64,000 bases of DNA, from positions 195,084-259,083 of the forward strand of contig JADFYJ010000001.1 in the NCBI GenBank assembly GCA_015233115.1. The letters run 5' to 3'. Positions 1-64,000 of this stretch are shown here, piece by piece; within the stretch, counting starts at the first letter, position 1; each line of letters begins with the position of its first letter. This DNA comes from Candidatus Omnitrophota bacterium. GTDB taxonomy: Bacteria; Omnitrophota; Gorgyraeia; Zapsychrales; Zapsychraceae. Both the position numbers and the translations under genes were made by a program. The notes beneath the pieces were generated by a model. That model was not told where the DNA came from. It did no database searches and worked only from the letters and a program-made list of their open reading frames with translations.

Positions 1-2
1 TT

Positions 3-233
3 ATCATTACGAATCCTCCCTACGGTATAAAATTATCATCTACCCAAGAAATTACTTCGATCTATTCGGCTTTGAACGCTTTATTGAAGGATCAAAAACG
101 CTGGTCATTGTTTCTGGTTACCGCGGATAAAAATTTTCCTAATTGTTTCAAACGGGCCAGACCGGATAAGATCAGAAAATTGTACAACGGAACCATTGAA
201 GTAAACTACTTTCAATACTTTGGAGATAAATAA
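3..233 (+). CDS. C-terminal fragment of a class I SAM-dependent amino-methyltransferase (UPF0020/RlmL-like or N6-adenine MTase). The gene starts upstream of the window.
   Basis: Frame-3 translation IITNPPYGIKLSSTQEITSIYSALNALLKDQKRWSLFLVTADKNFPNCFKRARPDKIRKLYNGTIEVNYFQYFGDK* carries the NPPYG motif IV. Stop TAA at 231-233. It is absent from the ORF track only because it is under 60 aa within the window. Confidence 0.45.
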   Translation: MITNPPYGIKLSSTQEITSIYSALNALLKDQKRWSLFLVTADKNFPNCFKRARPDKIRKLYNGTIEVNYFQYFGDK

Positions 234-322
234 AATACCAGGGTACTTTAGGGCAATAGATTATTTCTTCATTTCCTGTATTGTAAAGTTAGGTAAAAAA
301 CAGGTTAAATGAGGAGGTTATC

Positions 323-427
323 ATGAAAGGCTCGAAACAGAGAAATCGTCCAGTGCAATATTTTAGAAAAGTACCCAAATATCAATTTAAACCAGATCTC
401 AAAGTTATATTTACTAAAAATTATTAA
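323..427 (+). CDS. Small basic ORF of 34 aa (MKGSKQRNRPVQYFRKVPKYQFKPDLKVIFTKNY).
   Basis: GAGGAGG Shine-Dalgarno at 311-317, 5-nt spacer, ATG at 323. Its stop overlaps the AAGGAG just upstream of the next gene. No family assignable. Confidence 0.2.
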   Translation: MKGSKQRNRPVQYFRKVPKYQFKPDLKVIFTKNY

Positions 428-432
428 GGAGT

Positions 433-1299
433 ATGGACATTCCAGAAGGCATTTATAAAACTCATGGTGAGCTGTTTGATGCGGCTCACCATCTTGATCA
501 ATATTCCCACCAAGTGCTGGAAAAATTCAATCAAAAAACGATTGTGTTGTTCGATTTACGTCCTTGCCAGCGTATTTTCCTTTTTATCCTGACCCGCTCG
601 CTTAAAACTTATACGTCGATATTATACTTGTGCGAAAAGGGTTATGGTCAAGACGCGTCACCTTTATTAAGATCTTTGCTCGAAAATTTAATAACCGCCC
701 AATATATTTTACATAATCCTGCCATTTCCAATGACTTGGCAAAACGATTTGTGGCTTACAAGTGGGTCATATTAAAACGTCAGTTATCGGACCAAGAACA
801 GCATACTGAACGAACCAAAATAATTTTAGAAAAAGCTGAAGAATTCAAAAAAACATTTAAAGTGAAATCTGATCGTGCGCTCCTTACTTGGTCTGGAAAA
901 ACTGTCCGGGATATGGCAAAACAAATTGATAAAAAATGGCTTTATGAATATGAAACAATTTTTCGGTTGTGTTCCCGATTTTCTCATCCCAGTATTCTAG
1001 GCGATAATGAATACATGATTTTAGATGAAAAAAAATTGGTTTTCTCTTCATTGCCATCTGATATTGGGATAGTTCCTAATCTTCCTAATGCCGCGAAATA
1101 TTGTTTAGAATTTTTAATGATTATTAATGATTTATTTAAATTCAATTGTGAGAAAGATATCACTGCACATTCTCAAGAATTAGAGAAAATTCTTCACCTT
1201 CCTAAATATCATAACGGTTTTGCAGATACCCAACCTGCCGATTTAAAAGGTCCGTCGATCCGTGACTGCATTGTTACTTTCCAAACTCAAATAAACTAA
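433..1299 (+). CDS. Hypothetical protein, 288 aa, no recognisable domain.
   Basis: Long ORF with coding-like composition. The SD AAGGAG sits only 1-2 nt before the ATG, so the true start is uncertain. No motif recognised. Confidence 0.45.
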   Translation: MDIPEGIYKTHGELFDAAHHLDQYSHQVLEKFNQKTIVLFDLRPCQRIFLFILTRSLKTYTSILYLCEKGYGQDASPLLRSLLENLITAQYILHNPAISNDLAKRFVAYKWVILKRQLSDQEQHTERTKIILEKAEEFKKTFKVKSDRALLTWSGKTVRDMAKQIDKKWLYEYETIFRLCSRFSHPSILGDNEYMILDEKKLVFSSLPSDIGIVPNLPNAAKYCLEFLMIINDLFKFNCEKDITAHSQELEKILHLPKYHNGFADTQPADLKGPSIRDCIVTFQTQIN

Positions 1300-1707
1300 G
1301 TTGATCCTTTGTAAGACCATTGTCCCTCCGTAGAACAAAGTCAATATAAAGTGGAAAACGCCTATATTCAAAAAACTCTTTTTTTTCTATGATGGGAACA
1401 GTTCCGGTTTTGTCTGGGGGGGCAAACAACATCTACGCGGAGTTTTTTGATGTTTAAAATGTTTTTATTGCTCCCCAAAAACACATCAGCGCTCGACGGA
1501 AAATTTTTTCCGTTGATTGCTGTTTTTTTTTGCCGCGCACAAACATATATTTTAGAAATATTATTGTCAAAAGGAGGACATATAGAGCTCATGACTCAAA
1601 TAAAACATAAATTTGTTATGTTGTAAAAATGGGTTGATGCTGGTGAATATACCACCCCAGCGCCCTAATTCTAAAAATCAAATTAAATGGATAAAATGAG
1701 GTGCTAT

Positions 1708-4434
1708 ATGAGTAAAAAATTAACTTTTGTGTTTTCACTAGCAATTTTATTTGCTATGTACATTTCCGCCTTGCCGACGCCGGTTATGGCCGGAGGTGTT
1801 CCTTTATCTGATGGACAAATGGATCAAATTGCAGCAGGTGAATGGGTTTTGGCCTCTGCCGCTACTACCAAAAATTCATTAAAAGTTAAAGATCAGTCAC
1901 AAAATACGATTAAAGGTATCAGTAACGCAAACAGTGTGGATAGTGCTGTTAATGGACAGACCAACGTCAGTAATGCTGTCGAAGGAGCTGTAGATATTAC
2001 ACAAAGCAATAATACTTCGGTGACTAATCGTGCAAAGCCAAAAGATACTTTTAGTCTTGATGCCTCCCACAAAACAGTTACCGCCGTTAATGAGAAGGGC
2101 ACGACTACCTATAATAATGTGACCACTTCAAAAATCGATAATTCTAGTGCTGAAACTAAATCAGTTTCTGATACGGAATCGTTAAATACTTCTTCTACAG
2201 ATAAGGCGAGTTCTTCACTGAATGAAACTTCAAATAAAGCGGACAGCCTTAAGACTGGTTTTTCTGATGTTGAAGTCAGTGGTTCTTCAGCAAGCACTAA
2301 TTCTGCAAGTGCCAGCAATTTTTCAAAAGATAAAAGCGCAAGTTCAGCAGAAAATTTTGATTTAGATAAAGGTAAATCTGCTTCTAGCGAAGCTTCCCAA
2401 AGTGCTAATGATGCATCGAAAAATACCGCTAGTGCGAATAACAGCGCTTCGTCTTCTGATAAATTTAATTTAGACGGAAGTTTGAACGCAGGCACAACTA
2501 GCGCATCACAAAGTGCTTCGAAAAGTGCTGACAGTGTAGCAGCAATTTCCAGCAAATCTTCAAGTGATTCTGCTGCAGCCAATGAAAATGCCTCAACTTC
2601 GGATAAAGCAAATTTGGATGGTAGTTTAAGCGCCAGCGAAGGAAATGCTTCACAGAGTGCTGCTCAAAGTGCGAAAAGTCAATCAGCCAATTCCAGCAAC
2701 TCAGCTAGCAATAGTGCTGCAGCCAATGAAAATGCTTCATCTATGGATAAAGCTAATTTGGACGGCAGTTTGAGCGCTGGATCTGCAACGGCATCGCAGA
2801 GTGCTTCAAATAAATCAGACAGTGTAGCTGCTAATGCCAGCAAATCGTCTAGCGATACTGCTGCTGCAAACAACAATGCGACATCATCGGACAAAGCTAA
2901 TGTAGATGGAAGTTTGTCAGCATCGAAGTCAGCAGCCTCACAAAGCGCAGCGCAAAATGCGGATTCATCGGCATCGAACAATAGCGCAGCTGATTCATCT
3001 TCGAGCACAAAAGATGCCAGTCTGAACGTAGCAGCTACAGGAACAAGCAATAAAACTGCCTCATCTTCATCTGATGCTGTTTCCCAGGATGGTGTGAGCA
3101 CGTCTCAAAAGGATGCTAGCGCCAATCAATCCGCTGCACCTGGTTCAGTCACATCAGGGTCAACATCTTCAACAGCAGCCACAACTGGCAATGATGAAAA
3201 TTCGGGTACTGTTACTCAGAATTCTGCCACAGACACAGCCAATTCATCAAAAACGGTTGGTGTTAATGCCTCAGGCACACTTGACACGACTAAGCAATCA
3301 GGGTCGCAATCAGCTGATTCTGCAGCCGCAGATAGTTCTGCTTCAAATTCATCAGCAGCATCTAAAAATAGCAATCTTGATGCTTCATTAAGTGCAAGTA
3401 AAGACAAAGAAGCTTCTAGCGGAGCAGCATCATCATCCGCAAGTCAGGATGCAGCAAATGCTTCATTGACAAAAGATAAAACAGCGTCAGATTCAGCTTC
3501 AGCATCGGATAATAAGAATCTTGATGCTTCATTAAGTACAAGCAAAGATAAAGAAGCAACCAGCCAATCAGCTTCATCTTCAGCTGATCAATCTGCAGCT
3601 AATGCGGCATCGGCTAAAGATGCATCTGCTTCAAATTCAGCATCAGCATCTGAGAGTAAAAACCTAAATGCGACTTTAACCACGAGCAAAGATAAGGAAG
3701 CATCTAGCGCATCAGCATCATCTTCAGCTGATCAATCAGCAGCTAATGCCTCTTTAACTAAAGATAAATCTGCTTCAGATTCCGCGTCAGCTTCTGATTC
3801 GAAAAATTTGAATGCAGCGTTAACTGTTGGAAAAGATAAAGAAGCTGCTAACGCTTCAGCTTCTGCATCTGATCAAGAAGCATCTTCTGCAAGTCAATCG
3901 GCAGACAAAAGTGCTTCTCAAGATAGCTTATCTGTTACCAAAGGCAAAAGTGCAAACTCAGCTTTATCCGTAAAAGATACGAAGAGCGATAATTCTGCTT
4001 CTGCATCACAGGATAGCGCTTCAAAAAATGTTCAAGCAACGGTAGATGCTTCAAAAACTGATAATAAAGCGAAAACTGAAACATCAAGTTCAGAAAATGA
4101 CGCTTCTTTAGCAGCCTCGAAAACAACAACCAAAGCTGAAAATGAAACAAATACAAAAGTCAAAACTGATACTGTCGATCAAGGTGTGATCGTTGATTCA
4201 GCAAAAAATAATACGAATACTGAAGATGATTCAGTACAAATTGATGAGACTAAGACTGGTTCAGTGACCAATGAATTAGTTGTCTCAGGCGGTTCGCAGT
4301 CAGACATTATGGCAGTCAGCAACTTGAACGCAGTTGGTTCAGCTGTAGCCATACAAGCTAACGTTGCTAATTCCAGCACTGTATCTGGAAATATTTCACA
4401 ATCCAACGTGGCTACCGTAGCAAATGGTATTTAG
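1708..4434 (+). CDS. Exported Ser/Ala/Asp/Lys-rich repeat protein (putative fibre or surface-layer subunit). Its termini are paralogous to those of the 4517..5392 protein.
   Basis: ATG at 1708 preceded by GAGGTG; the ORF track start at 1687 is in frame. N-terminal hydrophobic signal-like segment, then LSDGQMDQIAAG. Interior made of two families of imperfect tandem repeats of about 48 and 40 aa. C-terminal N/V/S/Q-rich segment (AVSNLNAVGSAVAIQANVANSS...) aligns with the C-terminus of the next protein. Confidence 0.7.
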   Translation: MSKKLTFVFSLAILFAMYISALPTPVMAGGVPLSDGQMDQIAAGEWVLASAATTKNSLKVKDQSQNTIKGISNANSVDSAVNGQTNVSNAVEGAVDITQSNNTSVTNRAKPKDTFSLDASHKTVTAVNEKGTTTYNNVTTSKIDNSSAETKSVSDTESLNTSSTDKASSSLNETSNKADSLKTGFSDVEVSGSSASTNSASASNFSKDKSASSAENFDLDKGKSASSEASQSANDASKNTASANNSASSSDKFNLDGSLNAGTTSASQSASKSADSVAAISSKSSSDSAAANENASTSDKANLDGSLSASEGNASQSAAQSAKSQSANSSNSASNSAAANENASSMDKANLDGSLSAGSATASQSASNKSDSVAANASKSSSDTAAANNNATSSDKANVDGSLSASKSAASQSAAQNADSSASNNSAADSSSSTKDASLNVAATGTSNKTASSSSDAVSQDGVSTSQKDASANQSAAPGSVTSGSTSSTAATTGNDENSGTVTQNSATDTANSSKTVGVNASGTLDTTKQSGSQSADSAAADSSASNSSAASKNSNLDASLSASKDKEASSGAASSSASQDAANASLTKDKTASDSASASDNKNLDASLSTSKDKEATSQSASSSADQSAANAASAKDASASNSASASESKNLNATLTTSKDKEASSASASSSADQSAANASLTKDKSASDSASASDSKNLNAALTVGKDKEAANASASASDQEASSASQSADKSASQDSLSVTKGKSANSALSVKDTKSDNSASASQDSASKNVQATVDASKTDNKAKTETSSSENDASLAASKTTTKAENETNTKVKTDTVDQGVIVDSAKNNTNTEDDSVQIDETKTGSVTNELVVSGGSQSDIMAVSNLNAVGSAVAIQANVANSSTVSGNISQSNVATVANGI

Positions 4435-4450
4435 TTTTTTATGAGCTAAC

Positions 4451-4481
4451 GCAAAGGGGAAGTATTTTACTTCCCCTTTGC
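4451..4481 (+). terminator. Perfect 14-bp-stem hairpin (GCAAAGGGGAAGTA-TTT-TACTTCCCCTTTGC) between the two repeat-protein genes. Possible attenuator or partial terminator.
   Basis: Inverted repeat read directly. A T-run precedes it; only a weak A/T tract follows it on the + strand. Confidence 0.35.
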
Positions 4482-4516
4482 CGCGCTAAAAAATTTAGAA
4501 GAAAGGAGGTAATGGT

Positions 4517-5392
4517 ATGTATCAAAAAAAAATTTCACCATTGGTTATTTTATGTTTAATTTTAGGGCAAAATTCTTTAGCATTTGCCAATTATGCGGTT
4601 GAGATTTCTGATTATGAACTTGATCAAGTTCATGCCGGAGGATTAAATCTTAACTTTGACAATTTTTTAGGTTCTATGAATACCGCGGCTGATACAGCTA
4701 GCAAAAGTTCTGTAGTTGATATCAACACAACGGCTAAGAATTCGTTAGTGACAAATTCAAACAATTCCGGAGTAACTATTTTAGCGCCGACTCAGCCTAA
4801 TTCTCCTACAGCGCCAACGGCGCCAACGGCTCCAACGGCTCCAGCTGCTCTAGTAGCGCCAACAGTTCCGACTTTGCCGACAGCGCCGGTTTTACCCATA
4901 ACTCCAACTAATCCAGCTTCTCCATTAGTTCCGACAGCTCCAATGCCGGTAGATCTAAGTCTTGCTTCAAATCCAAGCCTGGTGAGTGGATCGATAGCCG
5001 CACCTGAAGCACCATCGACTCCTGCGGTACCAGCCTTACCAGTATCGCCAGCTTCACCTGCAACACCAACGGCTCCTGCCACATCTGCCGCTGTTGCTAA
5101 TACACCTATGACATTTGATGTGGTGGCAAAAACAGGTAACAATTTTCAAGTGGCGTACTCAACAAATAGTAATGTTCAGCCAACTGCCTTTTCATCAACC
5201 GGGGGTATGAACTCAGTGAATGTTTCCGATACGGCGCAACAAAACTTAAGCGCTATGGTTAATGTTAACGCGGCAGGAAGTATTGTTCCTGTTCAAATTA
5301 ATTTAACTGTTCTCATGAATTCAACTGTGCAAAATCTTACCAATTCGAATGATTTGAAATTGAGTAATTACACGACGTTCTCCCTTCAGTAA
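4517..5392 (+). CDS. Exported Pro/Thr/Ala-rich repeat protein, a paralogue of the 1708..4434 protein (second subunit).
   Basis: AGGAGG RBS. Signal peptide with AFA cleavage-like site, then ISDYELDQVHAGG. PTAPTAPTAP low-complexity core. C-terminal N/V-rich segment (AMVNVNAAGSIVPVQINLT...) similar to the upstream protein. Confidence 0.7.
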   Translation: MYQKKISPLVILCLILGQNSLAFANYAVEISDYELDQVHAGGLNLNFDNFLGSMNTAADTASKSSVVDINTTAKNSLVTNSNNSGVTILAPTQPNSPTAPTAPTAPTAPAALVAPTVPTLPTAPVLPITPTNPASPLVPTAPMPVDLSLASNPSLVSGSIAAPEAPSTPAVPALPVSPASPATPTAPATSAAVANTPMTFDVVAKTGNNFQVAYSTNSNVQPTAFSSTGGMNSVNVSDTAQQNLSAMVNVNAAGSIVPVQINLTVLMNSTVQNLTNSNDLKLSNYTTFSLQ

Positions 5393-5429
5393 CGAACCTG
5401 TGGGGAAGGCAATATGATTTTTTATAGTT

Positions 5430-6119
5430 ATGAATAAAAAAGTTCTAACCACAATTTTGTTTTGTTTTCTTTCTTTAGTGTTCGCTAATTATTGTTTTGC
5501 GTCAGTTTTTTTCGTTGGAGGGATGCGATTTAATAAAAAGTTAATGCCGTTACGTGAAATTAAAAGAGAACACGTGGTTATGCAGAATTTTGATTTTAGC
5601 TGTGGAGCTGCGGGCTTGTCGACATTATTGAACTATTACCTTGGCAACCCAATCTCTGAAAGTGTCATTATTAAAACTCTTTTAAAGACTGTTCCGTTAC
5701 AAAAAATACGTCAACGGCGCGGGTTTTCCCTCTATGATTTAAAAAATTTCGCAAAATCAAAAGGATACATCGCGACAGGCTATAAAATGGATATTGATTT
5801 TTTAAAAAAACTTCATAAACCGGTTTTAGTTCCGATTAAATTTAGGAATTTCCGCCATTTTGTTATTATCAAAGCTGTAGTAGCTGATCATGTTCTTATA
5901 GCAGATCCAGCTGCCGGAAATACTTCAATGACGATAGATCAATTTAATAAACTTTGGATAGACGGCATATCTTTGCTCGTAGAAGATCCGCGAAAAAAAT
6001 CTAGTGGTTTTCAGACGAATTTCGACGGAAAAGATTTGTTAATAACAGATCACAAAATGATTGGACGGATTCTAAATCCTGACCTGATTCGCACAACAGT
6101 TTATCCGGGAGAATTTTAA
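5430..6119 (+). CDS. Standalone peptidase C39-like domain protein (papain-fold cysteine peptidase of the double-glycine-leader processing family) with an N-terminal signal/TM segment.
   Basis: The Cys motif FDFSCGAAGLSTLLNYY and the downstream HFVIIKAV...DPAAG (His/Asp) resemble C39 catalytic motifs. There are no ABC transporter domains. It is 229 aa. Confidence 0.6.
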   Translation: MNKKVLTTILFCFLSLVFANYCFASVFFVGGMRFNKKLMPLREIKREHVVMQNFDFSCGAAGLSTLLNYYLGNPISESVIIKTLLKTVPLQKIRQRRGFSLYDLKNFAKSKGYIATGYKMDIDFLKKLHKPVLVPIKFRNFRHFVIIKAVVADHVLIADPAAGNTSMTIDQFNKLWIDGISLLVEDPRKKSSGFQTNFDGKDLLITDHKMIGRILNPDLIRTTVYPGEF

Positions 6120-6274
6120 ACTTATTGTAAGGAGGTCCCGCTACGGCCGCTAGGACGCGGCCTTGCTTGAACAGCAAGCTTCGCGTTGCTCAGCTTCGCG
6201 GGATAAATTCGTGCGGCTGACTTGATGTCGCGATAAATCGCTCCATAAGTCAGGCACTCATTATAGGAGACAAC
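6120..6274 (+). other. GC-rich, highly self-complementary intergenic island. Candidate structured 5' leader or small RNA.
   Basis: Nested inverted repeats: CCCGC...GCGGG, GCTTG-AACAG-CAAGC, CTGACTT...AAGTCAG and GCGAT-AA-ATCGC. Local GC is far above the window average. Confidence 0.3.
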
Positions 6275-7564
6275 ATGGTTAAGCTTAAACTCAACGTTGG
6301 GAATACAGTTTTAATTATTTTATGCCTGTTTTTTGTTCTGGGAGAAGCAAAAATTACTAACCGGTTGGCTGAGAATAAGTACCAAAAACTGGCTCAAACT
6401 TTAAAAGCTGACATTTTGCGGGAATTGAAAAATAATATTAAAAATGAGGTATGGCAGGAAATACTACATAATCACAAAAAAAATTTTATCCAAGAAAAGG
6501 CAAATCTAGCGGATAGTGATATTTTTACTCTTAATCAGGGGAATTTGAACGATGAAGATTTAGATCAATATTTTGCCGGTAATGAAACGCCGAAGGCTTT
6601 AGGAATTAATTCTGGATATACAAAATTAGCGTTACAAAAATCAGCAGACGAACCTTCTTCGTCAACTCTTCAGACCGGAACAGGTGAAATTTCCGGCGGA
6701 AATAAACGTGAGTTACCCGCTTCACTTCAAAAAACTTTTGAAGAACGCGGCAGCATGTTACTTCCCAAAGGAAAATTTCAATTAGAACCAAATTTTACTT
6801 ACGCTCATTTTTCGTCCAACCGTATTAACATTCAAGGCTTCAGTATCCTTCCGGTACTTGTGATAGGAGATATCTCTGTCCAAGAAGTGAAACGGGATGT
6901 GTTTATTAATACATATTCTTTACGATATGGACTTTTAAATAATTTACAGGCTGAAATTAAGGTTCCAGGACGGTTTGAACATGATTTAATCAGCACTTCC
7001 ACAACGAGTGAGACGACCCGTAATCATGGAGGACTAGGTGATGTGGAATTAGGACTTAGCCGTCAAATTGGTTGGGAGCACGGAGTTTGGCCTGATTTGA
7101 TTGCCGCCTTTGCTGTAAAAACACCTTCAGGATTAGAACCATATAATCATTCGATTGCTCTCGGTACAGGGCATTGGGCAGCTCGTGGATCGTTGATCGC
7201 GGCAAAATCCAGTGACCCAGCCGTGGTTTTTGGATGCCTCAGTTACACATATAATTTTGCCAGAAACGGGATTGAAAATTACGGTGATGTTAAGCCCGGA
7301 GATACTATTGCGTACAGTTTAGGAACAGCTGTGGCATTAAGTTACAAAGTCGCGCTTAATTTAGCTTTTGACCAAAGCTTAACTACTAAGATGAATAGAA
7401 ATGGGTCACCGGTGGTTGATTCATTCATGAACTCCGCAGACTTAAAAGCTGGATTAAATTGGGTTATTGATGATAAAAAAGCCGTGGATTTTTCCGTCAG
7501 TATGGGTTTAACCAAAGATTCGCCGGATTTTACAGTTGAAATAAGAATACCAATATCATTCTAA
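6275..7564 (+). CDS. Putative outer-membrane beta-barrel protein with an N-terminal coiled-coil-like periplasmic region.
   Basis: Signal-like N-terminus. K/E/L-rich heptad-like stretch at residues 30-90. C-terminal alternating amphipathic segments ending in ...IRIPISF, a terminal aromatic residue typical of OM barrels. It is 429 aa. Confidence 0.5.
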   Translation: MVKLKLNVGNTVLIILCLFFVLGEAKITNRLAENKYQKLAQTLKADILRELKNNIKNEVWQEILHNHKKNFIQEKANLADSDIFTLNQGNLNDEDLDQYFAGNETPKALGINSGYTKLALQKSADEPSSSTLQTGTGEISGGNKRELPASLQKTFEERGSMLLPKGKFQLEPNFTYAHFSSNRINIQGFSILPVLVIGDISVQEVKRDVFINTYSLRYGLLNNLQAEIKVPGRFEHDLISTSTTSETTRNHGGLGDVELGLSRQIGWEHGVWPDLIAAFAVKTPSGLEPYNHSIALGTGHWAARGSLIAAKSSDPAVVFGCLSYTYNFARNGIENYGDVKPGDTIAYSLGTAVALSYKVALNLAFDQSLTTKMNRNGSPVVDSFMNSADLKAGLNWVIDDKKAVDFSVSMGLTKDSPDFTVEIRIPISF

Positions 7565-7603
7565 GCTTATTGATTTTTTGTATCTTAGTGTTAGGATACA
7601 AAA

Positions 7604-8689
7604 ATGATTTTTGATACCTTTCAATTTAAAAATTTAAAATTGTCGAATCGTTTGGTGCGATCCGCTATTCATGCGGCTGACGCGACAGATGATGGTCTGG
7701 CCACCGTAGAGTCGGCCAACATTTTGTTGGCAGTCGCGGACAATGGCCCTGGGTTGATCATGACCGGCCACGCGTTTGTTTCTAAAGATGGAAAAGGGAA
7801 TCGAAAGCAGCTTGGTGTCTACTCTGATGTTTGTATTCATGGATTAACTGATGTTGCAAAAAATATTCACCAAAAAACCACCTCTAAAATATTTCTGCAA
7901 TTAGCTCATGCCGGCGCTCAAACTTCAGAAGGCATTACAGGAGTAACGCCTATTGGTCCGTCTGAAATAAAAGAAAATTCCATTACACTTTGTCGCTCCA
8001 TGAATGAAGACGACATTAATCGTATTATTTTGGCATTTACACAAGCCGCGCGAAGAGCCTGGGAAGCAGGCTTTGACGGTATCCAAATACATGCCGCGCA
8101 TGGATATTTGCTTTCCGAATTTTTGTCGCCGCATTTTAACCAACGCGGAGATCAATTTGGCGGGTCCAATTTAAACCGTTCACGGTTTTTATGTCTGATT
8201 GTTGAACAGATCCGTAATTTTGTTAGTAAAAATTATCCGATTATTGTTAAAATCAATTCAGAAGATTTTTGGAACGATGGCCTGCAAGTCAAAGATATGA
8301 TTGAAATCGTCGGTTATCTGATTAAAGCCGGCATAGACGGAATTGAACTGAGCGGAGGAACTAAAGATTCAGATCCTGCTATTGAACGCAAGCACGATCC
8401 CCAATCTGTGGAAGAACAATTTTATTACCGCGATGCTGCCCGTTTGTTAAGATCAAAATATTCCATTCCTTTAATTGCTATGGGCGGCATACGTGAATTG
8501 TCTGTGGCCGAATCAATCATCCAGAATAATGAGGCAGATTGGGTTTCTATGGGCAGACCTTTTGTTTGTGAGCCGCATTTAGTTAAGCGTTGGCAAGAGG
8601 GAGACACCTCCCGCGCAAAATGCACCTCATGCAACGCATGTTTCCGGCCTTTGGTCGTGGGAAAGTTGTTAAAATGCCTAAAAAAATAA
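7604..8689 (+). CDS. NADH:flavin oxidoreductase, Old Yellow Enzyme family.
   Basis: HAAHGYLLSEFLSPHFNQRGDQFGGSNLNRSRF is the OYE active-site signature. TIM-barrel length. Confidence 0.85.
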   Translation: MIFDTFQFKNLKLSNRLVRSAIHAADATDDGLATVESANILLAVADNGPGLIMTGHAFVSKDGKGNRKQLGVYSDVCIHGLTDVAKNIHQKTTSKIFLQLAHAGAQTSEGITGVTPIGPSEIKENSITLCRSMNEDDINRIILAFTQAARRAWEAGFDGIQIHAAHGYLLSEFLSPHFNQRGDQFGGSNLNRSRFLCLIVEQIRNFVSKNYPIIVKINSEDFWNDGLQVKDMIEIVGYLIKAGIDGIELSGGTKDSDPAIERKHDPQSVEEQFYYRDAARLLRSKYSIPLIAMGGIRELSVAESIIQNNEADWVSMGRPFVCEPHLVKRWQEGDTSRAKCTSCNACFRPLVVGKLLKCLKK

Positions 8690-10098
8690 AATCTCTTCCC
8701 AAACCTGGTGGAATCATGGAAATGTTGGCTGTTGCCTTGCCTATGTTGGTATCCATGACCTGTGATACGATCATGATTTTTACGGATCGTTTATTTCTTT
8801 CCAAATTAGAACCGGAAATGATGAATGCCTCAATGGGAGGGGGTTTAACGGTTTTTATGATGATGTCATTTTTTGTGGGGCTAACCGGTTATTCGACAGC
8901 ATTAGTGGCCCAATATCTGGGAGCAGGTCAGAAAAAAAATTGTCCGATGGTTATTTCACAGGCCGTCATTGTGTCCTGCGCGGCTTATCTGCCGATTTTA
9001 TTTTGCCGTCCCTTAGCTCATCAGATGTTTCGTCTTATGGGAGTATCCAGCCAACAGTTATTTTATCAAAATGTATATTTTGATATTCTGCTTTATGGCG
9101 CGATCATCACCCTTTTAAGGAATAGTTTAAGCTGTTTTTTCTCAGGTATAGGCCGTACCCGTATCGTTATGATAGCGTCATTTACGGCCATGCTTGTGAA
9201 CGCGATTCTTAATTATATTTTAATTTTTGGAAAACTAGGCTTACCCGCCATGGGCATACGCGGCGCGGCTTTGGGCACGCTGATGGGAGGAGCCAGCGGA
9301 TTTTTTATTTTAGTCTTCGCGTATTTCAGTAAAAATAATAGCGCGGAATTTGATCTGGCCCATTCATTTAAGTTTGACTTTTCTATCATGAAAAAATTGC
9401 TGCGTTTTGGTTCATCACCTGGGCTGGAATTGTTTTTAAATATTTTAGCTTTTAATGCCATGGTCATGGTTTTTCACGCGCAGGGATTAGTGACAGCCAC
9501 AGCTTCAACGATTATGTTTAATTGGGACATGGTGTCATTTGTTCCTTTGTTAGGTATCGAAATTGCGGTGACCAGCATGGTAGGGCGATACATGGGAGCC
9601 CGCAACCCATACATTGCTAACCAGTCTGCCATGTCCGGCCTTAAAGTCGGTCTGGTATTTTCCACGATTATTCTGATTCTTTTTGTAGGATTTCCTCACT
9701 TGCTGATTAATGTTTTCCGTCCGGCTGGATCAAATGTAATTTTCATCAAATCTATACCTATGGCTTTGTATATGATCAGGGTCGCGTCGCTTTATATTAT
9801 GGTAGAAGCATTATTTATTGTATTTATAGGCGCGTTAAGAGGAGCGGGAGATACTTTCTGGGCGATGTGTATATCTGTGACTTTACATTGGGCCATGGTT
9901 TTAGTTGTAGCTGTCGCGTTAAAAGTATTCAAACAAACCCCGGAAGCGGCATGGACGTATATGGTGGTTATTTTTATAGGATTCTCATTTATCGTTTATT
10001 GGCGCTACCGCATCGGCCATTGGCGCAATATTAAAGTCGTTGAAATCGAGCCGGTTCCGATTATCAGCAATGGTTTTCATGGAACGATTGATTTATAA
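8674..10098 (+). CDS. MATE family efflux transporter.
   Basis: A 12-TM hydrophobic profile with a MATE-like N-terminus (MLAVALPMLVSMTCDTIMIFTDRLFLSKL). The ORF-track start at 8590 overlaps the upstream gene; the in-frame ATG at 8674 or 8716 is more likely. Confidence 0.75.
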   Translation: MPKKIKSLPKPGGIMEMLAVALPMLVSMTCDTIMIFTDRLFLSKLEPEMMNASMGGGLTVFMMMSFFVGLTGYSTALVAQYLGAGQKKNCPMVISQAVIVSCAAYLPILFCRPLAHQMFRLMGVSSQQLFYQNVYFDILLYGAIITLLRNSLSCFFSGIGRTRIVMIASFTAMLVNAILNYILIFGKLGLPAMGIRGAALGTLMGGASGFFILVFAYFSKNNSAEFDLAHSFKFDFSIMKKLLRFGSSPGLELFLNILAFNAMVMVFHAQGLVTATASTIMFNWDMVSFVPLLGIEIAVTSMVGRYMGARNPYIANQSAMSGLKVGLVFSTIILILFVGFPHLLINVFRPAGSNVIFIKSIPMALYMIRVASLYIMVEALFIVFIGALRGAGDTFWAMCISVTLHWAMVLVVAVALKVFKQTPEAAWTYMVVIFIGFSFIVYWRYRIGHWRNIKVVEIEPVPIISNGFHGTIDL

Positions 10099-11190
10099 GT
10101 GAATTATTCTTGGTTTTCTTATAATATAAAACCTATGATAAAAAAATTTGAGGTTAAAAAATTAATTCTGCCTTTAAACCAGCCTTTTCGCACAGCTTTA
10201 GGTCAGCATGATTCTTTGGAGAATGTTTTATTTTCTTTAACATTATCTGACGGTACAAAAGGTTACGGGGAGGCGGCTATTGCTACGCATATTACCGGCG
10301 AGACAATTCCTCAGACGATTGTAAATTTAAACAAAATCGGCAACCAACTTATCGGCAAAGATCCGTGTGACTATTGGGCCATATCCGCTTTTTTGCATCA
10401 ACAATTGCCTCATAACAAAGCCGCGTTAGCTGCTATTGAAATGGCTTTATTAGACGCGTTAACCCGCAGTATGAAAATTCCTTTGTGGAAATTTTTTGGG
10501 ACAGAAGCCATAACTTTTAAAACCGATATTACCATTGTTATATCAGAACTGGCCGAAACAGAAGATTCCGTGAAAAAGTTTTACAAACAAGGCTTTCGGG
10601 CTTTTAAAGTTAAAATTGGCAAAGACATGGATTTGGACCTTAAACGGGTGCTGGCAGTCCATACCATTGCCAAGAGATCCAAAATTATCTTAGATGGTAA
10701 TCAAGGTTATACCAGCGATCAAGCCCTCAAGTTTTTAAAAGAACTAAAAAAATATAAGATCCAGCCATATCTTTTTGAACAGCCTGTTCCTAAAAATGAT
10801 TGGGACGGCATGAAACGCTTAACTCGGCTTGGCGGAGTATCTATCTGCGCGGATGAAAGTTGTCAGGATTTGAAAGATTGTTTACGCATCATTTCTGAAA
10901 AAGCAGCGCATGGGATTAATATCAAGATTATGAAATCAGGCTTGATCCAGGGAAGAGATATTGCCTATTTAGCCAAGTCTGCTGATTTGGGTTTAATGAT
11001 CGGCGGTATGATGGAAAGTTCTTTGGCCATGACTTGTTCCGCTCATATGGCCGCGGGATTGGGATGTTTTAATTTTATTGATTTGGATACTCCATTCTTT
11101 TTAAAAAATGGAAAAAATAATCCGTATTTATCAAGTGACGGAACATATGATTTACGGCATGTAAAAAAAGGAATTGGAATTAAAATATAA
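10099..11190 (+). CDS. Enolase-superfamily enzyme of the mandelate racemase / muconate lactonizing family (dipeptide epimerase or o-succinylbenzoate synthase-like).
   Basis: KVKIG...LDGNQGY...FEQP...ADES pattern of MR/MLE metal-binding residues. The start may be the ATG at 10135. Confidence 0.7.
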   Translation: MNYSWFSYNIKPMIKKFEVKKLILPLNQPFRTALGQHDSLENVLFSLTLSDGTKGYGEAAIATHITGETIPQTIVNLNKIGNQLIGKDPCDYWAISAFLHQQLPHNKAALAAIEMALLDALTRSMKIPLWKFFGTEAITFKTDITIVISELAETEDSVKKFYKQGFRAFKVKIGKDMDLDLKRVLAVHTIAKRSKIILDGNQGYTSDQALKFLKELKKYKIQPYLFEQPVPKNDWDGMKRLTRLGGVSICADESCQDLKDCLRIISEKAAHGINIKIMKSGLIQGRDIAYLAKSADLGLMIGGMMESSLAMTCSAHMAAGLGCFNFIDLDTPFFLKNGKNNPYLSSDGTYDLRHVKKGIGIKI

Positions 11191-11194
11191 AAAC

Positions 11195-11280
11195 TGTCAT
11201 TCCCGCGAAAGCGGGAATCCATAAAAAATTTTTAGATTTTTTTATTAATGGATCCCCGACTAAAGCTCTCGGGGATGACA
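11195..11280 (+). repeat. Inverted pair of ATTCCC-N8-GGGAAT-type hairpins (TGTCATTCCCGCGAAAGCGGGAATCCA ... TGGATCCCCGACTAAAGCTCTCGGGGATGACA) flanking an A/T spacer. Same family as 35674..35700.
   Basis: Read directly. There is a near-identical copy after the znuA-like gene. Confidence 0.6.
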
Positions 11281-11317
11281 ACCCTTAATTTTCTATTATT
11301 AGAATATATATACACAT

Positions 11318-12481
11318 ATGATAACAAATCAACTATGTTTGGTTGCCATTCTTTTTGCCATCGAAGCAGTGATATTATTTATTTCCAGCCGGAAGTCTTT
11401 TGAAAAATATTTTCATTTTATCCCGCCGGTGTTTTGGATTTATTTTTTGCCTATGATTTTATCCACAACTGGATTGATCGACGCGAAAAGCCCGGTTTAT
11501 AAAATGATTGCCGAGAATTTATTGCCAATGAGTTTGGTTATTTTATTGTTATCATCCAATATCCGGGCCATTCTGCGTTTAGGGCCCACCGCATTGATGA
11601 TGATGCTGGCTGGAAGTTTAGGTATCATGGTAGGAATACCGATTGTTTTTTGGTCGGTTAAACATTTTGTAGGTTCACAAATGTGGGCGGGATTTGGGGC
11701 GTTATCCGCGTCTTGGATCGGCGGAAGCGCGAACATGATTGCTGTAAAAGAAGCTTTGGGTACGCCGGATTCCGTTTTTTCACCGATGGTCATTGTTGAT
11801 ACAGTTGTACCGTATGTTTGGATGGGCATTTTAGTCGCCTTGGTCACATTACAGCCAGTTTATGATAAATGGAATAAATCCCGACGGGATGTTCTGGATG
11901 AATTGAATGCCAATGTTGAAAAAGGCGGACTACTAAAAAAACAATTCACTTTTTGGGGAACCATGCTGATTCTTTTAATCGGCCTCGTTGGAATTTATAT
12001 TTCCCGCTATATATCCGCGTATTTGCCTAATGTCAAAGACATGATTTCGAATTACACGTGGGTTATTATTGTCGCGTCTATGATAGGAATCGGTTTATCA
12101 TTTACGCCGTGCCGAAAACTGGAACAATATCAAGCATCCCGTTTAGGGTATTTCATTTTATACTTTGTTCTGACCACGATTGGAGCAAAGGCTAGCTTGT
12201 CTAACATGAGTGCAACCGCAATTTTAATTGGAGCAGGATTTGTCGCGGTCTTAATTCACGCTGGTTTTTTATTAGTCGCAGCCAAAATTTTACGCGCGCC
12301 TATGTTTTTAGTCGCGACTGCCAGTCAGGCGAATGTGGGAGGGGTAGCGTCGGCACCTATAATTGCCGCCTTATATGAACCTGAACTTGCGTCAGTGGGT
12401 TTATTACTGGCGATATTTGGGAATATTATTGGAACATATCTTGGCATTTTAACCGGATATATTTGTCACATGATTTCATGA
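11318..12481 (+). CDS. Polytopic membrane protein, possibly DUF819-like.
   Basis: About 10 predicted hydrophobic helices. No catalytic motif recognised. Confidence 0.45.
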   Translation: MITNQLCLVAILFAIEAVILFISSRKSFEKYFHFIPPVFWIYFLPMILSTTGLIDAKSPVYKMIAENLLPMSLVILLLSSNIRAILRLGPTALMMMLAGSLGIMVGIPIVFWSVKHFVGSQMWAGFGALSASWIGGSANMIAVKEALGTPDSVFSPMVIVDTVVPYVWMGILVALVTLQPVYDKWNKSRRDVLDELNANVEKGGLLKKQFTFWGTMLILLIGLVGIYISRYISAYLPNVKDMISNYTWVIIVASMIGIGLSFTPCRKLEQYQASRLGYFILYFVLTTIGAKASLSNMSATAILIGAGFVAVLIHAGFLLVAAKILRAPMFLVATASQANVGGVASAPIIAALYEPELASVGLLLAIFGNIIGTYLGILTGYICHMIS

Positions 12482-12495
12482 GTTTAAGGCATAAG

Positions 12496-13860
12496 ATGAA
12501 AAAATTGATAACAATGTTTATTACTGCTTGTTGCATCTGTTGGCTTTGTAAAGGTACCACCGCTGATGAGCAAATCATGCATTATGCGGCTCCCACAATT
12601 TTGCCGCATGTTCGCCCGGAAATGCAAACAGCTGGTTTTTGGGTTAGCCGCAATCCTCATGCTGATGAAATTATTATTCCTGCCCGAATAATACCCGTTT
12701 TTAATAAAACCATTCAAGAAAATTTAAAGCTGACCCGCAATATGACTGAATTCCCATCTACGGTGTCAGGCGTTATTTATTTTGATAAACTGCAAAATAA
12801 ATTATCCAGCCTAAGAAATAATGGATATTTTACGAGTGAGGGTATTATCGCTGACCAAAAATTTTTTAATTTAATCGAAAATAATATGAATTTAAAATTG
12901 ATTGGAAAAATACTTCCTGTTAAATTTGGGTTTATTCTTTTTAACGCGGATCAGCGGCAATTACCAACCTTACAACATCTTTACGTCACAGCAGGCAACG
13001 TTGATTTTGATGAACTGCAAGAAAACGCTCTGGATGTTGGAACGCCAGTTGAGGTCATTCATCAAACCAAAGATGGAGAGTGGTATTATGTTCTTGGTCC
13101 TGCGAGTGAGGGCTGGATCAAGGCGGATCTTATAGGCTTATGCGAGCAATATGTATTTCAACAATACTTGAGCCATAAGCAGTTTTTAGTTGTTACCCGG
13201 GCTAAGATTGATATTTTTATCGATGATAAACTAACCCAATTTTATGGTTCCGCACGCATGGGTTCGCGTTTTTTCGTTAAAGATGACAGCGATCCAGAAA
13301 TCTTTCAAATTTATTTACCATCCCGTAAAAGGGAAGAATTTGAAATTTCAAAGGCCTATATTTCAAGACAAGGTGTTCATATTGGGTATTTAGACCATAC
13401 TGCTCGTCATGTGATCCAACAGGCTTTTGAAATGTTAAATACTCCTTATGGCTGGGGCGGCATGAACAACGAACAGGACTGCTCACAATTTATTCAAGAA
13501 ATTTACGCGACCATGGGCATTCAATTGCCACGGAATTCGTCCGATCAAGCCCAAATTGGCAAAGAATTAGCCGCATTTACCGATGAAACAAAAGATTCCA
13601 AAAAATTAGATGTCATTTTACACAGCGCTTCACCTGGAAATAGCATGTTTTATATGAAAGGTCATATTATTTTATTTTTGGGTGTTGTCGATGATGTGCC
13701 TTTTGCCATCCATGATATTTGGGCCTACCGCGAACGGATTGGAAGAGAAGATGTCGCGCGCGTGTTAAACCGGGTAGCGGTGACAGATCTTTCTTTGGGA
13801 ACTGGGTCGAGAAAAGGCTCATTACTAAGCCGTATTTTGCAAATTCGTATGATCCAATAA
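12496..13860 (+). CDS. NlpC/P60 family peptidoglycan hydrolase with an SH3-like domain.
   Basis: C-terminal NTPYGWGGMNNEQDCSQFIQEIY (Cys) and GHIILFLG (His) match NlpC/P60. There is a central SH3b-like segment. Start taken at the ATG at 12496 (MKKLITM..., signal-like). Confidence 0.75.
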   Translation: MKKLITMFITACCICWLCKGTTADEQIMHYAAPTILPHVRPEMQTAGFWVSRNPHADEIIIPARIIPVFNKTIQENLKLTRNMTEFPSTVSGVIYFDKLQNKLSSLRNNGYFTSEGIIADQKFFNLIENNMNLKLIGKILPVKFGFILFNADQRQLPTLQHLYVTAGNVDFDELQENALDVGTPVEVIHQTKDGEWYYVLGPASEGWIKADLIGLCEQYVFQQYLSHKQFLVVTRAKIDIFIDDKLTQFYGSARMGSRFFVKDDSDPEIFQIYLPSRKREEFEISKAYISRQGVHIGYLDHTARHVIQQAFEMLNTPYGWGGMNNEQDCSQFIQEIYATMGIQLPRNSSDQAQIGKELAAFTDETKDSKKLDVILHSASPGNSMFYMKGHIILFLGVVDDVPFAIHDIWAYRERIGREDVARVLNRVAVTDLSLGTGSRKGSLLSRILQIRMIQ

Positions 13861-13874
13861 TTTTACTTTTTTTC

Positions 13875-13910
13875 TTGACAAGTATACCGACCAGTCGGTA
13901 TACTTATTAT
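13875..13910 (+). promoter_or_regulatory. Sigma70-like promoter (TTGACA, 18 bp, TATACT) overlapped by a 22-bp perfect palindrome, GTATACCGACCAGTCGGTATAC. Probable TetR operator.
   Basis: -35 at 13875-13880, palindrome at 13882-13903, -10 at 13899-13904. It lies immediately upstream of the TetR gene and the RND operon. Confidence 0.55.
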
Positions 13911-13937
13911 CATGAGCGTTTTATTAAACAGGTCAAT

Positions 13938-14495
13938 ATGAGCAAAAAAATCAATTGTAAAGAAGCTATTCTCGATGCAGCTGAAAAAGTTGTATTGGAA
14001 GCTGGTGCTGCGCACATGTCGCTTGATCATGTTGCCCAAAAAGCCGATGTTAGTAAAGGCGGCTTAATGTATCATTTTCCAAATAAAGAGTGCCTGCTTC
14101 GCGCCATGCTGAGCCGATTGATTTCGCAAATTTATGCGGATCGTGAACAACGATTAAAAAAATTGACAGAACGACCTAATCGCATCATCAAAGCTGGTAT
14201 TCTTACGACTTTGAACCGAAATGAAAAAAGAAACCGTACTGGTCAAGCTCTTTTAGCCGTTATGTCACACGATCCTGATCTCGTTGCGCCTATGCGAAAA
14301 GCTTATCAGGATCACCTTGAAGAATTAAAGACTTCTGGTGTTAAATTTGAAAAGACCGCAATTTTATCATTAGCCGCTGATGGTTTATTGTTTTTGGAAT
14401 TGCTTCGTGTGTCGCCGTTTAACGATTCGCAAAGAACTAAAATCGAAAATGAAATTGTTCGCCAGATTGATAATGAAATTGAAAATAATGAATAA
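13938..14495 (+). CDS. TetR/AcrR family transcriptional regulator.
   Basis: N-terminal HTH AILDAAEKVVLEAGAAHMSLDHVAQKADVSKGGLMYHFPNKECLL. Its position just upstream of an RND operon is classical. Confidence 0.85.
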   Translation: MSKKINCKEAILDAAEKVVLEAGAAHMSLDHVAQKADVSKGGLMYHFPNKECLLRAMLSRLISQIYADREQRLKKLTERPNRIIKAGILTTLNRNEKRNRTGQALLAVMSHDPDLVAPMRKAYQDHLEELKTSGVKFEKTAILSLAADGLLFLELLRVSPFNDSQRTKIENEIVRQIDNEIENNE

Positions 14496-15939
14496 TTTAA
14501 AAATAAATAAATTTATTGTTTTTATTCCTGTAGTCGGAATATTTTTTCTAACTGGTTGTTCCGTTGGCCCGAATTATATTAAGCCAGATGGTCCAACTGA
14601 GTCCCGTTACACGTCTTCTTATTCGCGGCCTATTGACGCCAGATCTGCCCAACGTTTTGTTTATAATCAGGATATTCCCGCGGAATGGTGGTCTTTGTTT
14701 CATTGTGAAAAACTTGATCAAGTCATCCGGATGGCTATTGATGGTAATCCTACATTAGAAAGCGCAAAAGCGGCTTTGCGTAAAACCAAAGAAGATTTTA
14801 ACGCGCAAGTTGGCAGTGCTTATTTTCCTGAGGTCAATGCTAATCTTTCCGCTTCACGCCAAAAATTTTCAACAGCAGCCGCTGGTATTTCTAACGGAAA
14901 AGGGAGTATATTTAATCTTTATGGCGCTTCTGTGCAAGTATCTTATATGATGGATATTTGGGGTGGAGCTAAAAGAGAATTAGAATCATTACGCGCTAAA
15001 ATTGACTATGAAACTTTTCAAATGGATGCGGCATATCTGACGTTGACTTCTAATATTGTTGCTGCTGTCGGTAAAGAGGTTGCCATACGGGAGCAAATTT
15101 TGGCGGTGAATGAAATTATTACCATTCAAGAAAAACAATTACAGATATTAGAACAGCAATTAAGTTTAGGCGGCATATCCAAGCAAGACGTATTGTCGCA
15201 AAAATCCGAACTTCAACAAACCAAGGCTGCGATTCCAGCTTTGGAAAGAGAATTGGCAGTGACTCGTCATTACCTAGCAGTTTTGTGCGGTAAATTTCCC
15301 ATTGAAGAATCCACTCTGCCAGAATTTACTTTATCTGAGTTGACTCTTCCGCAAGATCTACCCGTCACATTGCCTTCATCACTGGTTCATCAACGACCGG
15401 ATATTCGTGCGGCCGAAGCCTTATTGCACTCCGCCAGTGCGGAAATTGGGGTTGCTGAAGCCAATTTATATCCACAATTAACTTTAAATAGCGGATTTGG
15501 CCCTCAATCTAACGTGATAAAAGACCTATTTAATGGAAATAATATTGTTTGGAACATTGGTGCAGGAGTATTTCAACCTGTATTTAATGGTGGAGCATTG
15601 AAAGCAAAAAAAAGAGCGGCCGTAGCTGCCTTTGACCAAGCATCTGCCCAATATCGACAAACTGTGCTTTTTGCTTTCCAAAATGTCGCGGATGTTTTAC
15701 GCTCAATTGAAACTGATGGATCAACATTTGATGCCCGTATTGAAGCATTTAATTCAGCGAAAGAAGCTTTAACATTGGCCCAAAATCAATTAGTAACTGG
15801 ATCAATAAGTAATTTAGTCTTTCAAAATAGTGAACATCTTTTCCAGCAGGCTCGTATTGGTGTGGTCCAGGCCCAGGCCGCCAGATTCACGGATACAGCC
15901 GCATTGTTTCAAGCGCTGGGAGGGGGATGGAACAAATAA
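14488..15939 (+). CDS. RND efflux outer-membrane lipoprotein (NodT/TolC family).
   Basis: Lipobox LTGC after a signal peptide. Two OEP repeats. The start at 14488 overlaps the TetR stop by 8 nt. Confidence 0.85.
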   Translation: MNNLKINKFIVFIPVVGIFFLTGCSVGPNYIKPDGPTESRYTSSYSRPIDARSAQRFVYNQDIPAEWWSLFHCEKLDQVIRMAIDGNPTLESAKAALRKTKEDFNAQVGSAYFPEVNANLSASRQKFSTAAAGISNGKGSIFNLYGASVQVSYMMDIWGGAKRELESLRAKIDYETFQMDAAYLTLTSNIVAAVGKEVAIREQILAVNEIITIQEKQLQILEQQLSLGGISKQDVLSQKSELQQTKAAIPALERELAVTRHYLAVLCGKFPIEESTLPEFTLSELTLPQDLPVTLPSSLVHQRPDIRAAEALLHSASAEIGVAEANLYPQLTLNSGFGPQSNVIKDLFNGNNIVWNIGAGVFQPVFNGGALKAKKRAAVAAFDQASAQYRQTVLFAFQNVADVLRSIETDGSTFDARIEAFNSAKEALTLAQNQLVTGSISNLVFQNSEHLFQQARIGVVQAQAARFTDTAALFQALGGGWNK

Positions 15940-15951
15940 GGAGATTTTATT

Positions 15952-17082
15952 ATGTTTAAACGAATGCTTATCATGTTAATTGTTGTCGGGTTTATTTTTG
16001 GCGGGATTTTTGGTTATAAAACTTTTATGGGTTCCATGATGAAAAAATATATGTCCAGCCAAAAAATGCCTCCAGTAACGGTTTCCGCCATAAAAGCGGA
16101 AATGCATCCATGGCAGCCAAAAATTAAATCTATTGGGAATCTGCGTGCAGTTCAAGGTGTGGATGTTACAACAGAAATTCCGGGCATCATCACCCAAATT
16201 AATTTTAAATCAGGAGATGATGTTAAAGTTGATCAAATTCTCGCCCAATTAAATGCGGACACAGATATCGCCCAATTGCATGCTCTTGAAGCAGCGGCAA
16301 ATTTAGCGCAAACTGCTTATGAACGGGATAAAAAGCAACTTGAGGCTCAAGCTGTCAGCCAAGCTGTGGTTGATGCGGACGCAGCTGAATTTAAAAGCCG
16401 CAGTGCTTTAGTCGCGCAACAAACAGCTTTGATTGGTAAAAAAACGATTAAAGCTCCATTTTCAGGTAAACTCGGGATTAGTGCCATTAATATAGGCCAA
16501 TATTTAAATCCTGGTGAAAAGATAGTCACGTTACAATTGCTGGACTCTATCTACGTCGATTTCTACCTTCCACAACAAAATCTCGCCCAAATGGCCATAG
16601 GTCAAAATGTCAGCATCACAACGGATACTTATCCGGGACGCACCTTTGCTGGAACTATTAACGCGATCAATCCTAAAGTGGAAACTGATTCCCGCAATTT
16701 TTTAGTGGAAGCCATCATTGACAATCTTAAACATGAATTAACTCCAGGAATGTTTGTTTCAATAGAAGTACCTGCAGGCAGTGAAGGACATTTTTTAACA
16801 GTTCCCCAAACTGCGGTGACTTATAATCCTTTCGGTGAAACAATTTTTATTATTCAAGAAACCGAAAAAGATAAAGACGGAAAAACAAAAATGACTGTTA
16901 AACAAATTTTTGTTACAGCAGGAGAAACCCGCGGAGACCAAGTCGCAATCTTAAAAGGCTTGAATGCAGGAGATATGGTAGTGACGAGTGGACAACTTAA
17001 ATTAAGAAATGGAAGTGAAGTAGTTATTAATAATCAGGTACAACCGTCCAATGAAGCAGCTCCAATGCCAATTGACGAATAA
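15952..17082 (+). CDS. RND efflux periplasmic adaptor (membrane fusion protein, HlyD/AcrA family).
   Basis: N-terminal TM anchor plus coiled-coil, lipoyl and beta-barrel segments. Sits between the OMF and RND genes. Confidence 0.85.
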   Translation: MFKRMLIMLIVVGFIFGGIFGYKTFMGSMMKKYMSSQKMPPVTVSAIKAEMHPWQPKIKSIGNLRAVQGVDVTTEIPGIITQINFKSGDDVKVDQILAQLNADTDIAQLHALEAAANLAQTAYERDKKQLEAQAVSQAVVDADAAEFKSRSALVAQQTALIGKKTIKAPFSGKLGISAINIGQYLNPGEKIVTLQLLDSIYVDFYLPQQNLAQMAIGQNVSITTDTYPGRTFAGTINAINPKVETDSRNFLVEAIIDNLKHELTPGMFVSIEVPAGSEGHFLTVPQTAVTYNPFGETIFIIQETEKDKDGKTKMTVKQIFVTAGETRGDQVAILKGLNAGDMVVTSGQLKLRNGSEVVINNQVQPSNEAAPMPIDE

Positions 17083-17097
17083 TAGAGAAATAATTTT

Positions 17098-20000
17098 ATG
17101 AACTTTACTGATATTTTCATCAAACGACCCGTCCTGGCAACTGTGTTAAGTTTATTTATTCTAGTTTTAGGTATCCGCTCGGTTAGTTTACTGGGAGTGC
17201 GTGAATATCCTAAAACTCAAAACGCGGTGGTCAGCGTAACTACGGTTTATACCGGTGCGGACCCTGCTTTAGTATCAGGCTTTATTACAACGCCCCTTGA
17301 AAATTCTATTGCTCAAGCAGATGGGATTGATTATTTAACCTCATCCAGCTCGTCAAATGTCAGTTTAATTAAAGCCAACCTTCGCTTAAATTATGATTCC
17401 AACAAAGCTTTGACCGAGATCAACACCAAAGTCAACGCTGTATTAAATCAATTACCTAAAGATGCGCAACAGCCCACAATAACTGTAGAGATTGGTGAAA
17501 CTGTTGATTCCATGTACATTGGATTTTATAGCAAAGATTTGCCAACAAATAAACTTTCCGACTATTTAATCCGTGTCGTACAACCCAAACTACAAACTGT
17601 TCCTGGGGTACAAACAGCGGAGATTTTGGGCAAACGGCAATTTGCCATGCGGGCATGGCTTGACCCAGTCAAAATGGCTGGGCATCAAGTAACGGCACTC
17701 GATATCAGTAATGCGCTCGCTGCCAATGATTTTATTTCTGCGGTCGGCAGTACAAAAGGACAAATGGTTAGTGTTGATTTGATAGCGTCAACCGGACTTC
17801 ACACCATTGATGAATTTAAAAATTTAGTTATTAAAAATGTAAATGGTGCTATTGTTCGTTTAAATGATGTTAGTAAAGTGACATTAGGATCTGATAACTA
17901 TGATATTTCAGTGTCATTTGATGGAGTTAATGCGGTTTTTATTGGTATTAAAGTTGCCCCGACCGCCAATTTATTAACGGTTATTGATGAGGTGCGTAAA
18001 ACTTTTCCTACGATTCAGGCTCAGCTTCCATCAGGATTAGAAGGACGTATTGTTTATGACGCGACCAAATATATAAACAGCTCAATCCATGAAGTGATTA
18101 AAACACTGGTAGAATCACTTTTGATTGTAACCTTGGTGATCTTTCTATTTTTAGGTTCTTTTCGATCAGTTCTTATTCCAGTCATTGCAATGCCACTATC
18201 CTTGATTGGTACTTTTTTTATGATGCTGATTCTTGGATATACGATCAATTTGCTGACCCTTTTAGCCCTGGTGCTTTCAATCGGCTTAGTCGTTGATGAT
18301 GCCATTATTATTGTTGAAAATATCCACCGGCATATTGAAGAAGGATTGCCGCCTTTAAAAGCCGCGTTAAAAGGTGCGGCAGAGTTGGCAGGACCGATCA
18401 TCGCTATCTCTGTCGTTCTGGTCGCTGTTTACATCCCCATTGGATTTATGGGAGGGCTGACTGGGGCACTTTTTACGGAATTCGCGTATACACTCGCAGG
18501 AGCCGTGGCCATTTCCGCACTTATTGCTTTGACCTTGTCCCCAATGATGTGCTCAATATTTTTAAAGTCTCACGATAAAAACGCACGGCATTCATTCATT
18601 GATTTTGTGGATGAACAATTTAATCAACTACGGAATATATATGAAAAATTTTTGCAAGACGTTTTAAATTATTTACCCGTGATTGCCATATTCGCTATTA
18701 TTATTTTGTTTAGCAATTATTTTTTGTATACCAGTGCTAAAAAAGAACTCGCACCTCAAGAAGATCAAGGTTTCCTGTTAGCTTTTCATACTGGTGCTCC
18801 AACAGCGTCTCTAGACCAAACGCTTTTATTTTCAAAACAAATTCATGATACATTAGCGGCTATTCCTGAAATGGATCATATTTTTCAGTTCGAAGGCATT
18901 TACGGACTCAATTCAGGTATTGCCGGAATGGTTTTAAAACCATGGGAAGAACGCAAACGGCATTCGGACATTATTCAACAAGAAACACAAATGAAATTGG
19001 GCCATATTGCCGGTGTCAACGCGGTAGTATTTCCCCCGCCTCCGCTTCCCGGTGGAGGGGAAGGGCTTCCTCTTCAATTTGTCATTGGAACCACAGATTC
19101 AGCGCAACAACTAGACAAAGTCGCCCAAACTTTTATTCAAAAAGCCTATATGAGCGGTCAGTTTGTTTATCTCGATTCTGATCTTAAAATCGATAAACCA
19201 CAAACAGAAATTCAAATTGACCGGGACAAAGCGGCTCAGCTCGGGTTATCCATGCGTGATATCGGCGGATCTTTAGGTTATATGCTAGGTGGAGGTTATA
19301 TTAATTATTTTAGCCTAGCCGGGCGTTCTTACAAAGTTATTCCCCAGGTTATGCAAAGCGAACGTCTTAACGCTGCGCAGTTAAGAGATTATTATATTAA
19401 TACCCCGCAGGGTGCTTTAATTTCTTTATCAACAATTGCAAAATTAAAAAATACGGTTGTACCTGAAACAATTAATCATTTTCAACAATTAAATTCCGCG
19501 ACTATTTCTGGCGTGCCTAATCCAAATTTCACTTTGGGACAAGCTTTGGAAAAAATGCAATCTCTGGCTAAAGAAGTTTTACCGCAAGGGTATAGCATTG
19601 ATTATGCCGGTCAATCCCGTCAATATGTTAAAGAATCAAGCGCGCTCTTGATAACTTTCTTTTTTGCCTTGATTATTATTTTCCTAGCACTAGCAGGATT
19701 ATTTGAGAGTTTTCGCGATCCATTAATTGTTCTTATTAGCGTGCCTATGTCTATTTGCGGAGCGATGATCTTTATTAGTCTAGGCATAGGAGGGGCGAGC
19801 TTAAATATTTTCACCCAAGTAGGCCTGGTGACGTTAATCGGTTTAATTAGTAAACATGGTATCTTAATTGTACAATTTGCCAATGATCTCCAACGAGAAG
19901 GTAAATCTAAATTTAATGCTATCCTTATGGCGAGCGGTATTCGATTAAGACCAATTTTAATGACCACGGCAGCTATGGTGTTGGGAGTTGTTCCGCTTGT

Positions 20001-20142
20001 GTTCGCCTCAGGTGCTGGCGCAGCTGGCCGTTTTAATATGGGTTTAGTCATTATGTCAGGAATCGCGATTGGCACACTATTCACACTTTTTGTAGTTCCT
20101 GCTATGTACATGCTATTAGCGGCAGATCATACCAAAAAATAA
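17098..20142 (+). CDS. RND efflux permease, AcrB/HAE1-type.
   Basis: 1014 aa with 12 TM helices and two large periplasmic loops. Conserved VVDDAIIIVENI motif. Confidence 0.9.
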   Translation: MNFTDIFIKRPVLATVLSLFILVLGIRSVSLLGVREYPKTQNAVVSVTTVYTGADPALVSGFITTPLENSIAQADGIDYLTSSSSSNVSLIKANLRLNYDSNKALTEINTKVNAVLNQLPKDAQQPTITVEIGETVDSMYIGFYSKDLPTNKLSDYLIRVVQPKLQTVPGVQTAEILGKRQFAMRAWLDPVKMAGHQVTALDISNALAANDFISAVGSTKGQMVSVDLIASTGLHTIDEFKNLVIKNVNGAIVRLNDVSKVTLGSDNYDISVSFDGVNAVFIGIKVAPTANLLTVIDEVRKTFPTIQAQLPSGLEGRIVYDATKYINSSIHEVIKTLVESLLIVTLVIFLFLGSFRSVLIPVIAMPLSLIGTFFMMLILGYTINLLTLLALVLSIGLVVDDAIIIVENIHRHIEEGLPPLKAALKGAAELAGPIIAISVVLVAVYIPIGFMGGLTGALFTEFAYTLAGAVAISALIALTLSPMMCSIFLKSHDKNARHSFIDFVDEQFNQLRNIYEKFLQDVLNYLPVIAIFAIIILFSNYFLYTSAKKELAPQEDQGFLLAFHTGAPTASLDQTLLFSKQIHDTLAAIPEMDHIFQFEGIYGLNSGIAGMVLKPWEERKRHSDIIQQETQMKLGHIAGVNAVVFPPPPLPGGGEGLPLQFVIGTTDSAQQLDKVAQTFIQKAYMSGQFVYLDSDLKIDKPQTEIQIDRDKAAQLGLSMRDIGGSLGYMLGGGYINYFSLAGRSYKVIPQVMQSERLNAAQLRDYYINTPQGALISLSTIAKLKNTVVPETINHFQQLNSATISGVPNPNFTLGQALEKMQSLAKEVLPQGYSIDYAGQSRQYVKESSALLITFFFALIIIFLALAGLFESFRDPLIVLISVPMSICGAMIFISLGIGGASLNIFTQVGLVTLIGLISKHGILIVQFANDLQREGKSKFNAILMASGIRLRPILMTTAAMVLGVVPLVFASGAGAAGRFNMGLVIMSGIAIGTLFTLFVVPAMYMLLAADHTKK

Positions 20143-20293
20143 AAACCGCAATCAACAACATTAATATTTCTTAATTTTAAGTTAATGTTTACTTAATTCT
20201 GTTTATATAAACTAAATTACTGTTAAATAAACCAAAATTTTGTTATATTTTATTTATAATACAAACGTAAACTTTTAACCATGAGGAGGCAGT

Positions 20294-20737
20294 ATGAAGG
20301 GTTCAAAATTATTTTTAACCAGTTTATTAATTTCTTGCTCCGTATTAGTATTAGCTTATACGCAAAAAGCTCAAGCGCAGACACCATCACCGGAACAATC
20401 TGGAACAGGCACCACAGCCCCTGCGGTACCTGTGGCTCCGGATCTAAAAGGTGATATTAAAAATGAAGCAAAAGAAATTCAAGGTGATAAAGCTAAAATA
20501 GTTGAAGAAAGCGAAGCTATTAAAGCTGACCGCCTAGCTTTAAAAGATGCTAAAGCAACGGGTGATAAAGAACAAATTAAAAGGGCCAGCGCTCAGCTAA
20601 GAAAAGATCAACGTAAAGAACGCGCGGCTAAAGGTGAGTTAAGCACAGATAAAAAGAATCACCACAAAGAGGGAAAATATCCTCGCAAACATAAAAAAGC
20701 TGCTGCGCAGATAACAACAGATCAAGCCGCGAAATAG
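20294..20737 (+). CDS. Small exported Lys/Glu-rich protein.
   Basis: GAGGAGG RBS. Signal peptide ending AQAQ. Highly charged helical remainder. Confidence 0.5.
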   Translation: MKGSKLFLTSLLISCSVLVLAYTQKAQAQTPSPEQSGTGTTAPAVPVAPDLKGDIKNEAKEIQGDKAKIVEESEAIKADRLALKDAKATGDKEQIKRASAQLRKDQRKERAAKGELSTDKKNHHKEGKYPRKHKKAAAQITTDQAAK

Positions 20738-20756
20738 TCACCTTATTCATTCTAAA

Positions 20757-20795
20757 AAAGCCTGTCTTTCGAAAGGGAGGCAGGCTTCTTTCATT
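20757..20795 (+). terminator. Probable intrinsic terminator: imperfect GC hairpin followed by a T-rich tract.
   Basis: AGCCTGTCTTTCGAAAGGGAGGCAGGCT followed by TCTTTCATT. Confidence 0.35.
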
Positions 20796-20832
20796 AATTT
20801 TTTAAAATATTTCTAATTTAAATTCTCTCAAT

Positions 20833-21726
20833 TTGATATTTATGCCTGCAATAATTAATCTAAATCCTAAATATATATTTGCCACAAAAAAATATACTGA
20901 GAGATCTAAGTTTACGGAACTTTCTTGGGAAGGAACCAAGCCGACTGCTTGTATTTTAATTCACGGCATGACCGGCACCCCGCATGAAATGAAGTTTCTT
21001 GGGAATTTTTTAAGTAAAAAAGGCTATCCTGTCATCTGCCCGCGTTTAAAAAATCATGGAGCTCCGATTTCTGTTTTAAAATATACCAAATGGCAAGAAT
21101 TTTATCAATCTGCCCGGGAAGCGGTCCGACAAGCTCAAAAAAAATATCAGTCCATTTTTGTAGGCGGCTTATCAATGGGCGCGTTATTGGCACTGCTTTT
21201 GGCGGATGAATTTCCTAATTTTATTTCTGGGATTACCTGCCTTTCACCAACTTTATTTTACGATGGATGGAACACGCCAAAATCAAAATTTTTATTACCT
21301 TTAGCTTATGTGACGCCCTTAAAATATATAAGTTATTTCAAAGAAGACCCGCCTTATGGTATTAAAAATGAAGCGATCCGTAAAATTGTTCACCGCTATT
21401 ATAGTCGTGCTAAATTAAGTGATCTTTCCGGTGTAGAACAATATGGGTATCCATTTTTTCCGGTGACTTTGTTAGAACAATTGCAACTATTGGTAAAACA
21501 TTTAATTCCAAAATTAAAAAACATCACAATGCCGATTCAATTAATTCAAGCGGAACAAGATGACATGACCAGCGTCAAAAACTCGCAATTTATTTATGAC
21601 CGGGTTGGCTCATCTATAAAAGAAATGGTGCTGTTAAAAAATTCCTATCATGTGATTACTGCTGATCAAGAGCGTGATACTGTCGGGGAAAATATGGAAC
21701 AATTTTTTACCCGCATTTCGAGGTGA
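20833..21726 (+). CDS. Alpha/beta-hydrolase fold esterase/lipase.
   Basis: Nucleophile elbow GGLSMGA (GxSxG); HGMTG oxyanion region; about 300 aa. Confidence 0.7.
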   Translation: MIFMPAIINLNPKYIFATKKYTERSKFTELSWEGTKPTACILIHGMTGTPHEMKFLGNFLSKKGYPVICPRLKNHGAPISVLKYTKWQEFYQSAREAVRQAQKKYQSIFVGGLSMGALLALLLADEFPNFISGITCLSPTLFYDGWNTPKSKFLLPLAYVTPLKYISYFKEDPPYGIKNEAIRKIVHRYYSRAKLSDLSGVEQYGYPFFPVTLLEQLQLLVKHLIPKLKNITMPIQLIQAEQDDMTSVKNSQFIYDRVGSSIKEMVLLKNSYHVITADQERDTVGENMEQFFTRISR

Positions 21727-22391
21727 GTTTGAAAAATATAAAGCCCAAATATAAAGTTTATTTTGATTTTGATAATACCATTACCTCCTATGATATTTTA
21801 GATGAGGTCATTAAGCGGTTTGCTATCAATTCTGAATGGAAAATTTGGGAAAAAAAATGGGCTGAAGGAAAAATCGGTTCTAAAGAATGTCTCACCCAAC
21901 AATTAAAATCATTGCGGGCTAGCCGGATGGACCTTATGGCTTATTTACATACCATAAAAGTTGATCCATACTTTAAAAAAATTTTAATTTGGCTAAAAGA
22001 TAAACGAATACCATATACCATTGTCAGCGACAGTTTTGCGTTATTGATTAAAACGATATTAAGCAATAACGAAATTCAGGATGTGAAAATCATTTGTAAT
22101 GGTTTGAAAATTGTTGAGGATCGATTCATTCCTGTATTCCCGCATGTCCATCAATGCCGGAATAAGTGCGGAAATTGTAAAAAAAGCCATCTTTTGCTTG
22201 ATCATCCCGCTCGTCACCAACGGATCTATATCGGTGACGGCCGTTCAGACATTTGCCCGGCTGAAAACGCGGATATTGTTTTTGCCAAAGGGACTTTACG
22301 TAACCATTTTAGTAAAAAAAGAAAAACTCACATTCCATTTGATAATCTGGGTGAGGTGTATCGACACTTAAAGGAGGCTAAACTTGAATAA
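21723..22391 (+). CDS. HAD-superfamily phosphatase, MtnX-like subfamily.
   Basis: Motif I DFDNTIT, a Cys-rich insert (CRNKCGNCKKSH) and GDGRSD motif IV, as in 2-hydroxy-3-keto-5-methylthiopentenyl-1-phosphate phosphatase-like proteins. Confidence 0.6.
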   Translation: MSLKNIKPKYKVYFDFDNTITSYDILDEVIKRFAINSEWKIWEKKWAEGKIGSKECLTQQLKSLRASRMDLMAYLHTIKVDPYFKKILIWLKDKRIPYTIVSDSFALLIKTILSNNEIQDVKIICNGLKIVEDRFIPVFPHVHQCRNKCGNCKKSHLLLDHPARHQRIYIGDGRSDICPAENADIVFAKGTLRNHFSKKRKTHIPFDNLGEVYRHLKEAKLE

Positions 22392-23799
22392 CAAAAATGC
22401 AGCCACTATCAACACCAATGCTTCATTAAATCGTGAAGAGCTTTTAGCTTTAGAAGCCACGTATTGTTCGTGGGGGGATACAGTTCATTATGCCAAAAAT
22501 CCTAATATTTTTAAACGAAGTGAAGGGATCTTTCTTTATGACGATGAAGATACGGAATTTCTTGATCTGCAAATGTGGTATTCCGCGGGAAATTTTGGCT
22601 ATAAAAATCAACGGATCAATGATTCTCTTAAACGTCAAATTGATACCTTGCCACAATTAGCCTGCCAGTATTTGCATAAAGAAAAAATTCTATTAGCTGC
22701 CAATTTATCCCGACGGATGGAGCGGACTTGGGAAACTAAAGGTCGCGTTCATTTTAACGTGGGCGGTTCCGCGGCGATTGAAGACTCCATGAAAGTCATT
22801 CGTAATCATACCGGAAAAAATTTGGTTTTCGCTTTTATGGGAGGATACCACGGACGCACGCTTGGCGCCACATCCATTACCTCAAGTTACCGCTACCGTG
22901 AACGCTATGGCCATTTTTCCGACCGGGCCGTATTTATCCCTTACCCTTATTGTTTCCGTTGCCCTTATGATAAAAAACGCGATCATTGCGATATGCATTG
23001 TTTAAAGCAATTTGACCGCCTGTTTGAAACAGAATACCACACGGTTTGTAACCCCAAAACCCGCAATTGTGAATGTGCCGCTTTTTATGTAGAAGCCATT
23101 CAAGGCACGGGAGGATATATTATACCGCCGCGTGATTATTTTGTAGGCCTAAAAGAAATTCTTGACCGAAACAATGTCATGATGGTCGATGATGAAATAC
23201 AAATGGGATTTTTTAGGACTGGAAAATTTTGGGCCATCGAACATTTCAATGTTATTCCTGACGTGGTGGTTTTTGGTAAAGCCATGACCAACGGGCTGAA
23301 TCCATTATCCGGAATATGGGCAAAAGAAAAATTAATTTCACCGGCTGTTTTTCCGGCCGGATCAACCCACGCCACTTTTTCCTCAAATTCATTGGGAACA
23401 ACAGTGGGCTTAGAGGTCATGAAACTTATAGAAGAATCAGATTTCGCTACCCAAATTCCCAAAAAAGGTGAATATTTTATATCCCGTTTTAAACAATTAC
23501 AAAAACGTTATCCTCAGATCGGCAATGTGGATGGTTTAGGTTTAGCGTTAAGTATAGAAATGTGCCAAAAAGACGGCTACACGCCCAACCGTGAATTAAC
23601 GGACGCCATGATGAATATAGGACTCAGTGGCCAATTAACAGCCGGAGGCAAGAAGCGCGGTCTTATTCTTGATGTGGGAGGCTATTACAAAAATATTTTT
23701 ACACTAGCGCCATCATTTTATATTGAGGAACGTGAGATTGATTTAGCCATTGAGCTTTTTGAAGAAACATTGAAAAAAGGCATTCAGGAAACGGCTTAA
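22384..23799 (+). CDS. PLP-dependent class III aminotransferase.
   Basis: VDDEIQMGFFRTGKFWA...VVFGKAMTNG carries the PLP-lysine motif of the class III fold. Long N-terminal extension. Confidence 0.8.
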   Translation: MNNKNAATINTNASLNREELLALEATYCSWGDTVHYAKNPNIFKRSEGIFLYDDEDTEFLDLQMWYSAGNFGYKNQRINDSLKRQIDTLPQLACQYLHKEKILLAANLSRRMERTWETKGRVHFNVGGSAAIEDSMKVIRNHTGKNLVFAFMGGYHGRTLGATSITSSYRYRERYGHFSDRAVFIPYPYCFRCPYDKKRDHCDMHCLKQFDRLFETEYHTVCNPKTRNCECAAFYVEAIQGTGGYIIPPRDYFVGLKEILDRNNVMMVDDEIQMGFFRTGKFWAIEHFNVIPDVVVFGKAMTNGLNPLSGIWAKEKLISPAVFPAGSTHATFSSNSLGTTVGLEVMKLIEESDFATQIPKKGEYFISRFKQLQKRYPQIGNVDGLGLALSIEMCQKDGYTPNRELTDAMMNIGLSGQLTAGGKKRGLILDVGGYYKNIFTLAPSFYIEEREIDLAIELFEETLKKGIQETA

Positions 23800-23806
23800 A
23801 GGGATT

Positions 23807-24955
23807 ATGCAAGGATCCCCTTTAACAGCTTCCATTTATCGTTCCGTTGATGAAATTTCCGTCGACGCATGGGGCAGAATTTTTCCTTCGGTCGCGGAAA
23901 ATTACTTTTTTTACAAAGTAATCGAAAAAACTTTTCCGAAAGAATATAAATTTTATTATCTGGCAATCTATCAAGATAATAACATCGTTTGTCTAGTTCC
24001 CGCTTTTGTCACTGAATTTGCGCTTGATACCACAATAAAGGGGCCTTTAAAGTATTTTACCCAAAAAATCCGCAAAATTTTTCCACATCTATTCACTATT
24101 AAAGTTTTTATCTGCGGCAATCCTTTATCCGCAGGGAAAATGGGCGTAGTCCAACACAATCAGTCTCAAATTGCTCACATGTTAGAGCAAACGATAACGG
24201 CGATATCTCAACAGGAGAAAATTAATATTTGCGCCTTTAAAGACTTTCATCAGACATATACCTCATTTTTAGATCATCTGCTAGCCAGCCGATTTCATAA
24301 AATACCTAGTTTTCCTTCTGTAGAACTTAAAATTAACTTTAAATCTTTTGATGAATATCTTTCAACCCTTAGTAAATCGACTCGCAAAAGCCTTAAAAAA
24401 AAATTCAAAGAAATCGATGATCAGAAGGTTCTAAAAGTTGAAGTGGCGAATAACCTGGGAGATCTACTCGATGAGGCTTACATCCTTTACTTAAACACTC
24501 TTAAAAAAAGTGAAATTCAATTTGAGATTCTCCCGAAATCATTTTTTAAAAATATTGCGGAAAACATGCCGAACGCGGCAAAATTTTTCCTTTGGAAGCT
24601 TAATGGCAAATTAGTGGCTTTTGATCTTTGTCTCCTGCACGACAATCACTTAGTCGATGAATATATTGGTTTGGACTATGATGTGGCGTATCAATACCAT
24701 CTCTATTTTGATTCGTACCGCGTCATTATAAAATGGTGCATTGATCAGGGCATCCTGAATTATGAAGCGGGGGCTTTAAACTATGAACCTAAAAAACGCC
24801 TGGATTTTACATTTAATTTGCAATATATCTATGTCAAACATCGAAACCCTATTATCAATATTTTCATTAAAATTTTAGGAATCATGCTTAAACCGGAAAA
24901 TTTTGATCCAATTTTAAGATCTATATATTTAGATTCCGCAAAGATCAAAAAATAA
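23807..24955 (+). CDS. FemAB/BioF2-like (GNAT-fold) acyl- or aminoacyl-transferase family protein.
   Basis: SFDEYLSTLSKSTRKSLKKKFKEI resembles the conserved central motif of Acetyltransf_6/FemAB-like proteins. About 380 aa. Confidence 0.5.
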   Translation: MQGSPLTASIYRSVDEISVDAWGRIFPSVAENYFFYKVIEKTFPKEYKFYYLAIYQDNNIVCLVPAFVTEFALDTTIKGPLKYFTQKIRKIFPHLFTIKVFICGNPLSAGKMGVVQHNQSQIAHMLEQTITAISQQEKINICAFKDFHQTYTSFLDHLLASRFHKIPSFPSVELKINFKSFDEYLSTLSKSTRKSLKKKFKEIDDQKVLKVEVANNLGDLLDEAYILYLNTLKKSEIQFEILPKSFFKNIAENMPNAAKFFLWKLNGKLVAFDLCLLHDNHLVDEYIGLDYDVAYQYHLYFDSYRVIIKWCIDQGILNYEAGALNYEPKKRLDFTFNLQYIYVKHRNPIINIFIKILGIMLKPENFDPILRSIYLDSAKIKK

Positions 24956-24990
24956 TTTCCTTCTACTAATCTATTTTTAGGCCACATTTT

Positions 24991-25881
24991 ATGCCCATAG
25001 TTAATAAATTGACCCGAATAATTTTTTGTATAATGAGCGTGATGTTTGTTTTAAATTTTTTTAATAACAAAGTATTTGCGGAAACTCAAAATTCACCAGA
25101 AAATACCGCTTTTGAATCAGACTCGACCGTTAAATATATGCCATCACAAAAACAAAAAAATGGGTCTGGAAAAATTACTATTATCGAAGCCAATTCCCAA
25201 CAAAGCTTTGAATTTAAAATTTTTCATAGCCTCCCAGTTATTTTTTCATTTGAAACAAAATATATCGGATTGAACCAAGCGACAGATTATCATTTCCCTG
25301 GATATTTGACGGCTGCGGGGTTTGACATAGAAACAACTGTGCCGGTGTTTAATTCTGATAAAACTTTCCTGCAACTGGGAGCCAACCCATCTTTTTATTC
25401 AGATACTTGGTCTTTTACGACTGATTCATTTCGGTTGCCACTGCGGGCCATATTAATCGATCGGCCTAATACCACACTTTTTCTTGTGTCCGGCATTGCT
25501 TTTTATCCTGATTTTGAAGAGAAAATTTATCCCCTCGTTGGTTTTATTTATAAGCCTAATGAAAAGTGGGTCTTTAATATAACATCTGAAAATCCAAATA
25601 TTATTTACTCATTAAATAAAAAAAATGAATTGTTCATTGAAGCGAACGCGTATCTGGATGAAGAATTTAATACGACCAAAGACAGTGTAAAAAATACAGT
25701 TTTGGAATTTAGGGAAATTTCCTTAGGAGGAGGACTCAGACATAAATTCAATTCTTGCGCGACCACTACTTTTTCTGTAGGTCAGGTGATTAACCGGGTC
25801 ATAAAATACAAAAATTCACCGGATGTTATCAGAATTAATAATGGCCTTTATGTGGAAATGAAATTTAATATCAAAATCTAA
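24991..25881 (+). CDS. Exported hypothetical protein, possibly outer-membrane associated.
   Basis: Signal peptide ending VFA. Beta-rich alternating pattern. No motif recognised. Confidence 0.45.
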   Translation: MPIVNKLTRIIFCIMSVMFVLNFFNNKVFAETQNSPENTAFESDSTVKYMPSQKQKNGSGKITIIEANSQQSFEFKIFHSLPVIFSFETKYIGLNQATDYHFPGYLTAAGFDIETTVPVFNSDKTFLQLGANPSFYSDTWSFTTDSFRLPLRAILIDRPNTTLFLVSGIAFYPDFEEKIYPLVGFIYKPNEKWVFNITSENPNIIYSLNKKNELFIEANAYLDEEFNTTKDSVKNTVLEFREISLGGGLRHKFNSCATTTFSVGQVINRVIKYKNSPDVIRINNGLYVEMKFNIKI

Positions 25882-25911
25882 TCGAAATTATTATCATCAA
25901 ATAGATGATTC

Positions 25912-26283
25912 TTAACGGGCCACTAAATACACGCCGCATAAAATTAAAATTGTTCCCGCCACCCGGGTCCAATGCATGCGTTCTTTCAAAAAAATGTAAG
26001 ACGCGAAAAGAATTAGCACAAATTGCATGCTATCAACACACACCGCGACGCTGAGTTCAATATTGGCCAAGACCACAAACCATACTGTCCAGGAGACGGC
26101 AATACATCCAAAACCCAGCCAAACGGCAGGTATTTTTAACGCGTTAAAAATAAACCAAATTAACTCACCAAAATTACTTAACTTATAATTCTCTAAATGA
26201 TCGGCTGATTTTTTAAAACAGATCTGTTCTGCCGTAGAAAAAACACCATGAATAATAATAAGGAAAAAAATCATTAATGTCAT
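25912..26283 (-). CDS. EamA-like single-domain (4-TM) DMT-superfamily transporter subunit.
   Basis: Four hydrophobic helices with a C-terminal GxxLIxxGVxLV-type motif. The start at 26283 abuts the stop of the upstream paralogue. Confidence 0.55.
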   Translation of the reverse strand: MTLMIFFLIIIHGVFSTAEQICFKKSADHLENYKLSNFGELIWFIFNALKIPAVWLGFGCIAVSWTVWFVVLANIELSVAVCVDSMQFVLILFASYIFLKERMHWTRVAGTILILCGVYLVAR

Positions 26284-26696
26284 AGCTTTTCTACCACCAT
26301 TCGAGTTGACTGAGAAATTAAGGTGACGCCAGCAATAATACAAAGGATACCTAGCCAGCGCGTAGAGGTAATATGTTCATGTAAAAATATCATAGATAAG
26401 AACGCCACAATAACATACGTCGCGCCGCCAACAGGAAAAGCAATGCTCAGATCTATGCGTGAAAGCACAGCCATCCAAATAACAAAATTTATGATATAAA
26501 ACAGAAAACCAATCCAAAAATTGGAGGCAGTCAATAAATGAGAAGCGAAGACCCAAATATTTTGCCAACTCACATGATGAATCTGAGTCGCCACAACACC
26601 TTTTTTAAAAAATAGTTCGCCAAACGATTCTGTAACGTCTGTCATTAAAACACTAAAATAAATTTTTAAAGTCAGATGATTTTTAAGTAGTTTCAT
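26280..26696 (-). CDS. EamA-like single-domain DMT transporter subunit, paired with 25912..26283.
   Basis: Same architecture as its partner, resembling ArnE/ArnF-type heterodimeric half-transporters. Confidence 0.55.
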   Translation of the reverse strand: MKLLKNHLTLKIYFSVLMTDVTESFGELFFKKGVVATQIHHVSWQNIWVFASHLLTASNFWIGFLFYIINFVIWMAVLSRIDLSIAFPVGGATYVIVAFLSMIFLHEHITSTRWLGILCIIAGVTLISQSTRMVVEKL

Positions 26697-26821
26697 ATGA
26701 AATCCTTTTAAATAAAAGTGTAATTAAACGAAATAATATCATATAATAAATAAATAAAGTTTTTTATTTTTATATTATATCTCGAACAAATTTGCATTCT
26801 ATCAGACAAAGGAGACACGAT

Positions 26822-27046
26822 ATGAACAAAAATAATATTTTACGAAGTATCAATCTCATTTTAGTTTTTTCATTTTTGATTCAAGGTTTGACTATTGTTT
26901 TCATGCTGTTTGATATGAAATTTCTGAATCCCAAATTAGTGTTCGCCTGGCACAAATATAATGGCTTAGTGTTGATTGCTCTGATCCTGCTTCATGTGAC
27001 ATTAAATTTTAGTTGGATCAAAACCAATTATTTTAAACGAACTTGA
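26822..27046 (+). CDS. Small 2-TM membrane protein.
   Basis: AAAGGAGA RBS. Two hydrophobic helices. No family assignable. Confidence 0.35.
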   Translation: MNKNNILRSINLILVFSFLIQGLTIVFMLFDMKFLNPKLVFAWHKYNGLVLIALILLHVTLNFSWIKTNYFKRT

Positions 27047-27063
27047 ACCATTTAGGACCACCC

Positions 27064-29199
27064 ATGAATAAAGCGTGGATGACCAAAACACAAAAAATTA
27101 TTTCTCAAGGCCGCAGTATTTCCTTAGGTGTCACTTTAATGGAGGGCGGCGCAAACTTTGCTATTTATTCACAATATGCGAAAGATATTTTTTTACTTTT
27201 ATTCGAACCATCTCAACAAACGCCAACTGATATTATTCGGCTTGAAAAAATTGAAAATAATATCTGGCTGATTTTTGTCCAAGGTATTAAACCGGGACAA
27301 TTATATGGGTATAAAGTCCGGGGAGATTATGATCCTAAACTTGGTTTACGTTTTAATGAAAATAAACTACTGTTAGATCCATATGCCAAAGCTATCCATG
27401 GAGACTTTATAAATGTTGATAAACTTTTATTCGCTTATAACGACAAATCACCAGAACAAGATCTCTCATTTGACCACCGCGACAATTCTGCCGTCGCGCC
27501 TAAGTCAGTAATTGTCGACGATTCATTTGATTGGAACCATGACATTAAACCCGGCATTCCGATGGAAAAACTCATTATTTATGAGCTCCATCTCAAAGGA
27601 TTTACGGCTCATCCTTCTTCTAAAGTAAGGCATCCAGGAACCTATTCCGGCTTTATCGAAAAAATACCTTATTTAAAAAGTCTTGGTATAAATGCGGTCG
27701 AATTACTTCCGGTCAATCAGTTTTATAAGAGGGATGGATTAGTAAATATTGGGCTAACTGACTATTGGGGTTATAATTCTATCGGCTTTTTTGCTCCGGA
27801 AAATTCCTATGCCAGTTCACCCAAAATTGGTGGTCAAGTTCAAGAGTTTAAAACACTGGTCAAAGAACTGCATAAAGCCGGTATTGAACTCATCCTCGAT
27901 GTTGTGTTTAATCATACTGGAGAGATTGATGAATTAGGCCCAACATTATGTTTTCGCGGAATTGATAATCCTTCATATTACGCTTTAAAAGGTCCAGGCA
28001 GCCAGCCAGGACGGTTATATGTCAATGACGCTGGATGTGGGAACATGCTTAATGTTGAGCATCCAGCAACTTTGCGGTTAATCATAGACGCCCTTCGTTA
28101 CTGGTCTACGGTAATGCATGTGGACGGATTCCGTTTTGACCTAGCTACCATTTTGCCCCGCATGCATGGCCAATACTCAAAAGACTCCGCTTTTTTCGAG
28201 GCAGTCTCTCACGACCCTGCGTTAAAGAACATTAAACTCATTGCTGAGCCATGGGATTTAACAACCTATCAAATCGGAAACTTTCCCCTAAACTGGTCGG
28301 AATGGAACGGGAAATTCCGCGATACCACCCGTCGTTTTATAAAAGGAGATTGGGGCCAAGCTAAAGATTTAGCTTACCGTTTGACCGGATCAGAAGATCT
28401 TTATGGAAATGGTGGTCGTGAGCCTTATAACAGTATTAATTTCATAACCTGCCATGATGGATTTACACTTTATGACCTGTTTTCTTACAATCAGAAACAT
28501 AATGAAGCTAATGGAGAAAAAAATAAAGACGGCACAAATGATAATTTTTCCTGGAATTGCGGCGTTGAAGGTGAAACCACCGATGAAGGGATCATTCAAT
28601 TCAGAAAACAAATGGTAAAAAACGCTTTAAGTTGTTTATTAATCCCGTTGGGGACTCCCATGATCTTGGGTGGTGATGAATTCATGCGCACACAGAAAGG
28701 AAATAACAATGCCTACTGCCAAGACAATGATATTACCTGGTTTGACTGGCAATACGCGCAAAAAAATCAAGATATCACGGAATTTTTAAAAAAACTGATT
28801 GTTTTTCGTAAACGATATACGATCTTACAAAAACGCAAATTCTCTCCTGGCCAACATTTAAATTTTAATAATACGAAGGATCTAGTCTGGTTTGGTGAAA
28901 ATCTCGATCATGTTAACTTGGAGGATCCGGCGATCAAAACATTCTGCTGCCATTTAGATGGAACTAAAGAACCATTAGATTCCAAACCGTATCATTTATT
29001 TTTCATGCTCAACGCTGACCATAACTCGCACATGATTAAAATACCAAAATTTGAGAAAATTACGTGGTATCGAACACTTGACACCAGTCTGCAAAGCGGG
29101 TATGATATTTCAGAATTCGGACGAGAACAAAAAATTGATCCTGCCGATGTCTATTTAATAAATCCTCGTTGTGTGGTGGTACTGGTAGGAAAAACCTAA
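27064..29199 (+). CDS. glgX: Glycogen debranching enzyme (GH13 isoamylase-type).
   Basis: GH13 regions ELLPVNQ, LDVVFNHTGE, GFRFDLA, EPWD and FITCHDGFTL. N-terminal CBM48-like segment. The start could be the ATG at 27064 or 27079. Confidence 0.85.
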   Translation: MNKAWMTKTQKIISQGRSISLGVTLMEGGANFAIYSQYAKDIFLLLFEPSQQTPTDIIRLEKIENNIWLIFVQGIKPGQLYGYKVRGDYDPKLGLRFNENKLLLDPYAKAIHGDFINVDKLLFAYNDKSPEQDLSFDHRDNSAVAPKSVIVDDSFDWNHDIKPGIPMEKLIIYELHLKGFTAHPSSKVRHPGTYSGFIEKIPYLKSLGINAVELLPVNQFYKRDGLVNIGLTDYWGYNSIGFFAPENSYASSPKIGGQVQEFKTLVKELHKAGIELILDVVFNHTGEIDELGPTLCFRGIDNPSYYALKGPGSQPGRLYVNDAGCGNMLNVEHPATLRLIIDALRYWSTVMHVDGFRFDLATILPRMHGQYSKDSAFFEAVSHDPALKNIKLIAEPWDLTTYQIGNFPLNWSEWNGKFRDTTRRFIKGDWGQAKDLAYRLTGSEDLYGNGGREPYNSINFITCHDGFTLYDLFSYNQKHNEANGEKNKDGTNDNFSWNCGVEGETTDEGIIQFRKQMVKNALSCLLIPLGTPMILGGDEFMRTQKGNNNAYCQDNDITWFDWQYAQKNQDITEFLKKLIVFRKRYTILQKRKFSPGQHLNFNNTKDLVWFGENLDHVNLEDPAIKTFCCHLDGTKEPLDSKPYHLFFMLNADHNSHMIKIPKFEKITWYRTLDTSLQSGYDISEFGREQKIDPADVYLINPRCVVVLVGKT

Positions 29200-29258
29200 C
29201 AGTATAACAATTTTTTATTAATTCACTTGCGCCCGCATTTATGCCATGATATGCTTTT

Positions 29259-29274
29259 GTATGAAATTTCATAC
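29259..29274 (+). promoter_or_regulatory. 16-bp perfect palindrome GTATGAAATTTCATAC upstream of the second TolC-RND pair. Candidate operator.
   Basis: Read directly. About 40 bp upstream of the ORF-track start of the TolC-like gene. Confidence 0.3.
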
Positions 29275-29314
29275 TAATCAGACAAATCAAACCACAAATC
29301 AATAAACAATTTCC

Positions 29315-30628
29315 ATGAAATCCTTAGGAATCACCATGACCTTTAAAAAAATATTTTTCCTGACATTCTTTATTCTAATCGCGTCATCTGTCATTATCAT
29401 TTTTATTAAACTGGTTTCCGCCGAAACGATTGAATCTGTGAACAGCAGTAGTCTAAATTTAGACGACTGTTACAAGTTGGCGCTCAAACAAAGCGAAACC
29501 TTAGCCATAAACCGAGAAAAAATTATTCAAGCGGAAGCTCATTTCTTACAAGCTTTAGGAACCGCTTTACCGCAAGTATCCCTTTCCCGGACTGATACGC
29601 GACACTATTCCGATAATTCGCCTTCCTCGAATAAGAGCTTTGAACAAAAATTTATATTTACCCAGCAGCTGTTTGCGGGATTCAAAGAATTCGCAGCTAT
29701 ATCAGGAAGCCATTTGGAATCAAAACAACGCAGAAATGAACAATTGCGGGCCGAACAAATTTTATTTGAAAATGTTTCAGATGCCTTTTACCTTTTAGTA
29801 GAAACCCGTGATGATCTCAAAATTTTAAAAACTATTCATATATCTTTGAACGATCGGGTGAAAGATCTTTCAGAACGGTTTAAATTAGGTAAATCACGAA
29901 AGAGTGAAGTTGTTAATACCGAAGTTCAGCTTTATAACACAGAAGCAGATATCGAAACAGCCAAAAATCAAGAAATGATAGCTAAAGAATTATTGGAATT
30001 TTTAACCGGCCAAACAATCAGCGATATCACGGATACTCAGGTTAATTTTATCTTAAAATCAGAAACAGAATATATGAACCATGCCGCCACCCGCGCGGAT
30101 GTCAAAGCCGCTGATTACGCATGGAAAGTTAGTCAAAAACAAGTGGCCATAGCCAGAAGCGGGTTTTTCCCGACTGTTAATCTAGAAGGAGATTATTATA
30201 CTCATCGCACATCTTCGCCAGTTGACAGCGACTGGTCAACCCTGTTAACCGTTTCTGTACCAATCTTTAAAGGAACCTCAACGATGGGCAATCTTAAAGA
30301 AGCAAATTCAATCGCCAAACAATATGAGCTTTATTATAATTTAGCCTTAAGGAATGCCCTACAAGATATCCATGATGCCTATACAAATGTACAATTTTCC
30401 ATTTCCCGAAGCAATGCGCTTGCCAAGGCGCTGGAATCTGCTGAATTAGATTTTAAGTTACAAACGCAAGATTACGCGTCTAATTTAGTGAATAACCTTG
30501 ATGTGCTCACAGCTATCCAGGATCTGGCCGCTGTTAAAAGAAATTATTCCCATACCGCAGCTGAGAATAAAAGATTTTATTGGCAATTACTCGTCGCTTC
30601 TGGTGACATCAATCTAGGAAATAAATAA
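29315..30628 (+). CDS. TolC-like outer membrane efflux protein.
   Basis: Signal or TM N-terminus and two OEP repeats. Immediately followed by an RND gene. Confidence 0.8.
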   Translation: MKSLGITMTFKKIFFLTFFILIASSVIIIFIKLVSAETIESVNSSSLNLDDCYKLALKQSETLAINREKIIQAEAHFLQALGTALPQVSLSRTDTRHYSDNSPSSNKSFEQKFIFTQQLFAGFKEFAAISGSHLESKQRRNEQLRAEQILFENVSDAFYLLVETRDDLKILKTIHISLNDRVKDLSERFKLGKSRKSEVVNTEVQLYNTEADIETAKNQEMIAKELLEFLTGQTISDITDTQVNFILKSETEYMNHAATRADVKAADYAWKVSQKQVAIARSGFFPTVNLEGDYYTHRTSSPVDSDWSTLLTVSVPIFKGTSTMGNLKEANSIAKQYELYYNLALRNALQDIHDAYTNVQFSISRSNALAKALESAELDFKLQTQDYASNLVNNLDVLTAIQDLAAVKRNYSHTAAENKRFYWQLLVASGDINLGNK

Positions 30629-30629
30629 C

Positions 30630-33600
30630 ATGACACTTTCAGACATATCGATTAAAAATCCCGTTTTCGCATGGATGCTTATGTTGGGCATTTTGGTTTT
30701 TGGTTTCATCGGTTTTCAACGTCTGGGCGTTAGCCAAATGCCTGACGTTGACTTCCCTATAGTATCCGTGTCAGTAACCTGGGAAGGAGCTGCCCCGGAA
30801 GTTATGGAAACTGATGTCACAGATGTTTTAGAAGACGCGGTCATGAGTGTGGAAGGGATTAAAGACGTCACTTCTGTTTCGAAACAAGGCCAAAGCCAGT
30901 TGACCATAGAGTTTAATTTGAATCGCAATATCGACGCGGCATTGCAGGATGTTCAAACCAAAATCGCGCAAGCTCAACGGAATTTACCAACAGATATTGA
31001 TCCGCCGATTGTAACCAAAACTAATCCTGAAGATCAACCCATTATGTGGGTTACTTATTCCGGTGATAAACCAATTAAAGAATTGTCAAAGTATGTTTTT
31101 GAAACCTTAAAAGATCAATTTACCGCAGTTCCCGGCGTAGGAACTATTCAATTAGGCGGTTATGTTGACCCTAATCTGAGGGTTTGGCTCAATGCTAAAA
31201 AAATGCAGGACAAAGAAATTACGGTCGAAGATATTTTAGGTACCATCAATACTCAACACGTTGACCAACCAGCCGGGTATATCGATACTGGTGTCAAAGA
31301 AATTAATGTGCGGGTTTATGGCGAAGCAACTACACCCGAAGAATTTCAAAATATCACGATCCCCCAACGCGTCCGTGGGGGACCAGTCTGGAATAATTTA
31401 CAGCTTAAAGATATTGCTACCGTGGAAGACGGATTGGCGGACATCCGCCGGATCGCCCGCACTTCAGGACAACCGTGTATAGGGATGGGAATCATCAAAC
31501 AGCGCGGATCCAACGCCGTTAAAGTCGCGGAAGCAGTTAAACAAAGAATGAAAGATTTAGAAAATCGACTTCCGGCTAATACTAAACTTAATCTGGTTTT
31601 TGATTCGACACAATTCATAAAAGATTCTGTCAATGAATTGAAATTTAATTTACTATTATCCGTTTTACTGACTTCTATGGTTTGCTTTTTCTTTTTGGGA
31701 TCCTGGACTGCGACCCTAAATGTTCTTTTGGCCATTCCCACGTCTGTTATGGGCGCGTTTGTGGTGCTCTATTTTCTTGGATTTACCATTAATACGTTTA
31801 CCATGCTGGGCCTGTCGCTAGTCATCGGAATTATCGTCGATGACGCAATCATGGTTTTGGAAAATATTTCCCGTTATCAAGAACAAGGCTTAGCCCGAAA
31901 AGCGGCGGCCATTATAGGCGCCCGTCAAATTACTTTTGCGGCATTAGCGGCATCCATTGCCATCTTGGCCATATTTATCCCGGTTATTTTCATGGAAGGG
32001 ATCGTTGGAAAATTCTTTTACCAGTTTGGTGTGACGATATCGGTGGCTGTTATGTTTTCATTATTAGAAGCATTGACGATCGCGCCGATGCGTTGTTCAC
32101 AATTTTTGGATGTAGGACATACCACTCGCCTAGGGAAAGTGGTCGATGGTTTCATGCATTGGTTAAGGTCAAGTTATCGTTCGATCTTAGCTTTTTTACT
32201 CAATCATCCGGGTAAAGTTTTAATTGTGGCCATTTTAATTTTCGCGGGATCTTTACAATTAAATAAACTTATTAAAAAAGAATTTGTCCCGTCTCAAGAC
32301 CAAAGCCGATTTATTGCCCGTTTAACAACCCCCCTGGGATCATCCTTGGATACAACAAATGCAGTATTTAAAAAAGCTGAAACCTTTTTTCTACAAAAGC
32401 CGGAAGTAGATAAAATTTTTGCTTCAGTCGGAGGGAGCCAGGTCAATCAGGGCATCATTTTTGTAACCATGAAACCCCGTGACCAACGCCCCATGATTAA
32501 CGGCCATCATGAAACCCAGCTTGAATTTATGGAAAATGTTAGAAAACCTTTGAACAAAATCCCGGGCATGCAGCGGGCGGTTATTCAAGATCTATCTCAA
32601 TCAGCATTTACGGCTAAACGCGGTTTCCCGGTTGAATTTACAGTTCAAGGCCCGGATTGGGATAAACTGGGTGTATATAGCCAAGAGCTTATGAAAAAAA
32701 TGAAAGAATCGGGCACGATGTCGGATATTGATACAGATTATCAGTTAGGTATGCCGGAGTTGCAAATCCATCCTGATCGTTTAAAAGCGGCGGCGCATGG
32801 CGTAAGCATTGGATCAATCGCGGATACCATTAATAGTATGATCGGAGGATTACGCGTTGGAAAGTATACCAGTAACGGAAAACGTTACGACATTCGCGTC
32901 CGATTAACCGGCGCAGATCGTTCTAAAACCGAAGATATTGATAATATTTGGATTCGTAACCAATATGGGGAACTCGTGCGATTATCCGATGTGACCACCG
33001 CTGAAGTTAAACCAACACTTTTTTCCGTAACCCGTGCCAGCCGTCAGAGGGCTGTCAGTATATTTGCTAATCCTAGCCAAGGTCATTCACAACAAGAAGC
33101 ATTAGACACTGTTACGAAATTGGCTAAAACAGTTCTCCCGCAAGATTATCATGTGGTTTTATCCGGAGGAGCAAAAGCGTATAAAGAATCTTTCCAAGGT
33201 TTAATATTCACTTTAATCTTAGGAATTTTTGTGGCATATATGGTTTTAGCGACTCAATTCAACAGTTTTCTTCATCCGTTTACTGTTCTTTTGGCATTAC
33301 CATTTAGTGTGACTGGCGCATTTTTAGCATTATATTTAAGCGGCCATTCCGTTAATCTTTACAGCATGATTGGACTTATTCTGCTAATGGGTATTGTGAA
33401 GAAAAATTCTATTTTACTGGTAGATTTTACGAATGAACGCAGAAGGGAAGGGCTTAATGTTAAAGACGCGCTTTTAGAAGCCTGCCCAGTCCGTTTGCGT
33501 CCTATTCTCATGACCTCCATTGCGACCGTAGCTGCGGCTATTCCATTGTCTTTAGCCATAGGACCAGGTTCAGAAGTTATGGTTCCAATGGCGGTATCCG

Positions 33601-33731
33601 TGGTCGGTGGCGTTACAGTTTCAACTTTCTTAACTTTATTTGTTGTGCCGTGCGCGTATGAACTATTCTCAAAAATCGAGCGCAAAAATTATAAAGAAGA
33701 AAAAAACGAAGAACAAAACACGTCACAATGA
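30630..33731 (+). CDS. RND efflux permease.
   Basis: 1033 aa; 12 TM helices and two large periplasmic loops; IVDDAIMVLENI motif. Confidence 0.9.
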   Translation: MTLSDISIKNPVFAWMLMLGILVFGFIGFQRLGVSQMPDVDFPIVSVSVTWEGAAPEVMETDVTDVLEDAVMSVEGIKDVTSVSKQGQSQLTIEFNLNRNIDAALQDVQTKIAQAQRNLPTDIDPPIVTKTNPEDQPIMWVTYSGDKPIKELSKYVFETLKDQFTAVPGVGTIQLGGYVDPNLRVWLNAKKMQDKEITVEDILGTINTQHVDQPAGYIDTGVKEINVRVYGEATTPEEFQNITIPQRVRGGPVWNNLQLKDIATVEDGLADIRRIARTSGQPCIGMGIIKQRGSNAVKVAEAVKQRMKDLENRLPANTKLNLVFDSTQFIKDSVNELKFNLLLSVLLTSMVCFFFLGSWTATLNVLLAIPTSVMGAFVVLYFLGFTINTFTMLGLSLVIGIIVDDAIMVLENISRYQEQGLARKAAAIIGARQITFAALAASIAILAIFIPVIFMEGIVGKFFYQFGVTISVAVMFSLLEALTIAPMRCSQFLDVGHTTRLGKVVDGFMHWLRSSYRSILAFLLNHPGKVLIVAILIFAGSLQLNKLIKKEFVPSQDQSRFIARLTTPLGSSLDTTNAVFKKAETFFLQKPEVDKIFASVGGSQVNQGIIFVTMKPRDQRPMINGHHETQLEFMENVRKPLNKIPGMQRAVIQDLSQSAFTAKRGFPVEFTVQGPDWDKLGVYSQELMKKMKESGTMSDIDTDYQLGMPELQIHPDRLKAAAHGVSIGSIADTINSMIGGLRVGKYTSNGKRYDIRVRLTGADRSKTEDIDNIWIRNQYGELVRLSDVTTAEVKPTLFSVTRASRQRAVSIFANPSQGHSQQEALDTVTKLAKTVLPQDYHVVLSGGAKAYKESFQGLIFTLILGIFVAYMVLATQFNSFLHPFTVLLALPFSVTGAFLALYLSGHSVNLYSMIGLILLMGIVKKNSILLVDFTNERRREGLNVKDALLEACPVRLRPILMTSIATVAAAIPLSLAIGPGSEVMVPMAVSVVGGVTVSTFLTLFVVPCAYELFSKIERKNYKEEKNEEQNTSQ

Positions 33732-33986
33732 CACAAAGTCACAAGGTCACAAAGGAAAACTTTGTAAAAAACGAAACGAGCAATAATTGACGTTAAAAAT
33801 GATCTTATTTAAAAATATAACAAAACAATATTACACGACGCTCTAGCAAAATGACGAATCCCATAAAAAATTTAATTTAATTTTGATATTTTTGTTTATT
33901 TAAATTTCGCGTAATGTGTTATTCTGTTTATCGTTTTATTAATCTTTACTACCCTTTGTGACTTTGTGTCCTTGTGACATTGTGAC
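33721..33986 (+). repeat. MITE-like element, copy A: terminal inverted repeats built from GTCACAA(G/A)G direct repeats, flanking an A/T-rich core.
   Basis: Left arm CGTCACAATGACACAAAGTCACAAGGTCACAAAGG overlaps the RND stop codon. Right arm CCTTTGTGACTTTGTGTCCTTGTGACATTGTGAC. Conserved sub-terminal AAAACTTTGTAAAAAACGAAAC and TTAATCTTTACTACC. Confidence 0.7.
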
Positions 33987-34030
33987 TTTTAAAAATTAAG
34001 CCAACCCTTAAAACAAAAGGATTCAAAGCT

Positions 34031-34687
34031 ATGGCTTTTACGGACCGGCTAAAAAGATGTTTTAAATTGCGTTTTGCCATTGTCTATCCATTCGCGATTT
34101 ACGCAGTTTTTTTCACCCATCCTGATGCGCAATCCATTTCACAGGGAATAGGATTTGTTGTTTTGGGATTATTGACCAGGCTCTGGTCTAATGGCTATGC
34201 CATTAAATTAGAGAAATTAACGACTTCCGGACCGTATGCTCATATTCGCCATCCTTTATATTTCGGCACATCACTCGTTCTTATAGGCTTTATCATTATG
34301 CTTAAAATGTATTTGGTGGGAATATTATTTTTCATCGTCGTAGTTTCTGTATATTTCCGCACCATTAAACAAGAAGAACAGATGCTGGAAGATAAATTTA
34401 AAGACGATTACCTTGATTATAAGAAAAAAGTTCCGGCATTTTATCCTGCTGTCCTGGCTTATTCAAAGGGAGAAAAGTGGCCCTTTAGTTTTGAACGGCT
34501 TATGAGAAGCAAAGAATATAAATCTGCCATTTGGGTTATTATTTTTATAATTTTTATTTATTTAAAAACTATCCTATTAGTACAAAAATTACCTATGAAT
34601 AATCGCTTATGGGCATTAGCTGCTATCGCTGTTTTGCTTGCCGCGACGGATATAACTGGGGAAATAATTAAAAAAGGTAAAAGATAG
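34031..34687 (+). CDS. ICMT/PEMT-family membrane methyltransferase.
   Basis: GPYAHIRHPLYFGTSLVLIG matches the isoprenylcysteine carboxyl / phospholipid methyltransferase motif. Multiple TM helices. Confidence 0.6.
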   Translation: MAFTDRLKRCFKLRFAIVYPFAIYAVFFTHPDAQSISQGIGFVVLGLLTRLWSNGYAIKLEKLTTSGPYAHIRHPLYFGTSLVLIGFIIMLKMYLVGILFFIVVVSVYFRTIKQEEQMLEDKFKDDYLDYKKKVPAFYPAVLAYSKGEKWPFSFERLMRSKEYKSAIWVIIFIIFIYLKTILLVQKLPMNNRLWALAAIAVLLAATDITGEIIKKGKR

Positions 34688-34748
34688 ACGTGGGACGAGG
34701 GATGATGGACGAAAAAGCGATTGCTCAAAAGCGAACAGCTAAAAAAAA

Positions 34749-35648
34749 ATGTTAAAAAAGACAATAAACCGCTCAATTTTTTATTTTGTTTTTTTTCTAT
34801 CTTCTATCGTCTATCTTCTATCGTCTATGACTTCACTTGTCTGCGCCCAAAAACCTCTGCGTATTGTTACTTCCTTTTATCCAATGTATATCATGGCGCT
34901 GAATGTAACTAAAGACATTCCTGGCGTTGTGGTTGAAAATTTAACTTCTTCCCAAACAGGTTGTTTGCATGATTATGCTCTGACGCCTGATGATATGAAA
35001 AAATTAACTGGTGCTAATTTATTTGTCGCTAACGGTGCTGGCATGGAAAATTTTTTAAACAATATAACAGCCCGCTATTCCCAGATTAAAATTGTCCAAT
35101 TAGCTGATGGTATTTCATTAATTAAAAACGGTAACGATATAAATCCGCATGTATGGACCAGCATTTCGAATGCGATTAAAGAAGTGGAAAATTTAAGCAA
35201 AGCGCTTGAAATTGCTGATCCCAGTCACCAAAAGGCTTATAGCGATAACGCTCATGCATATGTTATAAAATTAAAAAAAATACAGACTCTCATGCATAAA
35301 GAACTTTATATGTATATTGGGGAAAAAATCATTACTTTTCACGAAGCTTTTCCATATTTTGCCCAAGAATTTGGGTTGAATATCGCGGCGGTAATAGAGA
35401 GGGAGCCTGGTTCTGAGCCCAGCGCCAAGGAATTGGCGGATACAATTGATTTGGTTAAAAAAACCGGCATCAAGGCTTTATTTACCGAACCACAGTATCC
35501 GGCACTGGCAGCTCAAACGATTGCGCAAGAAACCGAAGCAAAAATTTTTACTTTAGATCCAGCAGTTACAGGGCCAGAAGAACCCGATGCATATATAAAC
35601 ATCATGACAAAAAATTTAAAAGTTTTGAAATCGGCGTTTACACAGTAA
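34749..35648 (+). CDS. Metal (Zn/Mn) ABC transporter substrate-binding protein, TroA/ZnuA family.
   Basis: Signal peptide. Cluster 9 SBP length and motifs (HVWTS, ITFHEAFPYFAQEFGL, ALFTEPQ). Followed by ATPase and permease genes. Confidence 0.8.
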   Translation: MLKKTINRSIFYFVFFLSSIVYLLSSMTSLVCAQKPLRIVTSFYPMYIMALNVTKDIPGVVVENLTSSQTGCLHDYALTPDDMKKLTGANLFVANGAGMENFLNNITARYSQIKIVQLADGISLIKNGNDINPHVWTSISNAIKEVENLSKALEIADPSHQKAYSDNAHAYVIKLKKIQTLMHKELYMYIGEKIITFHEAFPYFAQEFGLNIAAVIEREPGSEPSAKELADTIDLVKKTGIKALFTEPQYPALAAQTIAQETEAKIFTLDPAVTGPEEPDAYINIMTKNLKVLKSAFTQ

Positions 35649-35673
35649 TGTATTAAATATTTTTATATATCAC

Positions 35674-35700
35674 TGTCATTCCCGCGAAGGCGGGAATCCA
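35674..35700 (+). repeat. ATTCCC-N8-GGGAAT hairpin repeat (TGTCATTCCCGCGAAGGCGGGAATCCA), same family as 11195..11221.
   Basis: Near-identical to the copy after the enolase gene. Sits just after the stop codon of the upstream gene. Confidence 0.6.
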
Positions 35701-35752
35701 GTTTACGTTTCACTTTTCACTTCTCACATTTTACATTTTAAAAGGTTGTTTT

Positions 35753-36481
35753 ATGCCTCGAGATTGCGGACATTGCTGCACCCGAATATCGGATCTTAAT
35801 GTTAAGATCAATGGTCATCATATTTTACAAAATATTAATTTGCATATTAATTGCGGTGAAATTTTGGCTATTATCGGACCGAACGGAGCAGGTAAAACCA
35901 CTTTATTAAACGCGATTCTTGGAGAAATGCCCTACACAGGGAAAATGTCATTCTTAGTCAAAAAGACTCGCGCCAACAAGCCCAAAATAGGATATGTTCC
36001 GCAAAGACTGCAGATTGAACCAAATTCTCCAGTCAGTGTGCAAGATTTTGTGTCTGCTTCAATTTCGAACCATCCGATCTGGACTGGTTTCCCCAAAAAA
36101 GTTGCGGATCAATGCCTAGAATGCTTAAAACCTTTTTCCGCTGAGCATTTGATTAAAAGAAAAATATGCGAACTTTCCGGAGGAGAACTACAAAGGGTTC
36201 TTTTGGCCACGGCTATGGTGCCGACTCCTGATTTACTATTGCTGGATGAACCAGGAACCGGAGTGGATGTGAGTGGTTTAGTGTTATTTTATGAATTAGT
36301 CCGAGGGCTCAGGACTCAGCATGATATCTCAGTGATCATTGTTACTCATGATTTATTTGGCGTCGCTGAATATGTAGATCATCTGGTGTTATTAAACCGG
36401 AGCATCATAGCGGAAGGGACTCCCCAGGAAGTGTTATCAGATAAAAAAACCTTTGAAACCTTTGCTTTCCACAAATTATGA
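35753..36481 (+). CDS. Metal ABC transporter ATP-binding protein (ZnuC-like).
   Basis: Walker A GPNGAGKTT, ABC signature LSGGELQR, Walker B LLLLDEP. Confidence 0.85.
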   Translation: MPRDCGHCCTRISDLNVKINGHHILQNINLHINCGEILAIIGPNGAGKTTLLNAILGEMPYTGKMSFLVKKTRANKPKIGYVPQRLQIEPNSPVSVQDFVSASISNHPIWTGFPKKVADQCLECLKPFSAEHLIKRKICELSGGELQRVLLATAMVPTPDLLLLDEPGTGVDVSGLVLFYELVRGLRTQHDISVIIVTHDLFGVAEYVDHLVLLNRSIIAEGTPQEVLSDKKTFETFAFHKL

Positions 36482-37326
36482 TTGATATTTGGTATAAATT
36501 CATTGAATTCTGTTTTCCCTTTAGTTGGACGCATTACGTCTTCATGAAAAATGCACTGTTGGCGATTATATTAATTTCGCCGGTTTTCGCGCAAATGGGG
36601 ACATTAGTCGTTAATAACCGAATGGTATTTTTTTCTGATGTTTTAGCGCATTCAACACTTGCCAGCTTAGCCATTGGAGTTATTTTTGGATTTCAGGAGC
36701 CTTCATTAGTTATGATTGGTTTTGCGGTACTTTTGGCTATTGCCATCAATTTTCTAAAAAAAATGTCCAATTTGTCCATGGATACAGTGTTAGGGATTTT
36801 ATCCGCATTTATTGTAGCATTAGGCGTGGTTATTTTAAGCAGACAGGGTGGATTTTCGAAATTTTCAACGTATTTAATTGGAGATATTCTTTCTATATCA
36901 ACGGAACAATTAGCTTCAATTATTTTTTTGTGGGTGATCGTGTTTTGGTTTTGGTACAAATACGGCAACAAATTAATACTTATGAGTGTAAATGCGTCTT
37001 TAGCCCGCAGCCGGGGAATCAATATTTTCTGGCTTGAAACCTCATTTACTGTACTTTTAGCTATTGTCATCATGGTAAATATAAAACTCGTAGGTATCCT
37101 GATCATGAATTCACTATTGGTGATTCCCGCCGCAGCCAGCCGTAACATCAGCCGCAATATTAAAACTTACACATTAAGCGCAGTCTTAATCAGTGTTATA
37201 TCCGGAATTACTGGATTAATCTTCTCTTATTATTGGGGAACCGCATCCGGAGCAACAATCGTCATTTTTCTAACCTTATCTTACGTCATCACATTAATTT
37301 ACGCAAAAATATTACAATCCAGATAA
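36478..37326 (+). CDS. Metal ABC transporter permease (ZnuB-like).
   Basis: 8-TM ABC-3 type permease. 4-nt overlap with the ATPase gene. Confidence 0.8.
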   Translation: MIDIWYKFIEFCFPFSWTHYVFMKNALLAIILISPVFAQMGTLVVNNRMVFFSDVLAHSTLASLAIGVIFGFQEPSLVMIGFAVLLAIAINFLKKMSNLSMDTVLGILSAFIVALGVVILSRQGGFSKFSTYLIGDILSISTEQLASIIFLWVIVFWFWYKYGNKLILMSVNASLARSRGINIFWLETSFTVLLAIVIMVNIKLVGILIMNSLLVIPAAASRNISRNIKTYTLSAVLISVISGITGLIFSYYWGTASGATIVIFLTLSYVITLIYAKILQSR

Positions 37327-37418
37327 TCGAATAAATAACAAAAAACAAAAAACTAATTATTTTTGATGTATTTTTTTATAATTTATGTACAATAGTAAAA
37401 TTATCTTGAGTGTTACAT

Positions 37419-37892
37419 ATGAAATTTAAAAATTTTTCAATTATATTTTTAATGTTAAGCTTGCTCCTGGCAGGATGCGCTGTGTCGTCTAATTCCAAAG
37501 CGGATATTGACTTCACCCAGCAAAATTTTGATTCTGTCGCCCAAGACACTGTCACTCATTTATTTTTATTATATAAAAACTTTGATCCCGTTTCTTTTAG
37601 CCAAGCCTTATCACGGGATATTCTACCTGACAAACAGCAATTCATCAGTGATGTTGCCGCATCCGTACAACAACAAAAAGTCGAACAAATCAAATTTTTA
37701 AAAGATTATATTGCCGCAAAAGTCAATGTCATGTCGATAACTGTAAAATGGGAAAAAACCTATACTGTCACAGCAACCGGAGCTATATTCACAGCCAAAG
37801 GTAAGTCAGAATTAATTTTCCGACGATATAATGGCGACTGGCTATTAAACGCAGTCAATGGAGACAGCCCATTCTCAACCGAACATAACTAA
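37419..37892 (+). CDS. Lipoprotein of unknown function.
   Basis: Signal peptide with lipobox LLAGC. About 155 aa. Confidence 0.5.
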   Translation: MKFKNFSIIFLMLSLLLAGCAVSSNSKADIDFTQQNFDSVAQDTVTHLFLLYKNFDPVSFSQALSRDILPDKQQFISDVAASVQQQKVEQIKFLKDYIAAKVNVMSITVKWEKTYTVTATGAIFTAKGKSELIFRRYNGDWLLNAVNGDSPFSTEHN

Positions 37893-37997
37893 AAATAAAA
37901 AAATTATCTTTTTATTTTTATTCAAGAAGATATTGACAACGTTAAGTTTTGCATTAACATATGATGAAGAAATAATTAAGAAAGGAGGAAATAAATC

Positions 37998-38366
37998 ATG
38001 AAAAAATTATTACTCGCACTCGGTCTTTTAGCATTAGTAGCAGCACCGGTTTTAGCACAAGAAGCAGCTAAAACTGAAGTAGCTAAACCAGCAGAAGTTG
38101 CCGCACCTGTTGCAGCACCTGCTGTAGCTGAAACTGTAGTGGCTGGCGATGTCGTATCAGTAGATGCAGCTAAAGCTACAATCGTTGTTAAAACGGTTGT
38201 TGATGCAGCAGCAGCAAAATCTGAAGACAAAACCTTCACTATTCCAGCAGAAGCATCATTAAAGAGCGGAGAAGCACAAATTACGCTCGCTGATGTAGCC
38301 GTCGGAGCTAAAGTTGTTGTTACTTTAGAAAACGATGTTGTTAAATCAGTTGTTGTTAACAAATAA
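37998..38366 (+). CDS. Small exported Ala/Val-rich protein, 122 aa.
   Basis: GGAGGA RBS. Signal peptide ...PVLAQEA. GCA/GTT-biased codon usage that looks expression-optimised. Two short beta-rich segments. Confidence 0.55.
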   Translation: MKKLLLALGLLALVAAPVLAQEAAKTEVAKPAEVAAPVAAPAVAETVVAGDVVSVDAAKATIVVKTVVDAAAAKSEDKTFTIPAEASLKSGEAQITLADVAVGAKVVVTLENDVVKSVVVNK

Positions 38367-38384
38367 TTCTCTTAAGGAGAAATT

Positions 38385-38468
38385 ATGCCAGTCAAAGCAA
38401 AAAAACCGGCTAAAAAAGCCGGAACTTGCAAGACAAAAAAAGCATCAAAAACATGTTGTTGTAAGTAA
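38385..38468 (+). CDS. 27-aa Lys/Cys-rich micro-ORF (MPVKAKKPAKKAGTCKTKKASKTCCCK).
   Basis: AAGGAGA RBS 6 nt upstream of the ATG. Four Cys, including a CCC triplet, in a poly-Lys context. Not in the ORF track because it is shorter than 60 aa. Confidence 0.25.
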   Translation: MPVKAKKPAKKAGTCKTKKASKTCCCK

Positions 38469-38664
38469 TCCTATATCTTTAGGGCCCCGAAGGATATATT
38501 TTAAGCCGAATTTCTGACCTTCAAGGAAGCGGGAGATACCAGCAGGGGGGTGAATCTCATGTAACATGAGAGGGATAGCTGCCATCCTAACCCATCAACT
38601 AATCTCGCAGGCTAGGCAGTATTTTTTTATTAGTTCAAGCTTTAAATATTTTTTGTGGGGGATA

Positions 38665-39438
38665 ATGAGTCATTTAATTGCTTTAATATTGGGTATGGTG
38701 GAAGGAATTACTGAATTTCTACCAATTTCTTCTACTGGGCATTTGATTCTTACCTCAAAATTACTTCACCTTGCTGATTCCGAATTTTTAAAAAGTTTTG
38801 AAATTATTATTCAATTAGGTGCTATTTTATCTGTTGTAGTTCTATATTGGAAATCTTTTTTTACAAACCTCGCTACTGTCAAACGCATTGCAGTTGCTTT
38901 TTTGCCGACCGCAGTTATTGGTTTCATATTTTACAAGCTCATTAAAAAATTTTTATTAAGCAATAGTGACATTGTTATTTGGTCCTTGTTGCTGGGTGGC
39001 ATATTTCTGATCATATTTGAAATGCTTCATAAGGAAAATACGGATTCTTCGCAGGGAATACTGGCCATTTCTTATAAACAAGCATTTTTTATAGGCATAT
39101 TTCAATCCTTCGCTATGATACCCGGCGTTTCCCGTTCTGCTGCCACAATCATTGGAGGGATGTTTTTGGGTATAAGCCGTAAGACTATCGTTGAGTTTTC
39201 CTTTTTATTAGCTGTACCAACTATGGGAGCCGCAGTAGGGTTAGATCTTATAAAAAATTCGCCTAGCTTCGCTGCTGAACAATTTGGATTTTTAGCTACC
39301 GGATTCATTGTTTCGTTTATTGTCGCGCTCGCGGCTATAAAATTTTTGTTATCTTATATCCAAAAAAATAATTTTATTCCTTTTGGTTTTTACCGCATTA
39401 TTGTAGCCATCATATTTATCACTTTCTTCCGATTTTAA
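38665..39438 (+). CDS. uppP: Undecaprenyl-diphosphatase.
   Basis: The N-terminal motif GMVEGITEFLPISSTGHLIL is the BacA/UppP signature, with a second motif PGVSRSAATI. Start at the ATG at 38665; the ORF-track start is upstream in non-coding sequence. Confidence 0.9.
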   Translation: MSHLIALILGMVEGITEFLPISSTGHLILTSKLLHLADSEFLKSFEIIIQLGAILSVVVLYWKSFFTNLATVKRIAVAFLPTAVIGFIFYKLIKKFLLSNSDIVIWSLLLGGIFLIIFEMLHKENTDSSQGILAISYKQAFFIGIFQSFAMIPGVSRSAATIIGGMFLGISRKTIVEFSFLLAVPTMGAAVGLDLIKNSPSFAAEQFGFLATGFIVSFIVALAAIKFLLSYIQKNNFIPFGFYRIIVAIIFITFFRF

Positions 39439-39512
39439 TATTATAAAATTCTATAGCCTTTTTCGTTTTTTAATGGATAATGTAAATATTATTAAAATTA
39501 TTTAATATTATT

Positions 39513-41492
39513 ATGATTAAATTTCTACAAAAATTCAAACTTGTTGTTATTGGAAAATCTAAAAATCCACAGGATTCTCAGATCTTCCACAATCTCTCGC
39601 TCATGGCGTTTTTTGCCTGGGTTGGACTAGGTGCTGATGGTTTGTCTTCTTCATGTTATGGTCCTCAAGAAGCTTTCTTAGCCTTAGGTCACCATACTTA
39701 TCTAAGTATTTTTGTTGCCTTGGCCACTGTGATTACCATTTGCGTCATTAGTGCCAGTTACAGCCAAATAGTTGAAGTTTTTCCTTCAGGAGGCGGGGGT
39801 TATCAGGTCGCCAGCAAATTACTTTCGCCCAGTTGGGGCATGATATCAGGATGCGCGCTTTTGATCGATTACGTATTAACGATTACTGTTTCTATCGCGA
39901 GCGGCGCAGATGCTGTTTTTAGTTTACTTCCTCCTCATTTTATCCATTACAAACTTTGGTTTGCTTTATTTAGTATCATTGTTCTCACTCTTCTTAATAT
40001 GAGAGGGGTGAAAGAATCTGTTCTGACTTTAGTCCCCATTTTTCTCGTTTTTGTTTTTACCCATGTATTTATAATAATTTATTTTTTCTTCCATCACTTA
40101 CCAGAATTACCTAATATTGCCCATGCCGCGCACGCTGATGTTTCCAGTGCTGTTTCTCAAATAGGATGGCTCGGGGTCATTTTTCTCATTTTACGAGCTT
40201 ATAGCATGGGAGCAGGGACTTTCACCGGGCTGGAAGCAGTCAGTAATGCGGTTTCTTTGTTACGTGAACCTAGAGTTAAGACCGCTAAAAAAACCATGGT
40301 CTACATGGCAGTTTCCCTATCCGTTATTGTCTTAGGTTTGATGCTGGCGTACATTGTTTATGACCTACATTTTGTTGAAGGAAAAACCCTCAATGCTGTT
40401 TTGTTTGAAAAAATCACTTCATCATGGGGTATCGGCGGCTATATTTTTGTTCTTATCGCGCTTATTTCTGAGGCTACACTTTTGTTTATCGCCGCTCAAA
40501 CTGGATTTTTAGGCGGACCACGTGTTTTGGCGAATATGGCTGTCGACCGCTGGTTTCCAACCCGATTTTCCATGCTCAGTGACCGGTTAGTCATCCAAAA
40601 CGGTGTCCTGATCATGAGCATTTTAGCTTTAGCCCTTTTGATTTTTACACACGGTTCAGTCAGCTTGCTAGTCGTCTTTTACTCAATCAACGTGTTTATT
40701 ACTTTTGTGTTATCCCAACTTGGCATGGTGAGACATTGGTGGAATAATCGATCAAAAGTGACGGATTGGTTTAAAAAAATGTTGGTCAATGGCATAGGCC
40801 TTGTTTTAACTGCATTTATTTTAGTTTCAATGATAGTTTTAAAATTTAACGACGGAGGGTGGGCCACTCTGGTGGTAACCGGAGCATTAATCGCTTTTGC
40901 TATCTATATCAAGAAGCATTATCTTCAAACCGCTAAATTGTTAAAAAGACTTAATAACTTAGTTGTGGCAGCTGAAAATTCGCCAGTTGAGCATGACCCA
41001 ACCAAGACTGCCTCTTTAATAAAAAATCCAGATTTTTCCGCCAAAACCGCGGTGATTCTAGTTACCGGATTTAATGGGATGGGCTTACATACTTTATTTG
41101 GGATATTCAGATTTTTTGGGCAAACATTTAAAAATTATGTATTTGTCCAAGTTGGCGTTATCGATGTGGAAAATTTCAATTCATCTGAAGAGGTTAAATC
41201 TGTTGAAACAAAAGTAAAGCATGATACGGATCGATATGTTGCGTATATTCAAGGGCAAGGTTTTTATTCTGAAGGTATTTGGTCAGTGAATGTTGATGCC
41301 GTTGAAGGCGTTGTTGATTTGGCTCCACAAGTATTAAAAAAATATCCGAATTCGGTTTTCTTTGGGGGGCAATTGATATTTCCGGAAGAAACATTGATAT
41401 CCCGTTTTTTGCATAATTATACGTCTTTTGCGCTCCAAAAACGACTTTATTGGCAAGGGGTCCCATTTGTAATTTTGCCAATTCGTGTATAA
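39513..41492 (+). CDS. APC-superfamily amino-acid permease with a roughly 200-aa cytoplasmic C-terminal extension.
   Basis: 12 TM helices with an APC-like N-terminus. Soluble C-terminal domain of unknown function. Confidence 0.65.
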   Translation: MIKFLQKFKLVVIGKSKNPQDSQIFHNLSLMAFFAWVGLGADGLSSSCYGPQEAFLALGHHTYLSIFVALATVITICVISASYSQIVEVFPSGGGGYQVASKLLSPSWGMISGCALLIDYVLTITVSIASGADAVFSLLPPHFIHYKLWFALFSIIVLTLLNMRGVKESVLTLVPIFLVFVFTHVFIIIYFFFHHLPELPNIAHAAHADVSSAVSQIGWLGVIFLILRAYSMGAGTFTGLEAVSNAVSLLREPRVKTAKKTMVYMAVSLSVIVLGLMLAYIVYDLHFVEGKTLNAVLFEKITSSWGIGGYIFVLIALISEATLLFIAAQTGFLGGPRVLANMAVDRWFPTRFSMLSDRLVIQNGVLIMSILALALLIFTHGSVSLLVVFYSINVFITFVLSQLGMVRHWWNNRSKVTDWFKKMLVNGIGLVLTAFILVSMIVLKFNDGGWATLVVTGALIAFAIYIKKHYLQTAKLLKRLNNLVVAAENSPVEHDPTKTASLIKNPDFSAKTAVILVTGFNGMGLHTLFGIFRFFGQTFKNYVFVQVGVIDVENFNSSEEVKSVETKVKHDTDRYVAYIQGQGFYSEGIWSVNVDAVEGVVDLAPQVLKKYPNSVFFGGQLIFPEETLISRFLHNYTSFALQKRLYWQGVPFVILPIRV

Positions 41493-41556
41493 TTAAACGC
41501 AAACAAAAGTCGATAGGTTGAAGGATAGGTTTAAAATTTAAAAAGTGAGAGATTTT

Positions 41557-42141
41557 ATGGTGAAAGAAATTTTATTAGCATTTGTGCCTATATTTGTCGC
41601 TGTAGACGCCATAGGCGTTCTTCCCATATTTCTCGGTGTGACTGGAAACCTTGATTCAAAGCAAAGAGTGACAGTTATACAACAGTCGATTGTTACAGCT
41701 TTAACCCTAGCCATTAGTTTTATTTTTTTAGGGAAAAGCTTATTTCATTTACTGGGAATTACCGTCGCAGATTTTATGATCGCGGGAGGGGCGATTTTAT
41801 TTTGTATCGCGCTCAGTGATATTTTTCAAACCGAAAAAAAACGCAACATTCCGGCTGAAGAGATCGGTGCTGTTCCCATTGGCACGCCTTTGATCGTTGG
41901 GCCAGCTGTTTTGACAACATGTTTGATCTGTATTGGTCAATATGGCATTGTCCCTACATTAATTGCCGTTACGATCAACGTGCTGATTGCTGGTATCATT
42001 TTTGCCTGTGCTGACGTACTCATACGAGTAGTTGGCAGATCTGGCGCTGCCGCTTTATCCAAAATTATGGCTTTATTGTTAGGCGCTATCGCGGTTATGA
42101 TGATCCGCAAAGGCGTTTTTGTCTTTATCCATCCAGTATAA
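41557..42141 (+). CDS. MarC family (UPF0056) membrane protein.
   Basis: N-terminus ILLAFVPIFVAVDAIGVLPIFLGVTG and 6 TM helices, typical of MarC/UPF0056. Confidence 0.7.
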   Translation: MVKEILLAFVPIFVAVDAIGVLPIFLGVTGNLDSKQRVTVIQQSIVTALTLAISFIFLGKSLFHLLGITVADFMIAGGAILFCIALSDIFQTEKKRNIPAEEIGAVPIGTPLIVGPAVLTTCLICIGQYGIVPTLIAVTINVLIAGIIFACADVLIRVVGRSGAAALSKIMALLLGAIAVMMIRKGVFVFIHPV

Positions 42142-42183
42142 AAACAGGCTATAGGCGACAGGAATAACGAATTATAATTATTT

Positions 42184-42513
42184 ATGAAAACAATCATTTT
42201 ATTATCAATTTCAAATGTTTTCATGACCTTTGCCTGGTATGGTCATTTAAAATACAAAAATTCCCCTTTATATTTAGCGATTTTGTTCAGCTGGCTGATC
42301 GCGTTTTTTGAATATTGCTTTCAGGTTCCGGCTAACCGTTACGGATATGGACAATTCACGGGCGCACAATTAAAAATTATACAAGAAGTAATTACGCTAG
42401 TGATATTCTGTATTTTTTCCGTCTTTTACTTAAAAGAAGGCCTGAAATGGAATTATCTGATCGGATTTCTCTTCATTATCGCCGCTGTTTTCTTTATATT
42501 CAAAAAATGGTAA
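42184..42513 (+). CDS. Small DMT-like membrane protein (DUF486-like).
   Basis: 109 aa, 4 hydrophobic helices. Confidence 0.4.
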   Translation: MKTIILLSISNVFMTFAWYGHLKYKNSPLYLAILFSWLIAFFEYCFQVPANRYGYGQFTGAQLKIIQEVITLVIFCIFSVFYLKEGLKWNYLIGFLFIIAAVFFIFKKW

Positions 42514-42670
42514 ATTCACATCGTTAAAGTAAAAAGTTAAAAGTAAGAAGTAAAAGTAAAACCAATAATACCAAGCTAGAAAACAATAAAAAAAATGCAT
42601 AAAAATAAATTTATGCTAAAATATCGGCCATAAACGACAATAGAATAAAATTCTTAAAAGAGGACTGGTT

Positions 42671-44425
42671 ATGCCGTTGATAGAATATGAAACATTAGAC
42701 CGAAAAATTATTATCCGTATTCGTGACCGCATTTGCGAAACACCGGAAGAACTGATCACCAGCGATCTTTTTCGGCACATAGTCAAAGAAGCAATTTTAG
42801 AATTACATCAGCACGATTCTTATTTATTAAATATTTTTCCAGTTAAAGAAGCAGGCAGGGAAGAGATTGATGTTTTAATTGAAATATTCCAATTTTTAGT
42901 AAAAATGAAAGCCGAACTTGTTCCCAATGTCGTAAAAAATTCCGCGTCACTTCTAAAAGATAAACACTTATTTAATGAATTTGTTGAATACCTTTATAAT
43001 TATTGGCGTAATTTTGACCGTTTTATCATTTGTGAATCAGCTGAAGGGACTGTCGAAAGCCGGCCATATCGCATATTTAATAACACCATTGAACATCTTA
43101 TGCATTTAGTGCGGGCGGTATATCGGGATATTCAGGAAAATATTACCGGCGAACATCCTAACATTTATCGTCAAGTTCGAGCCGGCGCAGAAATTGCCAC
43201 CATAGCGGTTCCTCAAAAACTGCCGTTCCGGTCTAACACATTTAAAAAATTGGATGCTATTCCGGTTATCCGTCAGGTTCTGCTTTATCCGCCATTGATA
43301 CTTAACCCCCCCATGAATAAAAGGACCGGGAAATTTGAAAAAATATCAGTCAATCCTTTAGAAAAAGTAGATATCGATTCACGCGAATGGCTGTGTTATC
43401 CTGCCAAAGTAGGTCCTTTGGTCATTTGGATTTATTTCCATCAAAAATTCGCGGAACTCGGTTTTTCGCTATGTAATTTATTTGAACTCGCCACAGGTAA
43501 AGACTTAGACAAAAAACCTGACGGAGTTTTTTGCTTTGGCGTGCCCCGTCAATCATTAGAAGGATTGGGCAAATCACTGACTGTATTTTATGAAGACACA
43601 AAGAATGATGTACTCATCGCTGCCTGCCCAAGTGACGACGAATTTGGGTATTACGGTTATTTAAAGAAAATGGTCTTAACTCTTCATAATGTTGTCATGA
43701 TGAAAAGAGGGATTCTCCCTTTTCATGGCGCGTTAGTGCGAATTATATTATCAAAAAACAAAATTGTTACCGTCTTGCTAATAGGTGATACCGGCGCAGG
43801 TAAGTCTGAAACTTTAGAAGCTTTACGCGAAATGGGTAAAGATATTATCAAAGACTTGATTATTATCGCGGATGATATGGGTTCGATTCAGATTGACGCG
43901 AAAGGTCAGGCTTTGGGATATGGCACCGAAATCGGCGCGTTTTTACGTCTGGATGATTTAAAACCTGGATACGCTTTCGGACAAATGGACCGAGCTATTA
44001 TTATGAATCCAAACAAAATAAATGCCAGGATCGTGATCCCGGTGACCACCTTTGATAAACTCATAGCTGGTTATCCTATTGATATGGTGTTATATGCTAA
44101 TAATTACGAAGAAGTTGATGAAGATCATCCTATTGTGGAACGTTTTCAAACTGTCGAAGAAGCTTTAAAAATTTTTCGTGAGGGCACAGTTATGAGTAAA
44201 GGGACAACGACCTCAACCGGCATCGTTCACTCATATTTTGCCAATGTGTTCGGCCCGACCCAATATAGAGAATTGCACGATGCATTAGCTTCTAAATATT
44301 TTGAAGCATTCTTCAAGAAAAAATTATATATGGGACAATTTCGTACCCGCCTGGGAATTGCTGGCGCAGAGAGAAAAGGCCCGGAAGAAGCGGCACAAGC
44401 GTTGTTAAACCTCATCAGCAAATAA
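42671..44425 (+). CDS. HprK-like P-loop domain protein with a large uncharacterised N-terminal region.
   Basis: The C-terminal segment HGALVRIILSKNKIVTVLLIGDTGAGKSETLEALREMGKDIIKDLIIIADDMG matches the HPr kinase/phosphorylase Walker A (G-D-S/T-G-x-GKSE) and the following hLvADD motif. The N-terminal 370 aa or so have no recognisable motif. Confidence 0.55.
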   Translation: MPLIEYETLDRKIIIRIRDRICETPEELITSDLFRHIVKEAILELHQHDSYLLNIFPVKEAGREEIDVLIEIFQFLVKMKAELVPNVVKNSASLLKDKHLFNEFVEYLYNYWRNFDRFIICESAEGTVESRPYRIFNNTIEHLMHLVRAVYRDIQENITGEHPNIYRQVRAGAEIATIAVPQKLPFRSNTFKKLDAIPVIRQVLLYPPLILNPPMNKRTGKFEKISVNPLEKVDIDSREWLCYPAKVGPLVIWIYFHQKFAELGFSLCNLFELATGKDLDKKPDGVFCFGVPRQSLEGLGKSLTVFYEDTKNDVLIAACPSDDEFGYYGYLKKMVLTLHNVVMMKRGILPFHGALVRIILSKNKIVTVLLIGDTGAGKSETLEALREMGKDIIKDLIIIADDMGSIQIDAKGQALGYGTEIGAFLRLDDLKPGYAFGQMDRAIIMNPNKINARIVIPVTTFDKLIAGYPIDMVLYANNYEEVDEDHPIVERFQTVEEALKIFREGTVMSKGTTTSTGIVHSYFANVFGPTQYRELHDALASKYFEAFFKKKLYMGQFRTRLGIAGAERKGPEEAAQALLNLISK

Positions 44426-44428
44426 TAT

Positions 44429-46219
44429 TTGTTTTTGGCTAATATGGATCTTTCCAATATCCGACCGCCTTTTATTTTTCTTGATTCTGCTCGTCTAGAT
44501 AATAAGAATGATAAATCTTATCTATTTATTCGTCCCCTGCAAATACTAACGACAAATCAGCCTCATGAAATAAAAAGTATATTTGATCAAATCGATATTT
44601 TATCCCAAAAATATTGGATCAGCGGATATTTGAGTTATGAAGCTTTATATGGATTCGAACCAAAATTAACCAGCCCTAAATCCTTCTCATATCCATTAAT
44701 CTGGATGGGTGTGTATAAGAAACCTTTTCTTATCAAATCATATAAAGGGCAGAGACCAGGTGAAGAGCATTTAATTCAGCTAAATTCATCCATGTCTTGG
44801 CCGACTTATAAAAACGCAATCCATAGTATAAAACAACATATCCACCGAGGTAACACGTATCAGGTTAATTATACATTCGATCAGAATATGCGCGCATCAA
44901 TAAGCGGCTGGGCTTTGTACGACTTCCTTCGTCATAAACAAAAGACCTCGTATTGCGCCTATATTCATACTCGTCATAACGAAATCATGTCATTTTCTCC
45001 AGAATTGTTTTTTTGCCGCGACAAAAATTTTATTGAAACTAAGCCCATGAAAGGGACTATCAAGCGCGGACGACATTCTGCGGAAGATCTCGAAAATAAA
45101 AACCAGCTTGCCCACGACACCAAAAATATTGCTGAAAATCTCATGATTGTTGATTTATTGCGAAATGATTTAGGACGCATATGTCAGACGGATAGCATAA
45201 AAGTCCAAGATATGTTCCAGGTCGAAACACATCCGACGCTTCACCAAATGACAACCACTATTCAAGGTCAGCTTAATCCCCACACTGCCTATTATGATAT
45301 ATTCCGTAGCCTGTTCCCGTGCGGGTCAGTCACTGGCGCGCCCAAAATCAAAACCATGCAGATCATTGAAAAAATCGAGCAGGGAAAACGTGGTGTTTAT
45401 TGCGGAGCTATCGGATACATATCGCCAAAACAAAAAGCAGTTTTTAGCGTCCCCATTCGGACTTTAGTTCGCCCAACTTCACAAAAATTATGGAAATATC
45501 GCGTCGGCAGCGGCATAATATGGGATTCTGACACCAAACAAGAATGGGAAGAATGCCATACAAAATCACAGTTTCTAACACAACTGCCGTGTCAAGATTT
45601 TGATATTTTTGAGACCATATTATGGAATAAACGGCTCATTTATCTTAATGACCATATTAATCGTCTAAAAAATTCCTGCCAGTATTTTGCTTATCCCTTA
45701 GATGACAAAAATTTAAAATTATTAATCAAAACGATTCAGCATACTCTTAAAAATAATCCGCCAACCATAATCAAAATCATGGTTGCAGCGAATGGAAAAA
45801 TGCGTTGGGAAGTACGGCCATTTAAAAAATTTACGAATAATGGAGAGCCATTAAAAATTATTATCGCGGAACAAAAACTAGACTCCCAAAATAAATTTTT
45901 ATTTCATAAAACAACTCGCCGACCTTGGTATGAAAAGGCATCTAAGTTAACAAAAAACAACCAATCATATGAAGTGATATTTTTTAATCAGCGTGGAGAA
46001 TTGTGCGAAGGGAGCCGGTCAAATATTTTCATTGATATGGCCGGACAACTATTTACTCCAGCGCTCACCTGCGGATTATTACCAGGAATCTTGCGCGGTA
46101 GATTACTTAAACAAAATAAATGTAAAGAGCTGATTTTGCACAAAACTGATTTGGATCGTGCCCAAGCAATCTATTGTGGGAATTCTGTCCGAGGTTTAGT
46201 TCAGGTAAAAATGGTATAA
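44429..46219 (+). CDS. pabB: Bifunctional aminodeoxychorismate synthase component I / class IV aminotransferase (PabB-PabC fusion).
   Basis: Chorismate-binding motifs (GAPKIKTMQIIEKIEQGKRGVYCGAIGY) in residues 1-390. C-terminal class IV aminotransferase / ADC lyase-like domain (ILWNKRLIYLNDHINRL...). Confidence 0.8.
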   Translation: MFLANMDLSNIRPPFIFLDSARLDNKNDKSYLFIRPLQILTTNQPHEIKSIFDQIDILSQKYWISGYLSYEALYGFEPKLTSPKSFSYPLIWMGVYKKPFLIKSYKGQRPGEEHLIQLNSSMSWPTYKNAIHSIKQHIHRGNTYQVNYTFDQNMRASISGWALYDFLRHKQKTSYCAYIHTRHNEIMSFSPELFFCRDKNFIETKPMKGTIKRGRHSAEDLENKNQLAHDTKNIAENLMIVDLLRNDLGRICQTDSIKVQDMFQVETHPTLHQMTTTIQGQLNPHTAYYDIFRSLFPCGSVTGAPKIKTMQIIEKIEQGKRGVYCGAIGYISPKQKAVFSVPIRTLVRPTSQKLWKYRVGSGIIWDSDTKQEWEECHTKSQFLTQLPCQDFDIFETILWNKRLIYLNDHINRLKNSCQYFAYPLDDKNLKLLIKTIQHTLKNNPPTIIKIMVAANGKMRWEVRPFKKFTNNGEPLKIIIAEQKLDSQNKFLFHKTTRRPWYEKASKLTKNNQSYEVIFFNQRGELCEGSRSNIFIDMAGQLFTPALTCGLLPGILRGRLLKQNKCKELILHKTDLDRAQAIYCGNSVRGLVQVKMV

Positions 46220-46272
46220 AATGGTATAAAATTTTTTCTTGACAAATGATACTAAAGTGGTATCCTTAGGAT

Positions 46273-46671
46273 ATGAAGCTAATTAACAAAAACACAGATT
46301 ATGCCGTTCAAGCCATTTATTATATTGCCCAAAAATCTCCTGATATCGTTTCGACTGTTGAAGTAGAAGAAAAATTAGGATTGCCGCGTCCTTTTATTCG
46401 CAAAATCCTACAAATTTTAACCAAAGCCGAAATTTTATCATCATCAAAAGGAAATAAGGGAGGTTTTACAATTTCCCGACCATTATCTGACATTTATTTG
46501 CTCGATTTAATGCAATTATTTCAGGGAAGAATTGCTTTTACAGATTGCTCATTCCAGAAAAAAGTTTGCCCGAATGCAGGGCATTGTCCTTTGCGCCGGC
46601 GCATTAAAACTATTGAAGAAACAGTAATTAATGAATTAAAAGGTGTAACTTTAAAAGAGCTGTTAAATTAA
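46273..46671 (+). CDS. Rrf2 family transcriptional regulator (NsrR/IscR-like, three Cys ligands).
   Basis: N-terminal wHTH (KNTDYAVQAIYYIAQ...) and C-terminal CSFQKKVCPNAGHC motif. Positioned upstream of hcp. Confidence 0.85.
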   Translation: MKLINKNTDYAVQAIYYIAQKSPDIVSTVEVEEKLGLPRPFIRKILQILTKAEILSSSKGNKGGFTISRPLSDIYLLDLMQLFQGRIAFTDCSFQKKVCPNAGHCPLRRRIKTIEETVINELKGVTLKELLN

Positions 46672-46707
46672 TAATTTTATTTTTTAATGATACATTAAAA
46701 GTATCAT

Positions 46708-47550
46708 ATGAGTCATATGAAACGAAACATTATTGTCATTGATGAAGAAAAATGTAATGGTTGCGGCCAATGCGCATCCGGATGCCCGGAAGGCGCAATC
46801 CAAATGGTTAATGGTAAAGCGAAATTGGTCAGTGAAAATTATTGTGATGGTTTAGGCGCCTGCTTAGGAAGCTGTCCGGTTAATGCGATCACTGTTGAAC
46901 AAAAAGAAGTGGCCCAATATGATGAAAAGTCTGTTATGGAGCAAAGCATCATTCCTCAAGGGATCAATATGATTAACGCGCATTTAAAACATCTTAAAGA
47001 ACATAATCAAACTGACTATTTACACATGGCCGTAAATACATTAAAAGAGAAAGGATTTGATATGGAACCCATTCGAAATGCCATTCACGGGCAAAGCGGC
47101 GGAAGCTCCTGCGGCTGCCCTGGCTCACAAATGAAAGAAATAAAAAATAACAATCCATCAATTAACAGTTCATTGCCTCTATGTTCTGAATTATCCCAGT
47201 GGCCGATACAACTTCACTTAATTAGCCCGAGTGCTCCGTATTTTCAAAATGCCGATTTATTGATATCAGCGGACTGCGCGCCATTCGCGTTTGGAAATTA
47301 CCATCAGAAATTTTTAAAAGGAAAAAAAGTCATTACTTTCTGCCCTAAATTAGATGAATCCAGGGAAGAGTATATTGAAAAATTAACTGAACTATTAAGC
47401 GTCAATTCAATCAATTCCGTCAGTGTTGTGCGCATGGAAGTGCCTTGCTGTTCAGGGACAACTCAAATCATCGAAGAGGCAATTAAAAGATCAGGTAAAA
47501 GTTTAGTTTTAAGAGAATATGTCATATCACTCGATGGAAATATCATTTAA
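46708..47550 (+). CDS. 4Fe-4S dicluster ferredoxin-domain protein with a Cys-rich C-terminal domain.
   Basis: CNGCGQCASGCP and CDGLGACLGSCP cluster motifs. A C-terminal PCCSG motif. Confidence 0.7.
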   Translation: MSHMKRNIIVIDEEKCNGCGQCASGCPEGAIQMVNGKAKLVSENYCDGLGACLGSCPVNAITVEQKEVAQYDEKSVMEQSIIPQGINMINAHLKHLKEHNQTDYLHMAVNTLKEKGFDMEPIRNAIHGQSGGSSCGCPGSQMKEIKNNNPSINSSLPLCSELSQWPIQLHLISPSAPYFQNADLLISADCAPFAFGNYHQKFLKGKKVITFCPKLDESREEYIEKLTELLSVNSINSVSVVRMEVPCCSGTTQIIEEAIKRSGKSLVLREYVISLDGNII

Positions 47551-47611
47551 CGAAGGTCTTATGGACAATCAAAAATAATATTAGATAATAATCATAAAAA
47601 GGGAGGATTCT

Positions 47612-49237
47612 ATGTTTTGTTTTCAATGTCAGGAAACTGTACGTAATCAAGGCTGTACAATTCGCGGAGTATGCGGTAAACCAGATCAAACCGCAAATCT
47701 ACAGGATCTAATTGGTTATGTGTGTAAAGGGATTTCATTTTTAGCCGAAAAAGGGACACCTGACCTGGCTGTTGGTCGCTTTGTCGCCCGTGCCATGTTT
47801 TCTACGATCACCAACGCGAATTTTGATGATGACCGCATGATTGCGATTATCAAAGAAGGCTTAACCGTCCGGGATGCTTTAAAACAAAAAATCTGCAGCG
47901 GCGGATGTAGTTGTTCAGTACCTGATTGCGTATCATGGACTGCAAATACCAACGAAGCCTTACTAGAAAAATCTAAAACTGTCGGTGTTTTAGCCACTTC
48001 CAATGAAGATGTGCGGTCATTACAACAACTTTTAATTTATGGGATCAAAGGGATATCGGCGTATGCCACTCATGCCTCAGTCCTTGGCTATGAAGATCCT
48101 ACAATTTTTAATTTTATCTTTGAGGGATTAGCTTCAACTGTAAAAAGCCTTCCTGTTGATGAAATGGTAGGCTTAGTTATGAAATGCGGACAAACGGCTG
48201 TAACGACCATGGCTTTATTAGACAAAGCTAATACCTCAACGTATGGCAAACCCGAAATTACTAAAGTAAATATCGGTGTCCGAAAAAATCCGGGAATTCT
48301 TATATCTGGGCACGATTTAAAAGATATGGAAGAGCTTCTTAAACAAACCGAAGGGACAGGCGTGGATGTTTATACGCACAGTGAAATGCTCCCTGCCAAT
48401 TATTACCCAGCGTTTAAAAAATATTCACATTTTGTAGGAAATTACGGCGGCTCCTGGTGGCATCAAAATGATGAATTTGAATCATTTAACGGGCCGATAT
48501 TAATGACTACCAACTGTATCATACCTGTCAAAGAATCATATAAAAATCGTTTTTTTACGACCGGCATGGCTGGATACCCAGGCGTAACGCATTTACCTGA
48601 ACCCCAAGCAGGAAAACCTAAAGATTTTTCGGAAATTATAACTTTAGCTAAAAAATGTTCATCTCCGAAAGAGCTGGAAACCGGTGAAATTGTTGGAGGT
48701 TTTGCCCACGATCAAATTTTAGCTTTGGCGGATACAGTCGTAGCCGCTGTCAAATCAGGAGCAATTAAACGGTTTGTGGTCATGGCAGGATGTGACGGCC
48801 GGTTTACTACCCGCAAATATTTCACTGATGTCGCAGAAACCTTACCCAAAGACACGATTATTCTCACTGCCGGATGCGCAAAATACCGGTATAACAAACT
48901 TAAATTAGGCGATATCGGCGGAATACCGCGTGTTTTGGATGCGGGACAGTGCAATGATTCATACTCCTTAGCTCTGGTGGCGCTGAAACTTAAGGAAGTA
49001 TTCGGATTGCAGGATGTCAATGAACTTCCTTTGTCATTTGATATCGCATGGTATGAACAAAAAGCAGTCGCAGTTTTATTAGCTGTTTTATCGTTAGGAT
49101 TCAAAAATATTCGGCTTGGGCCAACCTTACCGGCGTTTTTGTCTCCTAATATTGCTAAAGTTTTGGTTGAGAAATTCGATATTAAACCCACTACAGAAGC
49201 GGAAACTGATGTCGCAGCTATGATGGCAGGTAAATAA
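47612..49237 (+). CDS. hcp: Hybrid cluster protein / hydroxylamine reductase.
   Basis: N-terminal MFCFQCQET...CGK cubane motif and the typical Hcp length, with conserved motifs throughout. Confidence 0.92.
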
Positions 49238-49240
49238 AAA

Positions 49241-49423
49241 GGTCACAAGGACACAAAGTCACAAGGACACAAAGTCACAAGGTCACAAAGGTAAAATAAT
49301 TATTAAAATGCGATTAACCAAAAACATGAATGATTTTGACATGAAAGAAAATAATTGTTTTTTAAATATTTTTTTATTTTTATGTTTATTCGTTGTTTTA
49401 CGTGTGACCTTGTGACTTGTGGC
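49241..49423 (+). repeat. MITE-like element, copy B: GTCACAAGG-repeat terminal inverted repeats.
   Basis: Left arm GGTCACAAGGACACAAAGTCACAAGGACACAAAGTCACAAGGTCACAAAGG begins 4 nt after the hcp stop. Right arm is CGTGTGACCTTGTGACTTGTGG. Confidence 0.65.
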
Positions 49424-49436
49424 TTTTCAATAAAAA

Positions 49437-49461
49437 GCCGTCTATGATAGACGGCTTTTTT
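49437..49461 (+). terminator. Rho-independent terminator.
   Basis: GCCGTCTA-TGA-TAGACGGC followed by TTTTTT. Confidence 0.7.
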
Positions 49462-49865
49462 GTGTTACCTAATCCAAGAAGAGACTGAGCACCATTCTTA
49501 GATCAGGAACTGCGCCTTACGCGAAATCGGCTGTATCGCCTTTGCTAAATAGCGTAAGGTTAATGCAGACACTCAAACTTTAAATATAAAAAGATCGGGT
49601 TTGAGAACATTAAACCGTATTTTTTAATCCAAGCCCACGGTTAATAATGATTCTCATCTTGAGCATGGCCATTCATAAATTTACACATTTATGAAAGGCT
49701 CATTTTTTCGTGCTCGTACCCGATCGTTATCAAAGATCTTATCTATTTTTAGTATAACGAATGAAACAAAAATATATATAGGACTAAAGTTTCATTGATC
49801 CGTAATTTTTCTTGTGATTATGGCGTAGTTATGCTAATTTTTGAGGTTAAATTAAGAGGAGACTT

Positions 49866-51560
49866 ATGAAAAAATTAGCCCTAAGTATGCTGCTTCTTTT
49901 TATTCCAGCCATGTCAAAGGCAGCGATATATGACTTGGAACCAATAAAAATTTATAGTTTGAACAATAACGGCCAAGATGCAGCTAATACTCAAAACATC
50001 CCCAACAGCTCATCTGGCGTAGATATCCAAACCCGGGTTGATGAAGGCATTCTCCAGGATATTTCAATCCGGGGCGGCACTTTTGAAGACGCGGATGTAC
50101 GGATGAACGGTGTCAATTTAGACAATCCGCAGACTGGCCACTTCAACTTGGCTTTGCCGATAGTATCGACAGATATTATCAATAGTAAAGTTGACCTTAA
50201 CGGCCAATATATTGATTACAATCTCAAAATGCCCCAAAAAAATGAGGCCATGGTTCGGGTTTCTGCCGGAAATGGCGGATACGCGGATACATTGATATCA
50301 GCTTCTTTTGGAAAAAATAATACTTTCAACCGTTTCTCGTATGAAGGTATGCGTACTGACGGACTTTTACCCCAAACTGATGCCGATAAAAATGCGGTTT
50401 CCTATACTTTTTTTCATGACGCGGATTTTATGACTTCGAAAATTTATGCTTCATATCTAAATAAAAATTATGGAGCAGGCGGCGCGTACGGCGCTCCCTG
50501 GTATATGGCAGAAGAAGAGCATCTTGAGCAGCATTATTTAATGAGCCAGCTGACATTTAAACAAAATTTAGATCTTGAACTCACGCCATATATTTACCGG
50601 ACTGATGATACATTTTTTTTGAACCGTGATGATCGTACTCATAATCGCAATGACCACACCATGTATGTTTATGGAAATAATGCTAAATCTTTTTTTCTTG
50701 ATCGCTTATTTTATGGCGAATTAGATGTGCGGGAAGAAAGTATTGATTCAACGAATTTACTGGAACATAACCGGTTGGTATATGAAATGGGTTTGGGCCA
50801 GGAAGAAAAACAATTTGGAAAATTCGGTTACAACTTTTACGGTGGGTTATTATCATTAGACGGATATCCTTATAAATTTACACCCAAAGCCGGCATATTC
50901 TATGATGTGGCTCAAGGCTGGCGCGTCACTTTAGACGCGGCTAGAAAATATCGTCAACCATCATTTACAGAGCTATATTATTATTCTCCATCAAGTCATG
51001 GCAACAATACTTTAGTGCCCCAGCAATCGTCTAATTATGAATTAGGATTGACACGTAAATCTTCCGGATGGTTGTGGCGGGTTAACGGCTTTTATCGGCA
51101 TCAGGAAAATACAATTGATTGGGTAAAAAATAATAGCGATACTTTTTATCGCGCTATTAATGCCGGTCAATTAGAGGCCAGAGGATTTGATCTTAAATGG
51201 CAATACGACGCAAATTGGAAATTTTTAAAACGAATATCAGCAGAATATACCGGATTATTTCTCAATAAACAAAATAATTGGGATATGTCAAAATACGCGT
51301 TCGAATATTTGCAGGACCGTCTGGTATGTAAATTCGAACAATCAATAGGAAAATGGGACTTTGATGTGTCATATATTTATGAAGACCATATTAGTCAAAA
51401 AGGGCGCTCGCTGGTTAATGGCGGGGTGGTTTATAAAATGGCGCCGCGTAAGAGTATATTTTTAAGAGTGGATAATCTTTTTGATTTTGATTATTATGAA
51501 TTGCCGTATATAAGAGGAACCCCGGTTTCGGTTAAGGGGGGAATGGAGATAAAATTTTGA
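49866..51560 (+). CDS. TonB-dependent outer-membrane receptor (short, BtuB-sized).
   Basis: Signal peptide. Plug-domain motifs (DISIRGGTFEDADVRMNGVNLDNPQTGHFNL). C-terminal ...GGMEIKF with terminal Phe. GAGGAG RBS. Confidence 0.65.
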   Translation: MKKLALSMLLLFIPAMSKAAIYDLEPIKIYSLNNNGQDAANTQNIPNSSSGVDIQTRVDEGILQDISIRGGTFEDADVRMNGVNLDNPQTGHFNLALPIVSTDIINSKVDLNGQYIDYNLKMPQKNEAMVRVSAGNGGYADTLISASFGKNNTFNRFSYEGMRTDGLLPQTDADKNAVSYTFFHDADFMTSKIYASYLNKNYGAGGAYGAPWYMAEEEHLEQHYLMSQLTFKQNLDLELTPYIYRTDDTFFLNRDDRTHNRNDHTMYVYGNNAKSFFLDRLFYGELDVREESIDSTNLLEHNRLVYEMGLGQEEKQFGKFGYNFYGGLLSLDGYPYKFTPKAGIFYDVAQGWRVTLDAARKYRQPSFTELYYYSPSSHGNNTLVPQQSSNYELGLTRKSSGWLWRVNGFYRHQENTIDWVKNNSDTFYRAINAGQLEARGFDLKWQYDANWKFLKRISAEYTGLFLNKQNNWDMSKYAFEYLQDRLVCKFEQSIGKWDFDVSYIYEDHISQKGRSLVNGGVVYKMAPRKSIFLRVDNLFDFDYYELPYIRGTPVSVKGGMEIKF

Positions 51561-51608
51561 AATTGTGACAATGTAACAATGTGGCATTGAAAAATCGATT
51601 ATTGTAAA

Positions 51609-51705
51609 GCGCGCGGATTGGGCGGTTAGCATTTAAACCGAATCCTTCGCTCAAACAACCTTGGCGAAGCGCCAAGGAAACTCGCTCGGGGATTCAGTTT
51701 AAAAG
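51609..51705 (+). repeat. Roughly 95-nt structured repeat, copy 1. Conserved TCCTTCGCTCAAACA - GAAG hairpin - AACTCGCTCGGGGA with compensatory stems.
   Basis: Aligns with 58465..58555. The inner stem CCTTGGCG/CGCCAAGG and outer stem GAATCC/GGATTC differ in sequence from copy 2 but keep their pairing. Confidence 0.5.
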
Positions 51706-51775
51706 TTAACCTTGTGTTTGGGCACGCGGTTTTCTATTTTTTACATTGTCATTGTTCCTCTGTCAGGATAAAAAA

Positions 51776-52156
51776 ATGGTCATTGAAAAAATTCGGGTTG
51801 ATAAATGGTTGTGGGCCGTACGGATTTTTAAGACACGATCGCTGGCTTCTGAAATGTGCGAGAGAGAAAAGGTTTGGATTGAAGGTCAGCACGTGAAGCC
51901 GTCCCGGGAAGTGAAAGTTGGTCAAAAAATTAAAGTCCGCAAAGATAATATTGATTGGGAATATGAAATTTTAAAATGTATAGATAAAAGAGTGAGCGCG
52001 ACTGTTGCCAATGAATGCAGAAAAGACATTACGCCGCCGGAAATCATTGAACGCGCTAAATTGATTCGCAGTATGTGGGTGCCGAGGCGCGAACCAGGAG
52101 AAGGCCGGCCAACTAAAAAAGAACGCAGAGATTTAGATAAATTCATGGATTATTAA
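51776..52156 (+). CDS. hslR: Ribosome-associated heat shock protein Hsp15 (S4 domain).
   Basis: IRVDKWLWAVRIFKTRSLASEMCE matches the Hsp15 S4 motif RLDKWLWAARFFKTR. Confidence 0.8.
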   Translation: MVIEKIRVDKWLWAVRIFKTRSLASEMCEREKVWIEGQHVKPSREVKVGQKIKVRKDNIDWEYEILKCIDKRVSATVANECRKDITPPEIIERAKLIRSMWVPRREPGEGRPTKKERRDLDKFMDY

Positions 52157-52160
52157 GCAT

Positions 52161-52922
52161 ATGCTTCTTGATGCGCATATTCATTTACAAGATATCAAAA
52201 CGGATTCTGAGCTTACTGATATTTTCAATCTAGCAACTCAGCAGCGGATCGGCAAAATGTTTTGTAATGGAATTAAACCGTCGGATTGGCAAAAAGTCCG
52301 ACAGATCGCTCAACAAGACCAAAAAGTCATACCGTTTTTTGGTGTCCATCCCTGGCAGGTCGACTCAATCGAAGATTCCTGGCTGGCAGAACTCAAAAAA
52401 TATTTACGCGAAGTTCCGTTATCAGGTGTTGGCGAAATTGGATTAGATAAAACCCGCAATGCCGGAAAATTTGATAAACAGCTAAATGTGTTTAACAAAC
52501 AAATTGAATTAGCAGTTGAGTTGAAACGGCCTTTTGTGGTGCATTGCGTACACGCCTGGGAAAATCTTTTTGAATGCTTAAAACCATTCAATTTTAAAAA
52601 TCAGCCGTTTATCATTCATTGTTTTATAGGTTCACTAGAAATAGCAAGCCGGTTGATACAGTCGGGCGCATATTTATCCATATCTTTGAAACTGCTCTCA
52701 GATAAAAATCAACATTCTTTATCTGAAGTATTTCAAAAATTACCTTTAGACCGGATTTTACTGGAAACAGATTATCCATATACCCCTCGTTCTTTAGAAC
52801 CGGCGTCATATTCAACCTATCTCAGACAGATGTATGAGAAAGCCGCTCTGTTAAAACAAATCGAACCCGCACAATTAGAAAAGGTTATCTGGCAAAATGG
52901 CACAATCCTCACAACTTTCTAA
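52161..52922 (+). CDS. TatD family metal-dependent hydrolase (DNase).
   Basis: LLDAHIHLQD N-terminal His motif. TIM-barrel length. Confidence 0.85.
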   Translation: MLLDAHIHLQDIKTDSELTDIFNLATQQRIGKMFCNGIKPSDWQKVRQIAQQDQKVIPFFGVHPWQVDSIEDSWLAELKKYLREVPLSGVGEIGLDKTRNAGKFDKQLNVFNKQIELAVELKRPFVVHCVHAWENLFECLKPFNFKNQPFIIHCFIGSLEIASRLIQSGAYLSISLKLLSDKNQHSLSEVFQKLPLDRILLETDYPYTPRSLEPASYSTYLRQMYEKAALLKQIEPAQLEKVIWQNGTILTTF

Positions 52923-53607
52923 AATCAAAAAACGTTTGCGTGATTTTGCGTCTCCGGAAGACGCAGTATTTTTGCAACGTTTTTTTAAAACCGGGCCCGG
53001 CCAATATGGCGAAGGTGACATATTTATTGGGGTCCGCGTGCCAAATACGCGTATTGTCGCAAAAGAATTTAGCACTTTGCCAATCGAAGACATCAAAGCA
53101 TTGCTGAAATCGCCTATCCATGAAGAACGGTTGTTAGCTTTGATCATATTGACCATTAAATTTGCCAATGCATCCGTACAAATCCAAAAAGAAATTTTTG
53201 AAATTTATTTGTCATATACCCAGTATATTAATAATTGGGATCTAGTAGACGTAACAGTCCCGCATGTGGTCGGCGCATATTTGTTTGAACGCCCACGTTC
53301 CATATTACAAAAAATGGCAAAATCAAATCTTTTATGGGACCGCAGGATTGCTATTGTATCAACGCATTATTTTATCCGTCACCATGATTTTTCAACTACA
53401 CTAAACATTTCGGAAATGTTATTAAAAGATAAAGAAGATCTCATTCACAAAGCCACAGGCTGGATGCTAAGAGAAGTCGGAAAAAGGAATGCAGATATTT
53501 TACGTTCCTTTTTAGATAAACACGGGTCTATTATGCCGCGTACCATGCTAAGATACGCGATAGAAAAATTTACGCCCGAAGAAAGAAAGTTTTATTTAAA
53601 TGGATAA
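52897..53607 (+). CDS. DNA alkylation repair protein (AlkD/AlkC-like HEAT-repeat family).
   Basis: LRDFASPEDAVFLQRFFKTGPGQYGEGDIFIGVRVPNTRIVAKEF is typical of the DNA_alkylation family. Confidence 0.7.
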   Translation: MAQSSQLSKIKKRLRDFASPEDAVFLQRFFKTGPGQYGEGDIFIGVRVPNTRIVAKEFSTLPIEDIKALLKSPIHEERLLALIILTIKFANASVQIQKEIFEIYLSYTQYINNWDLVDVTVPHVVGAYLFERPRSILQKMAKSNLLWDRRIAIVSTHYFIRHHDFSTTLNISEMLLKDKEDLIHKATGWMLREVGKRNADILRSFLDKHGSIMPRTMLRYAIEKFTPEERKFYLNG

Positions 53608-54544
53608 TATGTTACCGCCGAAATTTTTGGAAAGGCTTAAATTAATACTCCCCGCAGAGCATTATGTTAATGTTCTTAATACATTGGCAGGGCCCCGGTC
53701 TTATTGGATAAGAGTCAACACTTTAAAATCAAACGTTTCTGATGTCGCGCAAATTCTTAAAACTGCTGATATTAAATACCAAACTGTTCCATATTTCCCG
53801 TCAGCGTTACTTATTGTTAAAAGCGAAAACAATTCCATGATCATAGATAATCTTATTGCTCAAGGAATTTTATATCCGCAAAATATTTCCAGCATGCTTC
53901 CCGCCATCATTTTGAATCCGCAGCCAGAAGAAAATATTCTCGACACCTGCGCGGCTCCGGGCAGTAAAACATCACAAATGTCTGCCATGATGAATAATCA
54001 AGGTACAATCCGTGCGATTGACGCGGTTCCCAAACGGTTATTCAAGCTTAGATCTGTGATGCAGTTGTTAGGTGTAACCAATGTGACGTCTACATGCTGT
54101 GACTTCCGCAGATTTGTCTCAACCGGCCAAATGTTCGATAAAATCCTGGTCGACGCGCCGTGCAGTTCTGAAGGACGGTTTTCAGCTCATGATACGGACA
54201 GTTACGCTTACTGGAGTGAACGTAAAATCAAAGAAATGGTGCAAAAACAACGGGGCATTTTATTATCTGCCAGCCGATTACTCAGCCAAAACGGAATACT
54301 AATTTATTCCACTTGCACATTTGCCCCTGACGAAAATGAAGGGGTTATTGACTGGTTTTTAAGAAAAACAAAATTACCTTTTGAAGTCGTACCAGTATCA
54401 TTGCCAAACGAAGTGCCAACTTATCCAGCGATAACCCAATGGTCAAAGAAGCCATATGCTGAAGAAACTGCGAAATGCCTTAGAGTTTTACCTGACGGCT
54501 CTTACGAAGGTTTTTTTATGGCGGTCTTAAAACATAAAATATAA
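53600..54544 (+). CDS. RsmB/RsmF (NOL1/NOP2/Sun) family RNA cytosine-C5 methyltransferase.
   Basis: SAM motif DTCAAPGSKT and catalytic DAPCSSEG. Confidence 0.8.
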   Translation: MDNMLPPKFLERLKLILPAEHYVNVLNTLAGPRSYWIRVNTLKSNVSDVAQILKTADIKYQTVPYFPSALLIVKSENNSMIIDNLIAQGILYPQNISSMLPAIILNPQPEENILDTCAAPGSKTSQMSAMMNNQGTIRAIDAVPKRLFKLRSVMQLLGVTNVTSTCCDFRRFVSTGQMFDKILVDAPCSSEGRFSAHDTDSYAYWSERKIKEMVQKQRGILLSASRLLSQNGILIYSTCTFAPDENEGVIDWFLRKTKLPFEVVPVSLPNEVPTYPAITQWSKKPYAEETAKCLRVLPDGSYEGFFMAVLKHKI

Positions 54545-54630
54545 AATAATTATCCCGAAATAATTTTTTTATAATAAAATAACATCTGCGTCTTAATGCA
54601 TATTTTATAAACTTAACTAAAGGGGCCTTA

Positions 54631-55341
54631 ATGAAAACAACCTTATTGATTCCCGTTCTGAACGAAATTGACGGTTTAAAGGCTATTATGCCCCAAATTA
54701 AGCGGGAATGGGTTGACCAAATCCTTTTTGTTGACGGACAATCAACAGACGGCACAGTCGATTGGATTAAACAAAACGGCTATGAATATGTCATCCAACA
54801 GAAAAAAGGCATGCGTTATGCCTATTTAGAGGCCTGGCCTCACATTAAAGGCGATGTTGTTTTAACTTTTAGCCCTGACGGCAACTCTGTGTCAGATCGT
54901 ATTCCTCCTTGTATTGAAAAGATGAAGGAGGGATATGACATGGTCATTGTGTCCCGCTACGCGCCAGGCGCCAAAAGCGATGATGATGACGCGATTACCG
55001 GATTTGGCAACTGGATGTTCACCTCATTGATTAATCTCTGCCATGGCGGGCATTATACGGATGCTATGGTTATTTACCGCGCTTACCGCAAGGATCTTAT
55101 TTATGAATTAGGCTTAGATCTGGATAAACATTATGAAGTTGAAGAAAAGCTTTTCCACACCCGCGTGAGCTGGGAACCATTGTTGTCCATGCGCGCGGCC
55201 CGTAAAAAACTCCGCATTGCTGAAATTCCTGGAGATGAACCTGCCCGTTTAGGCGGAGTCCGTAAACTGCAAATCATCCGTTGGGGATCCGTATTCATGT
55301 ACGAATTGATCCGGGAAATGTTTATCAAAAATTACAAATAA
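54631..55341 (+). CDS. Family 2 glycosyltransferase (polyprenol-phosphate sugar transferase-like).
   Basis: LLIPVLNE...FVDGQSTDGT GT-A N-terminal motifs and the DxD region. Confidence 0.75.
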   Translation: MKTTLLIPVLNEIDGLKAIMPQIKREWVDQILFVDGQSTDGTVDWIKQNGYEYVIQQKKGMRYAYLEAWPHIKGDVVLTFSPDGNSVSDRIPPCIEKMKEGYDMVIVSRYAPGAKSDDDDAITGFGNWMFTSLINLCHGGHYTDAMVIYRAYRKDLIYELGLDLDKHYEVEEKLFHTRVSWEPLLSMRAARKKLRIAEIPGDEPARLGGVRKLQIIRWGSVFMYELIREMFIKNYK

Positions 55342-55357
55342 TCTTTAATTTTCACTC

Positions 55358-55395
55358 TTGACTTTTTGATTTTATATGTTACTATTGGTAGTAAC
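55358..55395 (+). promoter_or_regulatory. Putative trp promoter (TTGACT, 16 bp, TACTAT) with an 18-bp palindrome GTTACTATTGGTAGTAAC overlapping the -10. TrpR-type operator candidate.
   Basis: -35 at 55358-55363, -10 at 55380-55385, palindrome at 55378-55395. ACTA/TAGT half-sites resemble the E. coli TrpR operator core. A 9-bp-stem hairpin, GGACAGGTC-CCC-GACCTGTCC, follows at 55410-55430. Confidence 0.45.
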
Positions 55396-55447
55396 AGCAA
55401 TACTTGTAGGGACAGGTCCCCGACCTGTCCGTAAAAAGTAAACCCAT

Positions 55448-56842
55448 ATGAAACCAAAAATCACAATTAAAACCATACCTGCCGACCGATTCACGCCGCT
55501 GGTGGTATTTAAAAAATTAGCGGGAAAAGCTCTGCTGGAATCAGCCGTTCTAGAAATCGGGAAGAGCCGTTATTCCATTATTCTGGTTGAAGAAGCTTTC
55601 CGCCTAATTTTAGATAAAAACGGTGTTCATTGCCTTGAAAACGGTAAAAAGCGCGCCATCACCCGCGACCGTAAAAAATTTCTCGAACTCGTCGAAGAGG
55701 CAGGGAAAAAAGTGCGGACCCAGGAAAATTTTTCCATTCCAATCCCCGCGGCTGGCTTAGGCTACCTGGGCTATGAAACGGCCATGCTGTTTGATAAAAT
55801 CAATCTGGCAAAACAGCAGGATGAATTAAATCTACCGGACAGCATTTTTATGTTTGGTTCCATTTTTGCCATATTTGATCACTATAAATCCGAATTACAT
55901 CTGGTGGCCATTGATCAGCAAGGCTCGGTTAATGCTAAAAACAAATTGGAGGGATTGGCTTTAAGATTGTTGGATGATGATTTCCGCGCCTATAAATCGA
56001 ACGATGCGCATTTTGAATATTCAGCAGATATCGAAGCTGGTAAACAACAATTTATTTCCGGCGTCAAAACTATAAGGGATCATATCATTGCCGGCAATTT
56101 AGTGCAGGCGGTCTTATCCCGTAGAGTTGACGTTAAAACACATTTACCCGCCATTGAAGCTTACAGCCGGTTACGCCGAGAAAATCCTTCTCCATATTTA
56201 TTCTATTTGGATTTTGATGATTTTCAATTATTAGGCGCGTCGCCTGAACTCATGGTTTCTTTATCCGGAGATATTGCCACTATTAAACCTATTGCCGGAA
56301 CCAGACGCAGAGGCAAAGACCGCGCTGAAGATGTAGCTTTAGAGAAAGAATTGCTCGCCGATGAAAAAGAACGAGCTGAACATTTAATGCTGGTTGATTT
56401 GGCCCGCAATGATTTAGGGCGAGCGGCCGCATCAGGAAAAGTGACACCTGTCCATCTTTATGGCGTTGAACGTTATGCTCATGTTATGCACATTGTATCG
56501 GAAATAGAAGCGCCGTTACGTAAAGATCAAACGGCGTGCGATCTGATCAAAGCGACTTTTCCTGCCGGTACAGTATCCGGAGCGCCTAAAATCATGGCCA
56601 TGCAGATTGTTTCACAAATTGAAAAAACCAAACGCGGACCATACGCGGGATTAATTGGACATTTTGACGTCAATGGCAATTTCGAATCATGTATCACGAT
56701 CCGTTCATACATTCATAAAAATGACCATTATTATATTCAGGCAGGGGCAGGAATTGTTTATGATTCTGTGCCGGAAAAAGAATTCGAAGAAACAGTTTAT
56801 AAATCCAAAGCGCTGATCAAAGCCTTGGGAGTAAAAATATGA
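55448..56842 (+). CDS. trpE: Anthranilate synthase component I.
   Basis: [13 protein letters not shown] and [27 protein letters not shown] chorismate-binding motifs. About 464 aa. Confidence 0.9.
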
Positions 56843-58431
56843 TTCTCATGATTGATAATTATGATTCATTTACCTATAACGTGGTCCAGCTGATCAGTAA
56901 ATTGGGTTATACAGTAAAAACTGTGCGTAACGACGAGATCACAATTAAAGAAATTGAAAAATTAAAGCCTTCGCATATTGTAATATCTCCCGGGCCAGGT
57001 TATCCCAAAGACGCGGGGATCAGTCTTAAAGTCATTAAATATTTTGCTGGAAAAATTCCGATTCTTGGCGTTTGCTTAGGGCATCAATGTATTATTGAAG
57101 CGTTTGGCGGCAAAATTATTTCTGCCGGTAAAATCGTGCACGGCAAAACCTCCAAAATCATTCATGACAGCAAAGGTCTTTTTCGCAATATTCCTCAGAG
57201 TCTGGATGTAGTCCGGTATCATTCTCTGGCCGGTGATCCTGAAGCTATGCCTGAATGCCTGGAAACCACAGCCCAGACAGAAGACGGCACTATCATGGGC
57301 GTGCGGCATAAAGATTACCAAATTGTGGGTGTACAATTTCATCCAGAATCAATCGGCACTCAAAAAGGTGAAGAGATAATGAAAAACTTTTTTCATTATC
57401 GCAGTGAAGAAGCGCAAGCTGTTAAATTGATTACAAAGGTTTCCCGCGACGAAAATCTGGATGCCAAAGAGAGTTATCACATGATGGATGAAATCACTTC
57501 CGGTGAATTAGCAGATAGTCAGCTCGGAACATTTTTAGGCGCATTGGCTGTCAAAGGCATTACTCCGGTAGAACTCAGTAGTTTTGTGCAATTGTTGCGT
57601 GACAAAGCCGGAGTGAAAACTTCGATCAGGGGTGCCTTAGATACATGCGGGACTGGCGGTGACGGAAAACACACGTTTAACATCTCAACTGCTGCGGCAT
57701 TATTATGCGCGTTTTCCGGCATCAAAGTTGCTAAACACGGTAACCGCGCTATCAGCTCTAAGTCCGGCAGTTTTGATTTTTTAAATAGTTTAGGAATCAA
57801 TACCCAAGGCGACATTGTTGAAAACATTAAATCCCTGAATAAAAATAATTTCGCGTTCTTTTTCGCGCCGAATTATCATTCTGCCATGAAGTATGTGGCT
57901 AAAGTCCGGCAGGAAATAAAGATCCGCACAGTTTTTAACATGATCGGCCCTTTGGCAAATCCGCTGGCATTAGATTATCAACTCGTCGGTATTTTTGATC
58001 CAAAATTGCTTGATCTGTTTGCTGAGTCTATGAAACGACTTGGCAGGAAACACGCGATGGTGGTTCACTCCACTGACGGCTTAGATGAAATCAGCATATC
58101 CGCAAAAACATTAGTGAAAGAATTAATGCGTGATGGCACAATCATTTCTTATGAAATAAACCCGGCTGATTTTGGCATCAAAAATTATAAATTGTCCGAC
58201 ATAGAAGGCGCTTCAGCTAATGACAATGTGGAATTATTTTATAAAATTATTTCCGGCAAAAAACTTACGCATAAAGAAACTGCCGTGAAAATCGCCATAG
58301 CCTTAAATGCCGGAGCAGCGATGTATATTTGTGAGTTAAGTCCAACGATTAAAGATGGGTATAAATTAGCGCTTAAAAAAATTGAAGATAAAAAATTTAT
58401 TTTATATTTGAATCATTTAAAAAATTCTTAA
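56839..58431 (+). CDS. trpGD: Bifunctional anthranilate synthase component II (glutamine amidotransferase) / anthranilate phosphoribosyltransferase.
   Basis: N-terminal class I GATase (GVCLGHQ). C-terminal TrpD motifs (DTCGTGGDGKHTFNISTAAA, KHGNRAISSKSGS). 4-nt overlap with trpE. Confidence 0.9.
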   Translation: MILMIDNYDSFTYNVVQLISKLGYTVKTVRNDEITIKEIEKLKPSHIVISPGPGYPKDAGISLKVIKYFAGKIPILGVCLGHQCIIEAFGGKIISAGKIVHGKTSKIIHDSKGLFRNIPQSLDVVRYHSLAGDPEAMPECLETTAQTEDGTIMGVRHKDYQIVGVQFHPESIGTQKGEEIMKNFFHYRSEEAQAVKLITKVSRDENLDAKESYHMMDEITSGELADSQLGTFLGALAVKGITPVELSSFVQLLRDKAGVKTSIRGALDTCGTGGDGKHTFNISTAAALLCAFSGIKVAKHGNRAISSKSGSFDFLNSLGINTQGDIVENIKSLNKNNFAFFFAPNYHSAMKYVAKVRQEIKIRTVFNMIGPLANPLALDYQLVGIFDPKLLDLFAESMKRLGRKHAMVVHSTDGLDEISISAKTLVKELMRDGTIISYEINPADFGIKNYKLSDIEGASANDNVELFYKIISGKKLTHKETAVKIAIALNAGAAMYICELSPTIKDGYKLALKKIEDKKFILYLNHLKNS

Positions 58432-58464
58432 GATTACGCATGCTATAGCTTAAGAAAATATCTG

Positions 58465-58555
58465 GAGCGCAACGGGCGACGTTTCAACCAAGTCCTTCGC
58501 TCAAACAGCTGAGCCGAAGCGGCTCAGAACTCGCTCTGGGACTCGGTTTCCACTC
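58465..58555 (+). repeat. Roughly 95-nt structured repeat, copy 2 (see 51609..51705), in the trpGD-trpB intergenic region.
   Basis: GAGCGCAACGGGCGACGTTTCAACCAAGTCCTTCGCTCAAACAGCTGAGCCGAAGCGGCTCAGAACTCGCTCTGGGACTCGGTTT. Confidence 0.5.
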
Positions 58556-58634
58556 TGCCCTGAGCAAATTGAATGCGCTTGGGACCGGCATGCTGTATGT
58601 TTAAAATAATTATTTCTATTTTAAAGGTTAATAA

Positions 58635-59843
58635 ATGTCAAAATATTTCGGACAATTTGGCGGTCAATATACTGGCGAAGTTTTAAAACCAGCTTTAGCT
58701 GAGCTTGAAGCCGCGTTTTTAAATATTTTGCCGACCGAAGAGTTTCAGAAAGAATATCATATTTTACTGCGTGATTACGTCGGACGTCCTACGCCGCTAT
58801 ATTTCGCGGAACGGACCACCAAAGACTTGAATGGCGCAAAAGTTTATATCAAATTAGAAGGACTGGCCAATACTGGCGCGCATAAGATTAACAATGCTTT
58901 AGGGCAAGTTTTATTAGCCCAAAAAATGGGAAAGACCCGGGTCATTGCGGAAACCGGAGCAGGACAACATGGTGTGGCCACAGCCGCAGCCGCAGCCAAA
59001 CTTGGACTGGCCTGCGAAGTATTCATGGGAGAAGTTGATGTTGCCCGCCAACAGCCAAATGTTTTTTTAATGAAACAATACGGTGCGAAAGTGACGCCGG
59101 TTTCTGATGGTACACGCACGCTTAAAGACGCGGTCAACCGCACCTTAAAAGAATGGGCAGGTTGTTCCTCGGACACATTATACATTTTGGGTTCAGCTTT
59201 AGGCCCTTATCCCTATCCGGATATGGTCCGCACATTTCAGCAAATTATTGGTCAGGAAATCCGCCAATCAATTTTAGAAAGGGAAGGGCGTTTACCCGAT
59301 ATGCTGATTGCCTGTTGCGGCGGAGGTTCTAATTCTATCGGCACATTTACGCCATTTATAAATGACACAGTTTCTCTTGTCGCGGTAGAGGCAGGCGGAA
59401 AGGGAAAACATTTAGGCGATCACGCGGTTCGCATGAATGGTAACGGCCATCTAGGAATTATTGAAGGCTACAAATCATTTTTTATACAAAATGGCGAAGG
59501 ACAAGTTTTACCGACCCATTCTATTTCAGCTGGTTTAGATTACGCTGGCATCGGACCAGAATTAGCCTTTTTAGGAGAGAAGGGCAGAATTAAATTCGAA
59601 AGCGCGACTGACACGGAAGTTTTAAACGCGTACCAATATTTTGCCCAAAAAGAAGGTTTATTATTCGCCATGGAATCTGCTCATGCCGCGGCCTATGCTT
59701 TGCGAATAGTTCCCAAATTGACCAAAGAAGCTATCGTCTGCATCACCATGTCTGGACGAGGCGATAAAGATATTTTTATTACGGCGAAAGAATTGTATAA
59801 AGCAGAATGGATTAAATTCTTAAAAAATGAATGTGAAAAATAA
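58635..59843 (+). CDS. trpB: Tryptophan synthase beta chain.
   Basis: GGQYTGE...RPTPLY...HKINNALGQ...GAGQHG PLP-fold signatures. Confidence 0.92.
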   Translation: MSKYFGQFGGQYTGEVLKPALAELEAAFLNILPTEEFQKEYHILLRDYVGRPTPLYFAERTTKDLNGAKVYIKLEGLANTGAHKINNALGQVLLAQKMGKTRVIAETGAGQHGVATAAAAAKLGLACEVFMGEVDVARQQPNVFLMKQYGAKVTPVSDGTRTLKDAVNRTLKEWAGCSSDTLYILGSALGPYPYPDMVRTFQQIIGQEIRQSILEREGRLPDMLIACCGGGSNSIGTFTPFINDTVSLVAVEAGGKGKHLGDHAVRMNGNGHLGIIEGYKSFFIQNGEGQVLPTHSISAGLDYAGIGPELAFLGEKGRIKFESATDTEVLNAYQYFAQKEGLLFAMESAHAAAYALRIVPKLTKEAIVCITMSGRGDKDIFITAKELYKAEWIKFLKNECEK

Positions 59844-59864
59844 AATGTGATAAAAGATGCTGTT

Positions 59865-59993
59865 GTAGGGGCGATCTCCTGATCGCCCGCACTATAAAAG
59901 ATTTATAAATTATCATTTCGGTTTTTTTTGTTTGTATTTTTGAAATAAAAAAGCGAATATTTTGTAAACGGGCGATCAGGAGATCGCCCCTAC
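59865..59993 (+). repeat. Long inverted repeat, GTAGGGGCGATCTCCTGATCGCCCG ... CGGGCGATCAGGAGATCGCCCCTAC, flanking an A/T-rich 79-bp core.
   Basis: 25-bp arms that are exact reverse complements. Each arm is also internally palindromic (GGCGATC-TCCT-GATCGCC). Confidence 0.7.
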
Positions 59994-60140
59994 GACCAAG
60001 GACGCAATGTCCGCGTAGTGCTGGAAGCTCCTGCGAGCAGTGCGACCAAGGACGCAATGTCCGCGTAGTGCTGGAAGCTCCTGCGAGCAGTGCGACCAAG
60101 GACGCAATGTCCGCGTAGTGCTGAAGCTCCTGCGAATGGC
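59994..60140 (+). repeat. 50-bp direct tandem repeat, about 2.9 copies (GACCAAGGACGCAATGTCCGCGTAGTGCTGGAAGCTCCTGCGAGCAGTGC).
   Basis: Units at 59994-60043 and 60044-60093 are identical. The third unit is degenerate, with a 1-nt deletion and a diverged end. Confidence 0.8.
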
Positions 60141-60157
60141 ACAAAAATATATTAAAA

Positions 60158-60937
60158 TTGTCAAAAACACAAAATATGACACAAAAGAATTTATCTATGC
60201 GTATTATGTCGCACTTAGTTGCCGGTTTTCCAAATCACGACGGATTTCTTCAGGCTCTAAAAGCTTTGAAAGACGGCGGCGCAGATACTTTAGAATTGCA
60301 GATTCCATTTTCTGATCCTACAGCTGACGGTCCATCCATTACTTTTGCCAATGAAGAAGCAATACGACAGGGATTTCATGTGCCGCAAATTTTTGACTAC
60401 ATCAAAGAAGCCCAAAAAATCGGGTTTGAACGAATAGTCGTCATGACCTACGCGAATATTCCTTTTGTTTATGGGATAAAAAAATATGTTCAGGACATGA
60501 AAAAAGCTGGCGTGACTGCTATTTTAGCGCCCGATTTACCCTTGGACGACGAAGAAGGATTTTATCAAGCATCTTTTGACACAGGCATTGACCCTATGCC
60601 GGTTGCTGTCGTCAATATGTCTGCCGCGCGTTTACAATTAATAAAACAAAAACCATTCAAAAAAATTTACGTGGCCATAAGAGCAGGGACAACCGGAAAA
60701 CAAACAGTATTAGATGAAAATATTAAAAATATTCTTCAACAGCTCAAGGACTATGAAATTTACGCGGGTTTCGGCATTAGAACCAATCAACAAATTCAAG
60801 AACTTTCCAAATACGCTGACGTCTCAGTAGTGGGTTCTTTTTTCACAGAAACCATTATTAATGCCGTCCAACAAAAATCCGATATCTACACCCAAGTCAA
60901 AGCCGCGATTTCAAGCTTGATAAACCCGATATCTTAA
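60158..60937 (+). CDS. trpA: Tryptophan synthase alpha chain.
   Basis: GADTLELQIPFSDPTADGPSIT matches the TrpA motif ELG(I/V)PFSDP(L/V)ADGP. Confidence 0.85.
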   Translation: MSKTQNMTQKNLSMRIMSHLVAGFPNHDGFLQALKALKDGGADTLELQIPFSDPTADGPSITFANEEAIRQGFHVPQIFDYIKEAQKIGFERIVVMTYANIPFVYGIKKYVQDMKKAGVTAILAPDLPLDDEEGFYQASFDTGIDPMPVAVVNMSAARLQLIKQKPFKKIYVAIRAGTTGKQTVLDENIKNILQQLKDYEIYAGFGIRTNQQIQELSKYADVSVVGSFFTETIINAVQQKSDIYTQVKAAISSLINPIS

Positions 60938-60954
60938 TTTACAATTAAACTTCT

Positions 60955-61221
60955 ATGTTAGGCCTTAAAGAATTAATTCAAGTATTTGTGCATATTAAGG
61001 ACGAGAAAGAGATGAAGCAACTCTTTCATGAAATCTTTACTGAAAAAGAGCGGGAAACTTTATCTGACCGCTGGCTTTTGATGAAAGAAATTCACAACAA
61101 TACTCCACAACGGAAAATCGCGGAAAAATTTCACATGAGTTTATGCAAAATCACCCGCGGAGCAAAAGTTTTACACGAAAAAAAATCTATTTGTAAAAAA
61201 ATATTGGATGCGAAAAATTAA
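60955..61221 (+). CDS. TrpR/YerC-family small DNA-binding protein.
   Basis: EKERETLSDRWLLMKEI...QRKIAEKFHMSLCKITRGAKVL aligns with the TrpR/YerC HTH, including the (A/S)TITRGS motif. Confidence 0.6.
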   Translation: MLGLKELIQVFVHIKDEKEMKQLFHEIFTEKERETLSDRWLLMKEIHNNTPQRKIAEKFHMSLCKITRGAKVLHEKKSICKKILDAKN

Positions 61222-61222
61222 C

Positions 61223-62962
61223 ATGGAACTTTTATCAGGTAATGAAGCCATCAGCCGTGGTGCCTACGAAGCAGGCGTCACTTTAGCCGCGGGATATCCG
61301 GGCACACCATCAACGGAAATTCTAGAAGATATCGTCAAATATAAAGACGCGATCTATGCGGAGTGGTCTCCTAATGAAAAAGTCGCCTTCGAAGTCGCAT
61401 CTGCCGCAGCCATGTCTGGCGCGCGATCTTTAGTCACCATGAAACACGTGGGCTTAAACGTGGCTGCTGATCCTTTGATGACTTTGGCCTATATTGGTGT
61501 TAAAGGCGGCATGGTGGTCGTAGTTGCCGATGATCCGGGCATGCATTCGTCTCAAAATGAACAAGACAGCCGTCATTACGCGCGTTTCGCGAAAGTGCCG
61601 ATGCTCGAGCCATCTGACAGCCAGGAAGCCAAAGATTTTATGCTGAAAGCCTATGAGCTTTCTGAGCAATTTGGAACACCAGTCATTTTACGTACTGAAA
61701 CCCGCATCAGCCATTCACGCAGTTTGGTTAATCTGGGAAACCGCCGTCTGGCAAACAAGGTTGATTTTATAAAAGATCAAAGTCAGTTTGTCATGGTTCC
61801 GATGTGGGCCAGAGGACGTCGCGTGCAATTGGAAGGACGTCTCAAAAAAATGCAGGAAAATGCCTGCCAATCTGACCTGAACAGAATGGAAATGAATGAC
61901 ACATCTTTCGGAATTATTACTTCTGGCGTTACTTATCAATACGTCAAAGAAGTCTGGCCCAATGCGTCAATTTTGAAACTTGGTTTTGTTTATCCTTTTC
62001 CTGACGAATTAATCCGTCAATTTGCGTCAAAAGTTAAAACCATACTGGTTGTCGAACAACTGGATAATTTTATCGAAGAACATGTCAAATCTTTAGGTAT
62101 CGCATGCCAGGGAAAAAATTATATTCCCAATATCGGCGAACTATCGCCATCAGTTTTATCTGACGTAAAAGCCAAAATGGAATCAACTTCAACCGCACAA
62201 GTACCTTTCAAAAATATTGCGGAACAACTTCCCGGCCGGCCGCCGGTGTTATGCGCAGGATGCCCGCACCGTGGAATATTCCATGCCTTAAAAAACCATG
62301 ATGTCGTTGTTGCAGGCGATATTGGTTGTTACAGTTTAGGAACTTTTAAACCATTGTCGCAATTGGATATTATTTTGTGCATGGGCGGCGGCATATCCAT
62401 GGCACACGGCATTCAAAAAGCTAGCAATGCCAAAAAAGTCGTCGGAGTTATCGGAGATTCAACGTTTTTCCATTCGGGCATAACAGGTTTGGTTGATATT
62501 GTTTATAACAAAGGCACATCAACCATTATCGTGCTGGATAACCGTATTACAGGCATGACCGGCCATCAGGAAAACCCGGGGAGCGGACTCACTTTAATGG
62601 GAGAATCAACACACGCCATTTCAATTGCGGATATAGGACGAGCATGCGGAGTAAAGCGTATTTTTGAAATCAATCCCTACGACCAGAAACATACCCAGCA
62701 AATCATTGCACAAGAGATCGCGGTTGATGAACCATCTTTGATCATTTCCAAAGCGGCCTGTGTTTTGCATGTAAAAAAACCGGTCAGCCCACAACGGTAT
62801 ATTGATCAGGATACATGCAAAAATTGCCGTCAGTGTTTAAAATTAGGATGCCCAGCCATAGAAGCAGGCGAAGGCAAGCCGCATGTTAATCCCTACACCT
62901 GCATGGGTTGTACACTGTGTCAGCAGGTTTGCAAGTTTGATTCAATACACGAGATAAAGTAA
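61223..62962 (+). CDS. iorA: Indolepyruvate ferredoxin oxidoreductase alpha subunit.
   Basis: TPP-binding 2-oxoacid:ferredoxin oxidoreductase N-terminal motifs. C-terminal 2x[4Fe-4S] (CKNCRQCLKLGCPAI, CMGCTLCQQVC). Start at the ATG at 61223, just after the preceding stop. Confidence 0.88.
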   Translation: MELLSGNEAISRGAYEAGVTLAAGYPGTPSTEILEDIVKYKDAIYAEWSPNEKVAFEVASAAAMSGARSLVTMKHVGLNVAADPLMTLAYIGVKGGMVVVVADDPGMHSSQNEQDSRHYARFAKVPMLEPSDSQEAKDFMLKAYELSEQFGTPVILRTETRISHSRSLVNLGNRRLANKVDFIKDQSQFVMVPMWARGRRVQLEGRLKKMQENACQSDLNRMEMNDTSFGIITSGVTYQYVKEVWPNASILKLGFVYPFPDELIRQFASKVKTILVVEQLDNFIEEHVKSLGIACQGKNYIPNIGELSPSVLSDVKAKMESTSTAQVPFKNIAEQLPGRPPVLCAGCPHRGIFHALKNHDVVVAGDIGCYSLGTFKPLSQLDIILCMGGGISMAHGIQKASNAKKVVGVIGDSTFFHSGITGLVDIVYNKGTSTIIVLDNRITGMTGHQENPGSGLTLMGESTHAISIADIGRACGVKRIFEINPYDQKHTQQIIAQEIAVDEPSLIISKAACVLHVKKPVSPQRYIDQDTCKNCRQCLKLGCPAIEAGEGKPHVNPYTCMGCTLCQQVCKFDSIHEIK

Positions 62963-62970
62963 ATCATGAA

Positions 62971-63147
62971 AAAGTCACAAAGTCACACGTCACAAGGTCA
63001 CAAAGGAAAATTTTGTTTAAAAACAAAACAAAAAGCGAATGATTAAATTTTGTTTTTTTAGTTTATTTATTTTTCTTATTGTTTGAGGTGTTATTTTTTT
63101 AATCTTTATTAGCCTTTGTGACATTGTGACTTTGTGTCCTTGTGACT
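62971..63147 (+). repeat. MITE-like element, copy C, lying entirely between iorA and iorB.
   Basis: Left arm AAAGTCACAAAGTCACACGTCACAAGGTCACAAAGG. Right arm CCTTTGTGACATTGTGACTTTGTGTCCTTGTGAC. The sub-terminal sequences match copy A. Confidence 0.7.
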
Positions 63148-63166
63148 TTTTAAAAAGGATCTGTTT

Positions 63167-63751
63167 ATGTCAAACGATACTATCGTTAGCATTGTTATCG
63201 CCGGTGTCGGCGGCCAGGGGATTTTGTTGGCTAGTGACATTACTGCCTTGGCAGCACTCAATGCCGGCTTTGATGTTAAAACCAATGAAGTTCATGGCAT
63301 GGCGCAAAGAGGAGGGTCAGTTATCGGGCAAATCCGCTATGGAAAAAAAGTTTACAGCCCATTAGTGAAAAAAGGCACAGCTCAAGTTTTAGCAGGGTTA
63401 GAACGGATTGAAATTTTGCGTTACGCGGAATATCTCGCGAAAGACGGATTGGCGGTCGTGAATAGCCAAATGATCATACCTGTTACAGTTTCTATGGGCG
63501 TATCAAAATATCCGGCTGACGCAAAACAATTACTTGAATCTACTTTTCCCAGATTAGTTTATTTCGATGCCGGCGTAGAAGCCGCAAAATTAGGCAACAT
63601 TAAAGCCGCCAATGTGGTGCTTTTAGGCGCCATATCCAATGGAATCGGTCTGCCATTAGAAGCATGGACTGGAGCCATCACCAAACGCGTCCCGCAAAAA
63701 TTCCTTGATCTCAACATTAAAGCGTTTATGGCAGGAAGAAATTACAAATAA
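63167..63751 (+). CDS. iorB: Indolepyruvate ferredoxin oxidoreductase beta subunit.
   Basis: IVIAGVGGQGILLASDI...EVHGMAQRGGSV is the IorB/OFOR gamma-like signature. Confidence 0.85.
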   Translation: MSNDTIVSIVIAGVGGQGILLASDITALAALNAGFDVKTNEVHGMAQRGGSVIGQIRYGKKVYSPLVKKGTAQVLAGLERIEILRYAEYLAKDGLAVVNSQMIIPVTVSMGVSKYPADAKQLLESTFPRLVYFDAGVEAAKLGNIKAANVVLLGAISNGIGLPLEAWTGAITKRVPQKFLDLNIKAFMAGRNYK

Positions 63752-63752
63752 T

Positions 63753-64000
63753 TTAAATAATTTTCCAATATTCGGCTGGTGGGATAATAAGAATATTTTG
63801 GTATTTTTTAAGCATGGTTAAATCTTTGTCACCAGAGATGATCATATCAATTTTATTCAGCAATGCATCAGCTAAAATTTGATTATCATTCGGATCCCGG
63901 CATATATCTATTATTTCAGAGGCTTTTTCGCCCTTAGTCCCATATTTTTTAAAAAGTTCAACTACAGAATGGATCACAGGGAGGCTTAAATCAAATTTCT
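63753..64000 (-). CDS. PIN-domain toxin of a putative toxin-antitoxin system (TIGR00305-like). The 5' end lies beyond the window.
   Basis: The C-terminal region DPNDNQILADALLNKIDMIISGDKDLTML matches the DPxDxxxL...GDKDLL motif. The ORF stays open to the window edge on the minus strand; the track's 'M' at 63977 is a GTG. Confidence 0.5.
   Translation of the reverse strand, partial: KFDLSLPVIHSVVELFKKYGTKGEKASEIIDICRDPNDNQILADALLNKIDMIISGDKDLTMLKKYQNILIIPPAEYWKII

What the first reader, a model, noticed from the sequence alone, without database searches (positions are those of the whole stretch)
1687..7564. Candidate fibre / functional-amyloid-like export locus: two paralogous exported repeat proteins, a standalone C39 peptidase, and a coiled-coil/beta-barrel outer-membrane protein
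The locus holds four co-directional genes.
- A 909-aa Ser/Ala-rich exported repeat protein and a 291-aa Pro/Thr/Ala-rich exported repeat protein. The pair share conserved N-terminal (LSDGQMDQIAAG / ISDYELDQVHAGG) and C-terminal (N/V/S/Q-rich, curlin-like) segments, with hypervariable low-complexity middles.
- A 229-aa secreted C39-type cysteine peptidase with no ABC transporter moiety.
- A 429-aa protein with a predicted periplasmic coiled-coil and a C-terminal beta-barrel ending in Phe.
The gene sizes and order parallel the Pseudomonas Fap system: FapB/FapC subunits, the C39 peptidase FapD, and the coiled-coil-plus-barrel secretin FapF. Curli (CsgA/B plus the CsgG pore) is a similar parallel. 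No sequence-level homology is claimed here. In an AT-rich uncultivated diderm this could be an undescribed surface-fibre or amyloid secretion system.
Basis: partly seen in the sequence, partly recalled or inferred. Interest (0 to 1): 0.85.

Follow-up and report, generated by a model that had tools for sequence, protein, structure and literature searches.

The report
Fap-like export cassette with leader-tagged cargo
An uncultivated Omnitrophota bacterium carries a conserved four-gene cassette whose protease and outer-membrane pore are relatives of the Pseudomonas Fap amyloid-export machinery. Its two secreted repeat proteins, and the pore itself, carry a bacteriocin-style 'double-glycine' tag just after the ordinary export signal, which suggests what the poorly understood periplasmic protease of such systems recognises.

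Summary
The four genes are real and form a conserved cassette. P3 (5430-6119) is a Sec-exported stand-alone C39 peptidase with invariant Gln/Cys/His/Asp. P4 (6275-7564) is a FapF-type barrel (PDB FapF E 1e-25; model TM about 0.8) with an N-terminal helix, disordered linker and plug-position helix. The cargo (P1, 1708-4434; P2, 4517-5392) is not detectably related to FapB/C/E or curlin. It is an unannotated family built from a Sec signal peptide, a 12-residue motif, a hypervariable disordered spacer and one or two copies of a ~53-aa N/V/S/Q-rich module. Relatives carry 1 to at least 15 tandem modules. The motif L-S-D-x-E-[LM]-D-x-[IV]-x-A-G matches the canonical C39 double-glycine leader (LSxxELxxIxGG). 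It occurs three times in the 64-kb window (P1, P2 and the P4 linker). It occurs 33 times in 524 kb of related loci, always in cargo or in the pore. FapE-like proteins of true Fap operons carry the same pattern. Most likely mechanism: Sec export, periplasmic C39 recognition and cleavage of the leader, passage through the barrel, then surface assembly through the modules. Amyloid character is untested. Verdict: new variant of a known kind.

The parts
433..1299 (+). DUF5677 gene (288 aa, no signal peptide). Conserved upstream neighbour of the cassette. Role unknown.
   Evidence: Pfam DUF5677 8e-25. Present upstream in 14 related loci. No PDB relative.
1493..1516 (+). Terminator-like hairpin followed by a T-run, between the DUF5677 gene and P1.
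   Evidence: Consensus scan only. Suggests that P1-P4 are a separate transcription unit.
1708..4434 (+). P1, large cargo protein (908 aa from Met at 1708; the ORF opens at 1687).
   Evidence: ORF. GAGG ribosome-binding site before 1708. No Pfam or NCBIfam family. P1-like genes occupy the same position in related loci.
1708..1791 (+). P1 Sec-type signal peptide, MSKKLTFVFSLAILFAMYISALPTPVMA.
   Evidence: By inspection: KK n-region, hydrophobic core, V-M-A. No signal-peptide predictor was available.
1792..1839 (+). P1 double-glycine-type leader, GGVPLSDGQMDQIAAG. Predicted cleavage before EWVLAS.
   Evidence: Strict motif at 1804-1839. Leader HMM 20.9 bits. Register -12 L, -11 S, -7 M, -4 I, -2 A, -1 G.
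1870..2028 (+). P1 N-terminal module (53 aa; ...SQNTIKGISNANSVDSAVNGQTNVSN...).
   Evidence: hhalign against the P1 C-module: 99.1 %, E 8e-19. Coordinates checked.
2458..3860 (+). P1 Ser/Ala-rich disordered spacer with two 144-bp (48-aa) tandem-repeat arrays (2458-2916 and 3330-3860).
   Evidence: TRF. Composition S 28 %, A 20 %, hydrophobic 8 %.
4267..4425 (+). P1 C-terminal module (53 aa; ...SQSDIMAVSNLNAVGSAVAIQANVAN...).
   Evidence: hhalign. Conserved at the C-terminus of all P1-like proteins.
4517..5392 (+). P2, small cargo protein (291 aa).
   Evidence: ORF with AGGAGG ribosome-binding site. P2-like family: 18 word-search hits without names and 243 representatives in the exhaustive search. 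AF2 model disordered, pLDDT 49.
4517..4588 (+). P2 Sec-type signal peptide, MYQKKISPLVILCLILGQNSLAFA.
   Evidence: By inspection.
4589..4642 (+). P2 double-glycine-type leader, NYAVEISDYELDQVHAG(G). Followed by the conserved LNLNFDNFLGS.
   Evidence: Strict motif at 4604-4639. HMM 24.1 bits. D32, D36, A40 invariant and G42 nearly invariant in the family. AF2 places a short helix at residues 32-38.
4769..5116 (+). P2 Pro/Thr/Ala-rich spacer.
   Evidence: P 25 %, A 21 %, T 16 %. 9-bp repeat at 4803-4843. Length hypervariable in the family.
5210..5389 (+). P2 C-terminal module (...AQQNLSAMVNVNAAGSIVPVQINLTVLMNSTV...).
   Evidence: hhalign against the P1 C-module: 93.7 %, E 1.9e-7. N249, N251, A253, G254, S255 (nearly) invariant.
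5430..6119 (+). P3, periplasmic stand-alone C39 cysteine peptidase (229 aa), FapD/FilB-type. Signal peptide 5430-5501. Q52 at 5583-5585, C58 at 5601-5603, H143 at 5856-5858, D159 at 5904-5906.
   Evidence: Pfam Peptidase_C39 9.6e-22. NCBIfam FilB 2e-36 and FapD 5e-33. Aligned to PCAT1. Q/C/H/D invariant in 24 homologues. Coordinates checked.
6275..7564 (+). P4, FapF-type outer-membrane translocator (429 aa). Signal peptide 6275-6349, amphipathic helix 6350-6502, disordered linker, plug-position helix 6719-6745, beta-barrel 6776-7561 ending ISF.
   Evidence: NCBIfam FapF 1.3e-40. PDB FapF 5o65 1.2e-25. AF2 pLDDT 77. Foldseek top hits are all FapF, E 3e-21, TM about 0.8.
6545..6580 (+). Leader-like motif LNDEDLDQYFAG in the P4 linker, between the helix and the barrel.
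   Evidence: Third and last strict-motif hit in the window. Conserved in most FapF-like homologues by inspection of A1, about 28 of 35. HMM 19.3 bits. AF2 places a short helix at residues 94-100.

Best explanation
This is a FapD/FapF-type two-step secretion cassette with a cargo family of its own.

Proposed mechanism:
1. P1, P2, the peptidase P3 and the pore P4 all enter the periplasm through Sec. Signal peptides were judged by inspection.
2. In the periplasm, the C39 peptidase P3 recognises the amphipathic motif L-S-D-x-E-[LM]-D-x-[IV]-x-A-G that directly follows the signal peptide of P1 and P2. This motif is the double-glycine leader of bacteriocin-type C39 substrates moved to the periplasmic side. 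P3 most likely cleaves after it, leaving conserved new N-termini (EWV... in P1; (G)LNLNFDxFLG... in P2).
3. The same motif in the disordered linker of P4 either tethers the peptidase under the pore as a built-in pseudo-substrate, or is itself cut to gate the pore.
4. The unfolded cargo then passes through the FapF-type barrel.
5. Outside the cell, the ~53-aa N/V/S/Q-rich modules (two in P1, one in P2) associate with each other. This would build a surface fibre or matrix in which the long Ser/Ala-rich and Pro/Thr-rich spacers form a hydrated, species-variable coat.

Shown: homology of P3 and P4 to FapD and FapF; conserved catalytic residues; conserved synteny; specificity and register of the motif; module repeats.
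Inferred: cleavage, the route through P4, and surface assembly.
For: - P3 is a C39 peptidase. Q52, C58, H143 and D159 are invariant in 24 homologues. The 12 N-termini printed all have a Sec-type signal peptide.
- P4 matches FapF by sequence and by fold, with helix, linker and plug-position helix.
- P4 is 39 % identical to the FapF of a Thermodesulfobacteriota operon that also encodes FapB, FapC, FapD and FapE relatives.
- The cassette order P1-like, P2-like, C39, FapF-like recurs. 22 of 23 loci with at least 5.5 kb of upstream sequence have C39 next to the barrel.
- The strict motif occurs 3 times in six frames of the window, all in this locus.
- It occurs 33 times in 1.05 million six-frame codons of window plus 29 loci. 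All are on the cassette strand: 27 at codon 26-64 of cargo ORFs, 6 in FapF-like ORFs, none elsewhere.
- A leader HMM gives 48 hits of at least 7 bits among 3,207 ORFs. All are in cargo or FapF-like ORFs, and they include non-training variants.
- Motif register across 28 sequences: -12 hydrophobic 28/28, -11 S 17, -8 E 17, -7 L/M 28/28, -4 I/V/L 26/28, -2 A/G 27/28, -1 G 22/28. This equals LSXXELXXIXGG, which BAGEL lists with C39 protease (PMC1538908). It also fits the -4/-7/-12 amphipathic-helix rule, with cleavage after GG, GA or GS (PMC10885120).
- AF2 puts a short helix exactly on the motif in P2 and in P4.
- FapE-like proteins of true Fap operons carry the same pattern: ELEKLRGG|Y and LSNTQLDELRG|RY in Thermodesulfobacteriota, LADGELAHLRG|RY in Aeromonas. 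This fits the published loss of the FapE N-terminus in Pseudomonas (PMC5557850).
- P2 is predicted disordered as a monomer, as expected for cargo threaded through a narrow barrel.
- Relatives have 1 to at least 15 tandem modules with a period of about 61-65 aa in the same cassette type. This marks the module as the structural unit.
Against: - No cleavage has been observed.
- Position -2 is Ala rather than the near-universal Gly of canonical leaders.
- In several P2-like proteins the residue after that Ala is Q, E or H (YAQG, YAEG, YAHG). The exact scissile bond is therefore uncertain, and the register may differ between P1 and P2.
- Signal peptides were judged by eye.
- Leader anchors in the non-Omnitrophota sequences were chosen by eye.
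- The leader HMM was trained on the regex hits.
- The P4 helix lacks the R-h-x-x-h-E trimerisation motif of Pseudomonas FapF, and its oligomeric state was not modelled.
- The cargo shows no similarity to FapB, FapC, FapE, curlin or any solved fibre subunit. Surface assembly therefore rests on architecture alone.
- One FapF-like gene (L020) has no adjacent C39.
Confidence: 0.6

Rival explanations
1. The cassette makes a true functional amyloid. The modules of P1 and P2 stack into a cross-beta (curli- or Fap-like) fibre, P2 acts as nucleator or cap, and the spacers loop out. This agrees with the best explanation on secretion but commits to an amyloid end product.
For: - The machinery is homologous to the Fap amyloid exporter.
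- The modules are N/Q/S/V-rich and conserved.
- Relatives carry 10 to at least 15 imperfect tandem modules behind one leader. This is the architecture of CsgA and FapC-type subunits.
- The monomer is predicted disordered.
Against: - No similarity to FapB, FapC, FapE or curlin repeats or to any solved fibril.
- In the window's own proteins, only about 106 of 908 residues (P1) and about 60 of 291 residues (P2) are module. The rest is hydrophilic or Pro-rich spacer, which cannot form an amyloid core.
- No structural model of stacked modules could be made.
Confidence: 0.3
2. The motif is a docking or secretion signal that is bound but not cut. It would recruit cargo to the peptidase (acting as a chaperone, like the C39-like domains of RTX exporters) or to the periplasmic part of the pore. 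Any proteolysis by P3 would act on something else, for example only on the P4 linker.
For: - Non-cleaving C39-like domains exist in type 1 systems (discussed in PMC5557850).
- -2 is Ala, and some P2-like proteins lack a small residue at the canonical -1.
- The pore itself carries the motif, which fits a docking role.
Against: - Gln/Cys/His/Asp are invariant in all 24 homologues, whereas C39-like chaperone domains have lost the catalytic Cys.
- FapD needs its Cys for secretion (PMC5557850).
- The residues just after the motif are strongly conserved (EWV; GLNxxFDxFLG), as expected for a functional new N-terminus.
Confidence: 0.15
3. P4 is an ordinary COG4313/Phenol_MetA_deg-type uptake channel for hydrophobic compounds, and its position next to the peptidase and the repeat proteins has no shared function.
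For: Pfam assigns P4 only to Phenol_MetA_deg. The COG4313 channel 4rl8 is the next-best structural match.
Against: - FapF chains are clearly better matches than 4rl8 (E 3e-21 against 8e-13).
- P4 has the FapF-like N-terminal helix, linker and plug-position helix.
- C39 genes have not been reported next to COG4313 channels (PMC6173800).
- The link to C39 and cargo is conserved in 22 of 23 loci.
- P4 carries the cargo's own motif.
Confidence: 0.05
4. The locus is a bacteriocin- or signalling-peptide-type system, in which the double-glycine leader marks toxins or pheromones.
For: The leader consensus is that of class II bacteriocins and competence peptides. One P2-like protein has a weak hit to a bacteriocin family (E 0.24).
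Against: - The leader follows a Sec signal peptide.
- There is no ABC transporter in or next to the cassette.
- The products are 291-908-aa low-complexity proteins with conserved repeat modules, not short peptides.
- No immunity or sensor-kinase genes are conserved in the cassette.
Confidence: 0.03

Closest known systems
Fap system of Pseudomonas (fapABCDEF: FapB/FapC amyloid subunits, FapE, periplasmic C39 peptidase FapD, trimeric outer-membrane translocator FapF)
   Same: - A Sec-exported stand-alone C39 peptidase with catalytic Cys/His, homologous to FapD.
- A barrel homologous to FapF in sequence and fold, with N-terminal helix, disordered linker and plug-position helix.
- Peptidase and barrel genes adjacent, preceded by Sec-exported, disordered, repeat-bearing cargo.
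- FapE-like proteins of Fap operons carry the same leader pattern.
   Different: - The cargo is unrelated to FapB, FapC or FapE by HMM and profile tests.
- No FapA or FapE gene. The order is cargo-cargo-D-F.
- Both cargo proteins and the pore carry the leader.
- Cargo has long hydrophilic or Pro-rich spacers.
- Scores fall far below the NCBIfam equivalog cut-offs (114 against 330; 139.5 against 700), although Aeromonas Fap proteins also fall below them.
- No R-h-x-x-h-E motif in the helix.
Fil locus of Acinetobacter baumannii (FilA-FilF, 'putative pilus system'; FilB is a C39 peptidase and FilC a FapF-type barrel; functionally uncharacterised)
   Same: P3's best NCBIfam hit is FilB (2e-36), and P4 also hits FilC (2e-18). 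The general layout is cargo, C39, barrel. FilA begins with a signal peptide followed by MDDAALSAATG, a weak resemblance to the leader.
   Different: Scores are far below the cut-offs (125.8 against 475; 66.9 against 630). The cargo does not hit FilA. No FilD, FilE or FilF genes follow; the downstream gene is an Old Yellow Enzyme-type flavin oxidoreductase. P4 is only 25 % identical to FilC.
Peptidase-containing ABC transporters (PCAT/AMS; e.g. PCAT1, ComA, LahT) and their double-glycine leader peptides
   Same: The C39 fold and Gln/Cys/His/Asp set are shared. The substrate motif has the same register as LSxxELxxIxGG, with hydrophobic residues at -4, -7 and -12.
   Different: The peptidase is a free periplasmic protein, not a cytoplasmic domain of an ABC exporter. 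The leader sits behind a Sec signal peptide instead of at the extreme N-terminus. -2 is Ala. The substrates are large repeat proteins. The outer-membrane step uses a FapF-type barrel rather than TolC.
Curli (CsgA/CsgB subunits, CsgG pore, CsgE/F)
   Same: Analogy only: Sec-exported disordered subunits with N/Q/S-rich imperfect repeats, a major and a minor subunit, and a dedicated outer-membrane channel.
   Different: No Curlin_rpt hit. No CsgG, CsgE or CsgF. The pore family differs and there is a protease step.
COG4313 / Phenol_MetA_deg hydrophobic-compound channels (e.g. Pput2725, PDB 4rl8)
   Same: Same barrel superfamily (Pfam PF13557 1.6e-9; 4rl8 TM 0.71). The position of FapF's PTG motif is kept as P-S-G in P4.
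   Different: P4 has the FapF-type periplasmic extension and leader-like motif. It is linked to a C39 peptidase, which has not been reported for COG4313 channels.

Membership tests
Fap functional-amyloid system | FapF-type 12-strand outer-membrane barrel with an N-terminal plug helix | tested here: met
   phmmer against PDB FapF 5o65: E 1.2e-25 over residues 151-428. AF2 barrel 168-429 with helix 149-157. Foldseek top 18 hits are all FapF, E down to 3e-21, TM about 0.8.
Fap functional-amyloid system | Periplasmic trimeric coiled coil with R-h-x-x-h-E motif and Q-layers at the FapF N-terminus (PMC6173795) | tested here: inconclusive
   A long amphipathic helix, residues 26-76, is modelled with pLDDT about 70-84. 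The hydrophobic spacing is not a clean heptad. The R-h-x-x-h-E motif is absent, but it is also absent in Aeromonas FapF. The oligomeric state could not be modelled.
Fap functional-amyloid system | Periplasmic C39 peptidase (FapD) with catalytic Cys and His | tested here: met
   NCBIfam FapD 5.3e-33. Sec-type signal peptide. Q52, C58, H143, D159 invariant.
Fap functional-amyloid system | NCBIfam equivalog cut-offs for FapD (330 bits) and FapF (700 bits) | tested here: not met
   114.2 and 139.5 bits. Caveat: Aeromonas FapD (249) and FapF (371) also fall below these cut-offs.
Fap functional-amyloid system | FapB/FapC subunits with imperfect Fap repeats | tested here: not met
   No FapB or FapC hit for P1, P2 or 16 P2-like proteins, even at E up to 10. 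hhalign of cargo profiles and modules against a validated FapC sequence gives probability about 0.1 %. The same models do detect FapB and FapC in Thermodesulfobacteriota and Aeromonas.
Fap functional-amyloid system | FapE and FapA genes in the operon | tested here: not met
   No FapE hit, and no gene lies between C39 and the barrel. No additional small gene in the cassette.
Fap functional-amyloid system | Product is an amyloid (ThT or Congo-red binding, SDS-insoluble, cross-beta) | not testable with these tools
   Needs expression and biophysics.
Fil system (A. baumannii FilA-F) | FilB and FilC above the NCBIfam cut-offs (475 and 630 bits) | tested here: not met
   125.8 and 66.9 bits. True FilC scores 681 and FilA 328.
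Fil system (A. baumannii FilA-F) | FilA cargo and FilD/E/F genes | tested here: not met
   No FilA hit for P1 or P2. The gene downstream of P4 is a flavin oxidoreductase.
PCAT / double-glycine leader export | C39 domain with Gln/Cys/His/Asp | tested here: met
   Aligned to PCAT1 8vp3 and 4ry2, E about 1e-9. Residues invariant.
PCAT / double-glycine leader export | C39 fused to an ABC transporter, acting in the cytoplasm on Sec-independent precursors | tested here: not met
   P3 is 229 aa with a signal peptide and no transmembrane or nucleotide-binding domains. Cargo has Sec-type signal peptides ahead of the leader.
PCAT / double-glycine leader export | Leader consensus LSxxELxxIxGG, hydrophobic at -4, -7, -12, cleavage after GG, GA or GS | tested here: inconclusive
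   The register matches at -12, -11, -8, -7, -4 and -1. However, -2 is Ala in the Omnitrophota cargo, and some P2-like proteins have Q, E or H at -1. Cleavage was not testable.
Curli | Curlin repeats; CsgG/E/F secretion proteins | tested here: not met
   No Curlin_rpt or Csg hits at E up to 1. No such genes in the cassette.
COG4313 / Phenol_MetA_deg channels | Pfam PF13557 above the gathering score | tested here: met
   38.6 bits against 22. However, FapF itself belongs to this superfamily, and FapF is the closer match.

The most novel reading that the evidence does not exclude
The cassette may expose a general, so far undescribed rule for FapD/FapF-type secretion across several phyla. Cargo would carry a bipartite N-terminal signal: a Sec signal peptide followed by a double-glycine-type leader. 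A free periplasmic C39 peptidase would read and remove the leader to license passage through the FapF-type barrel. A copy of the leader in the pore's own linker would hold the peptidase at the channel entrance. On this reading the long-sought FapD substrate in classical Fap systems is the equivalent motif in FapE. The Omnitrophota module proteins (1 to at least 15 repeats) would be a new family of secreted fibre subunits.
Probability: 0.4. Interest if true: 0.8.

Novelty: new variant of a known kind. Interest (0 to 1): 0.66.

Why it matters
FapD has been known since 2017 to be an essential, catalytically active periplasmic C39 peptidase. Yet its substrate and recognition sequence were still described as unknown in 2018, and a 2024 review still calls it only 'a protease'. 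Pseudomonas Fap proteins were reported to lack canonical C39 sites.

This cassette offers an unusually clear case. A near-canonical double-glycine leader sits at a fixed place behind the Sec signal peptide of every cargo protein and in the pore linker. The same pattern appears in FapE-like proteins of true Fap operons. That turns the open question into simple experiments: peptide cleavage assays and N-terminal sequencing.

It also shows that the double-glycine leader and C39 pairing, regarded as a cytoplasmic, Sec-independent device of ABC exporters, has probably been reused on the periplasmic side of a two-step pathway.

Finally, it identifies an unannotated family of surface proteins in Omnitrophota, a phylum of uncultivated and partly host-dependent bacteria whose cell-surface biology is largely unknown. 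These proteins have hypervariable spacers.

Tried and rejected
1. **Curlin or Fap identity of the cargo: rejected.** Pfam and NCBIfam gave nothing for P1 and P2. Sixteen P2-like proteins scanned at E up to 10 gave only low-complexity hits to Gram-positive surface proteins. hhalign against FapC gave probability about 0.1 %. The FapC sequence was written from memory and accepted only after it scored 283.9 bits against the NCBIfam FapC model, whose cut-off is 195. Profile searches against all PDB sequences hit only Pro-rich linkers.
2. **My impression that 'VNVNAAGS' resembles the FapC 'GVNVAAG' motif** did not survive the profile test. hhalign aligned only the four residues AAGS.
3. **Structure prediction of P2** gave a disordered model (pLDDT 49). 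It is uninformative about assembly.
4. **Crude heptad scoring of the P4 helix** was indecisive.
5. **Exact-sequence look-up of P4** found no contig.
6. **Homology search with the P1 N-terminus** returned one hit because of the word pre-filter.
7. **Search for a Pseudomonas fap operon in the annotated collections failed**. Aeromonas was used instead.
8. **The Vibrio plasmid locus** was not informative.
9. **Minus-strand ORFs inside P1** (for example 2109-2582 and 2679-3101) are L/A/E-rich mirror images of the Ser/Ala repeats, with no support as genes.
10. **Promoter scan:** fewer sites than in shuffles, so no use was made of it.
11. **Co-directionality as evidence of an operon: rejected**, because the whole window is co-directional.

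Full report
**Observation**

The region 1687-7564 holds four ORFs on the + strand: 915, 291, 229 and 429 aa. Ribosome-binding sites support the starts of P2 (AGGAGG) and P4 (AGGAG). For P1 they favour the second in-frame Met at 1708 (GAGG upstream), which gives 908 aa. The gaps between genes are 82, 37 and 155 bp. A terminator-like hairpin at 1493-1516 lies upstream of P1.

Co-directionality is not evidence here, because all 36 ORFs of at least 180 aa listed in the rest of the window are also on the + strand. The window comes from a Candidatus Omnitrophica MAG: an identical protein in NCBI carries locus tag HQL26_00950 on a 269-kb contig. The rest of the window is ordinary diderm chromosome, including RND pumps with OEP proteins, a TonB-dependent receptor and tryptophan genes.

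**The machinery**

P3 is a Peptidase_C39 protein (Pfam 9.6e-22).
- Its best NCBIfam hits are the stand-alone peptidases FilB (2e-36) and FapD (5e-33), both below the curated cut-offs.
- It aligns with the peptidase domain of PCAT1 across the oxyanion Gln, Cys, His and Asp.
- Q52, C58, H143 and D159 are invariant in 24 homologues from related loci. The 12 N-termini printed all start with a Sec-type signal peptide.

P4 hits NCBIfam FapF (1.3e-40) and FilC (2e-18), and the crystal structure of FapF at 1.2e-25 over residues 151-428.
- An AlphaFold2 model (35-sequence alignment, pLDDT 77) shows a long helix to residue 76 and a disordered stretch of about 70 residues. A short helix follows at 149-157, where FapF has its plug, and then a confident barrel at 168-429.
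- Foldseek ranks eighteen FapF chains first (E down to 3e-21, target-normalised TM about 0.8), ahead of the COG4313 channel 4rl8.
- The oligomeric state of the helix could not be tested. The R-h-x-x-h-E motif described for Pseudomonas FapF (PMC6173795) is absent, but it is also absent from Aeromonas FapF.

The NCBIfam cut-offs are evidently tuned to Pseudomonas, since the Aeromonas fapBCDEF proteins also fall below them. P4 is 39 % identical to the FapF of a Thermodesulfatator MAG whose operon also encodes recognisable FapB, FapC, FapD and FapE relatives. It is 26 % identical to Aeromonas FapF and 25 % to FilC.

**Synteny**

A scan of one genome per species found 29 loci with a relative of P4. 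Most are Omnitrophota, with a few Thermodesulfobacteriota and one Nitrospinota. Of the 23 loci with at least 5.5 kb of upstream sequence, 22 have the C39 gene next to the barrel gene.

In the Omnitrophota loci the order is:
1. DUF5677 gene
2. often a PocR/AraC regulator
3. P1-like gene
4. P2-like gene
5. C39 gene
6. FapF-like gene

. Some loci have two P1-like copies (L009, L015).

**The cargo**

P1 and P2 have no Pfam or NCBIfam family. Family alignments show the following layouts.
- **P1-like:** signal peptide, VALSDxEMDEIAAG|EWV, an N-terminal module (...SQxELxAVSNANAVDSAVAVQTNV...), a Ser/Ala-rich spacer, and a C-terminal module (...AVSNLNAVGSAVAVQTNVAN...NG[LF]-end).
- **P2-like:** signal peptide, AVxLSDxELDQVYA[GQEH]G|LNxxFDxFLG, a Pro/Thr-rich spacer, and one C-terminal module (...AQQxLSALVNVNAAGSxVPVQLNLTVLINSTV...).

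Profile comparisons gave these results:

| Comparison | Probability | E-value |
|---|---|---|
| P1 N-module vs P1 C-module | 99 % | 8e-19 |
| P1 C-module vs P2 C-module | 94 % | 1.9e-7 |
| Signal peptide + leader, P1 vs P2 | 96 % | 4.5e-9 |

The spacers are hydrophilic (P1: S 28 %, A 20 %, 8 % hydrophobic; two 48-aa repeat arrays) or Pro-rich (P2). Their length varies several-fold between species.

The cargo is not related to Fap subunits or to any solved structure.
- Sixteen P2-like proteins gave no FapB, FapC or FapE hit even at E up to 10.
- hhalign against FapC gave probability about 0.1 %. The FapC sequence was written from memory and validated at 283.9 bits against a cut-off of 195.
- Profile searches of the PDB found nothing real.

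AlphaFold2 predicts P2 to be disordered as a monomer (pLDDT 49).

An exhaustive profile search of 1.84 billion cluster representatives found only 243 P2-like proteins at E up to 1e-3. Among them:
- Minimal ~135-aa forms with a signal peptide, a leader and one module.
- A 1283-aa protein with a leader and at least 15 tandem modules at a period of about 61-65 aa.

The locus of that 1283-aa protein again reads cargo (at least 15 modules), cargo (at least 10 modules), minimal cargo (130 aa), C39, FapF-type barrel. The module is therefore the structural repeat of the family. The window's P1 is a two-module version with a long spacer.

**The motif**

The pattern [LIVM][STN]D..[LIVMF]D.[LIVMFY]..G occurs three times in all six frames of the 64-kb window: in P1, in P2 and in the linker of P4 (LNDEDLDQYFAG).

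In 524 kb (1.05 million six-frame codons) of window plus loci it occurs 33 times, all on the cassette strand. Of these, 27 lie at codon 26-64 of cargo ORFs upstream of the C39 gene and 6 lie at codon 108-150 of FapF-like ORFs. None lies elsewhere.

A 16-residue HMM gives 48 hits of at least 7 bits among 3,207 ORFs. All are in cargo or FapF-like ORFs, and they include variants not used for training. The best off-target hit scores 6.4 bits. By inspection, about 28 of 35 aligned FapF-like proteins carry [LIV]SDxELDx[YV]VA[GS] in the linker.

With the Gly set as -1, the positions read as follows across 28 sequences:

| Position | Residues | Count |
|---|---|---|
| -12 | hydrophobic | 28/28 |
| -11 | Ser | 17 |
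| -10 | Asp | 21 |
| -8 | Glu | 17 |
| -7 | Leu/Met | 28/28 |
| -4 | Ile/Val/Leu | 26/28 |
| -2 | Ala/Gly | 27/28 |
| -1 | Gly | 22/28 |

This is the double-glycine leader consensus LSXXELXXIXGG that BAGEL associates with C39 proteases (PMC1538908). It also fits the rule that C39 domains bind an amphipathic helix with hydrophobic residues at -4, -7, -12 (and -15) and cut after GG, GA or GS (PMC10885120). AlphaFold2 places a short helix exactly on the motif in both P2 (32-38) and P4 (94-100).

Caveats:
- -2 is Ala in Omnitrophota cargo.
- Several P2-like proteins read YAQG, YAEG or YAHG, so the scissile bond is not fixed.
- Anchors outside Omnitrophota were chosen by eye.

**Reach beyond this phylum**

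- **Thermodesulfobacteriota Fap operons:** the FapE-like protein and a small first-gene product carry ...ELEKLRGG|Y...LQEIRGG|Y, LSNTQLDELRG|RY and LDENVLDKIRGG|G after a signal peptide.
- **Aeromonas FapE:** reads LADGELAHLRG|RY.
- **Cupriavidus:** a 162-aa protein just upstream of its C39 reads KLDDVRGG|AE.
- **Nitrospinota:** one locus has four or five small leader-bearing proteins upstream of C39 and the barrel.

Rouse et al. showed that FapD is periplasmic and needs its Cys for FapC secretion. They stated that Fap proteins lack canonical C39 sites and that the FapD target is unclear. They also observed that the first ~70 residues of FapE, and peptides from the FapF linker, are missing from cells (PMC5557850). 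Later reviews still list the substrate as undetermined or call FapD only 'a protease'. The 2018 review noted co-localised fapD/fapF homologues in five further phyla, without describing cargo. Full-text searches found no description of such cassettes with non-Fap cargo, nor of this system in Omnitrophota. There, C39 domains have been discussed only as parts of giant proteins. Subscription-only papers are not covered by that library.

**Mechanism proposed**

- **Shown:** homology of the peptidase and the pore to FapD and FapF; an intact catalytic set; conserved linkage; a cargo family with a bipartite N-terminus and repeat modules; the motif's specificity and canonical register.
- **Inferred:** after Sec export, P3 binds the leader helix of P1 and P2 and cuts after it. 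The leader-like segment of P4 tethers the peptidase at the pore, or is cut to gate it. The unfolded cargo passes through P4. The modules then associate outside the cell into a fibre or matrix decorated by hydrated, fast-evolving spacers.

I put 0.6 on this as a whole. By component: about 0.95 on 'FapD/FapF-type cassette', about 0.7 on 'the motif is the C39 recognition site', and about 0.3 on 'the product is an amyloid'.

**Classification**

This is not a member of the Fap system in the strict sense: there are no FapB, FapC, FapE or FapA, and scores are below the equivalog cut-offs. It is not a member of the Fil system either. It works like Fap at the level of machinery and belongs to the same broader FapD/FapF class. 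I rate it a new variant of a known kind, with a cargo family and a recognition signal that I could not find described.

Noticed in passing
window 38494-38628 (+): A c-di-AMP riboswitch (Rfam RF00379, 69 bits against a gathering score of 38) lies directly upstream of, and overlaps the annotated start of, a BacA/UppP undecaprenyl-diphosphatase ORF (38566-39438; the Pfam match starts at residue 39). An amino-acid permease follows at 39513-41492.
   Followed up: no
window 433-1299 (+): A cytoplasmic DUF5677 protein is conserved immediately upstream of the cassette in 14 related loci. It has no solved relative and no obvious role; a regulator or cytoplasmic accessory factor is possible.
   Followed up: partly
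L010 3667-4548, L011 11270-12100, L019 4010-4846, L021 4628-5497, L012 11382-12272: PocR-sensor/AraC-type regulators flank the cassette in many Omnitrophota loci, either between the DUF5677 gene and P1 or after the barrel gene. None is adjacent in this window.
   Followed up: partly
window 1-64000: Every ORF of at least 180 aa listed for 12-64 kb is on the + strand, the large genes in the first 12 kb are too, and cumulative GC skew rises over the first 14 kb. This is an unusually strict strand bias.
   Followed up: no
L034 8001-17930 (GCA_030765235.1): A related cassette carries cargo with at least 15 and at least 10 tandem modules plus a 130-aa minimal cargo. Its FapF-type barrel is called as two genes, and its N-terminal part is a Pur_ac_phosph_N (FN3-like) domain instead of a helix. 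It sits beside a gene for a protein of more than 4,000 aa and polysaccharide-export genes. PF16656 was also listed for several FapF-like hits.
   Followed up: partly
L026 5428-8228 (Nitrospinota MAG): Four small leader-bearing proteins (LSDEELGAVTGG, LSDGDLDSITAA, LSDQELDTIYGA, MSDTELDTVFAG) lie upstream of a 347-aa C39 and a FapF-like barrel. A fifth candidate (KPLSDLQLDD) lies downstream at 11365-12030. The cargo is unrelated to P1 and P2.
   Followed up: partly
L010 5101-7845: The leader of this P1-like protein has a partial internal duplication (LTDAELDEIAAGDEEIAAGEW). It may be a natural variant useful for mapping the cleavage site.
   Followed up: no
L031 7868-8707 (A. baumannii VB1190): The FilB C39 gene appears split into two ORFs (7868-8305 and 8315-8707) in this strain. 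This could be a frameshift or a pseudogene.
   Followed up: no
L020 9236-10783: This is the only FapF-like gene with ample upstream sequence but no adjacent C39 or leader-bearing cargo. It lies next to a 2270-aa protein and nucleotidyltransferase/HEPN-like small genes.
   Followed up: no
window 42671-44425 (+): A 584-aa ORF with no Pfam family at E up to 1e-5 lies just upstream of a chorismate-binding/aminotransferase IV fusion gene.
   Followed up: no
L030 (NZ_AP026896.1) and L032 (NC_007974.2): Some records in the plasmid collection are chromosome-sized replicons: the 4.9-Mb Aeromonas caviae 'plasmid' and the 2.6-Mb Cupriavidus record. Their gene tables are almost empty, so all gene calls there are my own ORF calls.
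   Followed up: no
window 12463-13860 (+): An SH3b + NlpC/P60 cell-wall hydrolase gene, followed by two RND efflux operons with their own OEP genes (14380-20142 and 29315-33731).
   Followed up: no

What the first reader, a model, noticed from the sequence alone, without database searches (positions are those of the whole stretch)
1804..4642. Double-glycine-leader-like motif located after a Sec-type signal peptide in both repeat proteins
Both proteins have a signal peptide. The first has an alternative in-frame Met that would give MAGGVPLSDGQMDQIAAG. After the signal peptide each carries LSDGQMDQIAAG (1804-1839) or ISDYELDQVHAGG (4601-4642). These match the LSxxELxxIxGG consensus recognised by C39 peptidase domains, and a standalone C39 peptidase is encoded two genes downstream. 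GG leaders are normally at the extreme N-terminus of Sec-independent substrates. A GG-like site behind a Sec signal suggests periplasmic processing by the free C39 peptidase, a maturation step before outer-membrane export. That arrangement is unusual.
Basis: partly seen in the sequence, partly recalled or inferred. Interest (0 to 1): 0.7.

Follow-up and report, generated by a model that had tools for sequence, protein, structure and literature searches.

The report
Double-glycine-type leader behind a Sec signal
Two secreted repeat proteins, and the outer-membrane channel encoded beside them, carry a bacteriocin-style "double-glycine" leader just after an ordinary export signal; the same arrangement recurs next to a free periplasmic C39 protease in many bacterial phyla, which points to a second, periplasmic cut before export through a FapF-like pore.

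Summary
LSDGQMDQIAAG (1804-1839) and ISDYELDQVHAG(G) (4604-4642, not 4601) lie 4-5 residues after plausible signal-peptidase sites. A third copy, LNDEDLDQYFAG (6545-6580), lies in the periplasmic part of the outer-membrane protein. About 0.002 matches are expected by chance in the six-frame translation.

The locus has four genes: two substrates, a Sec-exported standalone C39 peptidase with intact Gln/Cys/His/Asp, and a FapF-like barrel. There is no ABC transporter.

In 80 loci found through the peptidase, 74 have the barrel next to it. At least 64 have upstream ORFs with a signal peptide followed by L-[ST]-D-x-[QE]-[LM]-D-x-[VI]-T-A-[GA]. These loci span Omnitrophota, Acidobacteriota, Nitrospirota, Desulfobacterota and Alpha-, Beta- and Gammaproteobacteria.

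Homologues of protein 2 found only through its C-terminal domain carry the motif in 39 of 40 cases. One peptidase clade carries the motif inside its own tail. Fap-like loci have a G-[KR]-ending variant, including in FapE.

Cleavage itself and the exact scissile bond are untested. I found no Pfam or NCBIfam family for the substrates and no paper describing this. It is a new variant of the Fap/Fil-type secretion systems.

The parts
1708..4434 (+). Protein 1: a 908-aa Ser/Ala/Asn/Asp-rich repeat protein and predicted substrate. The ORF opens at 1687, but ATG 1708 has the ribosome-binding site.
   Evidence: ORF list. GAGGTG lies upstream of 1708. Two arrays of 144-nt repeats at 2458-2916 and 3330-3860. 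No Pfam or NCBIfam hit.
1708..1791 (+). Sec-type signal peptide of protein 1 (MSKKLTFVFSLAILFAMYISALPTPVMA), with a predicted signal-peptidase site after VMA.
   Evidence: Read directly from the sequence: Lys-Lys n-region, hydrophobic core, small residues at -3/-1. Homologues keep the hydrophobic region. Not checked with SignalP.
1804..1839 (+). Leader-like motif of protein 1, LSDGQMDQIAAG. It begins 4 residues after the predicted signal-peptidase site and is followed by EW.
   Evidence: The close homologues L001, L003 and L004 have L[ST]DxE[LM][DE]x[IV][AS]AG[ED]W.
4451..4480 (+). GC-rich hairpin (GCAAAGGGGAAGT-ATTTT-ACTTCCCCTTTG) between the protein 1 stop codon and the protein 2 ribosome-binding site. 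No T-run follows it.
   Evidence: Read from the sequence. The terminator scan did not call it. Function not tested.
4517..5392 (+). Protein 2: 291 aa with a Pro-rich middle and a conserved C-terminal domain (AQQNLSxxVNVNAAGSxVPVQINL). Predicted substrate or accessory subunit.
   Evidence: There are 100 homologues among 1.84 billion representative proteins. No Pfam or NCBIfam family.
4517..4588 (+). Sec-type signal peptide of protein 2 (MYQKKISPLVILCLILGQNSLAFA).
   Evidence: Read directly from the sequence. Conserved in homologues.
4604..4642 (+). Leader-like motif of protein 2, ISDYELDQVHAG+G. It begins 5 residues after the predicted signal-peptidase site and is followed by LNLNF.
   Evidence: The motif columns are the only invariant or near-invariant N-terminal columns in the protein-2 family alignment. 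Present in 39 of 40 homologues found through the C-terminal domain alone.
5430..6119 (+). Standalone C39 cysteine peptidase of 229 aa with its own signal peptide (MNKKVLTTILFCFLSLVFANYCFA), so it is periplasmic. Catalytic codons: Gln52 5583-5585, Cys58 5601-5603, His143 5856-5858, Asp159 5904-5906.
   Evidence: Pfam PF03412, E 1e-21. NCBIfam FilB 2e-36 and FapD 5e-33, both far below the curated cut-offs. The four catalytic residues are invariant in 21 homologues. AlphaFold core pLDDT above 90, with top fold matches ComA, PCAT1 and LahT150.
6275..7564 (+). FapF-like outer-membrane beta-barrel of 429 aa with a signal peptide and an N-terminal coiled-coil-like region.
   Evidence: NCBIfam FapF 1e-40 and FilC 2e-18. 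PDB FapF 5o65, E 1e-25. A homologue sits next to the C39 gene in 74 of 80 loci, nearly always directly downstream.
6545..6580 (+). Third copy of the motif, LNDEDLDQYFAG, at residues 91-102 of the outer-membrane protein, between the coiled-coil region and the barrel.
   Evidence: The same position carries the motif in the barrel proteins of the related loci L001, L002, L003, L004 and L006. It is absent from the Acidobacteria and Gammaproteobacteria barrels examined (L007, L012, L045).

Best explanation
The four genes form a two-step secretion module related to the Fap and Fil systems.

Proteins 1 and 2, the C39 peptidase and the barrel protein each cross the inner membrane by Sec. Signal peptidase then exposes a short propeptide of about 16-18 residues at the new N-terminus of proteins 1 and 2. 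This propeptide is a double-glycine-type leader: an amphipathic segment with Leu at -12, Leu/Met at -7, Val/Ile at -4 and Ala-Gly at -2/-1.

The free periplasmic C39 peptidase recognises this leader as PCAT peptidase domains recognise bacteriocin leaders. It removes the leader at or next to the Ala-Gly(-Gly). The matured, unfolded subunit then passes through the FapF-like barrel to the cell surface.

In this clade the barrel protein has the same motif in its periplasmic linker. The peptidase is therefore also expected to dock on, or cut, the transporter.

What is shown: the gene set, the motif, its conservation and its linkage to the peptidase, and the intact catalytic residues. What is inferred: signal-peptidase cleavage, C39 cleavage, its exact position, its coupling to export, and the nature of the exported fibre.
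For: - The motif is present three times in the cluster against 0.002 expected.
- The C39 protein has a signal peptide and no transporter domain. Gln/Cys/His/Asp are invariant. Its fold matches leader-cleaving C39 domains, including LahT150 solved with its leader.
- The barrel is homologous to FapF.
- No ABC transporter is nearby: the flanking genes are DUF5677, OYE, MATE, enolase-like, DUF819, NlpC/P60 and TetR.
- Of the 80 loci, 74 have the barrel next to the peptidase.
- Signal peptide plus motif is concentrated in the 3 kb upstream of the peptidase: 73 of 84 hits, against 14 scattered on the opposite strand.
- 119 motif proteins occur in 64 loci. Information content peaks sharply at -12, -10, -7, -6, -4, -3, -2 and -1 and falls away on both sides.
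- In an independent test through the C-terminal domain of protein 2, 39 of 40 homologues carry the motif.
- Natural fusions exist: a clade of roughly 300-aa peptidases has [AS]SDxELDx[LV]TA[AG]G after the catalytic domain. One such locus has five upstream substrates with the motif and a FapF-like barrel.
- The end of the leader co-varies with the peptidase clade. FapD-like peptidases go with G-[KR] endings and the others with A-G or A-A-G.
- In Pseudomonas, FapD acts in the periplasm, its catalytic Cys is required for secretion, and FapE lacks its N-terminal ~70 residues (PMC5557850; supplementary Dataset 6).
Against: - There is no experimental evidence of cleavage for any of these proteins.
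- The conserved pair is Ala-Gly, not Gly-Gly.
- In protein-2-type homologues residue 12 can be Glu, Gln, Lys or His, while Gly13 is invariant. Either P1 or P2 would then be a large residue, which is atypical for C39 domains. About a third of leaders end A-A-G, so the register is uncertain by one residue.
- Signal peptides were judged by eye.
- AlphaFold gave no confident placement of the peptidase tail (pLDDT below 50), and the model of the fused paralogue was poor (pLDDT 43.6).
- The motif counts are inflated by many related Acidobacteria, and the information profile was computed on sequences chosen with a pattern.
Confidence: 0.7

Rival explanations
1. The motif is a binding or targeting tag that is not cleaved. 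It recruits substrates to the peptidase, which would act as a chaperone in the way the inactive C39-like domain of HlyB does, or to the periplasmic domain of the barrel. The true proteolytic target would then be only the barrel's linker, or the peptidase itself.
For: In protein-2-type proteins the residue before the invariant Gly is often Glu, Gln, Lys or His, which is poor for a double-glycine peptidase. The barrel and some peptidases carry the motif internally. Rouse et al. proposed FapF as a FapD target (PMC5557850).
Against: The catalytic Gln/Cys/His/Asp are invariant across the family. In HlyB-type chaperone domains the catalytic Cys is lost (established knowledge; PMC5557850 draws the same contrast). 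The small Ala-Gly pair is the most conserved part of the motif, at 4.0 and 3.2 bits, which is what a scissile site predicts. FapD Cys38Ala abolishes secretion in Pseudomonas (PMC5557850).
Confidence: 0.17
2. The proteins are classical Sec-independent double-glycine precursors. Translation would start at the internal Met (MAGGVPLSDGQMDQIAAG), and export would use a peptidase-containing ABC transporter encoded elsewhere.
For: An in-frame ATG at 1786-1788 would place the leader at the extreme N-terminus of protein 1.
Against: Homologues have no Met at that position but keep the upstream hydrophobic region. Protein 2 has no such Met. ATG 1708 has the ribosome-binding site. The neighbouring peptidase has a signal peptide and no ABC domain, and no ABC transporter lies in the flanks. 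A FapF-like barrel lies next to the peptidase in 74 of 80 loci.
Confidence: 0.02
3. The motif is a chance or compositional match in low-complexity proteins and has no function.
For: Both proteins are repetitive and rich in Ser, Ala, Asp and Asn.
Against: Expected 0.002 matches, observed 3, and none in 200 shuffles. The motif lies outside the repeats. It is conserved across phyla at a fixed position after the signal peptide while the flanks vary.
Confidence: 0.01
4. The motif is cut by, or serves, a different periplasmic factor, and its adjacency to the C39 gene reflects only shared operon membership. One candidate type is a LapG-like protease, since LapG is known (from my own knowledge) to cut at T-A-A-G in LapA.
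For: The commonest endings, V-T-A-A-G and V-T-A-G-G, resemble the LapG di-alanine site.
Against: No LapG/BTLCP gene is in the cluster: Pfam hits of the cluster and flank genes are listed. The upstream part of the motif (L-S-D-x-E-L-D-x-V) matches the C39 leader consensus, not the LapA retention module. The motif is fused to C39 peptidases in one clade. The leader end co-varies with the C39 clade.
Confidence: 0.05

Closest known systems
Pseudomonas Fap functional-amyloid system (fapABCDEF)
   Same: Both have a Sec-exported periplasmic C39 peptidase (FapD) encoded with a FapF barrel that has an N-terminal coiled coil. In both, substrates reach the periplasm by Sec and leave unfolded through the barrel. 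FapD's catalytic Cys is needed for secretion (PMC5557850). The window's barrel matches FapF 5o65 at E 1e-25.
   Different: The peptidase and barrel score far below the FapD and FapF equivalog cut-offs: 114 against 330 bits and 140 against 700 bits. No FapA, FapB/C repeats or FapE are found. The gene order is substrates, then peptidase, then barrel. The Fap literature says Fap proteins lack canonical C39 sequences and that FapD's target is unclear (PMC5557850; still 'thought to' in PMC12822426, 2025). Here the substrates have a near-canonical leader. FapE, and in Methylotenera FapB too, show only a degenerate form ending R-G-[KR].
Acinetobacter Fil putative pilus system (FilB peptidase, FilC outer-membrane protein)
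   Same: FilB is the best NCBIfam hit of the peptidase (2e-36), and FilC also hits the barrel (2e-18).
   Different: Both scores are far below the curated cut-offs (126 against 475 and 67 against 630). I could not obtain FilA or FilD-F sequences, so I do not know whether Fil subunits carry the motif. I found no mechanistic literature on Fil.
Peptidase-containing ABC transporters and their double-glycine leaders (ComA, PCAT1, LahT, CvaB)
   Same: The peptidase fold and catalytic residues match. The leader consensus LSxxELxxIxGG (PMC1538908) aligns in register with L-[ST]-D-x-[QE]-[LM]-D-x-[VI]-T-A-G.
   Different: In those systems the peptidase is a cytoplasmic domain of an ABC exporter, and the leader is the extreme N-terminus of a Sec-independent peptide. 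Here the peptidase is free and periplasmic, the leader follows a Sec signal peptide (or is internal in the barrel and in some peptidases), the cargo is up to 900 aa, and export is through an outer-membrane barrel.
LapG/LapA periplasmic proteolysis (own knowledge, not tested here)
   Same: A periplasmic cysteine protease cuts a surface protein near its N-terminus at a small-residue site (T-A-A-G).
   Different: LapG belongs to a different protease family (BTLCP, not C39). LapA is a type I secretion substrate, and cleavage releases the adhesin rather than maturing it for export.

Membership tests
Double-glycine leader / C39 processing (PCAT type) | C39 papain-like peptidase with catalytic Cys and His (plus Gln and Asp) | tested here: met
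   PF03412, E 1e-21. Gln52, Cys58, His143 and Asp159 are invariant. Fold matches to ComA, PCAT1 and LahT150 at E about 1e-9.
Double-glycine leader / C39 processing (PCAT type) | Leader with hydrophobic residues at -12, -7 and -4 and Gly-Gly (or Gly-Ala/Ser) at -2/-1 | tested here: inconclusive
   The hydrophobic positions and the acidic/polar pattern are met. The -2/-1 pair is Ala-Gly, or Ala-Ala followed by Gly. In protein-2-type proteins residue 12 is variable.
Double-glycine leader / C39 processing (PCAT type) | Leader at the extreme N-terminus of a Sec-independent precursor | tested here: not met
   A signal-peptide-like region precedes the motif in the window and in 119 homologous cases.
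Double-glycine leader / C39 processing (PCAT type) | Peptidase fused to, or partnered with, an ABC exporter | tested here: not met
   The protein is 229 aa with a signal peptide. No ABC transporter is among the neighbours.
Double-glycine leader / C39 processing (PCAT type) | Demonstrated cleavage after the small-residue pair | not testable with these tools
   Needs proteomics or an in vitro assay.
Fap functional-amyloid system | FapD equivalog | tested here: not met
   NF058616 scores 114.2 bits against a cut-off of 330.
Fap functional-amyloid system | FapF equivalog | tested here: not met
   NF058560 scores 139.5 bits against a cut-off of 700. It is homologous, not equivalent.
Fap functional-amyloid system | FapB/FapC amyloid repeat subunits, FapA and FapE | tested here: not met
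   Proteins 1 and 2 have no relevant NCBIfam or Pfam hit. The profile comparison of the protein-2 family with FapE aligns only the 16-residue leader segment, with probability 7.7%.
Acinetobacter Fil system | FilB and FilC family membership | tested here: not met
   NF050078 scores 125.8 against 475, and NF050079 scores 66.9 against 630.
Acinetobacter Fil system | FilA/FilD-F subunits | not tested
LapG/LapA | BTLCP-family calcium-dependent protease and a type I secreted adhesin with a retention module | tested here: not met
   The protease is C39. No BTLCP or type I secretion genes are in the cluster or its flanks.

The most novel reading that the evidence does not exclude
The motif is the cleavable periplasmic export signal of a large, multi-phylum, so far unnamed two-step secretion pathway: Sec, then a free C39 peptidase, then a FapF-type barrel. 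The Pseudomonas Fap and Acinetobacter Fil systems would be specialised offshoots of it. The peptidase would read the same signal on substrates, on the transporter's own linker and, in one clade, on itself. That would couple leader removal to channel gating. It would also define the long-sought recognition site of FapD-type peptidases, with the R-G-[KR] segment of FapE as its Fap version.
Probability: 0.45. Interest if true: 0.85.

Novelty: new variant of a known kind. Interest (0 to 1): 0.7.

Why it matters
Periplasmic C39 peptidases of the FapD type are known to be essential for amyloid secretion. Their substrate and recognition sequence have stayed open since 2017; a 2025 review still says FapD is 'thought to' process FapE and FapF.

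This locus and its relatives supply a concrete, conserved candidate site that can be tested with a peptide and a purified enzyme. The data also show that FapD/FapF-like gene pairs outside Proteobacteria come with their own unannotated substrate families, which can now be found by the rule 'signal peptide plus leader'.

Double-glycine leaders are textbook markers of Sec-independent export. A version that works after Sec, on cargo of 70 to 900 residues, would widen that concept. It would also give a simple rule for predicting surface-fibre proteins in uncultured phyla such as Omnitrophota and Acidobacteriota.

Tried and rejected
- Pfam and NCBIfam scans of proteins 1 and 2 and of ten motif-bearing proteins from other loci found no family except FapE in a true Fap locus.
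- A homologue search starting from a Methylotenera FapE stayed within Methylophilaceae-like sequences and did not reach Pseudomonas, so I could not inspect the Pseudomonas FapE sequence itself.
- The FapE peptide table of Rouse et al. starts at residue 72. This is compatible with N-terminal processing but does not locate the site.
- The profile comparison of the protein-2 family with FapE aligned only the leader segment, at low probability. I therefore treat the FapE link as a lead, supported by the intermediate S-G-K leaders of L060.
- AlphaFold of the fused long peptidase was too poor to use (pLDDT 43.6). In the window peptidase the C-terminal tail has pLDDT below 50, so I dropped the idea that the tail docks as a pseudo-substrate for lack of support.
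- None of ten further peptidases reached the FilB or FapD cut-offs, so I could not find a true Fil locus to inspect.
- Literature searches on Fil, and on periplasmic C39 peptidases with double-glycine motifs, found no description of this arrangement. The library holds only open-access papers and preprints, so absence is not proof.
- Exact look-up of proteins 1 and 2 in the protein collection failed; only the barrel protein is there, named 'hypothetical protein'.
- The promoter and terminator scan gave nothing above the shuffled background.

Full report
**What is in the window.** The region 1600-7600 holds four co-directional genes.
- Protein 1 (ORF 1687-4434; likely start ATG 1708, which has GAGGTG upstream) is a 908-aa Ser/Ala/Asn/Asp-rich protein. 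It has two arrays of 48-residue repeats.
- Protein 2 (4517-5392) is 291 aa, with a Pro-rich middle and a conserved C-terminal segment.
- The third gene (5430-6119) is a 229-aa C39 peptidase (PF03412, E 1e-21).
- The fourth (6275-7564) is a 429-aa outer-membrane barrel.
- The window matches a Candidatus Omnitrophica metagenome-assembled genome; the peptidase is 100% identical to an NCBI entry.
- The flanking genes are unrelated: DUF5677, an OYE flavoprotein, a MATE pump, an enolase-superfamily enzyme, DUF819, NlpC/P60 and TetR. None is an ABC transporter.

**Checking the observation.** Nt 1804-1839 encode LSDGQMDQIAAG.

Each motif lies 4-5 residues after a plausible signal-peptidase site: ...PTPVMA|GGVP|LSD... 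and ...SLAFA|NYAVE|ISD... I judged the signal peptides by eye from the charged n-region, the hydrophobic core and small residues at -3/-1. No predictor was available.

A 12-position pattern built from the family consensus is expected 0.002 times in the six-frame translation of the window and occurred in none of 200 shuffles. It occurs three times, all inside this cluster. The third copy, LNDEDLDQYFAG (6545-6580), lies in the barrel protein between its N-terminal coiled-coil-like region and the barrel.

**The peptidase and the barrel.** The peptidase has its own signal peptide and no transporter domain.
- Its best family matches are FilB of Acinetobacter (2e-36) and FapD of Pseudomonas (5e-33). 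Both are far below the curated cut-offs, so it belongs to neither.
- Gln52, Cys58, His143 and Asp159 are invariant in an alignment of 21 homologues of 30-57% identity.
- An AlphaFold model has pLDDT above 90 over residues 40-190. Its best structural matches are the leader-cleaving peptidase domains of ComA (5xe8), PCAT1, and LahT150 bound to its leader (6mpz). Sequence search of the PDB agrees.
- The barrel matches FapF (NCBIfam 1e-40; PDB 5o65 at E 1e-25).

**Is the motif conserved? Test through the peptidase.** A scan of one genome per species with the peptidase alignment returned 80 loci.
- In 74 of them a FapF-like gene lies next to the peptidase gene, nearly always directly downstream. 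Most exceptions are at contig ends.
- ORFs combining a signal-peptide-like region with the motif number 84 on the peptidase strand. Of these, 73 lie within 3 kb upstream of the peptidase gene (42 in the last kilobase) and one lies downstream. The opposite strand has 14, spread evenly.
- With a relaxed pattern and manual removal of obvious false hits, 119 such proteins (69-908 aa) occur in 64 loci, usually two per locus.
- Five of the remaining loci have almost no upstream sequence. L034 has a one-residue-longer form (I-Y-A-[TQK]-G).
- Record titles place the loci in Omnitrophota, a Planctomycetales-labelled bin, Acidobacteriota, Nitrospirota, Desulfobacterota and Alpha-, Beta- and Gammaproteobacteria.
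- The consensus is L(-12) [ST](-11) D(-10) x [QE](-8) [LM](-7) D(-6) x [VI](-4) T(-3) A(-2) [GA](-1). It starts 23-36 residues from the initiator Met.
- Information content rises from about 1 bit in the signal peptide to 3-4 bits at -12, -7, -6, -4, -2 and -1, then drops below 1 bit two residues later.
- Two caveats apply. Many loci are related Acidobacteria, and the sequences were picked with a pattern. However, -3 and -8 were unconstrained and are still strongly biased.

**Test through the substrate.** A full HMMER search of protein 2 against 1.84 billion representative proteins gave 100 hits.
- Fifty-one hits match only the C-terminal domain (query residue 150 onward), so they were found independently of the leader.
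- Eleven of these are N-terminally truncated.
- Of the 40 with an N-terminus, 39 have the motif after a signal peptide, and the last has a degenerate copy.
- In the alignment of the protein-2 family (16-49% identity), the invariant or near-invariant N-terminal columns are exactly the motif columns.

**Further links between motif and peptidase.**
1. A clade of roughly 300-320-aa peptidases carries [AS]SDxELDx[LV]TA[AG]G about 20 residues after the catalytic domain, followed by a conserved extension of about 90 residues. The locus of one of them has five upstream genes with signal peptide plus motif, and a FapF-like barrel downstream. This natural fusion places the motif in a periplasmic protein with no adjacent signal peptide.
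2. In the window's own clade (window, L001-L004, L006) the barrel protein has the motif in its periplasmic linker.
3. Loci whose peptidases cluster with FapD-like sequences have leaders ending G-[KR] instead of A-G. Examples are LTDEALDAVSGK in L060, VSDSDLGHMRGK in a Methylotenera FapE confirmed by NF058559, and IPDxELxxMRG[KR] in other FapE proteins. The clustering is a rough UPGMA and L048 is an exception, so this co-variation is only suggestive.

**Mechanism.** The motif aligns in register with the documented double-glycine leader consensus LSxxELxxIxGG (PMC1538908).

In PCAT-type systems such leaders sit at the extreme N-terminus of Sec-independent peptides. They are removed by a cytoplasmic C39 domain of the ABC exporter (as summarised in PMC5557850).

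Here the most economical reading has four steps:
1. Sec export and signal-peptidase cleavage expose the leader.
2. The free periplasmic C39 enzyme recognises it.
3. The enzyme removes it.
4. The subunit leaves through the FapF-like barrel.

The motif in the barrel's linker suggests the enzyme also docks on, or cuts, the transporter. Rouse et al. proposed this for FapF on other grounds.

All steps after gene content and conservation are inference. The exact bond is unresolved:
- In the canonical register it follows motif residue 12 (A-G| or A-A|G).
- In protein-2-type proteins residue 12 may be Gly, Glu, Gln, Lys, His or Ser, while Gly13 is invariant. That favours cleavage after Gly13, or recognition without cleavage, for that subfamily.

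**Comparison with what is known.** The Fap system is the closest studied relative.
- FapD is periplasmic and its catalytic Cys is needed for FapC secretion.
- A December 2025 review still says FapD 'is thought to process' FapE and FapF (PMC12822426).
- Dueholm et al. noted that FapD and FapF belong to larger families, and found Fap systems only in Proteobacteria (PMC3792158).

The window's system lacks FapA, FapB/C repeats and FapE, and fails the FapD, FapF, FilB and FilC equivalog cut-offs. I therefore do not file it as Fap or Fil. It works like them, but with near-canonical leaders on its substrates.

The substrates have no Pfam or NCBIfam family. I found no paper describing a double-glycine-type leader behind a Sec signal, within the limits of an open-access library.

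**Verdict.** I rate it a new variant of a known kind. Its interest is 0.7, because it turns the open question of what FapD-type peptidases recognise into a direct peptide-cleavage experiment.

Noticed in passing
window 6545-6580: The FapF-like barrel protein itself carries the leader-like motif (LNDEDLDQYFAG, residues 91-102) between its coiled-coil-like region and the barrel. The barrel proteins of L001, L002, L003, L004 and L006 have it at the same place. The Acidobacteria and Gammaproteobacteria barrels I examined (L007, L012, L045) do not.
   Followed up: partly
P0099-P0118; L081 7001-7939: A clade of roughly 300-320-aa periplasmic C39 peptidases has [AS]SDxELDx[LV]TA[AG]G after the catalytic domain, followed by a conserved extension of about 90 residues (…PPLALWRLQSF…QLGxPxGNFTDFS). 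L081 has five upstream motif-bearing genes and a FapF-like barrel.
   Followed up: partly
window 5985-6119 (peptidase C-terminal tail): The short peptidases share a tail with a weak leader-like pattern (L-x-V-x-x-x-D-L-x-V-x-D-Y-K; in the window FDGKDLLITDHK). Nearly all end in R-T-x-x-x-x-x-x-E-[FYW]. AlphaFold gives the tail pLDDT below 50, and its role is unknown.
   Followed up: partly
L060, L076, L059, L074, L048, L068: Fap-like loci carry a G-[KR]-ending version of the leader after the signal peptide. It is found in FapE and, in Methylotenera (L076), also in FapB (IDSNVLSHVRGR) and in a 137-aa upstream ORF (MTDIDLSVISGK).
   Followed up: partly
window 4451-4480: A perfect 12-bp GC-rich hairpin with no T-run sits between the protein 1 stop codon and the protein 2 ribosome-binding site. 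It may set the ratio of protein 1 to the downstream genes.
   Followed up: no
L001 4225-6933 (N-terminus): The protein-1 homologue has a tandem duplication of the leader end: LTDAELDEIAAG-DEEIAAG-EWVLAS.
   Followed up: no
window 433-1299 and L004 94-750: A DUF5677 protein is encoded just upstream of the cluster, and a homologue sits upstream of the equivalent cluster in another Omnitrophota contig. I did not examine whether it belongs to the system.
   Followed up: no
window 2458-2916 and 3330-3860: Protein 1 has two arrays of 144-nt (48-residue) Ser/Ala/Asp/Asn/Lys-rich repeats. Its N- and C-terminal ends share a Q/N-rich pattern (SNxNxVxSAVxxQxNV) that resembles the C-terminal domain of protein 2.
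   Followed up: no
window 38494-38628 (+): A c-di-AMP riboswitch (RF00379, 69 bits, E 6e-14). No tRNA genes were found anywhere in the window.
   Followed up: no

Follow-up and report, generated by a model that had tools for sequence, protein, structure and literature searches.

Genes at the locus

The window, a stretch of 64,000 nucleotides from a Candidatus Omnitrophota bacterium, contains four tightly packed open reading frames on the + strand between positions 20833 and 24955. With the longest-ORF starts, the junctions between them are a 4-nt overlap, an 8-nt overlap and a 7-nt gap, as the sequence-only reading had described. That reading took these four genes to be the whole unit. The functional unit is larger: a DUF6268 gene and, on the opposite strand, two small DMT genes belong to it as well. 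The features are as follows:

20758–20787, + strand: terminator-like hairpin with a 13-bp stem and, after it, a T-rich tail
20833–21726, + strand: alpha/beta hydrolase (ABH), 297 aa
21723–22391, + strand: HAD-IB phosphatase (HAD), 222 aa
22384–23799, + strand: class-III-fold PLP enzyme (AT3), 471 aa
23807–24955, + strand: tandem-GNAT transferase (FEM), 382 aa
24991–25881, + strand: DUF6268 gene, the final same-strand gene
25912–26343, − strand: second small 4-TM DMT/EamA protein (Eam-B)
26280–26696, − strand: small 4-TM DMT/EamA protein, ArnE/ArnF-like (Eam-A)

The hairpin stands after a 147-aa gene and upstream of ABH, and it marks the upstream limit of the operon. Eam-A and Eam-B are an ATGA-coupled pair spanning 25912–26696 on the strand opposite to the other five genes; Eam-B probably starts at ATG 26283, where its start codon and the Eam-A stop overlap in an ATGA. 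ABH likely starts at ATG 20842 instead of 20833, and HAD may start at TTG 21729 as an alternative to GTG 21723. A GAGG lies 6 nt upstream of this alternative start; use of TTG 21729 would leave a 2-nt gap to ABH and not a 4-nt overlap. The TTG start of AT3 at 22384 has a perfect AAGGAGG SD sequence 7 nt upstream, and the lengths of AT3 and FEM agree with the public annotation of identical MAG proteins.

The encoded proteins

The domain names originally given to the four proteins (alpha/beta hydrolase, MtnX-like HAD, class III and FemAB-like) are correct by profile scores. The HMM check that had been proposed was run and gave 108.6 bits for TIGR01489, 248.8 bits for Aminotran_3, 63.1 bits for FemAB_like (PF04339) and 48.5 bits for Acetyltransf_6. 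All catalytic motifs are intact.

ABH scores 68.8 bits against Hydrolase_4, and its nearest solved relatives are a Bacillus monoacylglycerol lipase (4lhe/3rli, E 3e-29) and Est30. By these matches it is an alpha/beta hydrolase of the monoacylglycerol-lipase/carboxylesterase type. Of 61 orthologues, 90% or more keep the motifs HG, GLSxGA, DD and SYH, and neither a TM segment nor a signal peptide was found in ABH.

HAD exceeds the cutoff of TIGR01489 (81.55 bits), the model of the MtnX-like HAD-IB subfamily, and scores 47 bits against PF06888. It is a HAD-IB phosphatase of the MtnX/PHOSPHO1-like subfamily; of 75 orthologues, 90% or more keep the motifs DFDxT, SD, K and GDGxSD. Its best solved relative is MtnX (2fea, E 7e-16), and together with a transaminase such a protein could be taken for a fragment of methionine salvage or of another known amino-acid pathway. 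However, HAD falls below both MtnX equivalog cutoffs (77 bits vs 303 and 94 vs 292), no mtn genes are among the conserved neighbours in 160 related loci, and AT3 is a class III enzyme that lacks the alpha-carboxylate Arg and is below all named equivalog cutoffs. This explanation is therefore extremely improbable, and methionine salvage is effectively refuted. The absence of methionine-salvage genes beside an MtnX-like phosphatase had been considered unusual; by itself it is not, and HAD passes only the broad HAD-IB model.

AT3 is located immediately downstream of HAD in 67 of 80 loci and is very strongly conserved, with 59–79% identity across the phylum. It is below the cutoff for every NCBIfam equivalog. 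The nearest solved relatives, the Pyrococcus Ala/Ser racemase 9wqz, 7vno and 9wrf, are 454–483 aa long, and so the 471 aa of AT3 are usual for this branch of the class III enzymes and not the unusual length that they were first thought to be. K299 and D270 are invariant, and C193, C202 and C206 are present in 92–93 of 97 orthologues. The oddity of AT3 is the absence of a conserved Arg. The motif NV(I/L)R.xPPL of the solved relatives reads KNIFTLAPSF in AT3, and 96 of the 97 orthologues have Thr440 where the canonical enzymes have the carboxylate-binding Arg. This replacement suggests a substrate or donor other than a normal alpha-amino or alpha-keto acid. With amino-acid racemases as its nearest solved relatives, AT3 may also form no amine at all.

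FEM is a soluble tandem-GNAT transferase of the PF04339/PF13480 (COG3146) family with a FemX/MprF-like fold. This family is without any characterised member, and one previous prediction for it has been disproved. The AF2 model of FEM has a pLDDT of 93.5, and its top Foldseek matches are FemX (E 3.5e-13), Sbb17/Sba18 and the C-terminal domains of MprF. The best 18 solved matches are all aminoacyl-tRNA-dependent tandem GNATs, with moderate fold likeness to FemX/MprF (TM 0.45–0.61). FEM has a conserved basic helix, T191–K200, in which R193 and K199 are invariant; in the aminoacyl-tRNA-dependent enzymes a basic helix binds the tRNA acceptor stem (PMC6103681). The model also matches acyl-CoA tandem GNATs (VipF, Eis-like proteins and N-myristoyltransferase), and so the donor could be either an aminoacyl-tRNA or an acyl-CoA. 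No member of the FEM family matches FemAB PF02388, none of 51 members matches DUF2156 (the MprF synthase domain), and FEM scores 26 bits against the FemX equivalog, whose cutoff is 500.

The two small membrane proteins score 38.6 bits (Eam-A) and 35.1 bits (Eam-B) against EamA. ArnE and ArnF are their best-scoring named models, but the pair remains below both equivalog cutoffs (26–40 bits vs 92–99); Eam-A reaches 40 bits against the ArnF model, whose cutoff is 99. Eam-A is 47% identical to residues 387–510 of the fusion protein P0003 and is the orthologue of the DMT domain that is fused to FEM in close relatives. The pair could also be an ordinary small-molecule exporter.

Homologues of the DUF6268 gene (10 were found) carry PF19783. 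The low-confidence model of its product (pLDDT 52.8) has a signal helix and about 13 long strands, and every Foldseek match is an outer-membrane barrel, with low TM scores of 0.2–0.37. The protein has a signal peptide and is predicted to form an outer-membrane beta-barrel.

The cluster could instead modify peptidoglycan or another undecaprenyl-linked precursor. FEM would then act on a lipid-II-type or Und-P-linked intermediate and attach an amino acid to it, AT3 would supply an unusual (D-)amino acid and the DMT pair would flip the modified carrier lipid. FemX is the best structural match of FEM, AT3 is nearest to Ala/Ser and broad-specificity amino-acid racemases, ArnE/ArnF flip an Und-P-linked sugar, and a DegT-type sugar aminotransferase is often a neighbour. 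However, the PF02388 and FemX equivalog results speak against this scheme, and mur, pbp and glycosyltransferase genes are not recurrent in the 160 loci. The Arg that was lost from the AT3 family is retained in the racemase relatives, and aminoacyl-tRNA carries L-amino acids, so that a racemase would not feed FEM. The scheme also leaves ABH, HAD and an SPT-like fusion described below unexplained, and we regard it as improbable.

Conservation in the Omnitrophota

The idea of a coupled and co-conserved operon holds. Co-localisation of the genes recurs across the 160 loci far above chance, but the genes form two tight modules, HAD with AT3 (and ABH) and FEM with the DMT pair. The two are together in about one-third of the well-flanked loci, and about two-thirds have a single module. 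The small DMT pair adjoins FEM in 29 of 37 well-flanked species-representative loci. Because most well-flanked loci have one module only, the two modules may function separately as well. One could go further and propose that they share no pathway and are merely adjacent in the window; some MAGs have extra FEM-DMT copies without the other genes (L052 vs L042 and L022), and FEM is far less conserved than AT3. Against this, all seven informative close relatives (L001, L002, L004–L007 and L009) have the modules joined, as do distant lineages, there in several gene orders and orientations. Locus L163 has a fully colinear overlapping operon, ABH-HAD-AT3-arginase fold-FEM-Eam-Eam-DUF6268, and an ABH-FEM fusion bridges both modules. 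Full independence is slightly less probable than the peptidoglycan scheme. That the arrangements vary between lineages indicates selection for linkage beyond shared ancestry alone. The locus in the window is a local, rearranged copy of a gene cluster that is conserved across the Omnitrophota, an uncultured phylum. The DUF6268 gene closes the colinear operon in L163 and L164.

Three fusions physically tie the parts of the cluster together. FEM is fused to a C-terminal DMT domain in P0003 and many other proteins, and ABH is fused to FEM in P0354 (locus L168), where the cluster is otherwise identical. P0335 (locus L167) joins FEM to an amine-forming enzyme like serine palmitoyltransferase, BioF and Kbl and is encoded next to a FadL/TodX-like outer-membrane channel.

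Extra members of the cluster in relatives include an arginase-fold protein, a DegT-type aminotransferase and a two-component system. In other lineages the core pair has a lipid context: its neighbours include a diglucosyl-DAG-synthase-like GT28, a lipid-type B12 radical-SAM enzyme, FabF, a PagL-like barrel, a deacetylase of the NodB type, a PaaK/DVU_1553-type ligase, an aminotransferase of the DegT type and, together with an OmpR-type regulator, a HAMP histidine kinase. An ArnC/ArnT-type glycosyltransferase is not recurrent in the cluster.

The product might instead be secreted: a small or lipid-like molecule that serves, for example, as a signal, surfactant, siderophore-like compound or antibiotic, and not a structural envelope lipid. 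The cytosolic enzymes would make an N-acyl or N-aminoacyl amine for the DMT pair to export across the inner membrane, and the barrel would pass it over the outer membrane. An inner-membrane DMT exporter and an outer-membrane barrel in one operon are a typical export route, and a two-component system adjoins the cluster in some loci. The PLP domain of the L167 fusion matches the alpha-hydroxyketone autoinducer synthase model (237 bits), and this SPT/CqsA-like fusion lies near many histidine kinases and response regulators in addition to the channel. Aminoacyl-tRNA-dependent tandem GNATs such as Sbb17 are also used in antibiotic pathways (PMC6103681). However, an enzyme fused to a translocator is typical of lipid-modifying synthases (MprF) and uncommon where the product is soluble. 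The cluster extends across the phylum, and the identity of AT3 is far above that typical of secondary metabolism. In addition, membrane-lipid enzymes are the neighbours in other lineages, and NRPS, PKS and tailoring genes are not recurrent. We therefore consider secretion unlikely, though it deserves some weight.

Comparison with known systems

By the membership tests applied, the cluster does not belong to methionine salvage, Arn, MprF, FemABX or bacterial ceramide synthesis. Several of these systems resemble it in part. MprF, an aminoacyl-phosphatidylglycerol synthase with operon partner hydrolases AhyD, VirJ and PesT and regulation by GraSR, has, like the cluster, a cytosolic tandem-GNAT domain that has FemX as its closest structural relative and is physically joined to a membrane translocator (PMC6103681). 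Also as in the cluster, an esterase/hydrolase gene accompanies it and a neighbouring two-component system is common (PMC6103681). However, FEM does not match the MprF synthase domain at the sequence level (0 of 51 members, as noted above), HAD and AT3 have no MprF counterpart, and the membrane part of the cluster is a 4-TM DMT heterodimer, C-terminal or separate, whereas that of MprF is a 6–14-TM N-terminal domain.

The Arn system (PmrHFIJKLM), which makes lipid A aminoarabinose, shares the coupled small 4-TM DMT pair and, as we propose for the cluster, amine-forming PLP chemistry followed by N-acylation. Relatives of the cluster also have an aminotransferase of the DegT/ArnB type, a PmrAB-like two-component system and a hydrolase of deacylase type with a NodB or arginase fold. 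However, the ArnE/F scores are below cutoff, no ArnA, ArnC or ArnT homologue is present in the window or among the recurrent neighbours, and AT3, as a class III enzyme, is not of the DegT type.

FemX/FemABX, Sbb17/Sba18, VlmA and PacB are the best structural matches of the FEM model (E 3.5e-13 to 2.5e-10), and several of the FemX-like and antibiotic aminoacyl-tRNA-dependent transferases use an amine acceptor. FEM differs from them in belonging to PF04339/PF13480 and not PF02388 and in the lack of a peptidoglycan or antibiotic-cluster context. In bacterial ceramide synthesis (Spt, bCerS/CC_1154/YghO and CerR) a PLP enzyme makes a lipid amine that an N-acyltransferase acylates, and a FEM relative is fused to an SPT-like alpha-oxoamine synthase. 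However, FEM is not homologous to bCerS (hhalign probability 2% vs E. coli BL21 YghO, which itself has no Pfam match), and the window has a class-III enzyme instead of Spt, and neither CerR nor a dedicated ACP.

Aminotransferase and phosphatase pairs such as SerC/SerB, HisC/HisB and NtdA/NtdB make amino alcohols or amino sugars. The coupled PLP enzyme and HAD phosphatase of the cluster are what would be expected for such a route, although AT3 belongs to another PLP fold class and has neither the canonical Arg nor an equivalog match.

As had been anticipated, no characterised pathway matches the cluster. No NCBIfam equivalog is reached at cutoff, PADLOC finds nothing and COG3146/PF04339 is uncharacterised. 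The gene set as a whole is so far uncharacterised.

A tentative amino-lipid pathway

The early idea that the product is aminated and acylated, or that a lipid or cell-wall component is modified, agrees with the direction of the evidence. We tentatively favor, with a probability of about 0.4, an amino-lipid pathway, in which the cluster would make an amine-bearing lipid or lipid-like amphiphile, modify it by N-acylation or N-aminoacylation and translocate it across the envelope. Each biochemical step is one that we infer from fold, family and context. The coupled HAD and AT3 would act on a phosphorylated carbonyl precursor, following the logic keto-phosphate to amino-phosphate to amino alcohol, and give an amino alcohol or an amine as head group. 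The soluble FEM would act on that amine or lipid at the inner face of the membrane and transfer an aminoacyl group from aminoacyl-tRNA, as in FemX and MprF, or an acyl group from a thioester. ABH would either provide an ester-linked acyl or aminoacyl group or take one off, like the esterases encoded beside MprF. The ArnE/F-like 4-TM heterodimer would then flip or export the product over the inner membrane, and the DUF6268 barrel may handle it at the outer membrane. Because an envelope-type two-component system adjoins the cluster in many relatives, these genes suggest regulated remodelling of the envelope.

Organization of the gene cluster

The features of the cluster, including the hairpin ahead of it, are listed by position.

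Features of the cluster in the window
20758-20787: terminator-like hairpin with a 13-bp stem, which closes the gene upstream of ABH
20833-21726, + strand: ABH, alpha/beta hydrolase (esterase), 297 aa; Hydrolase_4, 68.8 bits
21723-22391, + strand: HAD, HAD-IB phosphatase, 222 aa; TIGR01489, 108.6 bits (cutoff 81.55), also PF06888
22384-23799, + strand: AT3, class-III PLP enzyme, 471 aa; Aminotran_3 (PF00202), 248.8 bits
23807-24955, + strand: FEM, FemAB-like tandem-GNAT transferase, 382 aa; FemAB_like PF04339, 63.1 bits, and Acetyltransf_6 PF13480, 48.5 bits
24991-25881, same strand as FEM: DUF6268 gene, 296 aa with a signal peptide, 36 nt after FEM
25912-26343, - strand: Eam-B, EamA/DMT ORF, second of the pair, start possibly at 26283
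26280-26696, - strand: Eam-A, EamA/DMT ORF, convergent with the DUF6268 gene

A sequence-only reading had described the first four genes as a tightly overlapped operon, possibly making an aminated and acylated small molecule or modifying a lipid or cell-wall component. The ORF coordinates confirm the four forward-strand genes with their overlaps and gap, and the Pfam and NCBIfam profile scores agree with the four domain calls. With longest-ORF starts, ABH and HAD overlap by 4 nt, HAD and AT3 overlap by 8 nt, and AT3 and FEM are separated by 7 nt. AT3 has a TTG start at 22384 with AAGGAGG 7 nt upstream; the ABH/HAD junction has either a GTGA overlap or a GAGG 6 nt ahead of an alternative TTG at 21729. 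Judged from sequence, these junctions support a predicted translational coupling of the four genes. ABH probably starts at ATG 20842, and the AT3 and FEM lengths match the public annotation of identical proteins in a Candidatus Omnitrophica MAG, the source of the window. The interpretation as a whole is only partly supported: the DUF6268 gene and the convergent DMT pair (Eam-A and Eam-B) also belong to the unit, and so it is larger than four genes.

The surroundings of the cluster contain several other genes. A complete OEP-MFP-RND efflux operon is located at 14380-20142, and between it and the cluster is a gene (20294-20737) for a secreted protein of 147 aa that is rich in Lys, Glu and Ala and has a signal peptide; this protein has no Pfam or NCBIfam match, and a strong terminator-like hairpin directly follows it. 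On the other side, a 74-aa ORF with two hydrophobic segments (26823-27046, AAGGAGA upstream) overlaps at its end the TTG start of a GH13/CBM48 isoamylase-like gene (27043-29199), which precedes a second RND system (29315-33731) consisting of an OEP and an RND pump without an adjoining membrane-fusion protein. A PEMT/ICMT-type membrane methyltransferase of the phospholipid methyltransferase family (34031-34687) is encoded 7 kb downstream and was not seen among the conserved neighbors of the cluster. The start of the window (433-6119) encodes a DUF5677 protein, a 915-aa protein without a Pfam match and a stand-alone C39 peptidase-domain protein.

Conservation and gene order

One genome per species was scanned with an eight-sequence FEM alignment, which gave 80 loci with a FEM homologue, nearly all labelled Omnitrophota; the window proteins were placed on these loci by tblastn and all of the ORFs were clustered. 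A second, independent sample, also counted by tblastn, consisted of 80 metagenome loci anchored on AT3. Of the 80 genome loci, 60 have the small DMT genes as a pair. Among the 37 well-flanked loci, those with 6 kb or more on each side, 29 have such a pair directly adjoining FEM and on its strand. ABH, HAD and AT3 are present in about one third of these 37 loci and in all seven informative loci where FEM is at least 43% identical to that of the window (L001, L002, L004-L007 and L009). In the AT3-anchored sample, 67 of the 80 loci have HAD directly upstream; 39 contain ABH, 25 the DMT pair and 19 FEM, and contig ends account for many of the gaps.

The order and orientation of the genes vary from lineage to lineage. 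Four arrangements are a colinear ABH-HAD-AT3-FEM-Eam-Eam; FEM-Eam-Eam convergent with AT3-HAD-ABH; AT3-ABH-HAD-FEM-Eam-Eam; and HAD-AT3-ARG (an arginase-fold neighbor), followed by ABH and a DegT gene on the opposite strand and then FEM-Eam-Eam. The linkage is kept despite this rearrangement, which argues for selection, and an explanation in which two independent modules are adjacent by chance is very improbable. One relative, L163, has a colinear, overlapping eight-gene operon (ABH-HAD-AT3-arginase fold-FEM-Eam-Eam-DUF6268) and another, L164, has FEM-Eam-Eam-DUF6268. Therefore, the window carries a rearranged version, with the DMT pair inverted and the arginase-fold gene absent.

Some Omnitrophota genomes have two FEM-DMT modules (L022; L042 and L052, from one MAG, JBAZER01; L047 and L055; L030 and L076). 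Only one of the two adjoins the HAD, AT3 and ABH genes, and this observation suggests paralogous modules with different acceptors.

Antisense ORFs within the AT3 and FEM genes, such as 23136-23462 (- strand), also cluster across many loci. Because they lie wholly inside strongly conserved coding genes, we judge them to be probable by-products of coding-strand conservation rather than genes.

The PLP enzyme, the phosphatase and the esterase

AT3 is 59-79% identical across the Omnitrophota, where FEM is 34-48% identical. It has the class III fold by its PF00202 score, which exceeds the gathering threshold, and all 97 orthologues have both the PLP lysine (K299) and the aspartate that contacts the pyridine nitrogen (D270). 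In class III enzymes, the arginine of a C-terminal NV(I/L)R..PPL motif binds the alpha-carboxylate and is near-universal. Among solved structures, AT3 is closest to racemases of the class III fold from Pyrococcus and to an ornithine-aminotransferase-like protein, and the arginine is kept in 9wqz, 9wrf and 7vno; where solved relatives have this motif, the AT3 family reads KNVFT(L/I)APS, Thr440 replacing the arginine in 96 of the 97 orthologues. By this residue AT3 does not group with the transaminases of the glutamate/2-oxoglutarate type (GabT, ArgD, OAT), and no equivalog reaches its cutoff. Because K299 and D270 never vary and the Arg has been lost, AT3 is probably active, yet ordinary transamination with glutamate/2-oxoglutarate is an unlikely role for it. 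An insertion with four cysteines (C190, C193, C202 and C206; CxxC...C...C), three or four of which are largely conserved, could bind a metal.

HAD scores above the TIGR01489 cutoff for the HAD-IB MtnX-like subfamily and has HAD motifs I-IV; DFDxT, SD, K and GDGxSD are kept in at least 90% of 75 orthologues. It is not MtnX itself, with 77.4 bits against a cutoff of 303.2 for TIGR03333 and 94.4 against 292 for NF007103. No mtn genes occur among the annotated neighbors in the window or the recurrent neighbor clusters of the 160 loci. Methionine salvage, which the MtnX-like match might bring to mind, was rejected on both counts and is extremely improbable. We also rejected phosphonate metabolism: the PbfA and phn_DUF6 matches are weak and far below cutoff, and the annotated recurrent neighbor clusters include no phosphonate genes.

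ABH is a predicted Hydrolase_4 esterase by its profile match and Ser-Asp-His triad, and its catalytic motifs are conserved in the orthologues. The closest solved structures, 4lhe (E 3e-29) among them, belong to bacterial monoacylglycerol lipases and carboxylesterases.

The transferase

The PF04339 and PF13480 scores of FEM exceed the Pfam gathering thresholds, and each of 51 aligned FEM members matches these two families and no other. None of them matches PF02388 (FemABX) or, by Pfam, the DUF2156-type MprF synthase domain; the FemX equivalog NF047883 gives 26.4 bits with FEM against a cutoff of 500. Sequence and profile searches of the PDB gave no useful match. However, the AlphaFold model (pLDDT 93.5) finds aminoacyl-tRNA-dependent tandem GNATs as all of its 18 best Foldseek PDB matches: FemX is at the top (E 3.5e-13, TM 0.58-0.61), followed by Sbb17/Sba18 and the MprF Lys-/Ala-PG synthase domains, to which the likeness is one of fold alone (E about 2e-10). 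Tandem GNATs that use acyl-CoA (VipF, Eis-like, NMT) come further down the list. FemX being the closest fold, we considered modification of peptidoglycan or of an Und-P-linked precursor, which we regard as improbable.

A basic helix of FEM (TRKSLKKKFK, residues 191-200) is conserved, with R193 and K199 invariant. An acceptor-stem-binding helix has been described for all aa-tRNA transferases (PMC6103681), and the FEM helix may be its counterpart. Together with the fold ranking, it points indirectly to aminoacyl-tRNA as a candidate donor. We found no characterized member in the literature on PF04339, PF13480, DUF482 and COG3146; an earlier functional prediction for COG3146, a pterin enzyme, was invalidated (PMC3223725). 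The COG3146/PF04339 family is large, with at least 939 clusters at 50% identity under a limit of E<=1e-30 and 5315 under one of E<=1e-3.

Three independent fusions provide concrete, testable enzyme pairings. In P0003 (519 aa), residues 1-381 are 70% identical to the window FEM and are followed by a DMT domain 47% identical to 26280-26696; this FEM-DMT architecture is found in many relatives. In P0354 (673 aa; L168 4358-6379), a Hydrolase_4 esterase is fused to FEM in a cluster that is typical in other respects, with the order AT3-HAD-[ABH-FEM]-Eam-Eam. P0335 (933 aa; L167 5176-7977) combines PilZ, an alpha-oxoamine synthase like serine palmitoyltransferase, BioF and Kbl (425 bits, below the cutoff of 640) and FEM. 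These architectures indicate that FEM would act at the membrane with the DMT protein, would work jointly with the esterase and, in another lineage, would act directly after a lipid-amine-making PLP enzyme. Next to P0335 are encoded an outer-membrane channel of the FadL/TodX type and numerous histidine kinases and response regulators; the fusion protein may synthesize an amino-lipid or a signal under the control of c-di-GMP.

Membrane proteins and recurrent neighbors

The best named matches of the DMT pair are ArnF and ArnE, but the equivalog cutoffs for these are not reached (37-40 bits against 99 for NF002816 and 26-33 against 92 for NF011625). As in ArnE/F, there are two adjoining, coupled small 4-TM subunits; each has about four hydrophobic segments, and a start of the second at 26283 would make the two genes overlap by ATGA. 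Homologues of the DUF6268 protein, of which only 10 were found, carry PF19783. The model of this protein has a low pLDDT (52.8). It contains about 13 long strands besides a signal helix and matches outer-membrane barrels only, at low TM scores, which supports a putative assignment as an outer-membrane barrel at the class level only. This exporter and barrel layout, together with the signaling-rich L167 locus, would also fit a secreted lipid-like signal or metabolite, a reading that we consider unlikely.

In other lineages, the recurrent neighbors of the HAD/AT3 pair are envelope or lipid enzymes.

Recurrent neighbors of the HAD/AT3 pair
HAMP histidine kinase and OmpR-type regulator
DegT-type aminotransferase
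Arginase-fold protein, marginal match (22.8 bits)
PagL-like barrel
FabF, 512 bits, above cutoff
Soil clade: ABC-2 exporter, diglucosyl-DAG-synthase-like GT28, NodB-type deacetylase, PaaK/DVU_1553-type ligase and lipid-type B12 radical-SAM enzyme

The soil clade, found at L142 4482-14559 and at the comparable loci L149, L152 and L157-L159 from soil metagenomes, has a more distant HAD/AT3 pair (about 62% identity) in a different cluster, which includes a further radical-SAM enzyme besides the B12 type. The arginase-fold neighbor and the SMR-like pair led us to consider polyamine metabolism as a possible alternative; however, the DMT pair matches EamA and not proteins like MdtIJ, and the match to arginase is the marginal one listed. 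PADLOC found no anti-phage defense match for eight proteins.

Possible function

The best-supported reading, to which we give a probability of about 0.4, is a pathway for the synthesis and translocation of an amino-lipid, that is, an amine-bearing head group or lipid. The analysis shows that the genes are linked, that some are fused in relatives, which fold FEM has and that the catalytic motifs are intact; we infer every chemical step of the pathway. HAD and AT3 would make the amine-bearing head group or lipid, and FEM would acylate or aminoacylate their product at the inner membrane face. ABH would supply or remove an ester-linked group, the DMT pair would translocate the product and the DUF6268 barrel would handle it at the outer membrane.

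Such a pathway would resemble three known systems without belonging to them. It would parallel the logic of Spt/bCerS, although FEM is not homologous to bCerS: YghO is equivalent to CC_1154 (PMC9386255), and hhalign gives a probability of 2% for FEM against YghO of E. coli BL21, a protein with no Pfam match. It would work like MprF with an operon-encoded hydrolase, but the sequence-level tests for MprF fail; furthermore, the synthase domain of MprF is joined to an N-terminal multi-TM flippase domain, whereas FEM has as its membrane partner a 4-TM EamA domain, either C-terminal or separately encoded. Finally, it would work like the Arn pathway with ArnE/F, but the equivalog tests fail and no ArnA, ArnC or ArnT is present in the window or among the recurrent neighbors.

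A more specific proposal, which is tentative and rather doubtful, is an undescribed Omnitrophota route to an amide-linked (ceramide-like or aminoacylated) amino-lipid. It would use the Arg-less class-III AT3 with HAD, a FemX-fold COG3146 transferase and a 4-TM DMT heterodimer as a dedicated flippase.

Conclusions

The Omnitrophota are reportedly uncultured, globally distributed and mostly ultra-small cells that are possibly host-dependent. Our literature searches surfaced no work on their envelope chemistry and no Omnitrophota paper on this cluster. The locus is a well-conserved, uncharacterized, lineage-specific envelope gene cluster, among the most conserved lineage-specific gene sets of the Omnitrophota. 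Should the amino-lipid model prove right, the cluster would define a lipid class and a combination of synthase and flippase that are both new, and COG3146/PF04339 would receive its first assigned function; should the model prove wrong, the locus would still be a clearly bounded set of genes for heterologous expression. If true, the amide-linked route would mean that evolution had arrived independently at another way of doing what MprF, Arn and Spt/bCerS do in other bacteria.
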